34,276 nt of DNA, taken from contig JACOVS010000023.1 in assembly GCA_016177205.1 (NCBI GenBank), positions 1 to 34,276 on the forward strand. The letters run 5' to 3'. Under the pieces are notes generated by a model that did not search any database, was not told the origin of the DNA, and saw only the letters and a list, made by a program, of their open reading frames with translations. This stretch comes from Candidatus Aenigmatarchaeota archaeon (GTDB lineage: Archaea; Aenigmatarchaeota; Aenigmatarchaeia; JACPZZ01). The position numbers were made by a program, and so were the translations under genes. Below, piece by piece: positions 1 through 34,276 of this stretch (positions are counted from its first letter, which is position 1; every line of letters begins with the position of its first letter).

Positions 1-2
1 CA

Positions 3-26
3 AATAGTTTGCTTTAGCAAACTATT
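3..26 (-). terminator. Perfect 10-bp stem / 4-nt loop hairpin about 20 nt downstream of the pheT stop
   Basis: aatagtttgc (3-12), loop ttta, gcaaactatt (17-26) are exact reverse complements. It lies just past the pheT stop. A related AGTTT(T)GC-loop-GCAAA(A)CT hairpin occurs at 21024-21043. Confidence 0.4.
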
Positions 27-48
27 CAGTATACGGTATGTTTCTAGC
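27..48. repeat. Copy of the 22-nt repeat cagtatacgRtatgYttctagc, also present at 12655-12676
   Basis: cggtatgtttctag (34-47) is identical to 12681-12694. The longer 22-mer differs from 12655-12676 by two transitions. The pheT stop codon (cta at 48-50, TAG on the minus strand) overlaps the repeat's 3' end (cta vs ctt at 12676-12678). Confidence 0.6.
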
Positions 49-1670
49 TACCCAACAACCATCTCAAAAACCGCAACCGGGTTTTCCAAGTACCAATTTC
101 CCAACACAGCAGGGTCAACTTCGCCGATAAAACCTATTTTCCCGCCATTAACCAGGATGTCGCCGCACCTGCCCTTTATCATCGAAGGGTGCGAGGAGTT
201 TTTTAGTGCGTAATTCATTCCGTAAAGCCGCATGAACGTTTCCAGCACGGATTTTATTTCGTTTATATCAGCGTCCTTGTGGCACAGCGCGACCGCGATT
301 TTTCGGATGTTGGAAGCGCCGGTTTCCGTCTTCGACAGCGAAACGCAGTCGCCTATTTCAAAAATCCTCTGGGGGTATTCGTTGTGCTTGTTGTCGCTCA
401 GGACAGCCATCAGCGAAGGGACAACGTATTTCCTGCAGGCGGTATAATCCTGCGTTTTCGGATTCATTATGGAGGCGCATCCCTCAACAGGGGCGTTCAT
501 CATTTTAAACTGTCTTTCGTTGTTAGTCAAGACAAAAGACACGGTTTCCTCCATACCAAGCCCGGCCATGATCTCCCTTATAACAGAGCACCTTTCCTGC
601 AGTTCGTCTCGCACAGCCATTGTGGGTATTTTCGGTATACGCGGTTCAAATTTTCCATAACCTATTGATATGGCCGCGTCTTCAACAACATCGATCTGGT
701 GCATGACATCGGTCCTGTAAAACGGTATTGATGCTACGCCGTTCGAAAACGCAATGCCCATTCTTGACAGAACAGGTTTCAATTCGCCTTCCTTCAGGTC
801 AGTATCGAGCAGGCCGTTCAAATAATCCATGCTTACCCCGATTTTTTGCGCGGCCGTGTCCGGCGTTATCTCCGTCTTCCCCGGATAAACGATTTTCACA
901 GCCTCGACATCCGCGCCGCGGTCCATCAGCGACGAACAAATTATGTTCAGGGTTTTGTTTATGTAATGCTTTGAGGTTCCCGTGACGTCTATGAACAGGC
1001 TCTTTGACCTGTCAGTTACGCGCGTAAGCTCGCCGTTTATTATAGGCGGAAAGCTTAACACGTCGTTTTTGGAATCCGTTATCACCGGAAGTCCTTTTTT
1101 GCCGTCAAGTACCCATCCGTGATCCAGTCCTTTCGGATGGCGTTGCAATATCTGCGCCAGGCTTAACGTCCCTTTCATATCCAGCGGAACAAAAGATATT
1201 TCGTCAGGCCCGTAAGCCGCGTACCTGAGGGGAAACCGTATCTTCGATGCGTCATGTATCCCGACAGCAACCCTTTCCCGTTTCCTTCCGAAAGTCTCGT
1301 GTATCTTCTCCTGGAACTGCATCAGGGATTTCAAAACACTGTCCGTTAATTTTATGTTGCGCACGATCGCGCACGCGACATACGGGCGTACGGACGACAC
1401 GGACTTGTCCACTTTTATTTCAAGGCGCGCCTTGGTTACGCCGTATTTTTTGCCGTCCGCACCGTTCATGAACGCTTTCAGCGCACGCGCAAAACCTTCG
1501 ACAGACAGCATGTCCGGCCTGTTGGGAAATATCTCAAAACTCGCGGACTCGGTTGTCAAGGACTCTGTCGTCACGCCCATCATCGGAATTTTATCCGTAT
1601 AGTCGGAGTCTTTTAATTTTTTTCCGGTTAGGCTTTCCAGATCCGCGCGCTCAAACGTAACAACCGACAT
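48..1670 (-). CDS. pheT: Phenylalanyl-tRNA synthetase beta subunit, archaeal type
   Basis: ORF 48..1784. The start is taken at MSVVTFERADLE (ATG at 1670), which gives a TAATG stop/start overlap with pheS. Length and B3/4-B5 plus catalytic-like core are typical of archaeal PheRS beta, and it sits directly downstream of pheS. Confidence 0.85.
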   Translation of the reverse strand: MSVVTFERADLESLTGKKLKDSDYTDKIPMMGVTTESLTTESASFEIFPNRPDMLSVEGFARALKAFMNGADGKKYGVTKARLEIKVDKSVSSVRPYVACAIVRNIKLTDSVLKSLMQFQEKIHETFGRKRERVAVGIHDASKIRFPLRYAAYGPDEISFVPLDMKGTLSLAQILQRHPKGLDHGWVLDGKKGLPVITDSKNDVLSFPPIINGELTRVTDRSKSLFIDVTGTSKHYINKTLNIICSSLMDRGADVEAVKIVYPGKTEITPDTAAQKIGVSMDYLNGLLDTDLKEGELKPVLSRMGIAFSNGVASIPFYRTDVMHQIDVVEDAAISIGYGKFEPRIPKIPTMAVRDELQERCSVIREIMAGLGMEETVSFVLTNNERQFKMMNAPVEGCASIMNPKTQDYTACRKYVVPSLMAVLSDNKHNEYPQRIFEIGDCVSLSKTETGASNIRKIAVALCHKDADINEIKSVLETFMRLYGMNYALKNSSHPSMIKGRCGDILVNGGKIGFIGEVDPAVLGNWYLENPVAVFEMVVG

Positions 1671-3145
1671 TACACCCTCACCTTCGTCGCTCTCAGCATG
1701 CCCAAATCGTTTTTGAAGTAGAAATTGCGTATGTCGTTCAATCCCGTTATCAGTGCGATCGGCCTTTCCAAGCTTAGGCCCCACGCCAGCACAGGAACGT
1801 CAACACCAAGAGGATTCGTAACCTCGGGCCTGAATATCCCGGCGCCGCCCAGCTCCACCCACTCCTGCTTGTCCTCAAAGTAAACCTCCGGCTCTACGCT
1901 CATTTCCGTGTACGGGAAATACGCCGGGCGGAATCTTATTTTTTCAAACCCCAGCCGCCAGTAAAATTCTTTCAGGTAGCCGAGCAGGTCGCGGAAAGTT
2001 ACGTTCTCGTCAGCGACAATTCCCTCGACCTGCGTGAATTCAGGGAGATGTTTGTAGTCGACAGTTTCGTTGCGAAACGCTCTTCCTATGCAGAAAATTT
2101 TTGCGGGCGGCTTCAGCCCGTACAAGCTTCTGGCAGAAACAGCGGTGGTATGCGTCCTCATCACAGGTTTTTTCGCAATATCCTCGGACCATTTGTACGC
2201 CCACCCAGTCGAACCGGCAGTGCCGGACTCGTGCGCCTTTTTTACCCCGGCCACGAGGGGTTTGTCCGGTAATTCGGATTTAAAGGGTTTTTCCATGTAA
2301 AACGTATCCGCTAACTCCCGTGACGGATGGTCTTGGGGCTGGTACAGCGCATCGAAACACCAGAAGCTTGATTCGACCAAGGGCCCGGACGCCTCCTTGA
2401 ATCCCATATCGAGAAATATGTTTCTTATTTTTTCAGCCCAGACAGTCGTTATGTGCTTCTTTCCGGTTATTAGCCTCCCGGAAGGTTGAGTCACGTCGTA
2501 AGGCCTCAAGCCCTGTTTCCATTGTCCCGATTTTATTATTTCCGGGGTAAGCTTTCCTATATCGGGTCCGAACCCAGTGCGCCGGAACAAACTTGATTCG
2601 GACAACCCCTTGCCAGTTAGCGATATGAATTCTTCCTTAACAATCTTTTCAGAAACCAGCCCCCTGGTTTTGAACTCTTCCATCCTGTCTTTAGGTATTT
2701 CATTACCAATGCGCAGGTCATTTAGAAAATGTTTGTCTTTGTCGACATCTTCCGGATCCGAAGACGTTTCGGCTACACCGTTTACAATTTGTATCCAGCC
2801 TTTTTTCTTGGCCCACATTATTGCTATATCAAGGCCTTTAAGATCCTTTATTTTGACAGGGCCTTTTATTTTGACCTGCCTGTATAGGCTGCTTTCCGGT
2901 AAGCCGCGGGCGGCGTATTTTTTACCTTCTTCTGTTAGGGCGTAAGAACTCTTTTCTTCGGTTGTTATTTTAACCAGTTCTTTGTTACTCAAACGGAGAG
3001 CAGCTTTCCTGACAGAATCTTCGTTTAACCCGGTTTCTCTGGAAATAGTTTCCACGTTGTAGGAGCCCGAGCCGGTTCCCCCGCCCAGCGTGCGAATACA
3101 TTCAAGCAACTTTGTTTCGTGTGGATGATAAATGCCGCCCATCAA
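1670..3145 (-). CDS. pheS: Phenylalanyl-tRNA synthetase alpha subunit
   Basis: 491 aa with N-terminal winged-helix repeats and a class II core (FRNETVDYKHLPEFTQVEG, GAGIFRPEV, LAWGLSLERP). Confidence 0.9.
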   Translation of the reverse strand: MMGGIYHPHETKLLECIRTLGGGTGSGSYNVETISRETGLNEDSVRKAALRLSNKELVKITTEEKSSYALTEEGKKYAARGLPESSLYRQVKIKGPVKIKDLKGLDIAIMWAKKKGWIQIVNGVAETSSDPEDVDKDKHFLNDLRIGNEIPKDRMEEFKTRGLVSEKIVKEEFISLTGKGLSESSLFRRTGFGPDIGKLTPEIIKSGQWKQGLRPYDVTQPSGRLITGKKHITTVWAEKIRNIFLDMGFKEASGPLVESSFWCFDALYQPQDHPSRELADTFYMEKPFKSELPDKPLVAGVKKAHESGTAGSTGWAYKWSEDIAKKPVMRTHTTAVSARSLYGLKPPAKIFCIGRAFRNETVDYKHLPEFTQVEGIVADENVTFRDLLGYLKEFYWRLGFEKIRFRPAYFPYTEMSVEPEVYFEDKQEWVELGGAGIFRPEVTNPLGVDVPVLAWGLSLERPIALITGLNDIRNFYFKNDLGMLRATKVRV

Positions 3146-3199
3146 AACACCATGAACTAAACTTTGGATGTTAGATATTAAAGAAATTGGTCAAAAGGC

Positions 3200-4468
3200 T
3201 TAATAAGACGCGGAAGGTTTGCGGCGCATCTTAAAATTAAGATAGTCCCTGAGGTACCTGATGAAAACCTTTACATACAGGCCGAGGGGTATTTGAAAAC
3301 TGGCCGTGGTGTGCGTGGCGTCTGAAAACGCAGACGTGGCCATCTTCATCGAGTTTTTGTCCAGGCTTAATTCCTCAACCAATGCGTTGAACATGATGGC
3401 GTTTTTTCCGAATTTTTGGAACTTGTAGCTTGTCCGGAACTCTTTTTCCATCAGCCTGTCGATCCTAACCTCGTACTCCCCGAGCGTTCCATAAGAAAAG
3501 TCGTTCTTTTCCACAGCAGTTGATATCACTTCGGCGGCTTGTTTTCCGCTCAGCAGCGCGTTGCCTATGCCTTCCCCTGTGAAGGGGTCGATAAGCGACG
3601 CGGCGTCGCCGACAAGGATAAATCCGTCGCCGGCCCGTTTCCTTTTCTGCGCCCCTGTTGGCAGGTTCCATCCCTTTACTTCTGAAACCTGTTTCGCGTT
3701 TTTGAATCTGGGGGCGAACCTGGATTTTTTCACGATCTCGTCAAGCTTTTCCTTAAGGTTCAGTTTTCTTTTCGGTACATCGCCGGCGACAACGGCGATC
3801 CCGACATTTGAAACATTGTTCCCGGCCGGAAATATCCAGAAATAACCGGGCAGCAATTCCTCCAGAAAATGGAATTCTATGCGGTCCCTTAAGCCGGCAA
3901 CGTTTTCGTAATAGGCCCTGACAGAAACCAGCGAACGGTCCGGTTTGAACTCATTCAGCCCGAGCTTGCGTGCTACAATTGAGTTAGCGCCGTCAGCGCC
4001 TACGACGACTTTGGCGCGGAATTCTTTTTCCTCGCCGTTTTCCGTGCCCTTTACGCCGATCGTCTTTCCGTTTTCAATGACAAGGTCTGTAACCGAAAAG
4101 TTCTCAATCACATCAGCTTTCTTTTTTGCCTCCTGGAATAGTATGTTGTCGAAAATCAGCCTTTTGCAGACATAGGTGGACGTTTCAACCGGTTTGTTGT
4201 CCGCGTTGGAATCCAGGGACACGCCGGACGGCGAAGACGTTATCAGCCCGTTTATCTTTTCGTGCTGCCCTTCCGCGATTTCACTTTCTATGCCCAATTC
4301 CGCCAGCACGCCCGAGGATTTTCCTGTTATCCCGTCGCCGCACGTTTTATCCCTCGGAAACGACGCTTTATCAACAAGAAGCGTTTTGACCCCTTTTCTG
4401 CCCAGAAATATGGCGCACGATGAGCCCGAAGGCCCGGCGCCGACCACTATCGCGTCGTAATCCTGCAT
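3200..4468 (-). CDS. Geranylgeranyl reductase family flavoprotein (archaeal lipid saturation)
   Basis: N-terminal FAD motif YDAIVVGAGPSGSSCA, internal GADGANS and GDAASLIDPFTGEGI motifs, 422 aa. Confidence 0.8.
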   Translation of the reverse strand: MQDYDAIVVGAGPSGSSCAIFLGRKGVKTLLVDKASFPRDKTCGDGITGKSSGVLAELGIESEIAEGQHEKINGLITSSPSGVSLDSNADNKPVETSTYVCKRLIFDNILFQEAKKKADVIENFSVTDLVIENGKTIGVKGTENGEEKEFRAKVVVGADGANSIVARKLGLNEFKPDRSLVSVRAYYENVAGLRDRIEFHFLEELLPGYFWIFPAGNNVSNVGIAVVAGDVPKRKLNLKEKLDEIVKKSRFAPRFKNAKQVSEVKGWNLPTGAQKRKRAGDGFILVGDAASLIDPFTGEGIGNALLSGKQAAEVISTAVEKNDFSYGTLGEYEVRIDRLMEKEFRTSYKFQKFGKNAIMFNALVEELSLDKNSMKMATSAFSDATHTTASFQIPLGLYVKVFIRYLRDYLNFKMRRKPSASY

Positions 4469-4512
4469 AAGATCAAAATAGATTTAATACATGGGTTTAA
4501 TAAGTATTTGTT
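4469..4512. promoter_or_regulatory. 44-bp divergent promoter region between the reductase gene and the GT2 gene
   Basis: AT-rich TATA-like boxes are present in both orientations (tttaataagtat before the plus-strand ATG at 4513; tattaaat on the minus strand before the ATG at 4468). The spacing implies very short or absent leaders. Confidence 0.35.
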
Positions 4513-5223
4513 ATGAAGTTTTCCTTTGTCATACCCGCCTACAACGAGGAGGGTTATCTTGACGGATGCATAGAATCCATAAAGGCCCAGAACGCCGGGC
4601 GTTACGAGATAATAGTGTGCTATTCCCCGTCAAGCGACAGGACGCTGGAAATAGCGAAACGCCACGGCGTAAAGATAGTCACGATACCAAAGTCATGCCC
4701 GGGCAAGGCGCGCAACGCGGGCGCGCGGGCTGCGACAGGAGAGTATCTGGTTTTTCTTGACGCAGACGTGCAGATACCCGGGAACTTTCTGCGTTCCACG
4801 ATTAAGCACGTCAGGCGCGGCTGCGTCGCGGTCGGGTACAGGTCGGAATGGCGCGACGGGGACGGATTACTGGACATATTCAACGAGGTTGTAACAAACC
4901 CGTTTTCAAAATACGCCAAGGTGCTGTTCGTGTGTTGCACCATAAAAAAATCCGCCTTTGAAAAAACCGGGGGCTACGATGAAAACATAACGGCAAACGA
5001 GGAATGGGGGCTTTCGAAAAGGCTAAAATCCCTCGGCAGGATAGTTTTTGACGAAAACGCACCGATAAAATCCTCTGCGAGGAGGTTCCACAAGCTGGGA
5101 AAATTAAGGACGTTTGCAGTTTATTCTTCATGGTTCCTTATGGGGCATGTGTTGGGAAGGGACGTGAGGTATTTCCACCTGTCCGACATGGACCGGCGGG
5201 CCGATGTCAGTCACGAAGCATGA
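4513..5223 (+). CDS. Family 2 glycosyltransferase (GT-A fold)
   Basis: FSFVIPAYNEEGYL at the N-terminus and a FLDADV (DxD) motif; 236 aa. Confidence 0.8.
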   Translation: MKFSFVIPAYNEEGYLDGCIESIKAQNAGRYEIIVCYSPSSDRTLEIAKRHGVKIVTIPKSCPGKARNAGARAATGEYLVFLDADVQIPGNFLRSTIKHVRRGCVAVGYRSEWRDGDGLLDIFNEVVTNPFSKYAKVLFVCCTIKKSAFEKTGGYDENITANEEWGLSKRLKSLGRIVFDENAPIKSSARRFHKLGKLRTFAVYSSWFLMGHVLGRDVRYFHLSDMDRRADVSHEA

Positions 5224-6325
5224 AGTCCTCTATTCTGGTTTTTGCTTCTTCCCTTCTGGCCCGGTGTTCCGATAAAAATTCGTTTATTGTGTCAACGGTT
5301 ATTTGTTTCAATTCCCCGGTGAGCATCTTGCCGGACTTGTAATCATCGTAGATTTTTTTGAGTTTGTTGGAGTCCTCCAAAAAATATGTCAGGTATTGGT
5401 AGGAAACGTCGACCTCGGGAACGCCGCCCGTTTTCCTGTGTTCCGCAGCGCTTTCGCGCCCGCCGGAAAACGCATATCTCATTATTTTATCCCTGACAAC
5501 ATTTTCGCTGTCCGTCGAAAATATGGCAGTATTTTCAATCGACGATGACATCTTGCCGCCCTCCGTGAGGCCGGGCAGGAAGCGGGACAGTATAGTTGCG
5601 GGCTTGGGAAATCCTATTCCCGCAGCCACGTCTCTTGTCAGGCGAAAATGCACATCCTGATCTATAGCGCACGGAATCAGGCAGCGCGTAGGCTCGTTTT
5701 CCATTATCGTCGGCAAAAACGCAGGAACGGATTGCATGCAGGTGTAGAAAAACTCCCCGACGTTATTGGAATCCTTCAGGCCGAAGAGTGATTTTAAAGT
5801 CGATATGTTCGTTCTCTTGGCGACCATGCAGGCCGTTTTGTACATGTGGCCGGCGTATTCCGTATCAAGAAATACTTTAGTTTTCTTCGGGTCAAAGCCC
5901 ATGGCGATAATATCCAGCGTGTTTTCATACGCCCATTTTTTCGTGTCGTCAAAGGTAAGGTTATCCTTGAAAAGGAATTTTTCCTCGTCCGGTATCTGGA
6001 ATAGCAGCGTCGCACCGAATTTGTCTTGCAGCCATCTGGTGAATATCCAGGGCACCAAATGGCCCAAGTGGACAGGCCCCGAAGGCGCGCGTCCGGTGTA
6101 TAAATAGAATTTGTTGCCCTTTTTTGCCTCGGCCAGTATCTCGTCGAAGTATGTGTGCGCAAAGAATATCTTTCTTTTAAGGAAATAGTGGAGTTCGCCG
6201 GCCTCTTTTTCGAGGCCCTTAAGTATTTTATCGTCCAGGTGCTTTACGCCAAAGTCGCGCGTCAGCTTTTCATAATCTATATCGCCTTTAACCTCCCACG
6301 GCGTAACTACGAAGTCTTTTTTCAT
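5207..6325 (-). CDS. trpS: Tryptophanyl-tRNA synthetase (archaeal/eukaryotic type)
   Basis: HIGH-like GPVHLGHLVP, KMSKS-like GKMSSS, and the FQIPDEEKF block. The start is chosen at MKKDF (ATG at 6325), which forms an ATGA overlap with the trpA stop. The ORF track extends to 6352. Confidence 0.85.
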   Translation of the reverse strand: MKKDFVVTPWEVKGDIDYEKLTRDFGVKHLDDKILKGLEKEAGELHYFLKRKIFFAHTYFDEILAEAKKGNKFYLYTGRAPSGPVHLGHLVPWIFTRWLQDKFGATLLFQIPDEEKFLFKDNLTFDDTKKWAYENTLDIIAMGFDPKKTKVFLDTEYAGHMYKTACMVAKRTNISTLKSLFGLKDSNNVGEFFYTCMQSVPAFLPTIMENEPTRCLIPCAIDQDVHFRLTRDVAAGIGFPKPATILSRFLPGLTEGGKMSSSIENTAIFSTDSENVVRDKIMRYAFSGGRESAAEHRKTGGVPEVDVSYQYLTYFLEDSNKLKKIYDDYKSGKMLTGELKQITVDTINEFLSEHRARREEAKTRIEDFMLRD

Positions 6326-7098
6326 AGGCTCAAGCTTCTCAACGACCTGCAAAATTCTCCTATATCATCTAACATCGAATATTTGTCATTTAAACCTTGC
6401 TCTATGCGCCCGACCAGGGCGCTCCCAACAACGGCGGCGTCAAATCCGTAGGAAAACGCATCCGCAACTTGTTGCGGGTTTGAAATTCCAAAACCAAGAG
6501 CCAGCGGCTTGTCGCACACCAACTTCACTTTTTTGGAGAAGCCCGCCAGTCCTGGATCCAGATACTCCCTAGCGCCGGTTGTACCAAAAACGGAGGTCGC
6601 GTAAACAAATCCGGAAGACGTATTGGTTATTAATCTAATCCTTTCCAATTCACAGTTTCTGGACACTACGAAAATCAAATTGATACCTTGTAGAAAATCG
6701 GTGATAAAATCGGCCTCTTCGGGCGGCATGTCTACGACAATAATTCCGTCAACGTTGCTGTTCGAGGCCTTTCTGCAGAATTTTTCTATCCCGTATTTGT
6801 ATACGGGGTTGTAGTAAGTCATTATTGCCACAGGCCTTTTCAGGGCAGAACACATCTGAAATATGTCGTCGATTATTATTTTGGACGACAGCGCCCTGTT
6901 GTTGGCTTTTTGTATTACTGGCCCGTCGGCCAAGGGATCGCTGAAAGGTATTCCCAATTCTATTATGTCCGCGTGTTTTTCCATGCGTCCGGCTATTTCT
7001 ATGCTCGTCCGCAGGTCGGGGTCGCCCCCGCAAGTGTATAATACCAGTGATTTATCGTTTTTCCTGAACACGTCATCGATTCGCGTCATTTTCAACAC
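6322..7098 (-). CDS. trpA: Tryptophan synthase alpha chain
   Basis: [17 protein letters not shown] motif, 258 aa, overlaps the trpB 3' end. Confidence 0.85.
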
Positions 7099-8254
7099 CT
7101 TCCAAGATATCCAAATCCTTGTCGCCTCTCCCGGAAAGGTTTACTATAATTATTGAATCCTTTCCGAGGCGTTCGGAAATTCCTAATGCATGAGCAATCG
7201 CATGCGACGGCTCTAAGGCGGGTATTATCCCTTCCAGCTTTGACGTGATCCTGAACGCCTCTACGGCTTCTTTGTCCGTAATGGCGGCGTATTCAACCCT
7301 TCCGTTGTCTTTTAAAAAGGCGTGCTCTGGCCCCACCCCAGGGTAATCCAACCCGGCGGATATGCTGTGGACATCTTTGACGTTTCCAAACTCGTCCTGA
7401 AGAACATAACTGAAAGAGCCGTGTAGAACCCCTTTGCTGCCTCTGGAAATCGTTGCCGCGTGCGAGCCTGTGTTTAATCCGAGTCCGCCAGCTTCCACAC
7501 CTATCAATCTTACTTCTTTGTCGCTCAGGAATTCGTTGAAAATTCCTATGGCATTGCTCCCCCCGCCCACACACGCCACGATAGCGTCCGGCAACCTTCC
7601 CTCGCACACCATTATTTGCTCCTTTGTTTCTTCGCCTATGATCTTCTGGAATTCCTTTACCATCGTCGGGTATGGATGCGGCCCCACAACAGAACCAATC
7701 ATGTAATAAGTATTTTCGACGTTTGTTATCCAGTCCCGCAGGGCCTCGTTTATCGCATCTTTTAGTTTTTTAGCACCGCTGTTCACGATATTGATTTTTG
7801 CCCCGCACAATTTCATGCGCAGAACGTTTGGTTTTTGTCTAACCACGTCCTCCGCACCCATGAATACTTCGCATTTCAGGCCCAGCGTCGCGCATGCCAT
7901 TGCCGCAGCTACGCCATGCTGGCCCGCGCCGGTTTCAGCTATTATCCTTGTCTTTCCCATCTCCGCCGCCAGCAGGGCCTGTCCCAGCGTATTGTTAATT
8001 TTATGCGCCCCGCCGTGCAATAAATCTTCTCTCTTTAGGAAAATCTTTGACCCGGACAACCCGCTTAAACGTTTTGCGAAGTACAACGGTGTAGGCCGTC
8101 CGGCGTAATTGTTTAGCAGATAATTTAATTTTATCTTAAAACTCGGGTCATTCCGGACCCTTTCAAATGCCTTTTCCAGCTCTTCCAGATTTTTAACCAG
8201 GATTTCAGGAACAAACCTGCCCCCGAACTCGCCGAACTCCCTTTCCATATTCAT
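7073..8254 (-). CDS. trpB: Tryptophan synthase beta chain
   Basis: GRFVPE..., [27 protein letters not shown] (PLP lysine motif), GGGSNAIG; 393 aa. Confidence 0.9.
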
Positions 8255-8565
8255 CTGCCCAGCGGGTCTCTGATATCAACAAATCTGCTGATTCTGTTTT
8301 TGTAAAGCACGTTGCAATCTTCCGGGAAATGCGTAAGCAGGTGTCCGTCCGCAGCGTTGATATAACCGTATTTCCTGCGTACACATTCAGCCTGCGAAGG
8401 CCCCAGCCCGGAATATTCGATTCCAATAGCAGAGAAGTTTATATCATCCCTGTTCCGGCCCACCAGTTCTATGAAGCCTCTAACCTCGTCGTATGCGAGA
8501 AGTTTACCCATCAGCCTGAGTACATTCCCCTCCAAGGTGACAGCAGCGCGGCCGTTGCTATTCAT
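8251..8565 (-). CDS. Hypothetical 104-aa protein, translationally coupled upstream of trpB
   Basis: ORF 8251..8616. ATG at 8565 (MNSNGRAAV) is preferred because it overlaps the stop of the upstream wHTH-like reading frame. There is a 4-nt overlap with the trpB start. No family recognised. Confidence 0.45.
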
Positions 8566-8860
8566 CCTGGCCGCCCTCCAAAATCTTGCGAAAATACCTG
8601 CCGATCCCGGTGTCAACCAGGGGTTTGCCTCGTGTATCTGCGCACCCGAAATCCAAAAGCCCTAGCCCTTTCAACCTTCTTAGAACAACTTTGGCGGTGC
8701 TCTGGGGATAGCCAAGCGACCCTATACCTTTTACCGCGCCAGAAAACGTTCTTCCAAAAAATCTGAAAGATTCAAGGAAAATCTTGCGCTCGTTTTCGGT
8801 GAAAGACCTGTCTAAGAAAATCTTAAATTCTTTTTCCGGAAGTCCAAAGACACTCGCCTT
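8558..8860 (-). CDS. Winged-helix-like reading frame (about 100 codons) without a canonical start codon; possibly a frameshifted gene
   Basis: My translation of the minus strand: ...[95 protein letters not shown]. It is open from the TGA at 8861-8863 to the TAG at 8558-8560. The first in-frame ATG/GTG/TTG is about two thirds of the way in. An ATG at 8867 is in another frame and could join it through an A5 run. Confidence 0.3.
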   Translation of the reverse strand, partial: KASVFGLPEKEFKIFLDRSFTENERKIFLESFRFFGRTFSGAVKGIGSLGYPQSTAKVVLRRLKGLGLLDFGCADTRGKPLVDTGIGRYFRKILEGGQDE

Positions 8861-8946
8861 TCACCATCTTTATCAAACTTTAATTGCAGAGAAACCCTTA
8901 AATAAGCATCGGACAAGAATCTTGTCCAGAGGATATTTATTACCCG

Positions 8947-10428
8947 ATGAAAGAGTGGGCAACTATGAACTTCGAGACCATGATGAACCTGTTCTCACGG
9001 CGGGGAATTTTGTTCCCGTCATCGGAGATATACGACAACCACCCGTCCGGTTTCTGGGATTACGGCCCCTACGGCGCGGCTGTGAAAAGGAAGCTTTCCG
9101 AACTGTGGCGCCGTGAAGTAATAATCCGGGCCAACATGATCGAAATAGACGGCTCCATATGCATGGACGCCGACGTCTTTCGCGCATCGGGCCACCTGGA
9201 AGGCTTTGCGGACCCGCTGGTGGAATGTTCCAAATGCGGCGCGATATTCCGCGCTGACAAGCTGATTGAAGAGGTTACAAAAGAAAAAGCGCCGGAAGGG
9301 ATGTCCGCGGAAAAATTCGATTCGTTGATAACAAAGCATAAAATAAAATGCACAAGCTGCAAAAGCCAGCTGGGTGCAACGCGCAAGTTTAACATGATGT
9401 TTAAGGTGAGCATCGGCGCATCAAAGCCGCAGGACGCTTACCTGCGTCCGGAGACGTGCCAGTCCATATTCGCCGGCTTCCCGCGCCTGGTAAAGGTCAT
9501 GAAAAAACCGCTGCCGCTGGGAATAGCGCAGATAGGGCGTTCATTCAGGAACGAAATATCGCCCAGGAACGCGGTTATCAGGGCGCGCGAGTTTACGCAG
9601 GCCGAGGCTGAGATATTTTTCGACCCTGGCAAAACCGAAGTCGAAAATTTCGAAGAAATTGGAAATTACAAGCTTAACCTGAAATCGGAAGGGGACAGCA
9701 GGGATTATTCTCCGGTTTCGGCAAAGGACGCGGTCGGCAGGAAAATTATGTCTAAACTCGCGGCTTACTACCTTTCCATAATGCAGCAGTTTTTGGTAAA
9801 GTGCGGCATACCGCTCGAAAAAATAAGGAACCGCGAACTCGGTAACGAAGAGCGGGCTTTCTACGCAAAAGAATCCTGGGACACGGAGATAAAGACTTCC
9901 CTAGGCTGGGTAGAGGTTGTTGCGAACAACAATCGGACCGATTATGACATGGCGGCCCACGGAAAAATTTCCGGCAAGGACGTGACTGTTGTCAACCCGG
10001 AAACGAACGAAAAGTTCATTCCCCATATATGGGAAATATCGATGGGTTTGGACAGGCTGTTTTACTGCGTAATGGAGACATCCTATAAAAAAGACGGCGA
10101 ACGCGTCTACCTTTCGCTGCCTCCGTACCTGGCGCCGTACAGCGTTGCCGTATTCCCGTTGATCAACAAAGAGGGCATGCCTGCGAAGGCCGCCGGCATC
10201 GCGGCAAAGATACGAGAGGCAGGTATAGACGTAGACATTGAAACAAAGGACTCGATAGGAAAGCGTTACGCGCGCGCCGACGAGATCGGTATTCCTTTCT
10301 GTGTGACTATAGACAGCCAGACGCTTGAAGACGGCTCCGTAACAATACGCGAAAGGGACACAAAAGAACAGAAAAGGTACAAAATCGGCAGCATGGAAGA
10401 AAGCCTCAGGAAAATGGTGGGCAAGTGA
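8947..10428 (+). CDS. glyS: Glycyl-tRNA synthetase (alpha2 archaeal/eukaryotic type)
   Basis: RRGILFPSSEIYDN..GFWDYGPYG N-terminus, class II motifs (GRSFRNEISPR, REFTQAEAEIF), and a C-terminal anticodon-binding domain (VAVFPL...GKRYARADEIGIPFCVTID). The start could instead be the ATG at 8965. Confidence 0.88.
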   Translation: MKEWATMNFETMMNLFSRRGILFPSSEIYDNHPSGFWDYGPYGAAVKRKLSELWRREVIIRANMIEIDGSICMDADVFRASGHLEGFADPLVECSKCGAIFRADKLIEEVTKEKAPEGMSAEKFDSLITKHKIKCTSCKSQLGATRKFNMMFKVSIGASKPQDAYLRPETCQSIFAGFPRLVKVMKKPLPLGIAQIGRSFRNEISPRNAVIRAREFTQAEAEIFFDPGKTEVENFEEIGNYKLNLKSEGDSRDYSPVSAKDAVGRKIMSKLAAYYLSIMQQFLVKCGIPLEKIRNRELGNEERAFYAKESWDTEIKTSLGWVEVVANNNRTDYDMAAHGKISGKDVTVVNPETNEKFIPHIWEISMGLDRLFYCVMETSYKKDGERVYLSLPPYLAPYSVAVFPLINKEGMPAKAAGIAAKIREAGIDVDIETKDSIGKRYARADEIGIPFCVTIDSQTLEDGSVTIRERDTKEQKRYKIGSMEESLRKMVGK

Positions 10429-10429
10429 T

Positions 10430-10855
10430 ATGCGAATAACCATATGCGGAAGCATCAGTTTCATAAACGAAATGAACACGATAAGATCCGGCCTGGAAAA
10501 ATTTGGGCACGAGATTTTGGTACCGGAGTCCGCAAAATTGAACCAGACAAAGGAATTCTGGGACGGCCTGAGGACAAGGGAGCCGGAAAAGTTTGCTTCC
10601 CTAAAGCGCGAAAGGATGAAAGGCCATTTTGACAAGGTCAAGAAGTCCGACGCTATCCTTGTGTTAAACTATGACAAGAACGGAAAAAGGAACTACATAG
10701 GCCCCAGTACTTTTCTGGAAATGGGTATAGCCGTGGAGTTCGGTAAAAAAATATTTGTATTGAATGGCATTGCCCCGGATGACCCGAAGACAGAAGAGCT
10801 TGAAGCCATGGGTGTGGTTTGCTTGGACGGCAAGATAGAAAACATAGGCAGCTAG
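10430..10855 (+). CDS. Nucleoside 2-deoxyribosyltransferase-like superfamily protein
   Basis: 141 aa with the pattern ICGSISF...ILVP...SDAILVLNY...YIGPSTFLEMGIAVEFGKKIF, typical of the flavodoxin-like fold of NDT/DNPH1-like proteins. Assigned by motif recognition only. Confidence 0.5.
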   Translation: MRITICGSISFINEMNTIRSGLEKFGHEILVPESAKLNQTKEFWDGLRTREPEKFASLKRERMKGHFDKVKKSDAILVLNYDKNGKRNYIGPSTFLEMGIAVEFGKKIFVLNGIAPDDPKTEELEAMGVVCLDGKIENIGS

Positions 10856-11949
10856 GCCCTTTTGCCGAGCTTCTTCTTAATTTCCCGCGTAAGCTTGTCC
10901 AAAACGTCCCGCGTAACCCTACCCAGATCCCAGTCCACTGAGGTTGCGTAGAAGTTTCCGTCCGAGGCCTTGACCCGCGCCTTCACCTCGTATTTCGCCT
11001 TTTCCCGGCTTTCCTGTTTCCTGTGCTCCTTGAAGTCCATTACAATGGATATTATCTCGGTCAAGTTTTCCATCCTGGGCATCGCTTTTCTCGAAACCGT
11101 TTCCACGATGTATTTTTTGTCTATGTAGTTGCCGGACAGGCCTGTCACAACAAGCTCCGTCGACTGCAACTGAGGGCGCGCCATCAAGCCCAGGATGCAC
11201 TTCGGCGTAATTATCCCCACAGGCTCCTTGCCCCTTACCACTATAACCGAGGACACATTGTTCGTCTTCATCACGCCGATCACGTCATTGAGCCTGTGGT
11301 CGGGATTTACGGTATACACCCTGTCCTGCATCAGCGTCTCTATTTTAACGTCGCCCATTTTGTTTCCGGTCGCGTCCCCCTTGCGCCCTCCTCTCGTCCA
11401 GCTCTTTGTGGGCAGCACGAAATCCAATAAATCTATCGTAGATAGAATGCCCGCGAGCCTTCCCTGGCCGTCGATAACCGGCAGCCTGTTTATTTTGTGG
11501 TTTATTATCTTCCTTCTCGCGTCAACCGCCGACTCTCCGACCTTCGACACGTATTTTATGGGCCGCATGACATCTTCGGCCTTCCGGCCGTTTTCAACCG
11601 TTCCGAGCACATCCATCTCTGAAACTACGCCAACCAGCTTGCCGCGTTCCAAAACAGGCAGGTCTCTCGACCCGGAAAGCATGAATATCCCCACTACCCG
11701 TTCCACGGCATCGTCCTTTTGCAGCGTGGGGGAAACGAACATAAGCTTCGACACCTTTTCGTCAAGCTTAACGGATCTTTCAACCAGCGCCCGCGGGCTT
11801 AACATGCCTACGGGCTTGCCGTCTCTCAGGACGACCAGTTCGTGCACGCGGTTGTTCTTTACAGTGTTAATCGCGTCAGAAACCGTTGAGTCGTAGTCTA
11901 TGGAAACAGGGTCTTCTGTCATAATGTCTTCTGCTTTCATGTTATCCAA
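10852..11949 (-). CDS. Four-CBS-domain protein with a C-terminal HPF/RaiA-like (S30AE-like) domain
   Basis: Four CBS repeats are recognisable in residues 1-260. The C-terminal roughly 100 aa (LVVTGLSGNYIDKKYIVETVSRKA...KYEVKARVKASDGNFYATSVDWDLGRVTRDVLDKLTREIKKKLGK) aligns by eye with bacterial HPF. Confidence 0.7.
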   Translation of the reverse strand: MDNMKAEDIMTEDPVSIDYDSTVSDAINTVKNNRVHELVVLRDGKPVGMLSPRALVERSVKLDEKVSKLMFVSPTLQKDDAVERVVGIFMLSGSRDLPVLERGKLVGVVSEMDVLGTVENGRKAEDVMRPIKYVSKVGESAVDARRKIINHKINRLPVIDGQGRLAGILSTIDLLDFVLPTKSWTRGGRKGDATGNKMGDVKIETLMQDRVYTVNPDHRLNDVIGVMKTNNVSSVIVVRGKEPVGIITPKCILGLMARPQLQSTELVVTGLSGNYIDKKYIVETVSRKAMPRMENLTEIISIVMDFKEHRKQESREKAKYEVKARVKASDGNFYATSVDWDLGRVTRDVLDKLTREIKKKLGKRA

Positions 11950-11955
11950 AACACC

Positions 11956-12561
11956 TTAGGGTTTTATTCTTAATATCTGATAATACGTCACGTCGTTTTC
12001 CTGGTCTACAACGGCCCACAGCATTTTCGCACGTATGTTATGCGCTAATCTTACTGCGCGTGACAATTCCGGAAATGAGCAGGTGTAATCCTCTGCGACA
12101 GCGTGCACTATCCACTTCGTGTGTTCATGCGCCTCTTTGGGCCCGCGCTTGATCTTTACGCCCCGTTCGTAAACGCGGAAATGGCACCCGAATTTGTAGC
12201 CTGTTTTTATGGTCAGCCCGCGCTCGCGCAAGTCCTTGTAAACGACATAGGTGGTGTGTATCTCCCTGTCTGTTTCGTTCGCAGTTTTCAGCAGGTCCTC
12301 AAATCCGATTTTCTTGTCCCTGCCCGTAACCACAAGTTTTCCCTTGTCAACAAGGTACAGAGCCTCGACAAATGACAGTTCAAGCCGGTTCTCCGCAAAT
12401 TTTCCGTAGCCGCGCTCGAAAAATTCGTTTAGCAGTGGGCCGGAAAAAACAAGGACGCGGTTTTCCACAAGTTCGCCTTTCAGCGGCTCGTTTTTTCCCA
12501 ACTCTGCGAAGCCCTTATCCTCGGCATAATTGTTCTCTTCCATTTCTTTGTCCTTTGCCAT
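11956..12561 (-). CDS. endA: tRNA-splicing endonuclease, single-unit (alpha-like) form
   Basis: YKDLRERGLTIKTGYKFGCHFRVYERG...HTKWIVHAV...RLAHNIRAKMLWAVVD matches the EndA catalytic domain. The start is taken at MAKDKEME (ATG at 12561). The ORF-track extension to 12627 runs into the repeat array. Confidence 0.8.
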   Translation of the reverse strand: MAKDKEMEENNYAEDKGFAELGKNEPLKGELVENRVLVFSGPLLNEFFERGYGKFAENRLELSFVEALYLVDKGKLVVTGRDKKIGFEDLLKTANETDREIHTTYVVYKDLRERGLTIKTGYKFGCHFRVYERGVKIKRGPKEAHEHTKWIVHAVAEDYTCSFPELSRAVRLAHNIRAKMLWAVVDQENDVTYYQILRIKP

Positions 12562-12600
12562 ACAGCCAGCCTCAATGAATATTCCAGATTCGACATAAAA

Positions 12601-12754
12601 AGAAGCATATCGCGGAAACTGAAACATACCGCTATAAACTGAAGCATATCGATACAGTATACGATATGCTTCTAGCTTGCCGGTATGTTTCTAGCAACGT
12701 ATGCTTCAGTCGTAGCAACTAGAAACATATGCATACAAACAGCATATGTTTCAG
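12601..12754. repeat. Array of eight copies of a 12-14 nt motif (CGRTATGYTTCWAG) forming nested inverted repeats
   Basis: Copies lie at 12601-12612, 12619-12631 and 12639-12651 (reverse orientation), 12662-12675, 12681-12694 and 12698-12709 (forward), then 12719-12732 (reverse) and 12742-12754 (forward). Perfect 11-bp inverted repeats: 12641-12651/12662-12672, 12621-12631/12681-12691, 12722-12732/12742-12752. Confidence 0.8.
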
Positions 12755-12761
12755 TCAACAG

Positions 12762-12835
12762 TGGGTTCGGAGGGATTTGAACCCCCAACAGCACGGGCTT
12801 CAGCCGTGTACTCTCCCGGATTGAGCTACGAACCC
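12762..12835 (-). tRNA. tRNA-Phe (GAA), no intron, CCA not encoded
   Basis: Minus-strand sequence GGGTTCG TA GCTC AATCCGGGA GAGT A CACGG CTGAAGC CCGTG CTGTT GGGGG TTCAAAT CCCTC CGAACCC A folds as a canonical 74-nt cloverleaf with anticodon GAA. Confidence 0.9.
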
Positions 12836-12899
12836 GTCGTAACTGACGCATATACAATTGGTATGCATATGCGCCGGTCTACTCATCTGTTTCTATTAA

Positions 12900-14165
12900 C
12901 TAGCCTTTATTAATGTCCGTGCAAACGCCTGCGGCTATGGTCATCCCACCTTCGCGTAGCGCAAAGCGCGACAATTGCGGGATCAAGGAAGATTTTTCAA
13001 TAACCACGGGGACAAGCGGTTGTAATTTAATTATCGCCGCCTCACCGGTTTTTACAAGCTTGGGGTTTTTATCGGTTTCCTGGCCGGAGGCAGGGTCTAT
13101 CTTGGCAATGATATCTGTTATTTTTACCGGAACGTCCGCTGTGTGGACAAACATCGACGGGACATGCCCCTTAGCTATGCCGTTCGGATGATCCAAAACA
13201 ACAATCTTTGCCTCTATCCAGCCATTTTGGCCGACAACAGTCGGTGGGTTTGCGGGCGTTCCCATCACGTCGCCGCGTTTAATCTGTTTGCTGTCTACGC
13301 CCTTGATGTTGAAGCCTATGTTGTCGCCCGGCCGGGCCTCGGCCATTTGCCTGTGGTGCATTTCAATGGATTTGACCTCGCCCTTTGCGCCGGACGGTTC
13401 AAAAATTACGGTGTCTCCGGTCTTCAGCCTGCCTGTTTCTACCCGGCCGATCGGAACAACACCAATGCCCTTGATGCTGTAAACCTTGTCAACAGGCATT
13501 CGAAGCGGTTTATCCGTCGGCTTTTCCGGTTCCTTTAGTTTATCCAACGCCTCAAACAGCGTCGGCCCGGAAAACCATTCCAGTTTCTGCGACTTTTTAA
13601 CCACATTGTCGCCGGCGTAAGCGGAAACCGGTACGAAGGTTATGTTTTGGTAGCCGACAAGTTTTGCAAGCCTTTCAATCTCGCTTTTTATTTTGTCGAA
13701 TTTGCCCCCCGCATATCCAACTTTGTCCATTTTGTTTACAGCAACAACCAACTGGTCTATTCCCAGCGTCCTTGTAAGGAACAGGTGCTCCTTGGTCTGC
13801 TGCTGCAGGCCTGCGTCTACATCAACAACCAATACGGCAGCGTCGGCGTCGCTCGCCCCGGTTATCATGTTTTTTATGAAATCGCGGTGCCCCGGCGCGT
13901 CTATGATAGTAATATGGTTTTTTGGCGTCTCTATCTCTTTCCAGTTGATGTCTATCGTAACGCCTCTCTTGCGCTCTTCTTTGGTGACGTCCATGACGAA
14001 GGCGAATTCAAAAGTTTCCTTGCCGACCTCTTTCGCAATCGCTTTTAATTTGTTCATCTCGTCTTCGCGTATTTTTCCGGAGTCGTAAAGAATTCGTCCG
14101 ACTAAGGTTGATTTGCCGTGGTCGACGTGCCCGACGAAAACAACGTTGATGTGGGGTTTGGCCAT
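12900..14165 (-). CDS. tuf: Translation elongation factor EF-1alpha
   Basis: GHVDHGKST (G1), DAPGHRDF (G3), NKMD (G4); 421 aa from MAKPHINV (ATG at 14165). Confidence 0.9.
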   Translation of the reverse strand: MAKPHINVVFVGHVDHGKSTLVGRILYDSGKIREDEMNKLKAIAKEVGKETFEFAFVMDVTKEERKRGVTIDINWKEIETPKNHITIIDAPGHRDFIKNMITGASDADAAVLVVDVDAGLQQQTKEHLFLTRTLGIDQLVVAVNKMDKVGYAGGKFDKIKSEIERLAKLVGYQNITFVPVSAYAGDNVVKKSQKLEWFSGPTLFEALDKLKEPEKPTDKPLRMPVDKVYSIKGIGVVPIGRVETGRLKTGDTVIFEPSGAKGEVKSIEMHHRQMAEARPGDNIGFNIKGVDSKQIKRGDVMGTPANPPTVVGQNGWIEAKIVVLDHPNGIAKGHVPSMFVHTADVPVKITDIIAKIDPASGQETDKNPKLVKTGEAAIIKLQPLVPVVIEKSSLIPQLSRFALREGGMTIAAGVCTDINKG

Positions 14166-14210
14166 AAAGGTCAAGAAATATTATGACATAAGCCGTTTAA
14201 ATCCGAGCGG

Positions 14211-14816
14211 TCAGAGGTAGCCCTTGGATTTAACCGACCCCAAAACGCTGAAGGCCGCCTCGCCCGCTTCCCGGATACTTCCGCCAACGTAAACTTCCCC
14301 GTGGTCGCGCATGACGACACAACCAGAGCCGGATGCGGACCTGAAAGATTCCAGAACCTCGTTCGCAAGGTCAACTGTCCCGTAAGGCTGGAACCGTTTT
14401 GTAACAGCCAGGCCAAGGGCTTCGGCGTTGTTGGTTATGGCTGCGCACTCTCCGTGAAAGACCGCTTTAACGCCGGGAAATTCCCTGTACACCGCTTCAT
14501 GAAGCATGGCCTCCGAGGCCGGAACACGGTTTCCTACCGCATACACTTTATTTGCGACAGTGTCCACTCTGGTGATCCGTACAAAATCCTCTATTGTAAG
14601 GTCGTTGAACGGTATTGCGCTTGGCGTTATTACGAAGCCATCGTCCGCGCGAAAACTCAGGTTGCCCCCTTTCTTTATTCTCGGGTCTGGCACAAGCCCG
14701 GCCCGCTGGAATTCCCTTGACCAGAACAGCAACTCCCTGACCTTTTCGCTGTTACCCACATTGCCGGGCCCGAAGACCGTTTCAAATTTGGCATAGTGCG
14801 GCTGGTTTGGTTGCAT
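14211..14816 (-). CDS. Class II aldolase/adducin-domain protein
   Basis: GGNLSFRADDGFVITPSAIPF, PASEAMLHEAVY and AVFHGE motifs are typical of the fuculose-1-phosphate aldolase / MTRu-1-P dehydratase fold. The ATG at 14816 is preferred because a TATA box abuts the upstream ATG at 14831. Confidence 0.65.
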   Translation of the reverse strand: MQPNQPHYAKFETVFGPGNVGNSEKVRELLFWSREFQRAGLVPDPRIKKGGNLSFRADDGFVITPSAIPFNDLTIEDFVRITRVDTVANKVYAVGNRVPASEAMLHEAVYREFPGVKAVFHGECAAITNNAEALGLAVTKRFQPYGTVDLANEVLESFRSASGSGCVVMRDHGEVYVGGSIREAGEAAFSVLGSVKSKGYL

Positions 14817-14831
14817 ACAAAACACCCTCAT

Positions 14832-14845
14832 ATTAAATTTAAATA
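14832..14845 (-). promoter_or_regulatory. TATA-like box (minus strand TATTTAAATTTAAT) about 23 nt upstream of the ATG at 14816
   Basis: Read directly in the sequence. The spacing fits a leaderless archaeal transcript. Confidence 0.4.
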
Positions 14846-14867
14846 CGCTATTCGAAAAACGGGCAAA

Positions 14868-15278
14868 TCAATACGGCCACGGGTGGCTTATTATCTCGTT
14901 TATGTCCTTAATTTCGTATTCGCCCTTCAGGTTGGCCATGATAACTTTTATCGTGGCGCCGCCTTTCCTGTAGCTTTCGTAAATTAACTGCTTGCAGACG
15001 CCGCACGGGTGGCAGTACTTTTCCTTGTCAGAGTCTTCTGTTGAAACGCACGCGATCGCAGTTATTTTATGTTCGCCATGCGCCGCCGCATGCGCCAACG
15101 CAGCTTGTTCGGCGTGCAGTGTAAGCGTATACGTTTCCGAAAAATACTGGCCCGAACTGTATATGTTCCCGCTTTCCGTAAGGACAGCAGCCCCGAATCT
15201 TGTAGAACTTGCGCCGCAATATGCGTTCTTTAACGCAGCAATAGCGGCAGCCACAAGGTCGTCGTACAAACCTTTCAT
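14868..15278 (-). CDS. cdd: Cytidine/deoxycytidylate deaminase family protein
   Basis: Zinc-binding motifs HAEQAAL and CHPCGVCKQ; 136 aa. Confidence 0.8.
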   Translation of the reverse strand: MKGLYDDLVAAAIAALKNAYCGASSTRFGAAVLTESGNIYSSGQYFSETYTLTLHAEQAALAHAAAHGEHKITAIACVSTEDSDKEKYCHPCGVCKQLIYESYRKGGATIKVIMANLKGEYEIKDINEIISHPWPY

Positions 15279-15314
15279 AGAATAATATTAAGTTTTCGAA
15301 TAAAAAAACAAGTG

Positions 15315-15464
15315 CGCCCCAGGGTTGACTCGAACAACCGATATGCCCGTTTGCCGGTAATCCGGTAACAGTACCTCATGGTTGCCGCTCATGATTAACA
15401 GCCATGCGCTCTTTACAGACCAACACACCGACGCGTGCCTAGCGACCTACTGAGCTACCGGGGC
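15315..15464 (-). tRNA. tRNA, probably Asn (GUU), interrupted by two apparent non-canonical introns (about 30 nt in the D-loop, about 45 nt in the variable region)
   Basis: Minus strand: acceptor GCCCCGG/CTGGGGC; D-stem GCTC...GAGC separated by about 40 nt; anticodon arm CATGG-CTGTTAA-TCATG; T-arm GGTTG-TTCGAGT-CAACC; about 50 nt lie between the anticodon stem and the T-stem. Total 150 nt against a 74-nt mature size. Confidence 0.65.
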
Positions 15465-15553
15465 AACACTAGAAATTAGTTTGTTCAGCGCAAGGTTAAA
15501 TAGCTTGCAAATTCCTCGCTAAGGTATATTTACCAGAACACAATTCTTAGTTA

Positions 15554-16057
15554 ATGAAGCGTACTGGAGCAGCGCTCGCTTTAGCACTTGTTTTCTTATA
15601 TTTAACTGTGCCCGCAGCCGCAGACACGCCGGCAAGGGCGGCAAAGGAATCTGGGGGCATTTTATTCGAGTTAGGTATGTCCTCGTCTATTCCCAGGTCT
15701 TTAGACGATGTTACCATGACATTATCCCTATATAACGCGACAACAGGCAGGCTGATAACACCGGACGAGCTGCTGGTAAAAATATCGAAAACTGACACGG
15801 CGCTCTTCCCGCCCACGTCATTCAAGGCGCAGAAAGACAGCGTCGCAATATTCAGGTATACATTCCCGGAAGGCGGGAATTATGCAATAGGCTTCTCGGC
15901 ATCAAAATCGGATACAAGGGCTAATGCGACATTCGAATTTTTTGTTCAAAGGAGCGAGAACGAAACCACATCAAACCCGATTATCATAATCGTGGGGATA
16001 GTTGCCGTTATTCTGGTTCTTACCCCGTTCTTCATAAGATTCGTGAGCGGCTTTTAA
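15554..16057 (+). CDS. Secreted, C-terminally membrane-anchored protein of unknown function
   Basis: N-terminal signal peptide (MKRTGAALALALVFLYLTVPAAA), a beta-rich middle region with N-x-T/S sites, and a C-terminal TM helix (IIIIVGIVAVILVLTPFFI). Confidence 0.55.
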   Translation: MKRTGAALALALVFLYLTVPAAADTPARAAKESGGILFELGMSSSIPRSLDDVTMTLSLYNATTGRLITPDELLVKISKTDTALFPPTSFKAQKDSVAIFRYTFPEGGNYAIGFSASKSDTRANATFEFFVQRSENETTSNPIIIIVGIVAVILVLTPFFIRFVSGF

Positions 16058-17133
16058 TCCAGCCAGTCCTCGTTCTTTATTTTCTCCGGCAGATATTTGT
16101 CAGAAATAAACGATATCCCGCGCGCCGACAGCGCCTGTATTTCAGCCTTCGCCTTCCAATCCTTCATCATTTTGAATTGTCTCTGCCAGTCCTTGTTGTT
16201 CTTGAACCAGTCATAAGAACCAATTTGCTCTAGGCGTGAAAAGTCCACGTCCTTGAAATTGATGAAGTGTTTTTTAAGGTCGTATTTTTCTATGTCATCG
16301 GCTGTTATACCAAGGAATTTCGCGTTGGGAATCGAAAGCCGGTCTGAAATGTGCGCCAGGTTTATAGACCCGAATTTCAGCACGGAATAAATGTAAATTC
16401 CCCAGGGGTCAAAATCCGTAAGCACGTATATCGGCAGTTTGTACTGGGCCGAGAGTATTTGCAGCATCCTTCTTATTCCCCGGGTCGCCTGTCCTTGCGA
16501 CGATATTATTATGCAGTTCAATTTTTTCCAGACCTTGTCCTCGTTTAATCGTTCCCAAACGGCGGCTTTCTCCATGTATATGACGTATTTCGCATCGACT
16601 TTCTTGAATTTCAACTCCTCTATGTTCGAAGGTATCGACCAGCCTCCTGATCCGAGTTTAGACCAGTCAATCGTGTCCCCGGCGTCTTCTACAATTACGT
16701 TTCCTGCGACAGCGCCGAGCTTGTTCGCATTAATGTGCAATTGCTCGCGCCAGGATCCGGTTATCATCTCCAGGTCCTCAACAGCGTTGTCCGATTCCTG
16801 TTGTTCATCGACAACGTTTATCTTCGTGTTCGGGATTGTACGTTTAGCCATATAGAACACGTCTCTCAGCGAGGCGTGCTTGTTGTTATTCAACAGGTCT
16901 TTGCTTATCGCGCCGACTTCCACGGTTTGTAAGAATCTCCTAGCGTGCGCCACGTTGAAAAAGGATCTTACAAAAGTCTTGTCGCCTATTCTCAGGGTTT
17001 TGTCCTGGCGGTCGAAAACAACATTGGACAGCGCCCGCAAAGGTATTGTCATTGACGGATTTTTATCATCTTCTATGTCCTTGACTAGTTTCTTTCCCAG
17101 ATTGTCGAGTTTTTTAACCGCTTCGCCTGCCAT
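16054..17133 (-). CDS. top6A: DNA topoisomerase VI subunit A (Spo11-like)
   Basis: 359 aa with the winged-helix/5Y-CAP region (FYMAKR with the presumed catalytic Tyr) and the Toprim region (IYMEKAAVWERL, LTDFDPWGIYIY). It lies directly downstream of top6B. Confidence 0.9.
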   Translation of the reverse strand: MAGEAVKKLDNLGKKLVKDIEDDKNPSMTIPLRALSNVVFDRQDKTLRIGDKTFVRSFFNVAHARRFLQTVEVGAISKDLLNNNKHASLRDVFYMAKRTIPNTKINVVDEQQESDNAVEDLEMITGSWREQLHINANKLGAVAGNVIVEDAGDTIDWSKLGSGGWSIPSNIEELKFKKVDAKYVIYMEKAAVWERLNEDKVWKKLNCIIISSQGQATRGIRRMLQILSAQYKLPIYVLTDFDPWGIYIYSVLKFGSINLAHISDRLSIPNAKFLGITADDIEKYDLKKHFINFKDVDFSRLEQIGSYDWFKNNKDWQRQFKMMKDWKAKAEIQALSARGISFISDKYLPEKIKNEDWLD

Positions 17134-17134
17134 T

Positions 17135-18748
17135 TTATTCGTCCTCTTTTTGTTTGACGCCCTCTTCCGGTTCCCCGGTATCCTCTATTACGATTTTCCC
17201 CTTCTTTAACATATTTTCAAGCTTTGAGGCAATTTTATGCTTGTCTGCGCCGCTTAGTCTTGAAATCGCATCAGCCACTTCCGGTATGTATTTTTCAAAC
17301 AGGCTTATTCTCATCGCCGCCTCGCCGGCTTTTCTCTTCTTGTTCACGTAAATGCTTAATTTCCTTCCAGCATCCTGCAGCGCCAGTTTCACTTCCTTGA
17401 TTATTTCCGGATAGGAAGCGATGTCCTCTTTCGATTCAGACGTGAACGGAACCCAGACAGACACTATGTGGACAAATATAGCAATCGGGCCAGTCGGTAA
17501 TGATGCGCCGGAAGCCTGCTCCAAACCGTAGCGCCGCCATTCAATTTCGCTGACAGCCTTTGCCAGCGCGCAGTCGCCCGCCTGGTACATTAACGGGACA
17601 CGGTTAGCGAACCTGTACAACGTCGCTACGGAATCCGGCGGCAGTTCTCCGCCGTACGCCAAACCGACCTCAACTTCGAAAGGGTTCCCCCGGTAAACGT
17701 CCGGCGACCTTGTTATCGCAACAACATACTCCGGGTTTAATTGTTTTTTTAGACCCTCTTCTATCAGTTTCTCGCGCAACGGAGACAAGCAGTCAAGAGG
17801 GGGTTTTATCAGTTGCACCTGTTGTATGGCCTGGAACAACTTTTCAACCTGCGGCCCGTCTATGTTCCTCGGGCTCACATCGTCGCCGAATTTGGCCAGT
17901 CGTATTATCTCCTTTGCGGAACTCTGGCCAACCCTGGAAAAATCCGTGGTGAAAAACCCTGTTAAAGTTCTAGCCTCGGTTGTGCGCAGCATTCGCCGCA
18001 AAATTCCTATCTCGACGCCGTGCGGATGCGGCTTAATCGATTTCGGCTCCTCGGGAAGCGTTTTTACCGAGCGTTCAAATTTTATTTTAACATCCGGAGA
18101 ATCGTAGATTATTTCTGCGTAAGGGTTTGACAGCGCAGTCTGCTTCAAATACTCTGAAACAGACTGCTGGTGTTCAACGTATTTGCCTTCCACCTCAAGT
18201 TCTATCTTCACACCGTGCCAGTTTTTCCCTTCCTTGATCTCTTCCTTGATTATTTCCGGTTCATTCTTGAACGTGTCAATCATAAGGTTCATGTAATGCG
18301 TTTTGCCGTCACCCGTCGATGTCGCAATCCGCGCAGGCTTTCCGCTTGTCAGTTGCGAATAAAGAACAGCGCCCGATATGCCTATGCCCTGCTGTCCGCG
18401 GCTCTGGAGGAGTTTATGGAACTTGGACCCGAACAAAAGTTTTCCAAATACGCGGCCGACATTCTGCTTTACAATGCCGGGCCCGTTATCTTCAACAGAT
18501 ATGACATACCTGTCTTTGATATCATCTACAGGTTTAACAGAAACCTTTATATCCGGAATTATTCGTGCAGTCTCGCACGCGTCCAAACTGTTATCGACAG
18601 CTTCCCTGACAACGGTCAGCAGCGCCTTCACTTTGTTGTCGTAGCCGAGAAGGTGGCGGTTCTTCTCGAAGAACTCCGAGACGGAAATCTCGCGCTGGTC
18701 CCTGGACAGCTCTTCAGCGCCTTTTACCTTGTCGGCTTTATCAGCCAT
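17135..18748 (-). CDS. top6B: DNA topoisomerase VI subunit B (GHKL ATPase)
   Basis: Bergerat fold motifs (VREAVDNSLDA, DNGPGI, GQQGIG). The ATG at 18748 (MADKADK) is preferred over the TTG at 18760 because a TATA-like box lies about 27 nt upstream. Confidence 0.9.
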   Translation of the reverse strand: MADKADKVKGAEELSRDQREISVSEFFEKNRHLLGYDNKVKALLTVVREAVDNSLDACETARIIPDIKVSVKPVDDIKDRYVISVEDNGPGIVKQNVGRVFGKLLFGSKFHKLLQSRGQQGIGISGAVLYSQLTSGKPARIATSTGDGKTHYMNLMIDTFKNEPEIIKEEIKEGKNWHGVKIELEVEGKYVEHQQSVSEYLKQTALSNPYAEIIYDSPDVKIKFERSVKTLPEEPKSIKPHPHGVEIGILRRMLRTTEARTLTGFFTTDFSRVGQSSAKEIIRLAKFGDDVSPRNIDGPQVEKLFQAIQQVQLIKPPLDCLSPLREKLIEEGLKKQLNPEYVVAITRSPDVYRGNPFEVEVGLAYGGELPPDSVATLYRFANRVPLMYQAGDCALAKAVSEIEWRRYGLEQASGASLPTGPIAIFVHIVSVWVPFTSESKEDIASYPEIIKEVKLALQDAGRKLSIYVNKKRKAGEAAMRISLFEKYIPEVADAISRLSGADKHKIASKLENMLKKGKIVIEDTGEPEEGVKQKEDE

Positions 18749-18770
18749 TTTATCAACCAAAGAAATCCCT

Positions 18771-18780
18771 TAATTATAAG
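18771..18780 (-). promoter_or_regulatory. TATA-like box (minus strand CTTATAATTA) upstream of top6B
   Basis: Seen directly in the sequence, about 27 nt from the ATG at 18748. Confidence 0.35.
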
Positions 18781-18810
18781 CGGTCATAGTATATAAAATT
18801 CAGCGACTTT

Positions 18811-19452
18811 TCAGCTCTTTGCAGCCGTTATTATCACCTGGTTCCCCAGCGTGGGCGGGCAGATGGAACCGGGCAGCAGCAGGACATCCCGCACGTAGAC
18901 GCCGTTGGTGGAAACATTTTTTACCTTGAACCTGTGCGCGCGCAGAAATTCTTTTATCTTCTCCAGGTTGAAATCGCGGACATGAAACTTGTCGTCCTTG
19001 TGCTTGTCCGGATGGTCAAGTTTGGCCGCTCCGTACGTCGGGAATTTTCCGAAAATCATCTTGACCCTGTTTTTCAGGCAGCATATGTTGGGAAACGAAA
19101 ACACAAAAACACCTTTCGGTTTCAGGCATTTGTAAATTTGACCGAGAAAAACGTCCGTGTAAACGACGTGCTCGATGACTTCGCCCGCAACCGCAAAATC
19201 AAATTTATTTTTTAGGGCGTTCGGAAATTCCTTACCGTCGAAATTCATTATTATGTCGGCATCGTCGAAAATGTCGATGGTAGTGACATCAAAACCCCTG
19301 CTTTCAAACATCCTGGTAATGTAGCCTTTTTTGGTGTCGCCCACGTTTAGGATTTTCTTGCCACCGCCCGATTTTATCACGCTATCAACGATTATCTGCT
19401 GCCTTCTAAGGGTTTCATTGTCATTTGAGCCCGGCCATTTTGTCATATTCAT
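18811..19452 (-). CDS. Class I SAM-dependent methyltransferase
   Basis: Motif I-like ILNVGDTKKGY, an acidic residue after beta-2 (VTTIDI), and AGEVIEHV / LKPKGVFVFS blocks; 213 aa. Confidence 0.7.
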   Translation of the reverse strand: MNMTKWPGSNDNETLRRQQIIVDSVIKSGGGKKILNVGDTKKGYITRMFESRGFDVTTIDIFDDADIIMNFDGKEFPNALKNKFDFAVAGEVIEHVVYTDVFLGQIYKCLKPKGVFVFSFPNICCLKNRVKMIFGKFPTYGAAKLDHPDKHKDDKFHVRDFNLEKIKEFLRAHRFKVKNVSTNGVYVRDVLLLPGSICPPTLGNQVIITAAKS

Positions 19453-19462
19453 CCCCCTTTGA

Positions 19463-19957
19463 TCAAACTTTCCTAAAGTTTGTTTTTTCCAAAAACCTGT
19501 AAACAGCCGCGTGCGACCTTCCGGTTAGCAGTTGGAGCACGGCCTGCTTTGCTATATCAGTTGATTCCCAGTCCCCTATGATCGATATGGTGTCGCCGTA
19601 TACCGAAACGTCACAGCCTGTAAATTGTTCGAGTAATTTCCTCGTCCTGCCCTTCGTACCTATGACGCGCGACTTTTGCGTTGCCCTTTTCTTCGGGCTG
19701 TACCCTTTCAGGCTGATAATCTCAAGCACGTTTTCGCCGCCCGAAAGTTTTAACGCCTTCTCCGGCGAAAACCCGCGGCCGATCGCGGTTATAATGTTCT
19801 TCGCGTCCATTACACCAATGGAGTCGCCCTTGATCTTCACGTCGTCGTCCACCGTTATTTCCGTTTCCGTGGTTTTTTCTATCTGTTTTTTCGCGGAGGC
19901 GTCCTTGCCGATTACCACGGCCTTTCTATCTTCGGGGAGTTTAACAAACTCTATCAT
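19463..19957 (-). CDS. KH-domain RNA-binding protein, archaeal Dim2/Pno1-like
   Basis: Two KH-like modules (VIGKDASAKKQIE; VIGTKGRTRKLLE), 164 aa, adjacent to aIF-1A as in many archaea. Confidence 0.7.
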   Translation of the reverse strand: MIEFVKLPEDRKAVVIGKDASAKKQIEKTTETEITVDDDVKIKGDSIGVMDAKNIITAIGRGFSPEKALKLSGGENVLEIISLKGYSPKKRATQKSRVIGTKGRTRKLLEQFTGCDVSVYGDTISIIGDWESTDIAKQAVLQLLTGRSHAAVYRFLEKTNFRKV

Positions 19958-20038
19958 ACAAAATCCCTTTTAAGAAAAGGTCTTTTGAAACCCCAAAAAC
20001 ACATTTCGGTTGTTCATGAAAGATTTCAATCTCCAACG

Positions 20039-20335
20039 TTATTTCATATAGCCCTGCTTCTTCATCCACGATACCTGCGTTGCCGTGTACCTCCACACGA
20101 GGTCACCGCGCTTATCGCCCTGGATTTTCCAGGGTTCAACGATTACGGTGTCGCCCGCGCGTATCCAGACTTTTTTCCTTAACCTGCCCGGTATCCTGCA
20201 TATCCTTGTTTTTCCGTCGTTGCAATCGGTCCTGAACCTATCCCCGCCTAGCAGTTCCAGTACGATGCCCAGTATTTCGCCTTGGCGCGGCAACCGCACG
20301 CGTTCTTGCTGTTGTTCTTCCATAAAATTACCCAA
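20039..20335 (-). CDS. eif1a: Translation initiation factor aIF-1A
   Basis: S1-like OB fold signature [51 protein letters not shown]; 98 aa. Confidence 0.88.
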
Positions 20336-20358
20336 ATCCGTTCGGACTGTCAGTAGTA

Positions 20359-20961
20359 TTATTTGAACCTAAGCATAATAGTCTTCCTGTTGATGTGTTT
20401 TCCTTCTTTCATGCCGGCCATTGACGAAGATTCTTTGACTTCGGGCTTGAAACGCTTCTTCAAAAAACCGACCAGTTTGCTTCCCTCGGCGAATTTGATC
20501 ACGTAAAGGTCGACACCTTCCTTTTTTTGCTCGACCTTCGAAGTCCCGACCCACTTAGCGTATTCGTAGGGCTTTTCCCAGTTTCCCCTTAGCTGTATCA
20601 TGACTTCGTAATAACCGCCTCGCATGCGGGAACAGTTGTCGCAGGCGTTTTTCCTGGCGGAACCGCGAATTTCCAGTTCTCCGTCAAGGATGTTTTTCTT
20701 GTAGTCGACGGAGTATTTTACGGTGAAGTAGTTGCCGTGGTCTTCCACATCAACGTCAATAAGAAGGCCTATGTGCTTGATGCCGTCCTGAATCGCTTCT
20801 TCGAAACTTTTCCACGCGCCTTTGGAGAACCAGCGTTTGCATATGGGGCACATTATGAGTTTACCCCTAAACTCGGCCAGTGCGTGCGTTTTCGTAAAGC
20901 AGTCCTTGCACACGCCGTCTATTAATTCTCCTTCACGGCCGCATCTTGGACAAAAATCCAT
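20359..20961 (-). CDS. NMD3-family zinc-ribbon protein (short, 200 aa)
   Basis: N-terminal CPRCG...CKDC...CPIC Cys clusters are typical of NMD3, and there is a further CDNC. The start is taken at MDFCPRCG (ATG at 20961). The ORF-track extension to 21048 would cover two hairpins. Confidence 0.65.
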
Positions 20962-21000
20962 AACACACCTTCTTCGGTTGAGCTTTCTTTTTAAGACCAA

Positions 21001-21043
21001 GTAAGCTAATAGCTTACGGGTGCAGTTTTGCTTGTGCAAAACT
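21001..21043 (-). terminator. Two consecutive hairpins immediately after the 606-aa gene stop
   Basis: gtaagct-aat-agcttac (21001-21017, 7 bp) and agttttgc-ttgt-gcaaaact (21024-21043, 8 bp). On the minus strand they are followed by an A/T-rich tract. They mark the end of the pilus gene block. Confidence 0.45.
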
Positions 21044-21051
21044 AGCAAAGG

Positions 21052-22872
21052 TCAATCAAACCTTCTCGAATACCACAGCGTAACAAAGATCTGGTAAGGG
21101 TTTGCCAGGTCGCCGCTTTCAAATACGGTGTACGCCCGTGTTGAACTGCCGCCTAAAGAAGGGTTTTTTACATTAATAAACTCCTTTGGAGCCGACCAAA
21201 TTACCGCCGCGCGGACAAGGTTTTTAAAATCCTCGCCCCCTTGGTTGGCCGACACCCACACAGCCCTGCCCGCTTCCCTTTCGGTGATGCCGTCTTTTAC
21301 TATGACCGAAGCGACCGGGCCGTTGAGGCCGGAGTATTTGTTTTCGCTGCCCACCGCTATCCGCTCAACCCTGTCGTTGTCCGGATACGGGCCGGTCTCG
21401 GAAAAATCAACGAACTTGTACGTTTTGTTAAAGGAAAAATCCATGTTATTTTTTACGTTGAACGTGGTGTTGCGCAAAAATATCCAGTCAACCGCTGAAC
21501 TTTTCCATTTGGGCTCTTCCGAGAATTCGGGCGTCCGCAGGTCTATCGTGTGCGTTCCGACATCAAGCAAAACCGTGAACCCTTCAGGGTTCTCAACCCT
21601 GTTCCACCCCCACAAGCCGGCGAACGAGGCGTCCCGTTGAACGAACGGATCCACCAAAACCTCGGCACCGTTGTCAACGGACACGGTATACACCCTTTCT
21701 TTCTCCTTCGGCGTCGTTCCGCGATACGATCGCAGCCAAACTTCATACCTGTCAGGCCTGTTTACATTTATTGTTATTGTCACTTCGCTGTCCCTGGTAT
21801 CAGTCCACACCGCCTCCCCGTCAGAGCACAGGTCATCGCCTTCGCCTGTGCACAAGCCGTTGGCCGAGGCAAGCGCCCAGCCAGCGCCCGTTTCAGCTTC
21901 GGCCTTTTCGTTATAAGTTTGCGCGTGCACGCCCTTCAGCACCATGGAAAATCCGTTCAGGATAAAATTATCTCCCGCTATAAGCGGCCCCTCGTCCGCG
22001 TCGGCTTCGTTATTGTTGTTCTCGTCCACATAAACCACATAATCGCAATACGCCCCGCCTTCCGGCTTTTCGGAACTGTCTATTATCCAGAATTTTTTCG
22101 CAATTCCCCGCGTTTTAACAAGGCCCTCGTGCGTGCTGTTTGTGCACGATATGGGGCCGTTCAGGGCCGAATCCGACAGCAACGCAGCCGTGTTGTTCGA
22201 CGACCTGAAACCGTAAAAATATTTTTTAATGTCATAGCTTGCGTTTTCCGGATGGTCCGGGACTAAAATGCCGTTTGTTGAGGAGCCTGTCACGGAATCC
22301 GTAACCCATTTTAACCCGAAAACGTCCCTTAACACAGAATCGGAGTTTATTTGCGCCTGAGTAACGCCGGACAGGAGAATTACGCCTTTGTAGTTCTTGA
22401 GGAAATCGAGGAGTTTTTGCTTGTCCGCTTCCATGTTCTGGTAGTGCCCGTAGACTATTACGTCCAGCGAATTCCAGTCCTGGACTGCCGCGATGTCCGA
22501 AACCGCGAAATCAATTTTCCTTTCGTTCAAGTCGAAGTCGGCCAGGTGCCGTGCAAGTTCAGCCAACTCCGCAGCAGAACAAAAACATCCCACGAACACG
22601 CTCCTTTTTATGGCGTTCCTCAGGCCGAACTCGTATTCTATGGCGTCGGAAAAGAGTATGTTTCCTATCGAGGATGAAACAAACGAAGAGTTTTGCCAGT
22701 CGTCGCCGAGGACGTTCGCCGTGTAGACAACGTCCCTAGACAACAGCGAGAGGTAATTTCTCGCCCACGGCGTGTCTCTTGTGTAAAGGGAAGAAAACTG
22801 TGACAGCGCGAACAGCACTATCAATACGGATAGTATCATTTCGATGGTGTGTATGTAGCCTTTCTTTACCAT
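21052..22872 (-). CDS. Large (606 aa) prepilin-like surface protein, candidate pilus-associated adhesin
   Basis: N-terminus MVKKG|YIHTIEMILSVLIVLFAL resembles a class III signal peptide. A large predicted extracellular part follows, with a beta-sandwich-like segment (VTITINVNRPDRYEVWLRSYRG...THTIDLRT). There is a 7-nt overlap with the upstream pilin-like gene. Confidence 0.6.
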   Translation of the reverse strand: MVKKGYIHTIEMILSVLIVLFALSQFSSLYTRDTPWARNYLSLLSRDVVYTANVLGDDWQNSSFVSSSIGNILFSDAIEYEFGLRNAIKRSVFVGCFCSAAELAELARHLADFDLNERKIDFAVSDIAAVQDWNSLDVIVYGHYQNMEADKQKLLDFLKNYKGVILLSGVTQAQINSDSVLRDVFGLKWVTDSVTGSSTNGILVPDHPENASYDIKKYFYGFRSSNNTAALLSDSALNGPISCTNSTHEGLVKTRGIAKKFWIIDSSEKPEGGAYCDYVVYVDENNNNEADADEGPLIAGDNFILNGFSMVLKGVHAQTYNEKAEAETGAGWALASANGLCTGEGDDLCSDGEAVWTDTRDSEVTITINVNRPDRYEVWLRSYRGTTPKEKERVYTVSVDNGAEVLVDPFVQRDASFAGLWGWNRVENPEGFTVLLDVGTHTIDLRTPEFSEEPKWKSSAVDWIFLRNTTFNVKNNMDFSFNKTYKFVDFSETGPYPDNDRVERIAVGSENKYSGLNGPVASVIVKDGITEREAGRAVWVSANQGGEDFKNLVRAAVIWSAPKEFINVKNPSLGGSSTRAYTVFESGDLANPYQIFVTLWYSRRFD

Positions 22873-23432
22873 ACGCCCACCGTGATGTTAATTACGCCGC
22901 CGTCTGTGTCCGGCGCGTAGCGGACTATCTGGTATCTCTGGGTGACTGAGGTTCTCGTGCTGACGCATTCCCAATTCTGCGACCCGGAAGGCGGGCACAA
23001 AAGCAGCCTTGAGGAGGTGTCGTAAATGGAAATGTCCAGGCACTTGTTTTCAGACAGCAAGTAACTTTTGAAGTCTGTGTAGCTGTCCGCGGGAAAATGC
23101 GTGTTTATGTTCAACCTTGATAAAATCCTGCCGTAACCCGCCTCTGTCGAGCATAACGTGTCCAGGTATTGCACCTTTGTCCTGTTTATCTTGTGATAAC
23201 CGCTTCCAAGGCCTATCCTCGGAGGGTCGTTGGGGTTCGCGTCCCAGACGCCGTCGTCAAATATCAGAAACTCGGATATCTGGAACGTCCTTGCCCGTAC
23301 AGCGTCGGAGTTGTGCTGCGACGTGAAAGGTGGTATTTCATTGTTTACAAAATTCATCACATACACAACAAGAAGTATGAAAGATACAACGGCTATTATG
23401 AATTCTACCGTGAACTGGCCTTTTCTTTTCAT
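22866..23432 (-). CDS. Prepilin-like protein (188 aa)
   Basis: MKRKG|QFTVEFIIAVVSFILLVVYV: a basic leader, Gly, and Glu at +5, which is a classic type IV prepilin N-terminus. Confidence 0.7.
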   Translation of the reverse strand: MKRKGQFTVEFIIAVVSFILLVVYVMNFVNNEIPPFTSQHNSDAVRARTFQISEFLIFDDGVWDANPNDPPRIGLGSGYHKINRTKVQYLDTLCSTEAGYGRILSRLNINTHFPADSYTDFKSYLLSENKCLDISIYDTSSRLLLCPPSGSQNWECVSTRTSVTQRYQIVRYAPDTDGGVINITVGVW

Positions 23433-23433
23433 A

Positions 23434-24420
23434 TTAAAACCCGAGGAAGCCTATCCTGATAAGTATGCTGAACACGGCAAAGCCCATCCCGGACATTATC
23501 ATTGAATGCTTTAACCCGCTGGTCACAGAGTTCTCGCTTATCTGTCCTGCCACAAGCCCGCCGAAAATGCCCTGCAGCATGAGCATGGAAAAAAACAGCG
23601 CCGTATAATAGCAGCCCACGCCGGCGCCGACGCCAAACATGCTGCAAACGACGCCATAAACAGAGCAGGGCGCGCAGTTAAGATCGCCCGAGCCCAGGCA
23701 AAGCCTGCAGGGGTCGCTGAACCCGAAAGAACCGGACCCGCTCAACGAAAACGACTGTTGCTTGAACATGGGTATGAGTATTTTCGTGAGCGCAAGCACG
23801 ATTATTAGGAACATGAAAAATATCGCGTACATTATCATTACGTGCTGGCCCAACGCGGCTTTCCGCTCCTTTTCCGCGTCCTTTATGACCGCAACGTCCC
23901 TGGACACGGACTCCAGCGTAGATGTTATGTTGCCCCCGGACGCGTAGGCCTCTTTGATAATTCTCATGGAACGCGTCATCAGTTCGGAATTTTTCGTCCT
24001 GCTTATGAAAATTTCAACTATCCGCTCAAACGGGACGCCCCACGTGTAATGGTTTACTATCCTCCTTATTTCCGGCGTTAGTTTGCCGTAATTGGATTCC
24101 GCGGCCGCGCTTAGCGCCTGTATAAGGTTCATCCCGGATCTTTGCGACTCCGACAAGTCTCTCAGGAAACTGGGAAACTGCTCCTCAAGGCTTTTTATCC
24201 AGGCGTGGTCCAGGTACTTCTTGATGAGATACGGGCCGATTATGACAAGGACCGACAGGAATACAAGGTTTCCTATCACCCCTATGTCGGGCGCGCCGGT
24301 TTCCGTTTTAATAAAGAATATCCCGGTCGCCAGGAGCAGCAGCGCGAGCATCATCGGATAAATCGCAATGGAGTTCTCGTCCGTCGCTTTTGGAAGGTAC
24401 TTTTTTAATTCGTTTATCAT
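23434..24420 (-). CDS. Type IV pilus platform protein, half-size TadC/FlaJ-like, with a tetracysteine loop
   Basis: 328 aa from MINELKKY (ATG at 24420, 2 nt after the upstream stop). It has N-terminal TM helices, a cytoplasmic T2SSF-like helical domain (FPSFLRDLSESQRSGMNLIQAL), C-terminal TM helices, and an inserted CRLC-x7-CAPC segment. Confidence 0.7.
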   Translation of the reverse strand: MINELKKYLPKATDENSIAIYPMMLALLLLATGIFFIKTETGAPDIGVIGNLVFLSVLVIIGPYLIKKYLDHAWIKSLEEQFPSFLRDLSESQRSGMNLIQALSAAAESNYGKLTPEIRRIVNHYTWGVPFERIVEIFISRTKNSELMTRSMRIIKEAYASGGNITSTLESVSRDVAVIKDAEKERKAALGQHVMIMYAIFFMFLIIVLALTKILIPMFKQQSFSLSGSGSFGFSDPCRLCLGSGDLNCAPCSVYGVVCSMFGVGAGVGCYYTALFFSMLMLQGIFGGLVAGQISENSVTSGLKHSMIMSGMGFAVFSILIRIGFLGF

Positions 24421-24422
24421 TT

Positions 24423-25298
24423 TTATTCCTCTGTGGGCGAAATGCCCTTTGACAGGAAGATGAACCCGACGGATATCATGGGCAGGAAAATGAATATCAC
24501 GAAAAACTGGATGGATATTACGGACGAGGTTGGCGAAATCGCAGTCATCACGGCGCTCAATATCAAAAAGAAAACCGACCCCACTATTATCAGGGTTATG
24601 TACATCTCTATGTACAGGGACATTTGTTCGGAGTAGTCCTTGATGCTGCGGCGGAAGTCGGCCATGTAGGATTTTGATTTTTCGTGGAGGTATTCGCTCA
24701 TGCTGCCGCCTGTCGTTATTATCGTGGACAGCCCCCACAGCAGATCCTTGAACTTTTCCGACGGCGTCCTCTCCGACGCTTTCTGAAGCGCTGTTTTGAC
24801 GTCCATGCCGAATATTTCCGTGTCCGTGTAAATTCTGGAAACTTCCCGCGACAGTTCTCCGAACTCGGAGAAGTCCGAGATTATCTTGAACATCTTCGTA
24901 GGCGGCGCGCCCGAACTGGCGATGGTCGCCATGTACATCGTTCCGAAAGGCAGCGAGTTTTCGATTTTTCTTTTCCTGCTGCTTGCAGATAGCGAGGGAT
25001 AGTAATACATAGCGGCGAAGGACATGGAACTCAGCACAAGGGATAAAGTGAACGACATGGTGACCGCCAGCGCAACCGAGCTTATCTGGGCGTACCCGAA
25101 CGCCAGCCCGAGAAGCAGGGAAACTGTCGGCCAGCCGACCAGCATTATCATAAACGAAACAAAGACCATGTTGGATACATATTCGTGGATGGAAACGCGC
25201 ATATCGGCCTTTACCAGCCCCTCCCTCAGCGGGTCAAAATGTTTCAGGTAGGGCTTTACAATGCCGCCGAAATACTTGAACGCGATTTTATTCAGCAT
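24423..25298 (-). CDS. Type IV pilus platform protein, half-size TadB/FlaJ-like
   Basis: 291 aa. TM helices flank a cytoplasmic helical domain (LPFGTMYMATIASSGAPPTKMFKIIS...), matching the T2SSF/FlaJ domain organisation. Confidence 0.65.
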   Translation of the reverse strand: MLNKIAFKYFGGIVKPYLKHFDPLREGLVKADMRVSIHEYVSNMVFVSFMIMLVGWPTVSLLLGLAFGYAQISSVALAVTMSFTLSLVLSSMSFAAMYYYPSLSASSRKRKIENSLPFGTMYMATIASSGAPPTKMFKIISDFSEFGELSREVSRIYTDTEIFGMDVKTALQKASERTPSEKFKDLLWGLSTIITTGGSMSEYLHEKSKSYMADFRRSIKDYSEQMSLYIEMYITLIIVGSVFFLILSAVMTAISPTSSVISIQFFVIFIFLPMISVGFIFLSKGISPTEE

Positions 25299-25319
25299 CT
25301 TATCTCCTTGTAAAACGAG

Positions 25320-25638
25320 TTGGTGTTGTTTAACTTTGCCGCCGGGAAGTCCCCTTTCGCAAGGTGGGGGACGAGAGGCGCGTTATATCGGAACGCCATA
25401 AACATAAGGATATTTATGCAACACCATCCCTTATTATCATTGCTAACACGCAGACATAAGGTCGCAATAACAAAACCTGTGCATATCCCTGTGTTGCGTA
25501 AAGTCAGACGGGCAAGTGCACAAGCGCATTACCTTCGGGACGAGGGGAATTAAAGCCTGTTGGAGATTCCGCGTGTAATCCGTGAATCAGGAAGCACTAT
25601 GCGAAAGCGTGGTGTAGTTCACTAATAAGCGTAATGCC
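25320..25638 (+). ncRNA. Candidate structured RNA of unknown class in the 340-nt gap inside the pilus gene block
   Basis: No credible ORF. Helices seen: 25349-25354/25367-25372; ataaggat/atcccttat around 25405-25434; attgc/gcaat around 25439-25468; ggaat/attcc (25546-25550/25566-25570); gtgaa/ttcac (25582-25586/25618-25622) enclosing the 8-bp stem CACUAUGC-GAAA-GCGUGGUG, which has two G-U pairs valid only on the plus strand; gcattac/gtaatgc (25526-25532/25631-25637). Confidence 0.4.
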
Positions 25639-25639
25639 G

Positions 25640-28090
25640 CTATTCCACCATGTTCAGGATTTTGTCCGGGTCTGAATTGTACATGCTGAATATTCTGGCA
25701 ACCGAGGAGAAGTCGTTGATCCCGCGCTCCTGCATCCATTCCAAAACCTTTACCCTGTTTGAAATCTCCTGCTGCACCGATTTTTCCGGCATGCTGCCGG
25801 AATAAGCGATTTTTTTTAGCACTGCGCTCCTTCCCACCGCGCGCAAATAACTTTTGGCAGGGTCCCATTTGAACACTGTGTTGCCGACCGGTGCGCCGTT
25901 CTCGTAGCCGGTTATCTCCATTATCGTATCAATCTTTCTTATGTTCTTGCTCTTGAAAGTTGTCGTGTCGCTGAATATCAGTATGTCAAGGTTTTGTATC
26001 AGGTTGCCGGGCAGGCTTATCGGAGGCGTTGTTAACCTGTCTACAAGTTTCGATATGCTGTCCGCGTGTATCGTAGACATGCCCGGATGGCCCGAAGCCA
26101 TCTGCTGGAACAGCACATAGGCCTCCTTGCCTCGCACTTCCCCGACAATGATGTAGTCCGGCCTCTGTCGCAAGCTTTCTTTCAGCAGGTCAAACATGTC
26201 AACCTCCCCGATTTTCCTGTTGCCAACATCTGATATGGCCGTCCGTGCGACCTCGGGCACCCAGTGTGGGTGCGGTAAGCGAAGCTCAGGCGTGTCCTCA
26301 ATGGAGACTATTTTTTTAGTGGGTTTTATGAAAAGCGAGAGCACGTTCAACAGCGTTGTTTTGCCGGAAGCGGTCGAGCCCCCGATAAGTACTGATTTGC
26401 CGTTTTCGACGGCCAGCCATAGGTAAGCAAGTGCGGTGGCGTTTATCGTTCCGTAGTTAAGCATGTCTATCGGCGTCAGCGGCACGTCGGTAAATTTCCT
26501 TATGGTGAAGTTCGAGCCCCGCCTCGCTATGTCTGTTCCGAGCGTTGCCTGTACCCGTGAACCGTCTGTCAGCGTCCCGTCCAAAAGCGGTTCTGCGACT
26601 GATATCGTCTTGCCCGCCCTCTGCGCGAGTTTGACCGCGAAAGTGTCCAAGGATTTCTGGTCCGGGAATTTTATATTCGTTCTGATTGACCCGATCAACG
26701 GGTTTCTATGGAACACGTAAATCGGTATGTTCGTCCCGTCGCAGCTTATGTCCTCTAAGTTGGGGTCGTTCATTAACGGCTCGATCCTCTCCAGCCCCGC
26801 AAAATCCCTCCTGATATAATATTTGAGGACATCAATTCTTTTTTGGCCCAGCTTTACGCCCATTAACGAGAAAACGTCGTCGGTTTGGCGCATCAGGTAG
26901 CTGACGGCCTCTGCCTTGCGGAGCTTTCTCAGATCCATGTTTAGCCGCTCTTCAAGCAGCTCCTTGCTTTTTGAAAGTATCCGCTTCTCCTCGGGCGTAA
27001 GCGCGGGTTCAAAAACATTGTAAAGCAGGCCGTTTTCCTGCTGATCCCACCTTATGTTTGTGTAAGAATAGACCATCTCGCCCTTTGCGGGAACGCGCGG
27101 TATAAGAGGGTAAACCACATTCACGTTCATTATGTTTTCCGCTTCTTCCGTGTCAATCGGTGGCGGTTTTGCCTTGTCCGGGATTTCTATTCCGTCGGCA
27201 GCGCTTTTCGGTATTATTATGGACCTGCTCTCAACGGCAAATATCGGCCTCAGCTGGTCCGTTGTTTGTTGCGGCTGTGGTTGCGGTTGTGTCATTTGCA
27301 TGACAGGGGCCTGCGGATAGACAGGAAAATAAACGGCCTTGAAACCCCTTGCGTACTTCTCGAAGACTTTGTTCATGTCCACTCTGGGCTGCGGCAACCC
27401 CACTTTAACGCCTTCGGCCCTGTAGCTTTTTATTTTTTCCTGTGTTTTTATCAGTTGTTGCTCGTAGTCCGACATCATTTTTTTAAAGGTCGGCTCATCG
27501 ACTTCTCTCTTGTAGTATTTTTTTTCGATCTCGTCCTTCGCTTTTACCAGGCTGTCCCTTTCAATCTCCGCCTCCCTTAACCTGTCTCCGGCGCCTACAG
27601 CGCCGCTCTCTATTCTGTTCTCGATGCTCGAAAGGCTTTGCCTTATTTCGTCTATGTCATTTAACCTTCCGAAATCCGGCATCGACCTTAACGAGGCCAT
27701 TTCATTGCGCAGCGAGAGGACATCTTCGGCCCCCAGCCTGGCCTGCGTGTTGTCCTCCAGCCTCATGATTCGCTTGTAAATATCCTCGATCGATGCCTCG
27801 GAAACCCCGTATTTCTCCGCAGTCTTTTTCAGGTTGTGCGGGCTTTTCACAAGGTCCTCGATAGGGTTTTTATTAACCTCTTCCCTGTAGGCCGATGCGC
27901 CCAAAAGTTTTCTTACAACAAGTCTTACCTTTGTTTTGGAAACAATCTGCGGCTTGTCATTATTTTCGGCAACGGCTTTCAACGCCACCGCGACAGCTTT
28001 CGATATGTCGGGTTTTTTTACCTCCGCGGCGTCCGAAACCAAGGGTTTTTTCAGGGCGGCTTTCCGCATCAAGGAGTTCAGCTTTATCAT
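25640..28090 (-). CDS. FlaI/TadA/VirB11-family secretion ATPase with a long N-terminal extension (816 aa)
   Basis: Walker A GGSTASGKTTLLN, Walker B/Asp box DYIIVGEVRGKEA, His box GHPGMSTIHA, and a FlaI-like N-domain (VVYPLIP...YNVFEP). These are preceded by roughly 280 aa of basic, coiled-coil and PQ-rich sequence. Confidence 0.85.
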   Translation of the reverse strand: MIKLNSLMRKAALKKPLVSDAAEVKKPDISKAVAVALKAVAENNDKPQIVSKTKVRLVVRKLLGASAYREEVNKNPIEDLVKSPHNLKKTAEKYGVSEASIEDIYKRIMRLEDNTQARLGAEDVLSLRNEMASLRSMPDFGRLNDIDEIRQSLSSIENRIESGAVGAGDRLREAEIERDSLVKAKDEIEKKYYKREVDEPTFKKMMSDYEQQLIKTQEKIKSYRAEGVKVGLPQPRVDMNKVFEKYARGFKAVYFPVYPQAPVMQMTQPQPQPQQTTDQLRPIFAVESRSIIIPKSAADGIEIPDKAKPPPIDTEEAENIMNVNVVYPLIPRVPAKGEMVYSYTNIRWDQQENGLLYNVFEPALTPEEKRILSKSKELLEERLNMDLRKLRKAEAVSYLMRQTDDVFSLMGVKLGQKRIDVLKYYIRRDFAGLERIEPLMNDPNLEDISCDGTNIPIYVFHRNPLIGSIRTNIKFPDQKSLDTFAVKLAQRAGKTISVAEPLLDGTLTDGSRVQATLGTDIARRGSNFTIRKFTDVPLTPIDMLNYGTINATALAYLWLAVENGKSVLIGGSTASGKTTLLNVLSLFIKPTKKIVSIEDTPELRLPHPHWVPEVARTAISDVGNRKIGEVDMFDLLKESLRQRPDYIIVGEVRGKEAYVLFQQMASGHPGMSTIHADSISKLVDRLTTPPISLPGNLIQNLDILIFSDTTTFKSKNIRKIDTIMEITGYENGAPVGNTVFKWDPAKSYLRAVGRSAVLKKIAYSGSMPEKSVQQEISNRVKVLEWMQERGINDFSSVARIFSMYNSDPDKILNMVE

Positions 28091-28140
28091 GTTCCCATAT
28101 TTTATTGGCTTTCAGGGCTTAATTGTTTTTGTTGAACAGC

Positions 28141-28587
28141 TCACCTCTGCAAAACGACCTGTTTTGTGGAGTTGTAAAAAGTTATTTTTAACGGGGACTG
28201 CGTGCTTAATTCCGAGCCGCCCAAAAAGACAGCGGTCCGGTTGATGTTATACACGCCTAGGGACGCCCGGTACGCATCCGTGTGGGTCGCGTTTACGTGG
28301 ACGCCGTTGTCGTTTAAACTCAACCGGTAGGCCTTATTCCCGACAACGCGCGGTACCGGAAGTTTCAGGGTCGCGTTATGGAAATATCTGCCTTGGCCGT
28401 ACACTTCGACCAGGTTTGCCGCGACAGCCAGGCCCACCTCCTGGAAGCTGTCGTGGGTCGAAACCAGATCCACCCTGTCCCCAAGAAGGCTGAAAATGGA
28501 AAATACGCTTGTAAGGATTATCAGGCCTACCCCGAACAGCACGACCTGCTCAATGATCTGGTATTGTCCGCGCAGGTTTTTGGTCAT
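28141..28587 (-). CDS. Prepilin-like protein (148 aa)
   Basis: MTKNLRG|QYQIIEQVVLFGVGLIILTSVF class III signal-like N-terminus followed by a beta-rich body. Confidence 0.6.
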   Translation of the reverse strand: MTKNLRGQYQIIEQVVLFGVGLIILTSVFSIFSLLGDRVDLVSTHDSFQEVGLAVAANLVEVYGQGRYFHNATLKLPVPRVVGNKAYRLSLNDNGVHVNATHTDAYRASLGVYNINRTAVFLGGSELSTQSPLKITFYNSTKQVVLQR

Positions 28588-28657
28588 GAATTATTTTACA
28601 ACGCCCAAAAAGATAAACGAAAACCCCTTTTGGTCAAACTTTGTCCAAAAGTTTGGG

Positions 28658-29302
28658 TCACGCGAAATTGACCTTTATCCTGCTTATCTCCAGGTCCTTG
28701 CCGTTCGCTGCACCGCCTGCAATGACAAACCTGCCGTCGTAACTTATCGAAACCCTGCCAGATGTCACGTTTTGCACCGGACCCGATTCAACGTCTATCC
28801 TGAAGCCTTTGTTCGGCGTATCGACTTCCCTGTACCAGAGCCTGTAAACGGCTGTGTAATCGCCGGCGGTATTTTTCGCCATGCGGACAAGCAAGACACC
28901 CTCCTGCTCCCCGAAACCGGCGTACCCGCCTATGTTGCCTGTGTTGATCCCGACCCACCTGTCAAGGGCGTAAACGTTTTTCGCGGCCGCAGCCGTAAGG
29001 ACAACGCTGTTGTTATACTCATTGGCTGCGGATTGGTCCAGGTAGTATTGCTCATAGTTGAAAACGCTGAAAAGGCCCTTCTGCGAAAGTTCCACGTTTT
29101 CCGTGCAGGATCCGGTGCACGTCTGGGCCATTTCCTTTATCTCGGCGTTTAGAACCTCGAAAAAAGCCCTGGTGCTTTCCGACTCTGCCAGCGAGCTGCG
29201 CTTTTCGGTTAGGGGCGCGCCCCACATGTACGCAGCGCCCACCAAGCTGACAACTACAGCGCCCAGCATGACAAACGTGACAACCTCAGCCTGTCCTTTC
29301 AA
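28658..29302 (-). CDS. Prepilin-like protein (214 aa)
   Basis: MKG|QAEVVTFVMLGAVVVSLVGAAYMW class III signal-like N-terminus followed by a beta-rich body. Confidence 0.6.
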   Translation of the reverse strand: MKGQAEVVTFVMLGAVVVSLVGAAYMWGAPLTEKRSSLAESESTRAFFEVLNAEIKEMAQTCTGSCTENVELSQKGLFSVFNYEQYYLDQSAANEYNNSVVLTAAAAKNVYALDRWVGINTGNIGGYAGFGEQEGVLLVRMAKNTAGDYTAVYRLWYREVDTPNKGFRIDVESGPVQNVTSGRVSISYDGRFVIAGGAANGKDLEISRIKVNFA

Positions 29303-29395
29303 AGAATCACTAAGATAGTATTAGTCTGCAGGTTAAATTAAATACTACCCGCCAAAAAGTTTCCTTTCCCTGAGTTTTCTCTTCCCTTAAGGATG

Positions 29396-29412
29396 CTCTT
29401 TTTCCAAAAGAG
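29396..29412 (-). terminator. 7-bp hairpin 6 nt after the pilin A stop
   Basis: ctctttt-tcc-aaaagag. It is followed, further downstream in the minus direction, by an AT-rich TATA-like tract (29325-29345) ahead of the next gene. This arrangement fits a partial terminator after an abundant major pilin transcript. Confidence 0.35.
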
Positions 29413-29417
29413 AAGGC

Positions 29418-29867
29418 TTATCTGCAAGTTACCTGCGTCTGCGCAATGTTAGTTCGTGTCCCGATTACGAGCGCGTACGTGCCTGCGGCGAACGCGGAGC
29501 CGTTGGCGCAATTGGCCGCGCTTCCTCTTCCGGCGAAGAGCGTGGCTCCGGCGCCCGGGGCTATCCCGGCAGACGGGAAATACTGGTTTATAAAGTTGGT
29601 CGGGGTTGTGCAGTCAAGGCTGTTCACTGTTGCCACGATAAAGTCGGACGGGAGCAAGTTGCTCGTCGCCCCGTTGTTCTGCACCACAACACTCACGTAA
29701 TTGTTGCCCCCGATCTTGTAACATATCGCGCCTCCGGGCGGTATGGAAACGCCTTTCTCGGTCTGCGTCGAAGCGAGGCCGGAAAACCAGGCGTAAGCGA
29801 GCCCTACGATGCCCACGGTTATCAACATCAACATTACCAGCGCTATTACAGGCGTTATCCCCTTCAT
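29418..29867 (-). CDS. Archaeal type IV pilin, paralog A (149 aa), candidate major pilin
   Basis: MKG|ITPVIALVMLMLITVGIVGLAYAWFSG N-terminus is typical of archaeal pilin/flagellin-N-terminal-like proteins. Four Cys, one at the C-terminus (VTCR). Confidence 0.8.
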   Translation of the reverse strand: MKGITPVIALVMLMLITVGIVGLAYAWFSGLASTQTEKGVSIPPGGAICYKIGGNNYVSVVVQNNGATSNLLPSDFIVATVNSLDCTTPTNFINQYFPSAGIAPGAGATLFAGRGSAANCANGSAFAAGTYALVIGTRTNIAQTQVTCR

Positions 29868-30097
29868 TTTCTGTCGCCCCTTTCCGAAGAAATGATCGAG
29901 AACGTTGCCAGTTGTGTTATGCTGGATATTATCACAAGCACTGCCAGCATGACAAGCGCCTTTGTGACATTGTCGCCCTGCGGAAGTATGCTCATTACCC
30001 CGATAAGCAGGTAGCCGCCCACAACAAGCAAAACGCCGATAACGGTTACAAAAACGTTTGTTAATGTCCGTCTCTCGTGCGGCTTTACCATTATCAC
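29864..30097 (-). CDS. Two-TM miniprotein (77 aa) coupled to pilin A
   Basis: Two hydrophobic helices separated by a loop with DNVTK. ATGA stop/start overlap with pilin A. A paralog lies at 30490-30729. Confidence 0.55.
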   Translation of the reverse strand: MIMVKPHERRTLTNVFVTVIGVLLVVGGYLLIGVMSILPQGDNVTKALVMLAVLVIISSITQLATFSIISSERGDRK

Positions 30098-30100
30098 ACC

Positions 30101-30493
30101 TTACTTGCAGAAAGCGGTTGATTCAACAACGCTGGTGCGCGTCCCAACCCGGACTGTGTGAGAACCGGAAGAGCATGTCCCGCCGCAAGTCCAGTCCTTG
30201 ACGATCAATCCGCCAGCGCCCGGGGCAAGGTTAATCGCCTGCTTCGTAGCTTCCGTCCCGTCAACGTGCGCTATGATAACATCCGAATCAAGCAAGTTGC
30301 TCGTCGCCCCGTTGTTTTGTATCAGAATACTGACTTTTCCACCCGCGCAGTACGCGCCTCCGGGCGGTACCGAAATGCCCTTCTCTGTTTGAGTTGTCAG
30401 TAAACCGGAAAACCACGCGTAGGCAATGCCGACCATGCCCACGGTTATCAACATCAACATTACCAGCGCTATTACAGGCGTTATCCCCTTCAT
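30101..30493 (-). CDS. Archaeal type IV pilin, paralog B (130 aa)
   Basis: The N-terminal 45 aa are nearly identical to pilin A, and 62 nt are identical (30435-30496 vs 29809-29870). The C-terminal domain has diverged and carries four Cys. Confidence 0.8.
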   Translation of the reverse strand: MKGITPVIALVMLMLITVGMVGIAYAWFSGLLTTQTEKGISVPPGGAYCAGGKVSILIQNNGATSNLLDSDVIIAHVDGTEATKQAINLAPGAGGLIVKDWTCGGTCSSGSHTVRVGTRTSVVESTAFCK

Positions 30494-30729
30494 TTTTTGT
30501 CACCCTTCAGGCTGTGCCTGATCTTTCCCAGCATCGCCAACGATGCCAGCTGTATCATGCTCGAAACTATGGCCAGCAGCGCAAGCAGCAGTATGCCTTT
30601 TGTCACATTGTCCTGCTGCATCGTGGTCATCAGGACCATCACGAGGTAGCTGGTGATTACCAGGATCGCGGCAATAACAACAACAAAAACGTCGACAAAA
30701 ACATTTTCTTTTAGCGCCGTTTTAGCCAT
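30490..30729 (-). CDS. Two-TM miniprotein (79 aa) coupled to pilin B
   Basis: Same architecture and DNVTK loop motif as 29864-30097, with the same ATGA overlap with its pilin. Confidence 0.55.
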   Translation of the reverse strand: MAKTALKENVFVDVFVVVIAAILVITSYLVMVLMTTMQQDNVTKGILLLALLAIVSSMIQLASLAMLGKIRHSLKGDKK

Positions 30730-30752
30730 AAAAACCCTTTTTAATAAATATT

Positions 30753-31247
30753 TTATCTTCTTATTAAAGGCGTGCTCGTTGTAGTACCGATCGTTGGCCT
30801 TGGAGGAACAACGTAGAGCCTTTTCAACCGCTTGTCGATCTCGTCCAGGGAGCCTATGATTGCCTGGTTCGACTCAACGGTTTTTTTGCCATATTCAACC
30901 AGTTGGCCGATCCCCTCGGCTATGGGCCTCATAGTTTCCGAGGAAGTTCCGGAAACCTCTTCCTGCGACGCGGCTTTGAGCAGCGAAACAAACTCGTTCA
31001 GCGTCCCGAGCAATTCGTCTATCTTTGAGGGTATTCTTGAAATTTCGTTCCGCAGGTCAAGGTTCGCCCTGACCAGGTCGTCAACTATTTGCTGGTTCGC
31101 CTTGATCAGTTCTATCATTTCGTCGACAAGCTTGTTTATTTCCTTCGCAGAAGTCCCGCCCTCAATCTGGTCCAGCCGCCTTTCCAATCGCCTGATCGGG
31201 GTCATGGCTATGATTTCATACTCTTCAGAATCGGATGTGCCGGCCAT
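30753..31247 (-). CDS. Soluble coiled-coil protein (164 aa), first gene of the pilus block
   Basis: Heptad-rich sequence (RRLERRLDQIE, LVDEMIELIKANQQIVDDLVRANLDLRNEISRIPSKIDELLGTLNEFVSLLK), no TM helix, and a Pro/Thr-rich C-terminal tail. Confidence 0.5.
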   Translation of the reverse strand: MAGTSDSEEYEIIAMTPIRRLERRLDQIEGGTSAKEINKLVDEMIELIKANQQIVDDLVRANLDLRNEISRIPSKIDELLGTLNEFVSLLKAASQEEVSGTSSETMRPIAEGIGQLVEYGKKTVESNQAIIGSLDEIDKRLKRLYVVPPRPTIGTTTSTPLIRR

Positions 31248-31280
31248 TAAAGTAGATTTTGATTTCTATCAATAAATACT

Positions 31281-31502
31281 TTAAAGGTGGCTAGAAAACC
31301 GTTGGAGACTCCCTCTGGAAGAGTTAAAAAAGAAAGACGCTACAGCTTCGCCGTCTTTATTTTCTATATCGATCAGGTAAACACCGGTAAGTTGCTTGTC
31401 CAATTTTGGAATTCCACACTCTGGGTCTATTCCGCCGTTTTGTGAACTGGTCAAAACCCCTTTCCCGGGAGGTCTAATTCGTATTGTGACTTGCTGTTGC
31501 AT
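31281..31502 (-). CDS. Hypothetical small protein (73 aa) with a TGATG overlap to the thermosome stop
   Basis: The ORF fills an otherwise 254-nt gap. ATG at 31502 shares one nucleotide with the thermosome TGA. No family recognised. Confidence 0.35.
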   Translation of the reverse strand: MQQQVTIRIRPPGKGVLTSSQNGGIDPECGIPKLDKQLTGVYLIDIENKDGEAVASFFFNSSRGSLQRFSSHL

Positions 31503-33154
31503 CACATTTCCCCGCCGCCCATGTCAGGCATGCCGCCGGGCGGCATGCCGCCCTTGTTCAACTTGCTGGCCGAGATCACGTCGTCTATTCTCAATATCAT
31601 TTCAGCCGCCTCCGACGCAGAGCTTATGGCCTGTATCTTCGTTTTCAGCGGGTCAATGACATTCAGCTTTTCCATGTCGCTTATCCTTCCGTTCAAAACA
31701 TCCACGCCGGCATTAATGTTTCCCGCGTCGTGTTCTGCACGCAATTTAACAAGCATGTCGATTGTGTCCAGGCCTGCGTTTTCGGCAAGCGTGCGCGGGA
31801 TGATTTCCATCGCATCCGCAAACGCGTTTATTGCCAACTGCTCGCGCCCGGGGAAGCTTTCAGCGAATTTTCTCAGCTGTCTTGCGATTTCCGCCTCGGG
31901 AGCCCCGCCGCCGGCAACGTATTTGCCCATCTCAACAGCTGCCGCGACGCCCTTGATGGCGTCGTTAACAGCGCGCTCAACCTCGTCAACAATGTGTTCA
32001 GACCCGCCGCGTATCAGGATCGTAACAGCTTTCGGGTCCTTGCATTTTTGTACAAAGACCATCTGCTCCCCTGAAACTTTCTTTTCCTCGACCAGTCCGG
32101 CAAAACCCAGGTCCGCGGAGCTAAGGTCGTTTATGCTCGAAGTGACTTTCGCGCCTGTTGCTCGCGCAAGTTTGTCCATGTCGGATTTCTTAACCCGTCT
32201 CGCTGCCATTATCCCTTTCTTTGCCATGTAATGCTGCGCAGCGTCGTCAATGCCTTTCTGCGAGAACACAACATTCGCCCCTGTCGCTGAGATTTTTTCG
32301 ACCATGTCTTTGAGCATGCGCTCTTCTTCAGCCAAAAATGACTGCATCTGTTCCGGCGATGTGATCCTAATCTCGGCATCGGTTTCAAGTTCCTTGACCT
32401 CAAGGGCAGCGTCTAACAGCGCTATCTTCGCACCTTCGGCCTTTTTCGGCATTGACGGGTGGACCACCTCTTTGTCTATCGCAATGCCCCTGATGAGTTC
32501 CGTGTCGCCTATGCTGCCGCCCTGCCTTTTTTCCAGCTTTACGTTTTCCACGTCAATCACGGTCTTGCCGTCCGCGGTTTCGGAAATTTCTTTTACAGCC
32601 TGCACAACAACGCGGGCAAGCCTTTCCGGACTCTCGCCGACGCCCTTGCTGCTCATCGCGGTCGCAGCTATCTGCGCCAGCTTTTCCTCGTCGTTGATAG
32701 AAATTGATTTTGAAACATTCCTTACGGTCTCAAGAGCCTTCTCCTTCGCAACGCGGAAGCCTTTTGTTATGACCGTCGGATGAACCTCCTGGTCCAAAAG
32801 TTCTTCGGCTTTCTTCAGCATTGTGCCTGCCAAGACAACAACCGTTGTAGTGCCGTCGCCGACTTCCTCGTCCTGCGTCTTTGAAATCTCAACCATCATC
32901 TTCGCCGCAGGATGCTCGATCTCCATCTCGCTTAGAATGGTCGCGCCGTCGTTACTGATGACAACATCGCCCAACGAGTCAACGAGCATCTTGTCCATCC
33001 CGCGCGGGCCCAACGTAGTTAGTCTAGCATCACCGACAGCCTTCGCTGCCGCAATGTTGTTTCTTTGCGCGTCTTTTCCAGTCGAGCGCAAAGCCCCTTC
33101 GGGCAATATTAAAACCGGCTGCCCGCCAATCTGAGCCATCGTTGCATTAACCAT
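31502..33154 (-). CDS. ths: Thermosome subunit (group II chaperonin)
   Basis: [25 protein letters not shown]-like [18 protein letters not shown] and a C-terminal [16 protein letters not shown] tail; 550 aa. Confidence 0.92.
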
Positions 33155-33164
33155 ACCAAATCAT

Positions 33165-33211
33165 ACCTCCAAAACAATCCAACAAAATCTATGTAAAAGC
33201 GCGTATATAAA
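33165..33211 (-). promoter_or_regulatory. Thermosome upstream region: TATA box (minus strand TTTATATA, 33204-33211) and Shine-Dalgarno-like GGAGGT (33165-33170)
   Basis: Read directly from the sequence. GGAGGT lies 10 nt before the ATG at 33154. The TATA box is about 50 nt upstream. Confidence 0.45.
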
Positions 33212-33249
33212 TAGTTATCGTTTGGAGGTATTGTCCGATTATCGGTCCG

Positions 33250-34143
33250 TCAAAATTCCGTCCTTTCCTCGACTATCTCCTCGAAATCCTCGATGCCGTC
33301 AACTGCGTTTAATTCTTCCCTGGTTACTACAGGCACGCCCCCGGAGCTGTTTTTTGAAAACCTGTTAGAAACAAGAACAGCCCGCTTGCCGGTCACTTCT
33401 GAAATGTCGTGGAGCATGACAGCGTTTCTGCGGAAATTTCTCCCGCTTTCCGAAACATTTGCCAGTATCACGTCGTCGTGCCGCGCCGCAATATTAAAAA
33501 CAGACCCTGATATGGATGTGGTGTCAAAGCCAAGCTTTTTTAATTTCCTGTCAACAAACGCCTCCAGGCCGTAAAGCCTTTCATGCTTGTCGTCGGAGTT
33601 TTCTGAACGAAATTTATTCGTAGTTACGGGTATTCCAAGGATGTTTTCTATGCGTTCCGCAATTTCCGGCCGGGCCCGCCCGCCTTTCTCGTATTCGGTT
33701 ATCGATTTACGTGAAACGCCGACGCTCCTTGAAACGTTGCCTAACGACAACCCCAAAAATTCGCGCCGCCGCCTCATTTTTCCCCCGTCGACATAAACAA
33801 CACGCCCGCCCTTCTCCACGTAATTTAACGCCCTGTTGCAAAGAATTTCCTGCAATCCGGCCAACGAAACCGCGGGTACGCCAAACCTGTGATAAACAGA
33901 ATCCTCAATAACGCCCTTCCTGGTTTTCGCACCAATGAAAATAGGCATCGCGTCCAGCGAAGACGCCGCCGCAGACAGGCGGATAGCCTCGCTTCTAGTC
34001 GCAGAGTCGATGTTGGAAATAACCTTCACAACAACGGAATTTCTACCCGCAGCTACCATGTCGAACAAGCCCTTCGACGCAGCAACGCGATAGTCCGCGC
34101 TTTCAAACTCCTCTTCTGCAGAATCGATTATATTCTGTTTCAT
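33250..34143 (-). CDS. Archaeal putative HTH-type (XRE-like) transcriptional regulator family protein
   Basis: Central HTH LGLSLGNVSRSVGVSRKSITEYEKG is flanked by conserved N- and C-terminal domains, 297 aa, matching the conserved archaeal 'putative HTH-type transcriptional regulatory protein' layout. The start is taken at MKQNIID (ATG at 34143) because the longer ORF would overlap the tRNA at 34200. Confidence 0.65.
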   Translation of the reverse strand: MKQNIIDSAEEEFESADYRVAASKGLFDMVAAGRNSVVVKVISNIDSATRSEAIRLSAAASSLDAMPIFIGAKTRKGVIEDSVYHRFGVPAVSLAGLQEILCNRALNYVEKGGRVVYVDGGKMRRRREFLGLSLGNVSRSVGVSRKSITEYEKGGRARPEIAERIENILGIPVTTNKFRSENSDDKHERLYGLEAFVDRKLKKLGFDTTSISGSVFNIAARHDDVILANVSESGRNFRRNAVMLHDISEVTGKRAVLVSNRFSKNSSGGVPVVTREELNAVDGIEDFEEIVEERTEF

Positions 34144-34199
34144 ACATTTACAATGAAACGGCGTGTTTTTAAGGTTGTAACCAATATCATTAATGACGT

Positions 34200-34276
34200 G
34201 GGCCTGTAGCTCAGCTTGGTAGAGCGACGGTCTTATAAGGCCCGCAAGCATGGAAAACCGACGTATGCTATGCATA
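34200..34276 (+). tRNA. 5' portion of a tRNA gene (acceptor 5' strand, D-arm, anticodon stem 5' strand, loop CTTATAA = anticodon UAU, Ile?) followed by non-tRNA sequence; cut by the window end
   Basis: GGGCCTG TA GCTC AGCTTGGTA GAGC G ACGGT CTTATAA, then GGCCCGCAAGCATGGAAAACCGACG..., which does not complete the anticodon stem. This implies an intron or a split gene. Confidence 0.5.

Follow-up and report, generated by a model that had tools for sequence, protein, structure and literature searches.

Type IV pili are thin adhesive surface filaments. Among the archaeal versions described, the euryarchaeal clade 2 or 'system 2' pili include the PilA1-6 and PilB3/PilC3 system of Haloferax volcanii as well as PilB4-type loci with pilin sets of their own, while Epd or 'system 1' pili occur in Methanococcus maripaludis, the Methanobacteriales, the Thermococcales and some DPANN. 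Two platform genes define system 1, explicitly including DPANN (bioRxiv 10.64898/2026.04.22.720090), and two tadC-like genes have been described for clade 1 and for many clade 2 type IV pilus loci (PMC4858521). 'Dark matter' islands of DPANN type IV pili with TadB and TadC were shown in 2019 (PMC6393860). The archaellum, a related machine with a homologous ATPase (FlaI), a homologous platform (FlaJ) and filament subunits carrying class III signals, has seven obligatory components, the smallest genomes included (PMC4858521).

We analyzed a 34,276-nucleotide stretch of DNA (the window) from Candidatus Aenigmatarchaeota and found that a block at 21052-31247 is a real, conserved type IV pilus operon in this tiny-genome DPANN archaeon. 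Rather than a new kind of machine, the locus encodes a known one in a lineage-specific form. The types of its ATPase and pilins place the system nearest to the PilA-based pili of euryarchaeal clade 2, and its two-gene platform is also that of system 1. The view of a preliminary description of the DNA that its components fit no archaeal pilus operon described so far was overstated: two-gene platforms and relatives of the ATPase and the pilin have been described, and two minor pilins weakly match the haloarchaeal families DUF7289 and DUF7287. The locus, hitherto unnamed and uncharacterised, is 'atypical' in its accessory genes only. Its lineage-specific parts, which set it apart from clade 2 pili, are two cassettes of a two-transmembrane (2-TM) miniprotein and a pilin, a helical protein (cc164) and a family of large minor pilins (p606) with a swappable, possibly lectin-like insert; none of these had a family match in the libraries searched.

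The open reading frames of the preliminary description are all present where it had placed them, and they number 12 rather than the 13 it counted. These genes are tightly packed and co-oriented on the minus strand, as are all features given below, with intergenic gaps of -7 to 115 nt and a single exception, a 341-nt spacer. The whole gene order, together with flanking thermosome and NMD3/aIF1A genes, is kept across divergent Aenigmatarchaeota MAGs, even where ATPase identity falls to about 50%, and GC content is uniform throughout the window. The small genes are real: purifying selection (dN/dS 0.03-0.18) acts on those that encode the 2-TM miniproteins, cc164, a pilin and the minor pilin p148. 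We conclude that the block is very probably a complete operon, passed on by vertical inheritance, for an archaeal type IV pilus (or type IV filament) that does not rotate.

The window encodes a single secretion-type ATPase, the 816-aa assembly ATPase (25640..28090), which has a FlaI/afGspE-type core at about residues 345-810 (Pfam T2SSE, 6e-30) in which the Walker A, Asp box, Walker B and His box motifs are all intact. In the PDB, it matches afGspE (2OAP, 4e-108) better than FlaI (3e-77) or CpaF (5e-40), and its match to the NCBIfam FlaI model (5.5e-114) scores 382 bits, short of the cutoff of 550. Its identity to haloarchaeal PilB-type ATPases is 41-43%, and the nearest non-DPANN ATPases found come from the Methanomicrobia, Archaeoglobi and Halobacteria (39-45% identity). 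A long N-terminal extension is another feature shared with the FlaI-family ATPases of clade 2, although neither a PilB3_N nor a PilB3_C domain was detected here. This extension of about 340 aa consists of a helical region followed by a P/Q-rich linker and is limited to a close clade; distant orthologues have 570-690 aa.

The platform is split in two genes, unlike that of PilA-based clade 2 pili such as those of Haloferax volcanii and that of the archaellum. A 291-aa protein (24423..25298; Pfam T2SSF, 1.6e-17) corresponds to the first half of FlaJ/TadC/PilC and aligns to positions 25-249 of the 555 in an ArlJ/FlaJ model. The second half of FlaJ is represented by a protein of about 309 aa (23434..24363; T2SSF, 1.4e-17), a length that we took in place of the 434 aa given by a longest-ORF rule, which overlaps the upstream gene. 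This half covers positions 196-393 of one FlaJ model (465 positions) and 306-476 of another (555 positions), and it carries a Cys-rich loop (DPCxxC...CxxC...C) between transmembrane segments, a motif present in most orthologues. The FlaI-like ATPase and split platform proposed in the preliminary description are thus borne out by these family matches. At the junction of the ATPase and platform genes lies the unusually long 341-nt spacer (25299..25639), in which we found no credible ORF, no Rfam match and no structured RNA (fold z-score -0.9). The same junction measures about 55 nt in two related loci (L004 and L007) and 177 nt in a third (L005).

A two-gene platform and an ATPase homologous to CpaF are also features of bacterial Tad/Flp systems (TadA/CpaF, TadB, TadC), and the ATPase matches the NCBIfam model of TadA-family conjugal transfer-associated ATPases (2e-49). 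However, afGspE and FlaI of archaea are far nearer relatives of this ATPase, none of the pilins is of the Flp type, and there are no secretin, Rcp or TadZ components.

The first structural genes form the two cassettes, each translationally coupled. In the first, a 79-aa 2-TM hairpin miniprotein (tm79, 30490..30729, from its ORF and transmembrane prediction) precedes a 130-aa PilA-like type IV pilin (pil130, 30101..30493, class III motif MKG|ITPVIALV...), and the stop of one gene overlaps the start of the other by 4 nt. Related loci hold orthologues of tm79 (L003-L005 and L007) or positional analogues (L011 and L013), with a dN/dS of 0.07-0.18. The second cassette repeats this arrangement, again with a 4-nt overlap: the ORF and transmembrane prediction for tm77 (29864..30097) give a 2-TM paralogue of tm79 of 75-77 aa with a dN/dS of 0.03-0.11, and the ORF and class III motif of pil149 (29418..29867) mark a second PilA-like type IV pilin, of 149 aa. 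The two pilins share their signal and N-terminal helix, and their globular domains are divergent.

We consider pil130 likely to be a major pilin. Its AlphaFold2 model (pLDDT 84.9) has a long N-terminal helix (residues 4-35) and a beta-sandwich, and a profile built from its family aligns over the full length with the type IV pilin of Pyrobaculum calidifontis (PDB 8FK7, E=7e-5), making this the closest solved relative. Both are small (about 130-145 aa), and the P. calidifontis subunit has an intramolecular disulfide where the pil130 family has two invariant cysteines, Cys49 and Cys129. The organisms are unrelated, however, and the P. calidifontis locus includes a KaiC/FlaH-like ATPase that has no counterpart here. 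A start of the form G|(I/V)(T/S)PVI... links both pilins to those of clade 2, but the Pfam Pilin_N match is only marginal. Arch_flagellin matches are likewise weak, and NCBIfam matches fall below cutoff (UpsA, 2e-6 for pil130 and 2e-7 for pil149; arch_flag_Nterm, 0.04 for pil149). Queried with the pilin model, Foldseek returned nothing significant; Natrinema PilA1 ranked third (E=0.06).

In all, six proteins begin with a predicted class III signal, and the six N-termini quoted in the preliminary description proved exact. When we scanned all of the window's ORFs of 60 aa or more for [KRDE][GA] followed by a hydrophobic helix, we recovered these six signals and two shadow ORFs antisense to real genes, making the six the only such N-termini among the window's real genes. 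Their motifs are conserved in orthologues. No prepilin peptidase was found in the window, as had been observed before, and proteins outside the block have at most two predicted hydrophobic segments each. None was found within 10 kb of the locus in Aenigmatarchaeota relatives either, so a prepilin peptidase for the six signals is putative, as is their processing.

Besides the two PilA-like pilins, these proteins comprise four minor pilins identified by their motifs. The 214-aa p214 (28658..29302; TTG start, MKG|QAEVV) has K-G/A/S-Q conserved in 11 orthologues and a homologue in the L027 locus (3e-20). Five of the 11 family members match Pfam DUF7289 through their N-terminal 75 or so residues (best 2.9e-10). 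The next gene encodes the 148-aa p148 (28141..28587; LRG|QYQIIE), with an invariant Gly at -1 and a near-invariant Gln at +1 in an alignment of 11 orthologues, homologues in the L012 and L027 loci, and no family in Pfam or NCBIfam. On the far side of the platform genes, the 188-aa p188 (22866..23432; KRKG|QFTVEF) has an invariant Q(+1) and a QxS/TxE motif of the DUF361 type; a QXSXEXXXL motif has been described (PMC2910488). Its family is weakly DUF7287-like, with sub-cutoff matches in 3 of 11 members (best 3.4e-4), and its homologue in the L014 locus carries DUF2341, a PilY-type adhesin domain. DUF7287 and DUF7289 are found in the genes at minor-pilin positions of a haloarchaeal (Halobaculum) PilB/PilC locus, a further likeness to clade 2, with matches here that cover mainly the N-terminal region and mostly lie below Pfam cutoffs. 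Several minor pilins flank the ATPase and platform genes in clade 2 loci too, but here they stand on both sides of the ATPase.

The minor pilins, together with the platform, raise the alternative of an Epd-type pilus (system 1, clade 1) like those of methanogens and Thermococcales, at which the preliminary description had hinted from the split platform. System 1 is reported in DPANN, many of its minor pilins have Q(+1), its loci also hold a large adhesin-type class III protein, and the QxTxE motif of p188 resembles the DUF361 substrates of EppA. We nevertheless regard this as unlikely. The locus has no EppA-type peptidase, and the candidate major pilins, at 130-149 aa with a globular Ig-like domain, are twice as long as the domain-less Epd pilin of about 70 aa. 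Clade 1 is restricted to the Methanococci, Methanobacteria and Thermococci, whereas the nearest non-DPANN ATPases found come from taxa that carry clade 2 systems, and two tadC genes occur in many clade 2 loci as well (Makarova et al., PMC4858521).

The last gene of the operon encodes the large modular minor pilin p606 (21052..22872; 606 aa, KKG|YIHTIEM). Conserved N- and C-terminal modules (about residues 1-220 and 480-606) enclose a lineage-variable, beta-rich insert (about 220-480). There are 12 close homologues, and every named one is an Aenigmatarchaeota hypothetical protein. A p606 profile reached 377 representative clusters, in which the signature [KR]G|F[IV]H[IV]VE is shared along with both terminal modules, and it had no match in the two haloarchaeal loci examined. 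The insert is replaced by Laminin_G_3 in 4 of 10 sampled relatives, and Foldseek returned weak matches to carbohydrate-binding jelly-rolls. Because the AlphaFold2 model is unreliable (pLDDT 44.5), a lectin-like insert is only suggested. We infer that p606 is a putative adhesin; large adhesin-like proteins are also present in clade 2 loci.

DPANN cells depend on imported metabolites, and such domains might instead belong to a pseudopilus or 'functionalised' filament that captures substrates or takes up macromolecules, bindosome-like or competence-like, rather than attaching to a host cell. In a 2026 survey of type IV filaments (TFF), the machines are proposed to serve scavenging by presenting binding proteins, and the locus gives secondary matches to the NCBIfam bindosome models BasE (2.5e-59) and BasF (1.4e-11). 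These scores are far below those for FlaI and FlaJ, however. The locus has no class III-signal solute-binding protein and no linked ABC transporter, the window has no ComEC- or Ced-like channel, and a duplicated pair of shaft-type pilins points to a true filament, all of which makes an uptake role distinctly improbable. Attachment, for which the preliminary description had put the locus forward as a candidate in a small-genome archaeon, is the natural guess for this DPANN lineage.

That the block is instead a reduced archaellum, a motility filament, is very hard to credit: although NCBIfam FlaI and ArlJ/FlaJ are the top-scoring models for the ATPase and platform halves, the pilin's closest solved relative is a 'flagellar-like' type IV pilin, 2 of 14 pilins have weak Arch_flagellin matches, annotations of Aenigmarchaeota MAGs include FlaG, FlaI and FlaJ with archaellum homologs next to them, and most Aenigmarchaeota MAGs are reported to hold an archaellum subset (Li et al. 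2021, PMC8407114), the FlaJ score, like that for FlaI, lies under its curated cutoff (97 vs 550 bits), the ATPase resembles afGspE, which is not archaellar, more closely than FlaI, the window has no FlaH/KaiC-type P-loop protein and no archaellin-family match above threshold, and no match to FlaF, FlaG or FlaC/D/E/X was found in libraries including Pfam and NCBIfam, so the earlier call of a pilus over an archaellum stands against a machine in which seven components are obligatory.

As a non-rotating type IV pilus, the system might work as follows. The six class III-signal proteins would enter the membrane, and a peptidase presumably encoded elsewhere in the genome would cut them after the conserved Gly. 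By analogy with known TFF machines, a hexameric ATPase with its intact catalytic motifs would dock on the two-polypeptide FlaJ/TadC-type platform and power the extraction of pilins from the membrane into the filament. The shaft would be built from the two PilA-like pilins, as their size, their place as first structural genes, their duplication and the match to a solved filament subunit suggest. Priming or tipping the filament would fall to the four minor pilins, which have Q, F or Y at +1 and Glu close by. Among them p606, with its swappable beta-sandwich or lectin-like insert, would be the likely adhesin touching a surface or a cell, be it a host or another. More speculatively, each 2-TM miniprotein probably handles its own pilin in the membrane, because it is translationally coupled to that pilin, and cc164 and the ATPase extension probably form a cytoplasmic scaffold or regulator; for the 2-TM proteins and cc164, these roles are read from gene position only.

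Reading the intergenic region between the thermosome gene and the operon (31248..31501) directly, we noted TTTAAAGTATTTATT, a TATA-like element rich in A/T and a putative promoter, which lies about 30 nt upstream of the first gene's ATG; a sigma-70 scan of this region is irrelevant for archaea. The ORF of that first gene encodes cc164 (30753..31247), a 164-aa cytoplasmic, all-helical protein (coiled-coil or helical-bundle) with no transmembrane segments and a conserved N-terminal motif, EYEIxPxxPxRRLExR. Its Pfam matches are weak and confined to coiled-coil families, a profile search of the PDB returned helical bundles and coiled coils only, and none of its 32 homologues has a curated family assignment. 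The gene lies 23 nt from its neighbor in the window, abuts or overlaps the next pilus gene in two related loci (L009 and L010), and has a dN/dS of about 0.03.

We conclude that the 12 genes on the minus strand of the window at 21052-31247 are best explained as encoding an adhesive, non-rotating type IV pilus in which one ATPase acts on a two-piece platform. The ORF coordinates agree with the preliminary description, whose count of 13 genes has to be lowered, as its own list also totals 12; the only possible site for a thirteenth, the 341-nt spacer at 25299-25639, contains no credible ORF, Rfam match or unusual fold. Judged by the gaps between them, the genes have the tight spacing of an operon. 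The gene for the helical protein cc164 comes first and is followed after 23 nt by the first of two 2-TM miniproteins (tm79 and tm77), each of which overlaps the start codon of its own pilin (pil130 and pil149, respectively) by 4 nt (gap of -4 nt), with 3-12 nt between pilin 1 and the second miniprotein. Gaps of 115 nt from pilin 2 to p214, 70 nt from p214 to p148 and 50 nt from p148 to the ATPase lead to the long spacer of 341 nt before the N half of the platform; its C half begins 59 nt further on, p188 follows after 1 nt, and p606 overlaps p188 (gap of -7 nt). In homologous loci, the ATPase/platform spacer measures about 55 nt (L004, L007) or 177 nt (L005). An A/T-rich TATA-like element lies about 30 nt 5' of the first gene, and a scan for sigma-70 promoters and terminators, which is uninformative for an archaeon, gave the same counts as shuffled sequences. 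GC content is uniform throughout the window, and the block is flanked by housekeeping genes, the thermosome on the upstream side and NMD3 and aIF1A on the downstream side.

The block encodes three of the parts by which an archaeal TFF/T4P system is recognized: a secretion ATPase, a FlaJ/TadC/PilC platform and subunits of the class III pilin type. The ATPase (816 aa) has a T2SSE domain (Pfam, 6e-30) with intact Walker A, Asp box, Walker B and His box motifs, and no match to the Pfam PilB3_N and PilB3_C domains. Its best matches in the PDB are Archaeoglobus afGspE (4e-108), then Sulfolobus FlaI (3e-77) and bacterial CpaF (5e-40). The N-terminal ~340 residues form a helical and P/Q-rich extension that is limited to the closest relatives, distant orthologues being 570-690 aa long. 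A contig look-up found the exact ATPase in two short Logan contigs only. The split platform that had been proposed is indeed present: two membrane proteins, with one T2SSF domain each (~1e-17), match the first and second halves of FlaJ models, respectively, and therefore make up one platform together. Residues ~205-250 of the C half (23434-24363) form a loop rich in Cys, DPCxxC...CxxC...C...C, flanked by TM segments and with a weak NCBIfam match to a DnaJ zinc-finger region. Most Aenigmatarchaeota orthologues share this loop, which is lacking in L013; it probably lies on the outer face and either binds metal or is stabilised by disulfide bonds. In another Aenigmatarchaeota MAG (L007:10001-15562, JACPZZ010000001.1), the orthologous ATPase is a single continuous ORF of 1853 aa holding two inteins of ~500 aa, both with LAGLIDADG homing-endonuclease motifs. 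One, inserted after ...RRGSNF, begins CIKEGY and ends ...FVHD, followed by T; the other, inserted after ...SIED adjoining the Asp box, begins SVTGDSE and ends ...VVAHN, again followed by T. Neither intein is present in the window gene.

Six N-termini had been singled out as class III signals, and these were exactly the real-gene matches when we scanned all window ORFs of at least 60 aa for a charged residue, then Gly or Ala, then a hydrophobic stretch, a rule-based equivalent of FlaFind-type prediction rather than the published predictor. Two extra matches were shadow ORFs antisense within real genes. Alignments show that the motif is kept in orthologues from other genomes, as K/R-G-I-T/S-P/A-V/I-I in the two short pilins, K-G/A/S-Q in p214, G-Q in p148, K/R-G/A/S-Q-x-x-x-E/D in p188 and [KR]-G-F/Q/Y-x-x-x-x-E in p606 and 148 relatives. 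The Q-x-T/S-x-E motif of p188 is of the QXSXEXXXL/DUF361 type, which marks EppA peptidase substrates in Methanococcus (PMC2910488). The window lacks a prepilin peptidase, as had been claimed, because no protein outside the block exceeds two hydrophobic segments. No A24-family enzyme (PibD/FlaK/EppA) was found in the window or within 10 kb in the fetched Aenigmatarchaeota loci, nor an EppA-type peptidase in the locus, where the platform halves are the sole multi-TM proteins in or nearby. We propose that the predicted signals are cleaved by a peptidase supplied in trans. Relatives can have the enzyme in the locus, since L027 (CBFDVL010000007.1, 2985-10486), a related locus from another lineage in which pilins are followed by p214 and p148 homologues and then the ATPase, carries a 226-aa prepilin-peptidase-like membrane protein at 8275-8955, adjoining the pilins. 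L027 also contains an 850-aa surface protein with a signal peptide.

The shortest class III proteins, pil130 and pil149, are 130 and 149 aa long with a predicted beta-sandwich domain, and these two PilA-like pilins would form the shaft of the filament. An AlphaFold2 model of pil130 (43 homologues, pLDDT 84.9) has an N-terminal helix of 32 residues and, after it, a beta-sandwich. In a Foldseek search of the PDB, this model had no significant hit, PilA1, a pilus subunit of Natrinema, coming third (E=0.06), and the sequence profile search told us more: the family profile matched 8FK7 over its full length (E=7e-5). The 8FK7 pilin has an intramolecular disulfide, and the family here has two invariant cysteines. 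Pfam matches to CARDB, Pilin_N and Arch_flagellin were weak and sporadic. Pilin_N was found in 3 of 14 homologues (best E=0.0026, compared to 9e-23 for a bona fide haloarchaeal pilin) and in neither window pilin, Arch_flagellin in 2 of 14 at 0.0037 only, and NCBIfam UpsA matched pilins at 2e-6 and 2e-7, which is under cutoff. We take the pilin start, G|ITPVIALVMLMLITV, to resemble the consensus of the PilA family (Pilin_N).

The impression that the parts fit no known archaeal pilus operon was not supported, and the split platform is already in the literature. Makarova, Koonin and Albers reported two tadC genes in clade 1 (Epd-type) and in many clade 2 (euryarchaeal PilA-based) loci (PMC4858521), and Makarova et al. 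(2019) described islands of pilus "dark matter" in DPANN, where TadB/TadC occur with pilins that could not be recognised (PMC6393860). Additionally, the survey by Sivabalasarma and Albers (2026) assigns two platform genes to "system 1", with DPANN among the carriers, and to some DPANN 4A loci (bioRxiv 10.64898/2026.04.22.720090). Although its two platform genes fit an Epd-type system, or system 1, we consider it quite unlikely that the locus is one. Epd/system 1 has a ~70-aa major pilin without a globular domain (arCOG06620 type), compared to 130/149 aa plus a beta-sandwich here, and a dedicated in-locus EppA-type peptidase, which the window locus lacks. The neighbours of the ATPase appear not to fit either: the nearest non-DPANN sequences found, in a comparison that did not include clade 1 references, come from Methanoregula, Methanomicrobiaceae and Archaeoglobaceae (39-45% identity), and PilB-type ATPases of haloarchaeal megaplasmids are 41-43% identical. 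These neighbours (Methanomicrobia, Archaeoglobi, Halobacteria and afGspE) point to clade 2.

Makarova, Koonin and Albers trace the euryarchaeal systems back to an ancestral set of ATPase, TadC, large minor pilin and PilA-family major pilin (PMC4858521). From the sequence comparisons, we provisionally place the locus nearest to the euryarchaeal clade 2 PilA-based pili, with a split platform like that of system 1. Clade 2/system 2 has a single platform gene in the 2026 definition, and two are allowed by Makarova 2016; here there are two. The ATPases from Methanoregula, Methanomicrobiaceae and Archaeoglobaceae adjoin one platform gene of 640 aa, and the nearest euryarchaeal relatives (L017-L020, L028-L029) likewise have a single gene of 640-700 aa, whereas two genes are present here. 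A Halobaculum locus contains a Pilin_N pilin, a hypothetical protein, a PilB3-like ATPase and a single T2SSF gene, then DUF7287, DUF7288, a weak DUF7261 match, DUF7266 and DUF7289. The minor-pilin families expected of clade 2 are DUF7287, DUF7288, DUF7266 and DUF7289 in haloarchaea, and arCOG02911. DUF7289 was found in 5 of 11 members of the p214 family (best 2.9e-10) and DUF7287 in 3 of 11 members of the p188 family (best 3.4e-4, under cutoff), both mainly N-terminal; hhalign of the p188 and p214 families against single haloarchaeal DUF7287 and DUF7289 proteins gave only N-terminal matches of low probability. A literature search on DUF7287-7289 found nothing. In the Archaeoglobaceae-type loci (L019:4975-8063 and L020:5357-8469), two genes after the ATPase/platform pair have N-termini that seem to resemble those of two ORFs at window 48-3145, which by their sequence may encode the alpha and beta subunits of PheRS, and the link is probably coincidental.

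A pseudopilus for substrate capture or uptake is unlikely, as the locus has no linked binding protein or channel. A reduced archaellum, apparently the annotation of such genes by Li et al. 2021 (PMC8407114), fails because FlaH, FlaF/G and archaellins are missing from the locus, in agreement with the earlier assignment to a pilus rather than an archaellum. No block protein matched Pfam or NCBIfam models of FlaF, FlaG, FlaC/D/E or FlaX, or archaellin, and KaiC-like FlaH is absent from the window, whose P-loop proteins are the pilus ATPase, EF-1alpha and one flavoprotein-like ORF, with no others of the secretion or KaiC/MinD type. Assignment to a pilus corrects earlier "partial archaellum" annotations and gives a place to about 10 "hypothetical" proteins per genome.

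The pilus locus is real and well conserved, an uncharacterised variant of a known machine. The closest relatives of the ATPase are in Candidatus Aenigmatarchaeota groundwater MAGs (71-82% identity), and remoter ones (50-57%) are annotated as Aenigmatarchaeota, Nanoarchaeota or uncultured archaeon. The genomes carrying the operon are very small. Gene order in L003-L007 is that of the window: thermosome, cc164, two 2-TM/pilin cassettes, p214, p148, ATPase, two platform halves, p188, p606, NMD3 and aIF1A. The divergent loci L008-L016 retain the helical protein, p214, p148, the ATPase, both platform halves, p188 and a p606-like gene, with no or one 2-TM/pilin cassette and often the same housekeeping flanks. 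Pairwise dN/dS values of 0.03-0.18 show that the small genes are real. Together, conserved order and flanks and purifying selection show that the operon belongs to the core genome and has long been passed on vertically, rather than being a mobile island. Because it lies in a conserved housekeeping core and is kept phylum-wide, it is probably important for the way of life of these archaea.

Among the lineage-specific parts, which are the 2-TM miniproteins, cc164 and the p606 family, the miniproteins belong to two paralogous cassettes, both under purifying selection. Across genomes, the tm79 and tm77 types are each 70-84% conserved and only ~37% identical to one another, so the cassette was duplicated as a unit before the species diverged. 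L011 and L013 have positional analogues of the 2-TM protein ahead of a single pilin, whereas the six PilA-like pilins arranged in tandem in L027 lack 2-TM partners. Both tm79 (30490-30729) and tm77 (29864-30097) have an N-x-T sequon (DNVTK) in the predicted external loop between the TM segments, which may be an N-glycosylation site; the sequon is NFT in the analogue from L011, NST in L004 and missing from some orthologues. The helical protein cc164 has 32 homologues, all in this group, and no curated family. In distant loci, its gene directly adjoins the first of the pilus genes or overlaps it. PDB searches with cc164 returned generic helical bundles only, and no similarity to the N-terminal extension of the ATPase was found. 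Any role for the 2-TM proteins and cc164 is speculative.

The four putative minor pilins, p214, p148, p188 and p606, would prime or tip the filament, one of them as a modular adhesin. All named proteins among the 12 close homologues of p606 are Aenigmatarchaeota hypothetical proteins. Its profile matches at least 377 representative clusters among 1.84 billion proteins, with the signature [KR]G|F[IV]H[IV]VE, and their named members are again all Aenigmatarchaeota. Since an N module (profile 1-220) and a C module (~480-600) are common to the clusters and most relatives are ~350 aa long, segment 220-480 of p606 is an insert. In 4 of 10 sampled relatives, a Laminin_G_3 domain (concanavalin-like lectin) replaces the p606-type insert. 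The AlphaFold2 model of p606 (11-sequence alignment) is poor, with a pLDDT of 44.5, and its weak Foldseek matches to CBM/jelly-roll (carbohydrate-binding) folds are a hint only. In L014 (13811-14527), from an uncultured archaeon, a p188 homologue carries a C-terminal DUF2341 (9.4e-19), a domain of PilY-type adhesins, which makes it another instance of an adhesin module joined to a minor pilin. These findings support, without proving, that the large minor pilin acts as an adhesin.

With its swappable lectin-like insert, the p606 family is a concrete candidate determinant of host or surface specificity, and the insert could be used as bait in host finding. To our knowledge, all DPANN archaea cultivated to date live attached to a host cell, and we know of no Aenigmatarchaeota whose host has been established. 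A more specific reading, which we consider unlikely, is that the pilus is a dedicated host-recognition organelle with pilin-specific 2-TM partners and tip minor pilins bearing interchangeable lectin-type inserts. The coupled 2-TM partner would then be a pilin-specific membrane chaperone or gatekeeper, and inserts on a conserved split scaffold would determine which hosts or surfaces this uncultivated phylum recognises; both features, the coupled partners and the insert-accepting tip pilins, could be new for archaeal type IV pili. For the adhesive pilus that we favor, the gain is in annotation and testable hypotheses rather than a new principle, because the machine is of a known type.

Outside the block, the window contains a lone tRNA-Phe (GAA) gene at 12761-12835 on the minus strand, its sole Rfam/ARAGORN match. 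On the plus strand, a 167-aa ORF at 15554-16057 may encode a small surface-anchored protein, with a signal-peptide-like hydrophobic stretch at the N-terminus and a TM anchor at the C-terminus; it has no relation to the pilus block.

What the first reader, a model, noticed from the sequence alone, without database searches (positions are those of the whole stretch)
25299..25639. 340-nt non-coding gap inside the pilus operon that folds like a structured RNA on the opposite strand
Genes in this window are typically separated by 0-90 nt, yet 340 nt with no credible ORF lie between the ATPase and the platform genes. The plus strand shows many local helices. The clearest is a long hairpin, GUGAA-UCAGGAAG-CACUAUGC-GAAA-GCGUGGUG-UAG-UUCAC (25582-25622). 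It has a GNRA tetraloop and two G-U pairs that would be C-A mismatches on the minus strand. That hairpin and a neighbouring one (25546-25570) are enclosed by GCAUUAC/GUAAUGC (25526-25532/25631-25637), giving a multi-helix junction. A GUCCCC...GGGGAC hairpin lies at 25349-25372. I could not match it to RNase P or SRP RNA by eye. It could be a housekeeping RNA inserted here, an antisense or regulatory RNA for the pilus genes, or a long structured leader.
Basis: seen in the sequence. Interest (0 to 1): 0.64.

Follow-up and report, generated by a model that had tools for sequence, protein, structure and literature searches.

The report
Foreign non-coding insert in pilus operon
The 340-base gap in this archaeal pilus operon exists because about 254 bases of non-coding DNA, also found in two unrelated groundwater samples, were inserted into the promoter and leader of the platform genes; it may encode a small RNA, but that is unproven.

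Summary
The gap is real and non-coding. It lies in a type IV pilus operon of an Aenigmatarchaeota (DPANN) genome. Seven relatives have only 44-173 nt at this position.

The window holds two copies of the relatives' promoter-leader unit:
- c1 (25631->25589, minus strand) has the TATA-like GCTTATTA directly after the ATPase stop.
- c2 (25334->25299) has no TATA and sits before the platform ATG.

About 254 nt between them (25335-25588) is new DNA. Its core (at least 25392-25581) recurs at about 92-95% identity in two groundwater metagenomes from other studies. One has a different left flank. Nothing else from 20 kb around the gap is matched there, and relatives in the same samples lack the core. 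So this is a patchily distributed, probably horizontally spread non-coding element. No Rfam family matched (so no RNase P or SRP RNA), it is not a tRNA, and it is not a gene remnant.

Evidence for RNA structure is modest and favours the plus strand (z -2.2 versus 0.05). Across the three sequences there is one compensatory pair, one wobble-preserving change and one disruptive change.

My best guess is an accessory small-RNA cassette or a mobile-element fragment. Transcription could not be tested.

The parts
25640..28090 (-). Pilus/secretion ATPase gene (816 aa), upstream neighbour; stop codon at 25642-25640
   Evidence: ORF; Pfam T2SSE, E 6e-30
25589..25631 (-). c1: a full copy of the relatives' internal promoter plus leader. 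It has the TATA-like GCTTATTA at 25630-25623, then spacer, ACACCAC and a leader-like tail, but no ATG follows
   Evidence: Aligns with the entire ATPase-platform gap of L004 (A1). The 34 nt after the TATA match L004 better than any of 5000 shuffles
25335..25588 (.). New DNA (about 254 nt) absent from all seven related loci; boundaries good to a few nt
   Evidence: Relatives' gaps are 44-173 nt. No similarity to the relatives' loci, the rest of the window or the pilus genes
25392..25581 (+). Conserved core of the insert, found in two other groundwater metagenomes at about 92-95% identity
   Evidence: X5 contig covers 25382-25573 (12 differences, 4 gap letters, 71 nt of unlike left flank). X6 contig covers 25431-25581 (8 differences). 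Nothing else longer than 75 nt from 20 kb is matched there
25406..25417 (+). TATA-like AAGGATATTTAT inside a block (25392-25416) with no listed difference in X5; candidate promoter of a plus-strand RNA. The box is near-palindromic, so its orientation is not settled
   Evidence: No listed difference. It resembles AAGGTATATTTAC upstream of gene 15554-16057. A motif scan was inconclusive
25417..25459 (+). Variable stretch. Nine of the ten listed X5 differences, including three indels, fall here
   Evidence: alignment A2
25443..25563 (+). Predicted multi-branch fold. P1 (25443-25451 with 25555-25563) encloses hairpins 25453-25463, 25478-25522 and 25532-25546
   Evidence: RNAalifold on window+X5+X6: 32 pairs, -33.3 kcal/mol on plus versus -26.5 on minus
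25532..25546 (+). Hairpin CCUUCG-GGA-CGAGGG with the only compensatory change (25535 U>C together with 25543 A>G in X6)
25582..25622 (+). Positions 25589-25622 are the antisense of c1. It is strong only on the plus strand and only in this genome
   Evidence: -15.3 kcal/mol, z -4.55 on plus; -4.8, z -0.2 on minus. The orthologous leaders of L004 and L005, and c2, do not form it
25349..25372 (+). GUCCCC...GGGGAC hairpin in the left 50 nt of the insert, which X5 does not share
   Evidence: -13.2 kcal/mol, z -3.2. The X5 flank differs left of about 25382
25299..25334 (-). c2: spacer, leader and GGAG ribosome-binding site of the platform gene, 27 of 34 nt identical to L005 'unit B', but with CCGGCGGCAAAG where relatives have the TATA box
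   Evidence: A1; alignment score above all 5000 shuffles
24423..25298 (-). First half-size platform gene (291 aa), downstream neighbour
   Evidence: Pfam T2SSF, E 2e-17

Best explanation
The gap is an insertion site. Relatives have a short internal promoter plus leader (TATA-like GCTTATTA, spacer, ACCAAC, CTCGTTTTAC, ribosome-binding site) between the ATPase and platform genes. In this genome that unit is present twice (c1 and c2), and about 254 nt of foreign non-coding DNA lies between the copies. The foreign piece carries a core of at least 190 nt. That core also occurs in other groundwater organisms, where the surrounding 20 kb of this window is not matched.

My reading is that the core is a small accessory RNA gene read on the plus strand, antisense to the operon. 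In this reading:
- A conserved TATA-like block (25392-25418) serves as the promoter.
- A variable stretch follows (25417-25459); its first part would be the spacer between the TATA box and the start.
- The conserved body starts near 25441. It folds into a closing helix (25443-51 with 25555-63) around three hairpins.
- The 3' part would run antisense across c1 and the ATPase stop.
- The platform genes would then be expressed by read-through from c1 across the insert, or from weak signals near c2.

Shown: the insertion, the duplicated promoter-leader, the absence of coding capacity, the patchy distribution and the high conservation of the core.
Inferred: transcription, strand, promoter, RNA ends and any effect on pilus expression.
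For: - Seven related Aenigmatarchaeota loci have gaps of 44-173 nt and lack the insert.
- c1 and c2 are each significantly similar to the relatives' promoter-leader.
- The core is about 92-95% identical in runs X5 and X6 from other studies, with a different left flank in X5.
- Across 20 kb of the window, nothing else longer than 75 nt is matched in those runs at >=88%. The nearest relatives' pilus genes are only 72-87% identical at nucleotide level.
- In the source samples only the window's own contig covers the core at >=80%, so relatives in the same samples lack it.
- Substitutions show no codon periodicity, and X5 has frame-breaking indels.
- The plus strand folds better than shuffles (z -2.24); the minus strand does not (+0.05).
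- On the consensus fold there is one compensatory pair (25535/25543) and one G-C to G-U change that keeps pairing only on plus. Four substitutions fall in unpaired positions.
- The X5 conservation pattern (identical block, variable stretch, nearly invariant body) fits a promoter, spacer and RNA layout.
Against: - No transcript data exist; no RNA run holds the stretch.
- Only two partial homologues were found, so covariation rests on one double change. My rough estimate of its chance probability is about 0.03. One substitution (25490 U>G) breaks a predicted pair.
- The fold z-score is within the top 5% of ordinary windows, which is not exceptional.
- The TATA-like box is near-palindromic, and a motif scan did not single it out.
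- The same conservation pattern also fits a minus-strand RNA ending in the U-rich 25409-25394.
- No U-tract terminator follows on plus until 25660.
- No known RNA family matches.
Confidence: 0.35

Rival explanations
1. The insert is an inert fragment of a larger mobile element, virus or plasmid. One example would be the right end of a TnpB-type IS200/IS605 element with its guide-RNA scaffold. It landed in the promoter-leader and has no function for the host. Its conservation reflects recent transfer, and its hairpins serve the parent element.
For: - The distribution is patchy, X5 has a different left flank, and relatives lack it.
- There are no terminal inverted repeats, and hairpins sit near both ends. 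The stems CCUUUCG/CGAGAGG (25352-78) and CCUUCG/CGAGGG (25532-46) are similar.
- The site is AT-rich and TATA-like.
Against: - No hit in phage, plasmid or viral-contig collections.
- It is single-copy in the source metagenomes.
- The plus-frame ORF has no real homologue among 1.84 billion representative proteins. The one hit is an artefact from a tandem-repeat protein.
- The TnpB-like 'RNAINI' lacks the catalytic Asp and has the wrong spacing.
- A search padded to TnpB length found nothing, but I set its region wrongly, so it covered only 17 real residues.
Confidence: 0.3
2. The insert is a long structured 5' leader on the minus strand. Transcription starts at c1, runs through the insert and regulates the platform genes by attenuation or by controlling translation.
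For: - c1 keeps an intact TATA-like box and initiator-like ACACCAC directly upstream of the insert, while c2 has lost its TATA.
- U-rich runs on the minus strand (GGUUUUGUUAUUG at 25477-25465, UUAUGUUUAUGG at 25406-25395; read) could attenuate transcription.
- L006 also carries extra leader sequence, about 95 nt.
Against: - The minus strand folds no better than shuffles (z +0.05).
- The helices that hold up are weakened by A-C mismatches on minus.
- The core occurs in X5 with a different flank where the leader would continue.
- No riboswitch or leader family matches.
Confidence: 0.15
3. The insert is neutral filler at a recombination-prone intergenic hotspot, left over from duplication or illegitimate recombination. 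It has no function at any level.
For: - The region varies among relatives, with one or two promoter-like units and gaps of 44-173 nt.
- The fold statistics are unexceptional.
Against: - The core is about 92-95% identical in two unrelated studies, where the surrounding genes are not matched at all.
- It has no similarity to the pilus genes or other local DNA.
- There is a compensatory pair.
Confidence: 0.12
4. The insert is a housekeeping RNA (RNase P RNA, SRP RNA or similar) relocated into the operon.
For: The size is in a plausible range. By eye there is an AAAGUC string and a GNRA loop.
Against: - No Rfam match at E<=10, including the archaeal RNase P and SRP models.
- It is absent at >=80% identity from related Aenigmatarchaeota in the same samples.
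- A covariance model of the core finds nothing in the seven related loci.
Confidence: 0.02

Closest known systems
Lineage-specific archaeal small RNAs with their own BRE/TATA promoter, including antisense sRNAs in operons (as catalogued in Haloferax, Methanosarcina and Sulfolobus; from general knowledge)
   Same: It is short (about 140-220 nt) and non-coding. It has a TATA-like box about 25 nt upstream of the conserved body, lies opposite to the flanking operon, and belongs to no Rfam family.
   Different: No transcript is shown. The element is patchily distributed and more conserved than its genomic context, which points to horizontal spread rather than a vertically inherited sRNA.
ORF-less derivatives of IS200/IS605-family elements (PATE-like) and TnpB guide-RNA (omega/reRNA) scaffolds
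   Same: It has no terminal inverted repeats and no clear target duplication. Hairpins lie near the ends, the non-coding core is structured, the insertion site is AT-rich, and a TnpB is reported elsewhere in the genome.
   Different: No tnpA or tnpB remnant is detectable. It is single-copy. No matching right end could be compared. The flanking c1/c2 duplication is not a feature of this family.
Internal promoters between the ATPase and platform genes of archaeal type IV pilus operons
   Same: The conserved GCTTATTA...ACCAAC...CTCGTTTTAC unit in relatives, and c1/c2 here, look like such a promoter plus short leader.
   Different: Here the unit is duplicated and split by 254 nt of unrelated DNA.

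Membership tests
Archaeal RNase P RNA / SRP RNA (Rfam) | Score against the family covariance model (conserved P4/CR regions; SRP helix 8 motif) | tested here: not met
   No hit at the gathering score, or at E<=10 on 751 nt and on 261 nt, on either strand
Archaeal RNase P RNA / SRP RNA (Rfam) | Universal presence in related genomes | tested here: not met
   Relatives in the same samples show no copy at >=80% identity. The covariance model finds nothing in the seven related loci.
IS200/IS605-family element or its ORF-less derivative / TnpB guide RNA | A tnpA/tnpB coding remnant, or a right end shared with a TnpB-bearing copy | tested here: inconclusive
   The plus-frame ORF has no Pfam hit and no real homologue. 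The padded C-terminal search found nothing but was mis-specified. The genome's own TnpB locus could not be fetched
IS200/IS605-family element or its ORF-less derivative / TnpB guide RNA | Similar subterminal hairpins at the left and right ends; no inverted terminal repeats; no target duplication | tested here: inconclusive
   Two similar stems lie at 25352-78 and 25532-46, and there are no terminal inverted repeats. An 11-nt repeat with one mismatch is expected by chance about 0.3 times (my estimate). The right stem lies 41 nt from the end
MITE (IS-derived miniature element) | Terminal inverted repeats, a short target-site duplication and multiple copies | tested here: not met
   No terminal inverted repeats. 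No other copy in the window, the related loci or the source metagenomes
Archaeal bulge-helix-bulge intron | An hBHBh' motif (3-nt bulge, 4-bp helix, 3-nt bulge) joining the two insert boundaries | tested here: not met
   The scan gives 6 and 2 candidates against 5.4 expected in shuffles, and none lies at the boundaries
tRNA or tRNA-derived element | A cloverleaf detectable by ARAGORN or the Rfam tRNA model | tested here: not met
Independent small RNA gene | A discrete stable transcript with defined ends | not testable with these tools
   No RNA run holds the stretch
Independent small RNA gene | Covariation supporting a conserved fold | tested here: inconclusive
   Three sequences: one compensatory pair, one wobble-preserving change and one broken pair out of 32 predicted pairs

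The most novel reading that the evidence does not exclude
The core is a new kind of self-contained, horizontally moving small-RNA cassette of DPANN archaea (promoter plus a structured RNA of about 150-200 nt, with no protein gene). Alternatively it is an orphan guide-RNA scaffold used in trans by the genome's TnpB. Either way, it inserts into promoters and rewires expression of surface-structure genes.
Probability: 0.08. Interest if true: 0.7.

Novelty: new member of a known kind. Interest (0 to 1): 0.3.

Why it matters
If the core is a transcribed, mobile small-RNA gene, it would be one of the first accessory non-coding RNAs described for DPANN archaea. These organisms depend on pili and other surface structures for contact with their hosts. 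It would also show that the internal promoter of their pilus operon is a target for insertions.

If it is only a mobile-element fragment, the finding is ordinary. It still explains the odd gap, and it marks a variable hotspot that annotators should not mistake for a housekeeping RNA.

Tried and rejected
- Rfam at gathering and permissive thresholds: nothing. ARAGORN: nothing.
- Coding capacity:
  - The ORFs are short, with no Pfam hit.
  - A word-indexed protein search of the 77-aa ORF found no candidates.
  - A full HMMER scan of 1.84 billion representatives with the 79-aa stop-to-stop frame gave one artefact, a 73-aa tandem-repeat protein whose weak matches add up.
- Remnant of local pilus genes: tblastn and DNA alignments were at noise level.
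- Bulge-helix-bulge intron: chance level.
- The local repeat family CGRTATGYTTCWAG is not present in the gap.
- TnpB C-terminus idea ('RNAINI' in frame with the X5 flank):
  - The motif lacks the catalytic Asp and has the wrong spacing.
  - The padded search was mis-specified by me: its region covered only 17 real residues. It found nothing.
- More homologues:
  - The metagenome scan with a 20-mer returned three loci sharing only 21 nt by chance.
  - Four viral-contig scans found nothing. Phage and plasmid blastn found nothing.
  - Of four sequencing-run searches, the three DNA searches gave only X5 and X6 beyond the source study, and the RNA search listed no runs.
- A covariance model of the core found no second copy in 90 kb of window plus related loci.
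- A Gibbs promoter motif was too weak to rank sites.
- A test for mosaic recombination, using block identities to the relatives, gave no clear pattern.
The window's own genome and the relatives' genomes could therefore not be searched for further copies.

Full report
**Context.** The window comes from an uncultured Aenigmatarchaeota (DPANN) genome from groundwater.
- The finding lies in a block of minus-strand genes that form a type IV pilus locus.
- The upstream neighbour is an 816-aa ATPase (28090..25640; Pfam T2SSE).
- The downstream neighbours are two half-size platform genes (25298..24423 and the next gene; Pfam T2SSF). Pilin-like genes surround them.
- The seven closest loci in the species-representative genome collection are all Aenigmatarchaeota MAGs. 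Their platform proteins are 62-88% identical to the window's.
Neither the window's own genome nor the relatives' genomes could be searched.

**Checking the observation.**
- The gap of 341 nt (25299-25639) is real.
- It has no credible ORF. The longest frames are 77-79 aa (plus) and a 78-aa stop-to-stop frame (minus). None has a Pfam hit.
- A word-indexed search of 5.8 billion proteins found no candidate.
- A full HMMER scan of 1.84 billion representatives gave a single artefact, a tandem-repeat protein whose weak repeats add up.
- Statistically they are less impressive:
  - The whole gap folds at z -1.58 on plus and -0.93 on minus.
  - The inserted part gives z -2.24 on plus and +0.05 on minus.
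  - In a control over 76 windows of the same 34 kb, 5.3% of strands reach -2.24 and 6.6% show as large a strand difference.
  - Single hairpins give z -3 to -4.5, but they were chosen after inspection.

**The gap is an insertion.** In the seven relatives the ATPase-platform gap is 52, 93, 93, 47, 173 and 44 nt. One contig starts inside the gap.
- The relatives share a unit that looks like an internal promoter plus short leader. It reads (A/T)(C/T)GCTTATTA, an A-rich spacer, ACCAAC, CTCGTTTTAC, a ribosome-binding site, then ATG. The GCTTATTA part resembles the CTTAT(T/A)A-type boxes seen 25-40 nt upstream of many genes in this window.
- The window has this unit twice (alignment A1):
  - c1 (25631->25589, minus strand) starts 9 nt after the ATPase stop. 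It aligns without gaps with the whole gap of L004, down to the position where L004 has its ATG. The 34 nt after the TATA box score better than any of 5000 shuffles.
  - c2 (25334->25299) is 27 of 34 nt identical to 'unit B' of L005 and leads into the platform ATG. Where relatives have the TATA box it has CCGGCGGCAAAG.
- The roughly 254 nt between them (25335-25588) match nothing in the related loci, the rest of the window or the pilus genes.
- A related strain in the source samples skips 25299-25637. Two Logan contigs of the same strain carry the same 341-nt gap.

- The 'clearest' hairpin (25582-25622) is, from 25589 on, simply the antisense of c1.
- It is strong only on the plus strand (-15.3 versus -4.8 kcal/mol) and only in this genome. 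The orthologous leaders of L004 and L005, and c2, do not form it.
- Compared with L004, c1 differs at several positions that extend a 5-bp helix to 8-9 bp. This is suggestive, but the direction of change is unknown.
- The 3' strand of the proposed closing helix (25631-25637) lies between the ATPase stop and the c1 TATA box, which is also ancestral DNA.
- The junction is the minimum-energy fold of 25526-25637 (z -2.9). As extended in that fold, its closing helix overlaps the only hairpin that shows covariation.

**The core recurs elsewhere.**
- Besides four runs of the source study, two groundwater metagenomes from other studies hold part of the stretch.
  - A 265-nt contig of X5 matches 25382-25573, with 12 differences and 4 gap letters. 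Its 71 nt to the left are unlike the window.
  - A 151-nt contig of X6 matches 25431-25581, with 8 differences.
- I laid the same two runs on 20 kb of the window at >=88% identity. These were the only matches longer than 75 nt.
- The nearest relatives' pilus genes are only 72-87% identical at nucleotide level.
- In the source samples, which hold several related Aenigmatarchaeota, only the window's own contig covers the core at >=80% identity. That contig is unbroken across it.
- The core is therefore single-copy here and absent from close relatives. It is also far better conserved than its surroundings in the organisms that do carry it.
- That pattern fits horizontal spread or strong selection. 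It does not fit a housekeeping RNA or neutral filler.

**Non-coding, possibly structured.**
- The listed differences show no three-base periodicity, and X5 has indels of +2, +1 and -1.
- In X5, 25392-25416 has no listed difference, 25417-25459 holds nine of the ten listed differences, and 25460-25563 has one.
- RNAalifold on the three sequences gives a plus-strand fold of 32 pairs. Helix 25443-51/25555-63 closes around hairpins 25453-63, 25478-25522 and 25532-46. The energy is -33.3 kcal/mol, against -26.5 for the minus strand.
- On this fold:
  - X6 shows one compensatory double change (25535 U>C with 25543 A>G).
  - X6 shows one G-C to G-U change that keeps pairing only on plus (25509).
  - X5 shows one disruptive change (25490).
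  - Four substitutions lie in unpaired positions.
- My rough estimate for the chance of one such double change among six substitutions is about 0.03. This is a hint, not a demonstration.

**Promoter reading.**
- The block with no listed difference contains AAGGATATTTAT (25406-25417), which resembles AAGGTATATTTAC upstream of gene 15554-16057.
- A start about 25 nt downstream would fall at about 25441, just before the closing helix.
- The box is near-palindromic, and a Gibbs motif from 18 upstream regions was too weak to rank it.
- The same layout also fits a minus-strand RNA ending in the U-rich 25409-25394.
- No RNA-seq run holds the stretch, so transcription and strand remain inferred.

**What it is not.**
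- No Rfam family matches at the gathering score or at E<=10.
- There is no tRNA.
- No bulge-helix-bulge intron lies at the boundaries.
- There are no terminal inverted repeats.
- There is no hit in phage, plasmid or viral-contig collections.
- The single metagenome scan returned only chance 21-nt matches.
  - The 'RNAINI' string in frame with the X5 flank lacks the catalytic Asp, and no protein homology supports it.
  - The idea stays open, because the TnpB locus itself could not be fetched.

**Verdict.**
- The anomaly is real. It is explained by a lineage-specific insertion of about 254 nt of non-coding DNA into a duplicated internal promoter-leader.
- The insert's core is a patchily distributed, well conserved element of unknown class.
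- I favour, at about 0.35, an accessory small-RNA gene on the plus strand.
- An inert mobile-element fragment is nearly as likely, at about 0.3.
- A minus-strand regulatory leader (0.15) and neutral filler (0.12) follow.
- A housekeeping RNA is essentially excluded.
- Interest is moderate to low until transcription or covariation is shown.

Noticed in passing
window 12599-12732 and 34-47; L005 1-60: The motif CGRTATGYTTCWAG occurs 9 times in the window at up to 2 mismatches (1.15 expected). It is mostly a nested array next to the tRNA gene. Similar copies (CGATATGCTTCTGG, CGGTATGTTTCTAG) lie just upstream of the promoter units in relative L005.
   Followed up: partly
L006 3828-4000: Relative L006 has its own extras in the same gap. 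Two hairpins follow the ATPase stop (CGGAAAGC/GCTTTCCG and CATAGGAAAC/GTTTCCTATG). About 95 nt of AT-rich sequence with an AAACTTCTT/AAGAAGTTT hairpin lies between the conserved leader and the ATG. The site therefore looks like an insertion hotspot.
   Followed up: no
L002, L003, L005 gaps (e.g. L005 85-175): Some relatives carry two tandem promoter-like units (ACGCTTATxCG... and ATGCTTATTATT...) between the ATPase and platform genes. Others (L001, L004, L007) carry one.
   Followed up: partly
L003 2-3907; L004 3-3953: In L003 and L004 the open frame ending at the ATPase stop runs for more than 1300 codons. The blocks 600-1200 nt upstream of the stop are only about 50% identical to the window.
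   Followed up: no
window 25443-25529 (minus strand): A 28-aa ORF rich in Cys and His (MRLCTCPSDFTQHRDMHRFCYCDLMSAC) lies inside the conserved core. The X5 and X6 differences give 2 synonymous and 4 non-synonymous changes, and the ribosome-binding-site spacing is poor. I do not regard it as a gene.
   Followed up: partly

Follow-up and report, generated by a model that had tools for sequence, protein, structure and literature searches.

A duplicated miniprotein and pilin unit in a type IV pilus operon of Aenigmarchaeota, with gene conversion at the pilin 5' ends

Introduction

Why should an archaeal pilin gene be preceded, twice in a row, by a gene for a two-TM miniprotein, and why are the two pilin genes identical at their 5' ends while their exposed domains diverge? 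The question is raised by a type IV pilus operon on the chromosome of an Aenigmarchaeota (DPANN) genome, in which two such cassettes lie side by side. DPANN archaea live on other cells, with type IV pili as their likely means of attachment, and their pilus operons consist mostly of unannotated genes. An initial annotation of the locus had proposed a tandem duplication and a miniprotein dedicated to each pilin. Here, we analyse the genes of both cassettes, their distribution in related genomes, and the origin of the identity between the two pilin genes.

Results

Layout of the pilus locus

The window (the whole stretch of DNA that was analysed, 34,276 nt) shows the gene order thermosome, coiled-coil protein, two cassettes, more pilin-like genes, a PilB/TadA-type ATPase and two TadC-like genes. 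The pilus operon is flanked by chromosomal housekeeping genes, and phage or lysis genes are absent. The four ORFs of the two cassettes lie at the coordinates initially given for them, all on the minus strand. The features are, in the direction of the operon:

30753..31247, minus strand: coiled-coil protein, cytoplasmic, 164 aa; first gene of the pilus locus, directly upstream of mini1
30490..30729, minus strand: mini1, two-TM hairpin miniprotein, 79 aa (ORF; homologues, synteny, pN/pS, AF2 model)
30435..30496, no strand: repeat copy 1, 62 nt; last 4 nt before the pilin1 ATG and pilin1 codons 1-19
30101..30493, minus strand: pilin1, archaeal type IV pilin by sequence and model, 130 aa (class III-type signal MKG/ITPVIALVML..., 4 Cys; AF2 model; profile match)
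29864..30091, minus strand: mini2, two-TM hairpin miniprotein, paralogue of mini1, 75 aa (77 aa with a GTG start at 30097)
29809..29870, no strand: repeat copy 2, 62 nt; pilin2 5' end
29418..29867, minus strand: pilin2, archaeal type IV pilin by sequence and model, paralogue of pilin1, 149 aa (4 Cys)
29333..29412, minus strand: intergenic region after pilin2 with a hairpin, a T5 tract and an AT-rich box
28658..29302, minus strand: pilin-like protein, 214 aa (MKGQAEVVTFVMLG...), probable minor pilin; weak DUF7289 match, position kept in all related operons
28141..28587, minus strand: pilin-like protein, 148 aa (..RGQYQIIEQVVLFGVG..), probable minor pilin; ORF, position kept in related operons
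25640..28090, minus strand: PilB/TadA/FlaI-type secretion ATPase, 816 aa (PF00437 T2SSE, E 6e-30), with a long N-terminal extension
24423..25298, minus strand: TadC/PilC-like platform protein 1, 291 aa (PF00482 T2SSF, E 1.6e-17)
23434..24420, minus strand: TadC/PilC-like platform protein 2, ~328 aa (PF00482, E 6e-18), likely start MINELKK
21052..23432, minus strand: two proteins with pilin-like N-termini, 188 aa (22866-23432, MKRKGQFTVEFIIAVV..) and 606 aa (21052-22872, MVKKGYIHTIEMILSVL..)

The coiled-coil protein is encoded by the best-conserved gene of the pilus locus (pN/pS 0.10) and found no match in Pfam and NCBIfam scans; in the genomes of 62 Aenigmarchaeota species its homologues adjoin the thermosome gene and precede the pilins. 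For platform protein 2, the mechanical ORF reaches further upstream (to 24738), and its orthologues have 331-339 aa. The 188-aa protein is probably a minor pilin and the 606-aa protein probably an adhesin, both without a match in the family-model scan. No prepilin peptidase gene was found in the 34-kb window.

Identity and fold of the pilins

The two pilins are 52% identical (E 1e-46) and, as the initial annotation had noted, both keep four Cys. A class III signal consists of a short basic leader ending in G, A or S that is directly followed by at least ~20 hydrophobic residues, and such a signal can be read from both sequences (MKG/ITPVIALVMLMLITVG..); this call is based on the motif and not on a model, because TIGR02537 (arch_flag_Nterm) scored 13.4 bits on the pilins (cut-off 20). 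The AF2 model of pilin1 (built from 43 sequences, pLDDT 83.6) predicts an N-terminal helix (H3-34) followed by six strands that form a beta-sandwich. Foldseek retrieved with this model generic Ig-like domains and the Natrinema PilA1 pilus (E 0.095), and a profile of 43 pilins matched 8FK7_A, the flagellar-like type IV pilus of P. calidifontis (E 4.5e-5; positions 2-131 vs residues 5-134). The T2SSE gene and the two T2SSF genes follow 1.3-6 kb downstream on the same strand, an order that is repeated in related genomes. With the UpsA model NF046073 the pilins reached 28.0 and 31.2 bits, far below the cut-off of 130, and are therefore not UpsA orthologues. Judged by sequence, predicted structure and gene order, pilin1 and pilin2 are archaeal type IV pilins.

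The miniproteins are real genes and paralogues

Homologues of mini1 (13, with 66-91% identity) and of mini2 (also 13) were recovered; orthologues of both are present in every sampled genome of the window's clade, with identical synteny in at least eight genomes, and those of mini1 hold the same slot in all clade genomes. Synonymous sites are saturated (pS ~0.70 compared with pN ~0.18-0.19), and pN/pS is 0.26 for mini1 and 0.27 for mini2. The initial annotation would have discounted these ORFs if they lacked a coding signature or did not adjoin pilins in relatives; the signature is clear (pN/pS ~0.26), and the ORFs adjoin pilins in relatives too. Mini1 and mini2 are real genes on which purifying selection acts. 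They had been described as sharing merely their architecture and a DNVTK motif, but their identity amounts to 39% across 74 residues (E 2e-16), which makes them clear paralogues. For mini2 the ORF as such holds and the proposed GTG start at 30097 probably does not: the most likely start is the ATG at 30091 (75 aa), because the N-termini of orthologues read MIKPHERR.. and MVKPHERK...

In mini1, basic N- and C-termini enclose a short outside loop (QQDNVTK), and the AF2 model is a helical hairpin (H3-35 and H40-77). The loop of mini2 contains an N-x-T sequon in every orthologue seen. Length, two-TM architecture and the polar residues Y27, S55, Q59 and D39 are conserved in the miniproteins; a signal peptide and a prepilin-peptidase motif are absent, the tails are charged at both ends, and the loop comprises 4-8 residues. 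Searches against Pfam, NCBIfam and PHROGs gave sub-threshold matches to unrelated hydrophobic families, and the PDB sequence profile search gave nothing significant, its best match (E 0.047) being to unrelated TM proteins and none to a solved pilin. Foldseek with the AF2 hairpin also returned no pilins (best E 4.1), a soft negative because a helical hairpin is a weak probe; its top matches, C-terminal TM hairpins of ArnC/GtrB (E about 4), were taken as noise. A literature search that included the census of Makarova et al. 2016 (PMC4858521) and a dark-matter review (PMC6393860) gave no report of two-TM miniproteins from archaeal type IV pilus loci.

Coupling of miniprotein and pilin genes

At both junctions the stop of the miniprotein gene overlaps the start of the pilin gene (ATGA), as first noted for this locus. 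The mini1-pilin1 overlap is kept in 8 of 8 genomes and the mini2-pilin2 overlap in 5 of 8, the other gaps measuring at most 16 nt. GGTG-like motifs, putative ribosome-binding motifs, occur 7-13 nt upstream of the pilin starts, inside the last codons of the miniprotein genes. In deep Aenigmarchaeota lineages the miniprotein gene lies 10-70 nt from the pilin gene, and the family is still recognisable by profile. After pilin2 we find a hairpin (CTCTTTT-GGA-AAAAGAG, about 29396-29412), a T5 tract (29354-29358) and an AT-rich box (TATTTAATTTAA, about 29333-29344) that is conserved in four related loci (L001, L009, L010 and L011). This region may represent a putative terminator followed by a putative promoter of the next gene; mini1-pilin1-mini2-pilin2 would then form their own transcription unit.

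Distribution of the miniprotein family and age of the duplication

A profile search among 1.84 billion representatives recovered five clusters of the family, no distant relatives beyond it and no miniprotein-pilin fusion proteins. An HMM search located the family in 19 of 62 related operons, where as a rule a single copy precedes one pilin or several. Its slot lies directly after the coiled-coil gene in all loci except L062 (where the miniprotein gene is located upstream of the coiled-coil gene, on the opposite strand), and with the same exception it adjoins a major pilin gene in all 19 species loci. More distant Aenigmarchaeota (L013/L048) have one miniprotein before one pilin, and the window-clade and distant families align with a probability of 95.7% (hhalign, E 1e-8). 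The small two-TM ORFs in the same slot of L073 (one ORF before three pilins) and L074 are not detectably homologous to the miniproteins (hhalign probability 2.8%). The miniproteins thus constitute one very small, unannotated family restricted to Aenigmarchaeota, with one copy, placed after the conserved coiled-coil gene and before the first pilin gene, as the ancestral state.

The tandem duplication of a miniprotein and pilin unit, proposed from the window itself, is borne out by the comparison with related genomes. Orthologous miniproteins are 72% identical and paralogous ones 38%, the corresponding values for the pilin C-domains being 53-61% and 42%, and both miniproteins and pilin C-domains group by paralogue. 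The duplication is old and predates the radiation of the window's clade.

The further claim, that a miniprotein is dedicated to each pilin, finds no support in its stated form. Of the 57 informative related operons, 38 lack the family and have pilins with nearly identical N-terminal helices, so the miniprotein is dispensable; orphan pilin paralogues of the same clade, with the same N-terminus, also lack a miniprotein, which is therefore not a one-per-pilin partner. The single pair of L013/L048 and the three pilins behind the one (not detectably homologous) ORF of L073 likewise speak against dedication. When pilins that follow a miniprotein were compared with others, no distinctive N-terminal helix and no other distinguishing pilin feature was found. 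The part of the pilin that is specific for each paralogue is the C-terminal, extracellular domain, and there the miniprotein exposes a loop of just 4-8 residues. The two-copy state might persist through dosage or linkage and not through service to an own pilin.

Recurrent gene conversion at the pilin 5' ends

The exact identity of 29809-29870 and 30435-30496 reported initially was reproduced at 62 nt, with not even a one-base extension on either side; along with one weaker block (29632-29696 vs 30270-30334, 77%) it accounts for the only substantial repeats in the 34-kb window. Gene conversion or strong constraint had been suggested as its cause, and both are at work, conversion being evident from the comparison of genomes. 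In the first 54 nt, pilin1 and pilin2 of the same genome differ at 0, 8, 8, 3, 7, 10, 5 and 2 positions (eight genomes) against a between-genome mean of 11.5, and 0 of 20,000 permutations reached the observed value. Synonymous codons at the pilin 5' ends mismatch at a rate of 0.28 within genomes vs 0.55 across genomes. Between the own two pilins of a genome, 0 of 18 codons differ in the window, 2 in L011, 3 in L005 and 5 in L010, and the codon choices common to paired pilins are genome-specific. The exact tracts measure 62, 59, 49, 38 and 138 nt in different genomes and their ends vary by genome; in L012 the tract crosses the miniprotein-pilin junction and enters the miniprotein gene.

Greater synonymous likeness within than between genomes and lineage-specific tract ends are the marks of gene conversion, and we conclude that the pilin 5' identity arises from recurrent, independent conversion within genomes, the 62-nt repeat being a recent conversion tract. 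Through conversion both pilins retain the same signal peptide and the same core-forming N-terminal helix, and in one lineage conversion also homogenises the 3' half of the miniprotein genes; the own two miniproteins of L012, which are being homogenised, are 67% identical. Other conserved pilin blocks gave weak or no within-genome signal (QNNGA, p=0.19; WFSG, p=0.07; GT[RK]T, p=0.03; PPGG, p=0.005), and the QNNGATS block was rejected as a second conversion tract for want of a within-genome excess.

It is very improbable that purifying selection on the signal peptide and N-terminal helix explains the 62-nt identity without conversion. In favour of such selection, both paralogues carry an almost unchanging amino-acid sequence (KGITPVIALVMLMLITVG) in all genomes, yet with equal amino acids 7-10 of 18 codons differ between the own two pilins of L001, L003 and L009, and ~55% between orthologues, compared with none in the window; genome-specific codon choices, varying tract ends and a tract that reaches into the miniprotein gene of L012 argue in the same direction.

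Discussion

Function of the miniproteins

We regard the locus, with a probability of roughly 0.55, as the product of an old tandem duplication of a miniprotein and major pilin unit with converted 5' ends, in which the miniprotein would be a non-essential membrane accessory factor coupled to the pilin. The evidence for a possible physical link between the two proteins is gene adjacency and coupling. The four genes would be transcribed as a single unit and each pilin translationally coupled to its own miniprotein through the ATGA overlap and the GGTG-like motif; by this coupling, miniprotein and pilin might be produced together and inserted in the membrane side by side. With both ends predicted in the cytoplasm and almost no extracellular part, the miniprotein would act within the membrane and outside the filament, where it may hold or stabilise the pilin N-terminal helices of the membrane pool, or hand them over to the TadC/ATPase machine. 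Since the N-terminal helices of the two pilins would be interchangeable and their Ig-like domains different, they probably form mixed or alternative filaments for attachment. More tentatively, the miniproteins might be a new component of type IV pili, namely stoichiometric intramembrane chaperones, produced along with the major pilin, that would pair with its N-helix in the bilayer and gate its entry into the filament, the two differentiated pairs selecting or mixing two surfaces on one core. If so, an episymbiotic DPANN archaeon could tune its attachment to the host.

Alternatively, the miniprotein may belong to the assembly machine, as a small membrane adaptor to TadC, the ATPase (which in this clade carries an N-terminal extension of roughly 200 aa) or the coiled-coil protein, with its place beside the pilin a mere consequence of operon order. 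We consider this unlikely, although it has several points in its favour: a constant place in a conserved operon, after the coiled-coil gene and before the pilins, two basic tails predicted in the cytoplasm (where the ATPase and the coiled-coil protein sit), and the fact that one miniprotein may precede several pilins and that its presence does not follow pilin number. However, the coiled-coil, ATPase and TadC genes occur in all operons, with or without a miniprotein, single-copy miniproteins are also found beside a short (~600 aa) ATPase, and the duplication copied and retained the miniprotein with a pilin, to which it is coupled, and not with a machine gene.

A structural role, either as a hairpin pilin of the VirB2/TraA/CedA1 type or as a co-polymer with the type IV pilin, is improbable. 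Two hydrophobic helices in ~75 aa recall CedA1/CedA2 and VirB2-type pilins (PMC11868833), and because of the translational coupling the amounts of miniprotein are expected to be near those of the major pilin. Against this, VirB4/CedB and VirB6/CedA homologues were not found in the window or related loci, the miniproteins lack the processing signals of a pilin and carry charged tails around a minimal loop, solved pilins gave no sequence or fold match, and most related operons do without the family. We attach equally little weight to the idea that the small ORFs are translated leaders, which feed ribosomes to the pilin start and set its expression while the peptide itself has little function. 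The ATGA overlap, the ribosome-binding-like motif in the last codons and the absence of the family from many related operons would fit a leader, but amino acids, length, the two-TM build and Y27, S55, Q59 and D39 are kept while synonymous sites are saturated, and the family is recognised by profile even in deep lineages with a gap of 10-70 nt between its gene and the pilin. Finally, that the miniproteins are holin-like or toxin-like membrane proteins outside pilus biology is hardly credible: class II holins are likewise small, cross the membrane twice, keep both ends inside and have a basic C-terminus, but neither miniprotein of the window has a PHROG match, and the family keeps a strictly conserved place in the pilus operon of 19 species, in a housekeeping chromosomal context devoid of phage or lysis genes.

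The miniproteins define a small protein family, both real and selected, that has no model in Pfam or NCBIfam and is linked to the major pilin genes of Aenigmarchaeota.

Comparison with known systems

In Neisseria (pilE/pilS), gene conversion diversifies the variable C-terminal part of the pilin from silent copies. The window's pilins share with this system the non-reciprocal copying between pilin paralogues of one genome; here, in contrast, both genes are expressed, and conversion makes their conserved 5' ends uniform while the variable domains stay distinct. The locus thus offers a clear natural case in which conversion keeps the core-forming helix of two expressed pilins identical as their exposed domains diverge.

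The six paralogous adhesion pilins of Haloferax volcanii, PilA1-PilA6, have a conserved N-terminal H-domain, for which binding to another membrane protein has been proposed during the pilin's wait in the membrane (PMC4371748). As in the window, several paralogous major pilins combine a near-identical hydrophobic N-terminus with differing C-terminal domains, but the PilA genes are scattered, have no miniprotein partners and lie outside the biosynthesis operon. To our knowledge, gene conversion has not been shown to cause the identity of the Haloferax pilins, whereas for the window's pilins it is seen at the nucleotide level.

A class III-type signal, a long N-terminal helix and an Ig-like beta-sandwich are common to the window's pilins, to UpsA/UpsB of Sulfolobales and to the solved flagellar-like type IV pilus of Pyrobaculum calidifontis (8FK7; PMC10334743). 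The likeness to UpsA at the level of the family model is weak (28-31 bits vs a cut-off of 130). We know of no two-TM miniprotein reported beside the 8FK7 or UpsA/UpsB pilins.

CedA1 and CedA2, two-helix membrane proteins of archaeal DNA-transfer systems (PMC11868833), resemble the miniproteins, as do VirB2/TraA, in their very small size, their two hydrophobic helices and their location in a surface-filament or transport locus. Ced proteins, however, work with VirB4- and VirB6-like partners that are absent here, the searches gave no match to them in sequence or structure, and the miniproteins occur in the context of a type IV pilus operon.

The initial annotation knew of no dedicated membrane miniprotein coupled to a pilin, but pilin-linked membrane accessory proteins have a precedent in bacteria, one that is related neither by sequence nor by architecture: TfpX/TfpY/TfpZ of Pseudomonas aeruginosa and FimB of Dichelobacter, Neisseria and Acinetobacter are encoded in pilin-accessory gene cassettes (PMC11841053). 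TfpY/FimB proteins are non-essential and promote pilus assembly, and they were reported to contact the major and some minor pilins and were undetected in the fibre (PMC11841053). TfpY-like proteins have 235-245 aa with three N-terminal TM helices and a periplasmic alpha/beta globular domain, and their genes lie downstream of pilA behind an attenuating terminator (PMC11841053). The miniproteins share with them the position of a small membrane protein gene beside the major pilin gene, inheritance as a cassette and association with some pilin types only. They differ in having 75-80 aa, two TM helices and no globular domain, and in being encoded upstream of the pilin and coupled to it; there is no sequence or fold similarity, and the two groups belong to different domains of life. 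This suggests that the miniproteins may be functionally analogous, but not homologous, to TfpY/FimB. If they do not bind pilins, the finding stays a tidy annotation of a lineage-specific operon; if they do bind pilins in the membrane, they would be the first equivalents in Archaea, and very minimal ones, of the bacterial pilin accessory proteins; their minimal size would make them useful for asking what pilin accessory factors do.

Organization of the cassettes and of the surrounding pilus operon

Two consecutive cassettes on the minus strand each pair a miniprotein, a hairpin with two transmembrane (TM) segments (mini1 and mini2), with a type IV pilin (pilin1 and pilin2), and a gene for a coiled-coil protein lies directly upstream:

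30753-31247, minus strand: 164-aa coiled-coil protein, upstream of mini1
30490-30729, minus strand: mini1, ORF of 79 aa
30101-30493, minus strand: pilin1, ORF of 130 aa
29864-30097, minus strand: mini2, ORF of 77 aa (75 aa if started at the ATG at 30091)
29418-29867, minus strand: pilin2, ORF of 149 aa

The ATG at 30091 is the most likely start of mini2, judged from the sequence, because orthologues open with MIKPHERR or MVKPHERK. ORF calls and a repeat search bore out the arrangement described in the initial annotation: four ORFs, an ATGA shared by miniprotein stop and next pilin start at both junctions, four Cys in each pilin, and identity of 29809-29870 with 30435-30496 over exactly 62 nt, with no extension possible at either end. 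Beyond this repeat, the only other substantial one in a search of the entire window was a weaker block within the same two pilin genes. The pilins are 52% identical (E 1e-46). The miniproteins had been thought alike in architecture and a loop motif only; with 39% identity over 74 residues (E 2e-16), they are clear paralogues.

The DNA is archaeal chromosome, and also encodes PheRS alpha and beta, TrpRS or TyrRS, tryptophan synthase, EF-1alpha, a tRNA splicing endonuclease, topoisomerase VI A and B, a KH-domain protein and the thermosome. Both PheRS subunit genes lie at the start of the window (48-3145), and a tRNA-Phe (GAA) gene (12761-12835, minus strand) lies between the EF-1alpha and tRNA splicing endonuclease genes. 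The cassettes sit within a type IV pilus operon, and the minus-strand order is thermosome, coiled-coil protein, mini1, pilin1, mini2, pilin2, a 214-aa and a 148-aa protein with pilin-like N-termini, an 816-aa T2SSE-type ATPase, two T2SSF/TadC-like proteins, and a 188-aa and a 606-aa protein again with pilin-like N-termini. Close relatives of the cassette and operon proteins all come from Aenigmarchaeota (DPANN) metagenome-assembled genomes. The 188-aa and 606-aa proteins close the operon (21052-23432, minus strand); the latter, which has no family match, could be a tip adhesin. Directly past the operon lies a gene for a zinc-ribbon-like 229-aa protein (20359-21048, minus strand) with several CxxC pairs and only a weak DnaJ-type match.

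The coiled-coil gene is the most conserved of the pilus locus (pN/pS 0.10), its product being 84-95% identical among seven close clade genomes and 75% identical to that of the early-branching contig L012, and in the genomes of 62 Aenigmarchaeota species (L014-L075) its position is between thermosome and pilin genes. The protein has no match in Pfam, NCBIfam or PDB, and may correspond to the arCOG07564-type coiled-coil regulators of some archaeal type IV pilus loci (PMC4858521). The ATPase (25640-28090, minus strand) has 804-816 aa in the window's clade, with an N-terminal extension of ~200 aa, and ~570-640 aa in other Aenigmarchaeota operons. An intein with a LAGLIDADG endonuclease domain splits its orthologue in two related contigs, L001 (8652-12237) and L007 (8664-12237); the window copy has no intein. 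In the closest relative contig, L009, an IS605 OrfB/TnpB-like gene (11441-12243) follows the ATPase at the expected position of the genes for TadC, the platform protein.

The pilins and miniproteins

Pilin1 and pilin2 are archaeal type IV pilins. Both open with the class III-type signal MKG/ITPVIALVMLMLITVG; an AlphaFold2 model (43 homologues, pLDDT 84) shows a helix at 3-34 followed by a six-stranded sandwich; and the family profile matches, over nearly the whole length (E 4.5e-5), the subunit of PDB 8FK7, the solved flagellar-like type IV pilus of Pyrobaculum calidifontis. They are not UpsA orthologues, since the NCBIfam UpsA model gives 28-31 bits, far under its 130-bit cut-off.

Mini1 and mini2 are real genes, and the doubts raised about them at the outset, over conservation beside pilins and over a coding signature, were dispelled. 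For each, 13 homologue clusters were retrieved, with identities of 66-91%, and the order coiled-coil, mini1, pilin1, mini2, pilin2, 214-aa protein is kept in every clade genome examined (L001, L003, L005, L007, L009, L010, L011, L012 and L014-L020, several of these identifiers denoting the same contig). Across eight genomes, miniprotein synonymous sites are saturated (pS ~0.70), and pN (0.18-0.19) and pN/pS (0.26-0.27) are low and equal those of the pilins. Eleven alignment columns show a single residue throughout the two paralogue families (F14, L22, V23, Y27, M33, D39, L48, S55, Q59, L60 and A61). AlphaFold2 predicts a plain helical hairpin (helices 3-35 and 40-77, pLDDT 76), and basic residues at each end together with a loop of 4-8 residues imply, by the positive-inside rule, that both termini are cytoplasmic. 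In the loop of mini2 (29864-30091, minus strand), all orthologues seen have an N-x-T sequon (DNVTK and variants); of the mini1 orthologues only some retain the sequon, and the distant single-copy family lacks it. No significant match to the miniproteins was found in Pfam, NCBIfam, PHROGs, PDB sequences or PDB folds.

Age of the duplication and gene conversion at the pilin 5' ends

The proposed tandem duplication of a miniprotein-pilin unit is upheld. Miniprotein orthologues are ~72% identical and paralogues of one genome ~38%; for the pilin C-terminal domains the values are 53-61% and 42%. Because orthologues are more alike than paralogues, the duplication is older than the divergence of all sampled clade members, the early-branching L012/L020 included, and both copies have been retained since.

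The pilin 5' ends evolve in concert. Starting at the KG of the cleavage motif, the first 18 residues (KGITPVIALVMLMLITVG) are almost invariant everywhere, so that selection alone would let synonymous sites differ. Over this 54-nt segment, genomes differ from each other at a mean of 11.5 positions, and pilin1 and pilin2 of one genome differ at 0 (window), 2, 3, 5, 7, 8, 8 and 10; none of 20,000 permutations gave a within-genome mean that low. Codons for the same amino acid differ at a frequency of 0.28 within genomes versus 0.55 across genomes, and the shared choice is genome-specific (TTA/GTC/TTA in both genes of contig L011, CTG/GTA/TTG in both genes of the window). The longest exact runs measure 62 nt (window), 59 (L005), 49 (L011), 38 (L014), 29 (L010) and 26 (L007), and only 12-17 nt in L001, L003 and L009. 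In L012 (1650-3025; the same as L020) an exact run of 138 nt lies within a tract of ~170 nt that takes in the part of each miniprotein gene for the second TM helix and the tail and continues to pilin codon 32; the two L012 miniproteins are therefore 67% identical to each other, versus the usual ~38%. In most genomes the tract ends at or before codon 19, the first consistently paralogue-specific position (Met in pilin1, Ile or Val in pilin2). Among other conserved blocks there was no within-genome excess for QNNGA (p=0.19) or WFSG (p=0.07) and a slight signal for GT[RK]T (p=0.03) and PPGG (p=0.005). The pattern is the signature of gene conversion that has recurred independently, with the miniprotein-pilin junction at its centre. 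This is the first of the two explanations offered initially for the N-terminal identity; selection by itself fails to account for the 62-nt repeat.

Distribution of the miniprotein family

A 28-member miniprotein profile searched against 1.84 billion representative proteins retrieved only five clusters, all of 75-80 aa. One of these, P0028 (on L013, the same as L048), belongs to a distant Aenigmarchaeota lineage whose operon has one miniprotein and one pilin. With the coiled-coil protein as anchor, we collected 62 species-level Aenigmarchaeota loci, in which the general operon core comprises the coiled-coil protein, pilin(s), proteins of ~210 aa and ~140 aa, the ATPase and two TadC genes. Of the 62 loci, 57 are long enough to judge whether the family is present. 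An HMM of all miniproteins detected it in 19: the seven loci from the window's clade each have two copies, and a further twelve loci have a single copy. The single-copy miniproteins match the window group in profile comparison (probability 95.7%, E 1e-8) and are nearer to mini1 than to mini2. The family is scattered over a neighbour-joining tree of the coiled-coil protein, which suggests an early presence followed by repeated losses, with the reservation that the protein behind the tree is short. L062 is the one locus in which the miniprotein homologue (477-725, minus strand) is located upstream of the coiled-coil gene and on the other strand. In two deep-branching operons the position following the coiled-coil gene is taken by one small two-TM ORF, which precedes three pilins in L073 (ORF at 5420-5635) and one pilin in L074 (ORF at 3803-4000). 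Neither ORF shows detectable homology to the miniproteins (for L073, hhalign gives a probability of 2.8%), reflecting either extreme divergence or independent recruitment.

The idea of one dedicated miniprotein per pilin proved overstated. Some loci (L021, L034, L061, L064 and L065) have two pilins without a miniprotein, and in clade genomes pilin paralogues without a miniprotein occur outside the operon, on L076 (3469-4399; identical N-terminal stretch MKGITPVIALVMLMLITVG) and L078 (4001-4411; near-identical N-terminus MKGLTSVIALVMLLLITVG). The L076 paralogue directly follows a 79-aa/85-aa gene pair resembling a RelE/ParE-type toxin-antitoxin module and precedes a gene for an 808-aa secreted protein with a weak P_proprotein match. 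The N-terminal helix of pilins is nearly the same with or without a preceding miniprotein. For these reasons the miniprotein is an accessory, lineage-specific component, and the one-to-one pairing in the window is the outcome of unit duplication, no general rule.

Expression signals

A GGTG-like motif was read 7-13 nt ahead of each pilin start, within the last codons of the miniprotein, and also ahead of the mini2 start. Mini1 and pilin1 overlap in all eight genomes, mini2 and pilin2 in five, with a gap of at most 16 nt in the other three; in single-copy lineages the gap is 10-70 nt. Past pilin2 lie a small hairpin and a T5 tract, then an AT-rich box (TATTTAATTTAA) ~36 nt ahead of the next gene, which is kept in several relatives. 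Together these signals suggest that mini1-pilin1-mini2-pilin2 forms a separate transcription unit, probably highly expressed, and that the translation of the pilins would keep pace with that of the miniproteins.

Possible role and comparison with known systems

The unit is a conserved, selected and duplicated gene pair of the pilus operon. We propose that the miniprotein would be inserted alongside the newly made pilin and act inside the membrane on pooled N-terminal helices of the pilins, which it might stabilise, keep from premature association or pass to the TadC platform; it would be helpful yet dispensable, and stay out of the filament. Conversion would keep pilin1 and pilin2 identical in signal peptide and core helix, so that the same peptidase and machine could continue to accept both as substrates and the two might pack together in one filament core, with Ig-like domains that would stay distinct. 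With lower probability, the miniprotein might instead be a machine adaptor that binds TadC, the ATPase or the coiled-coil protein. It is unlikely to be a structural hairpin subunit of the CedA1/VirB2 type, as VirB4 or VirB6 partners and matches are lacking and both ends bear charged tails. The conservation of its amino acids contradicts a role as no more than a translated leader, and the genomic context contradicts a holin-like role.

The pilins and the operon belong to an already known type; the miniprotein family is very narrow and unannotated, with no Pfam or NCBIfam model. By analogy, its closest functional precedent would be the bacterial pilin-accessory cassette TfpX/Y/Z/FimB, whose products aid assembly, seem to make contact with major as well as minor pilins and have gone undetected in the fibre (PMC11841053). 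These proteins are not family members, however, because they have ~240 aa, three TM segments and a periplasmic domain, and are encoded downstream of the pilin (PMC11841053). The nearest archaeal parallel to the shared N-terminus of the window pilins is the conserved H-domain of Haloferax PilA1-6, which has been proposed to bind a membrane partner (PMC4371748). The miniprotein family is best described as a putative minimal, new form of the pilin-accessory theme.
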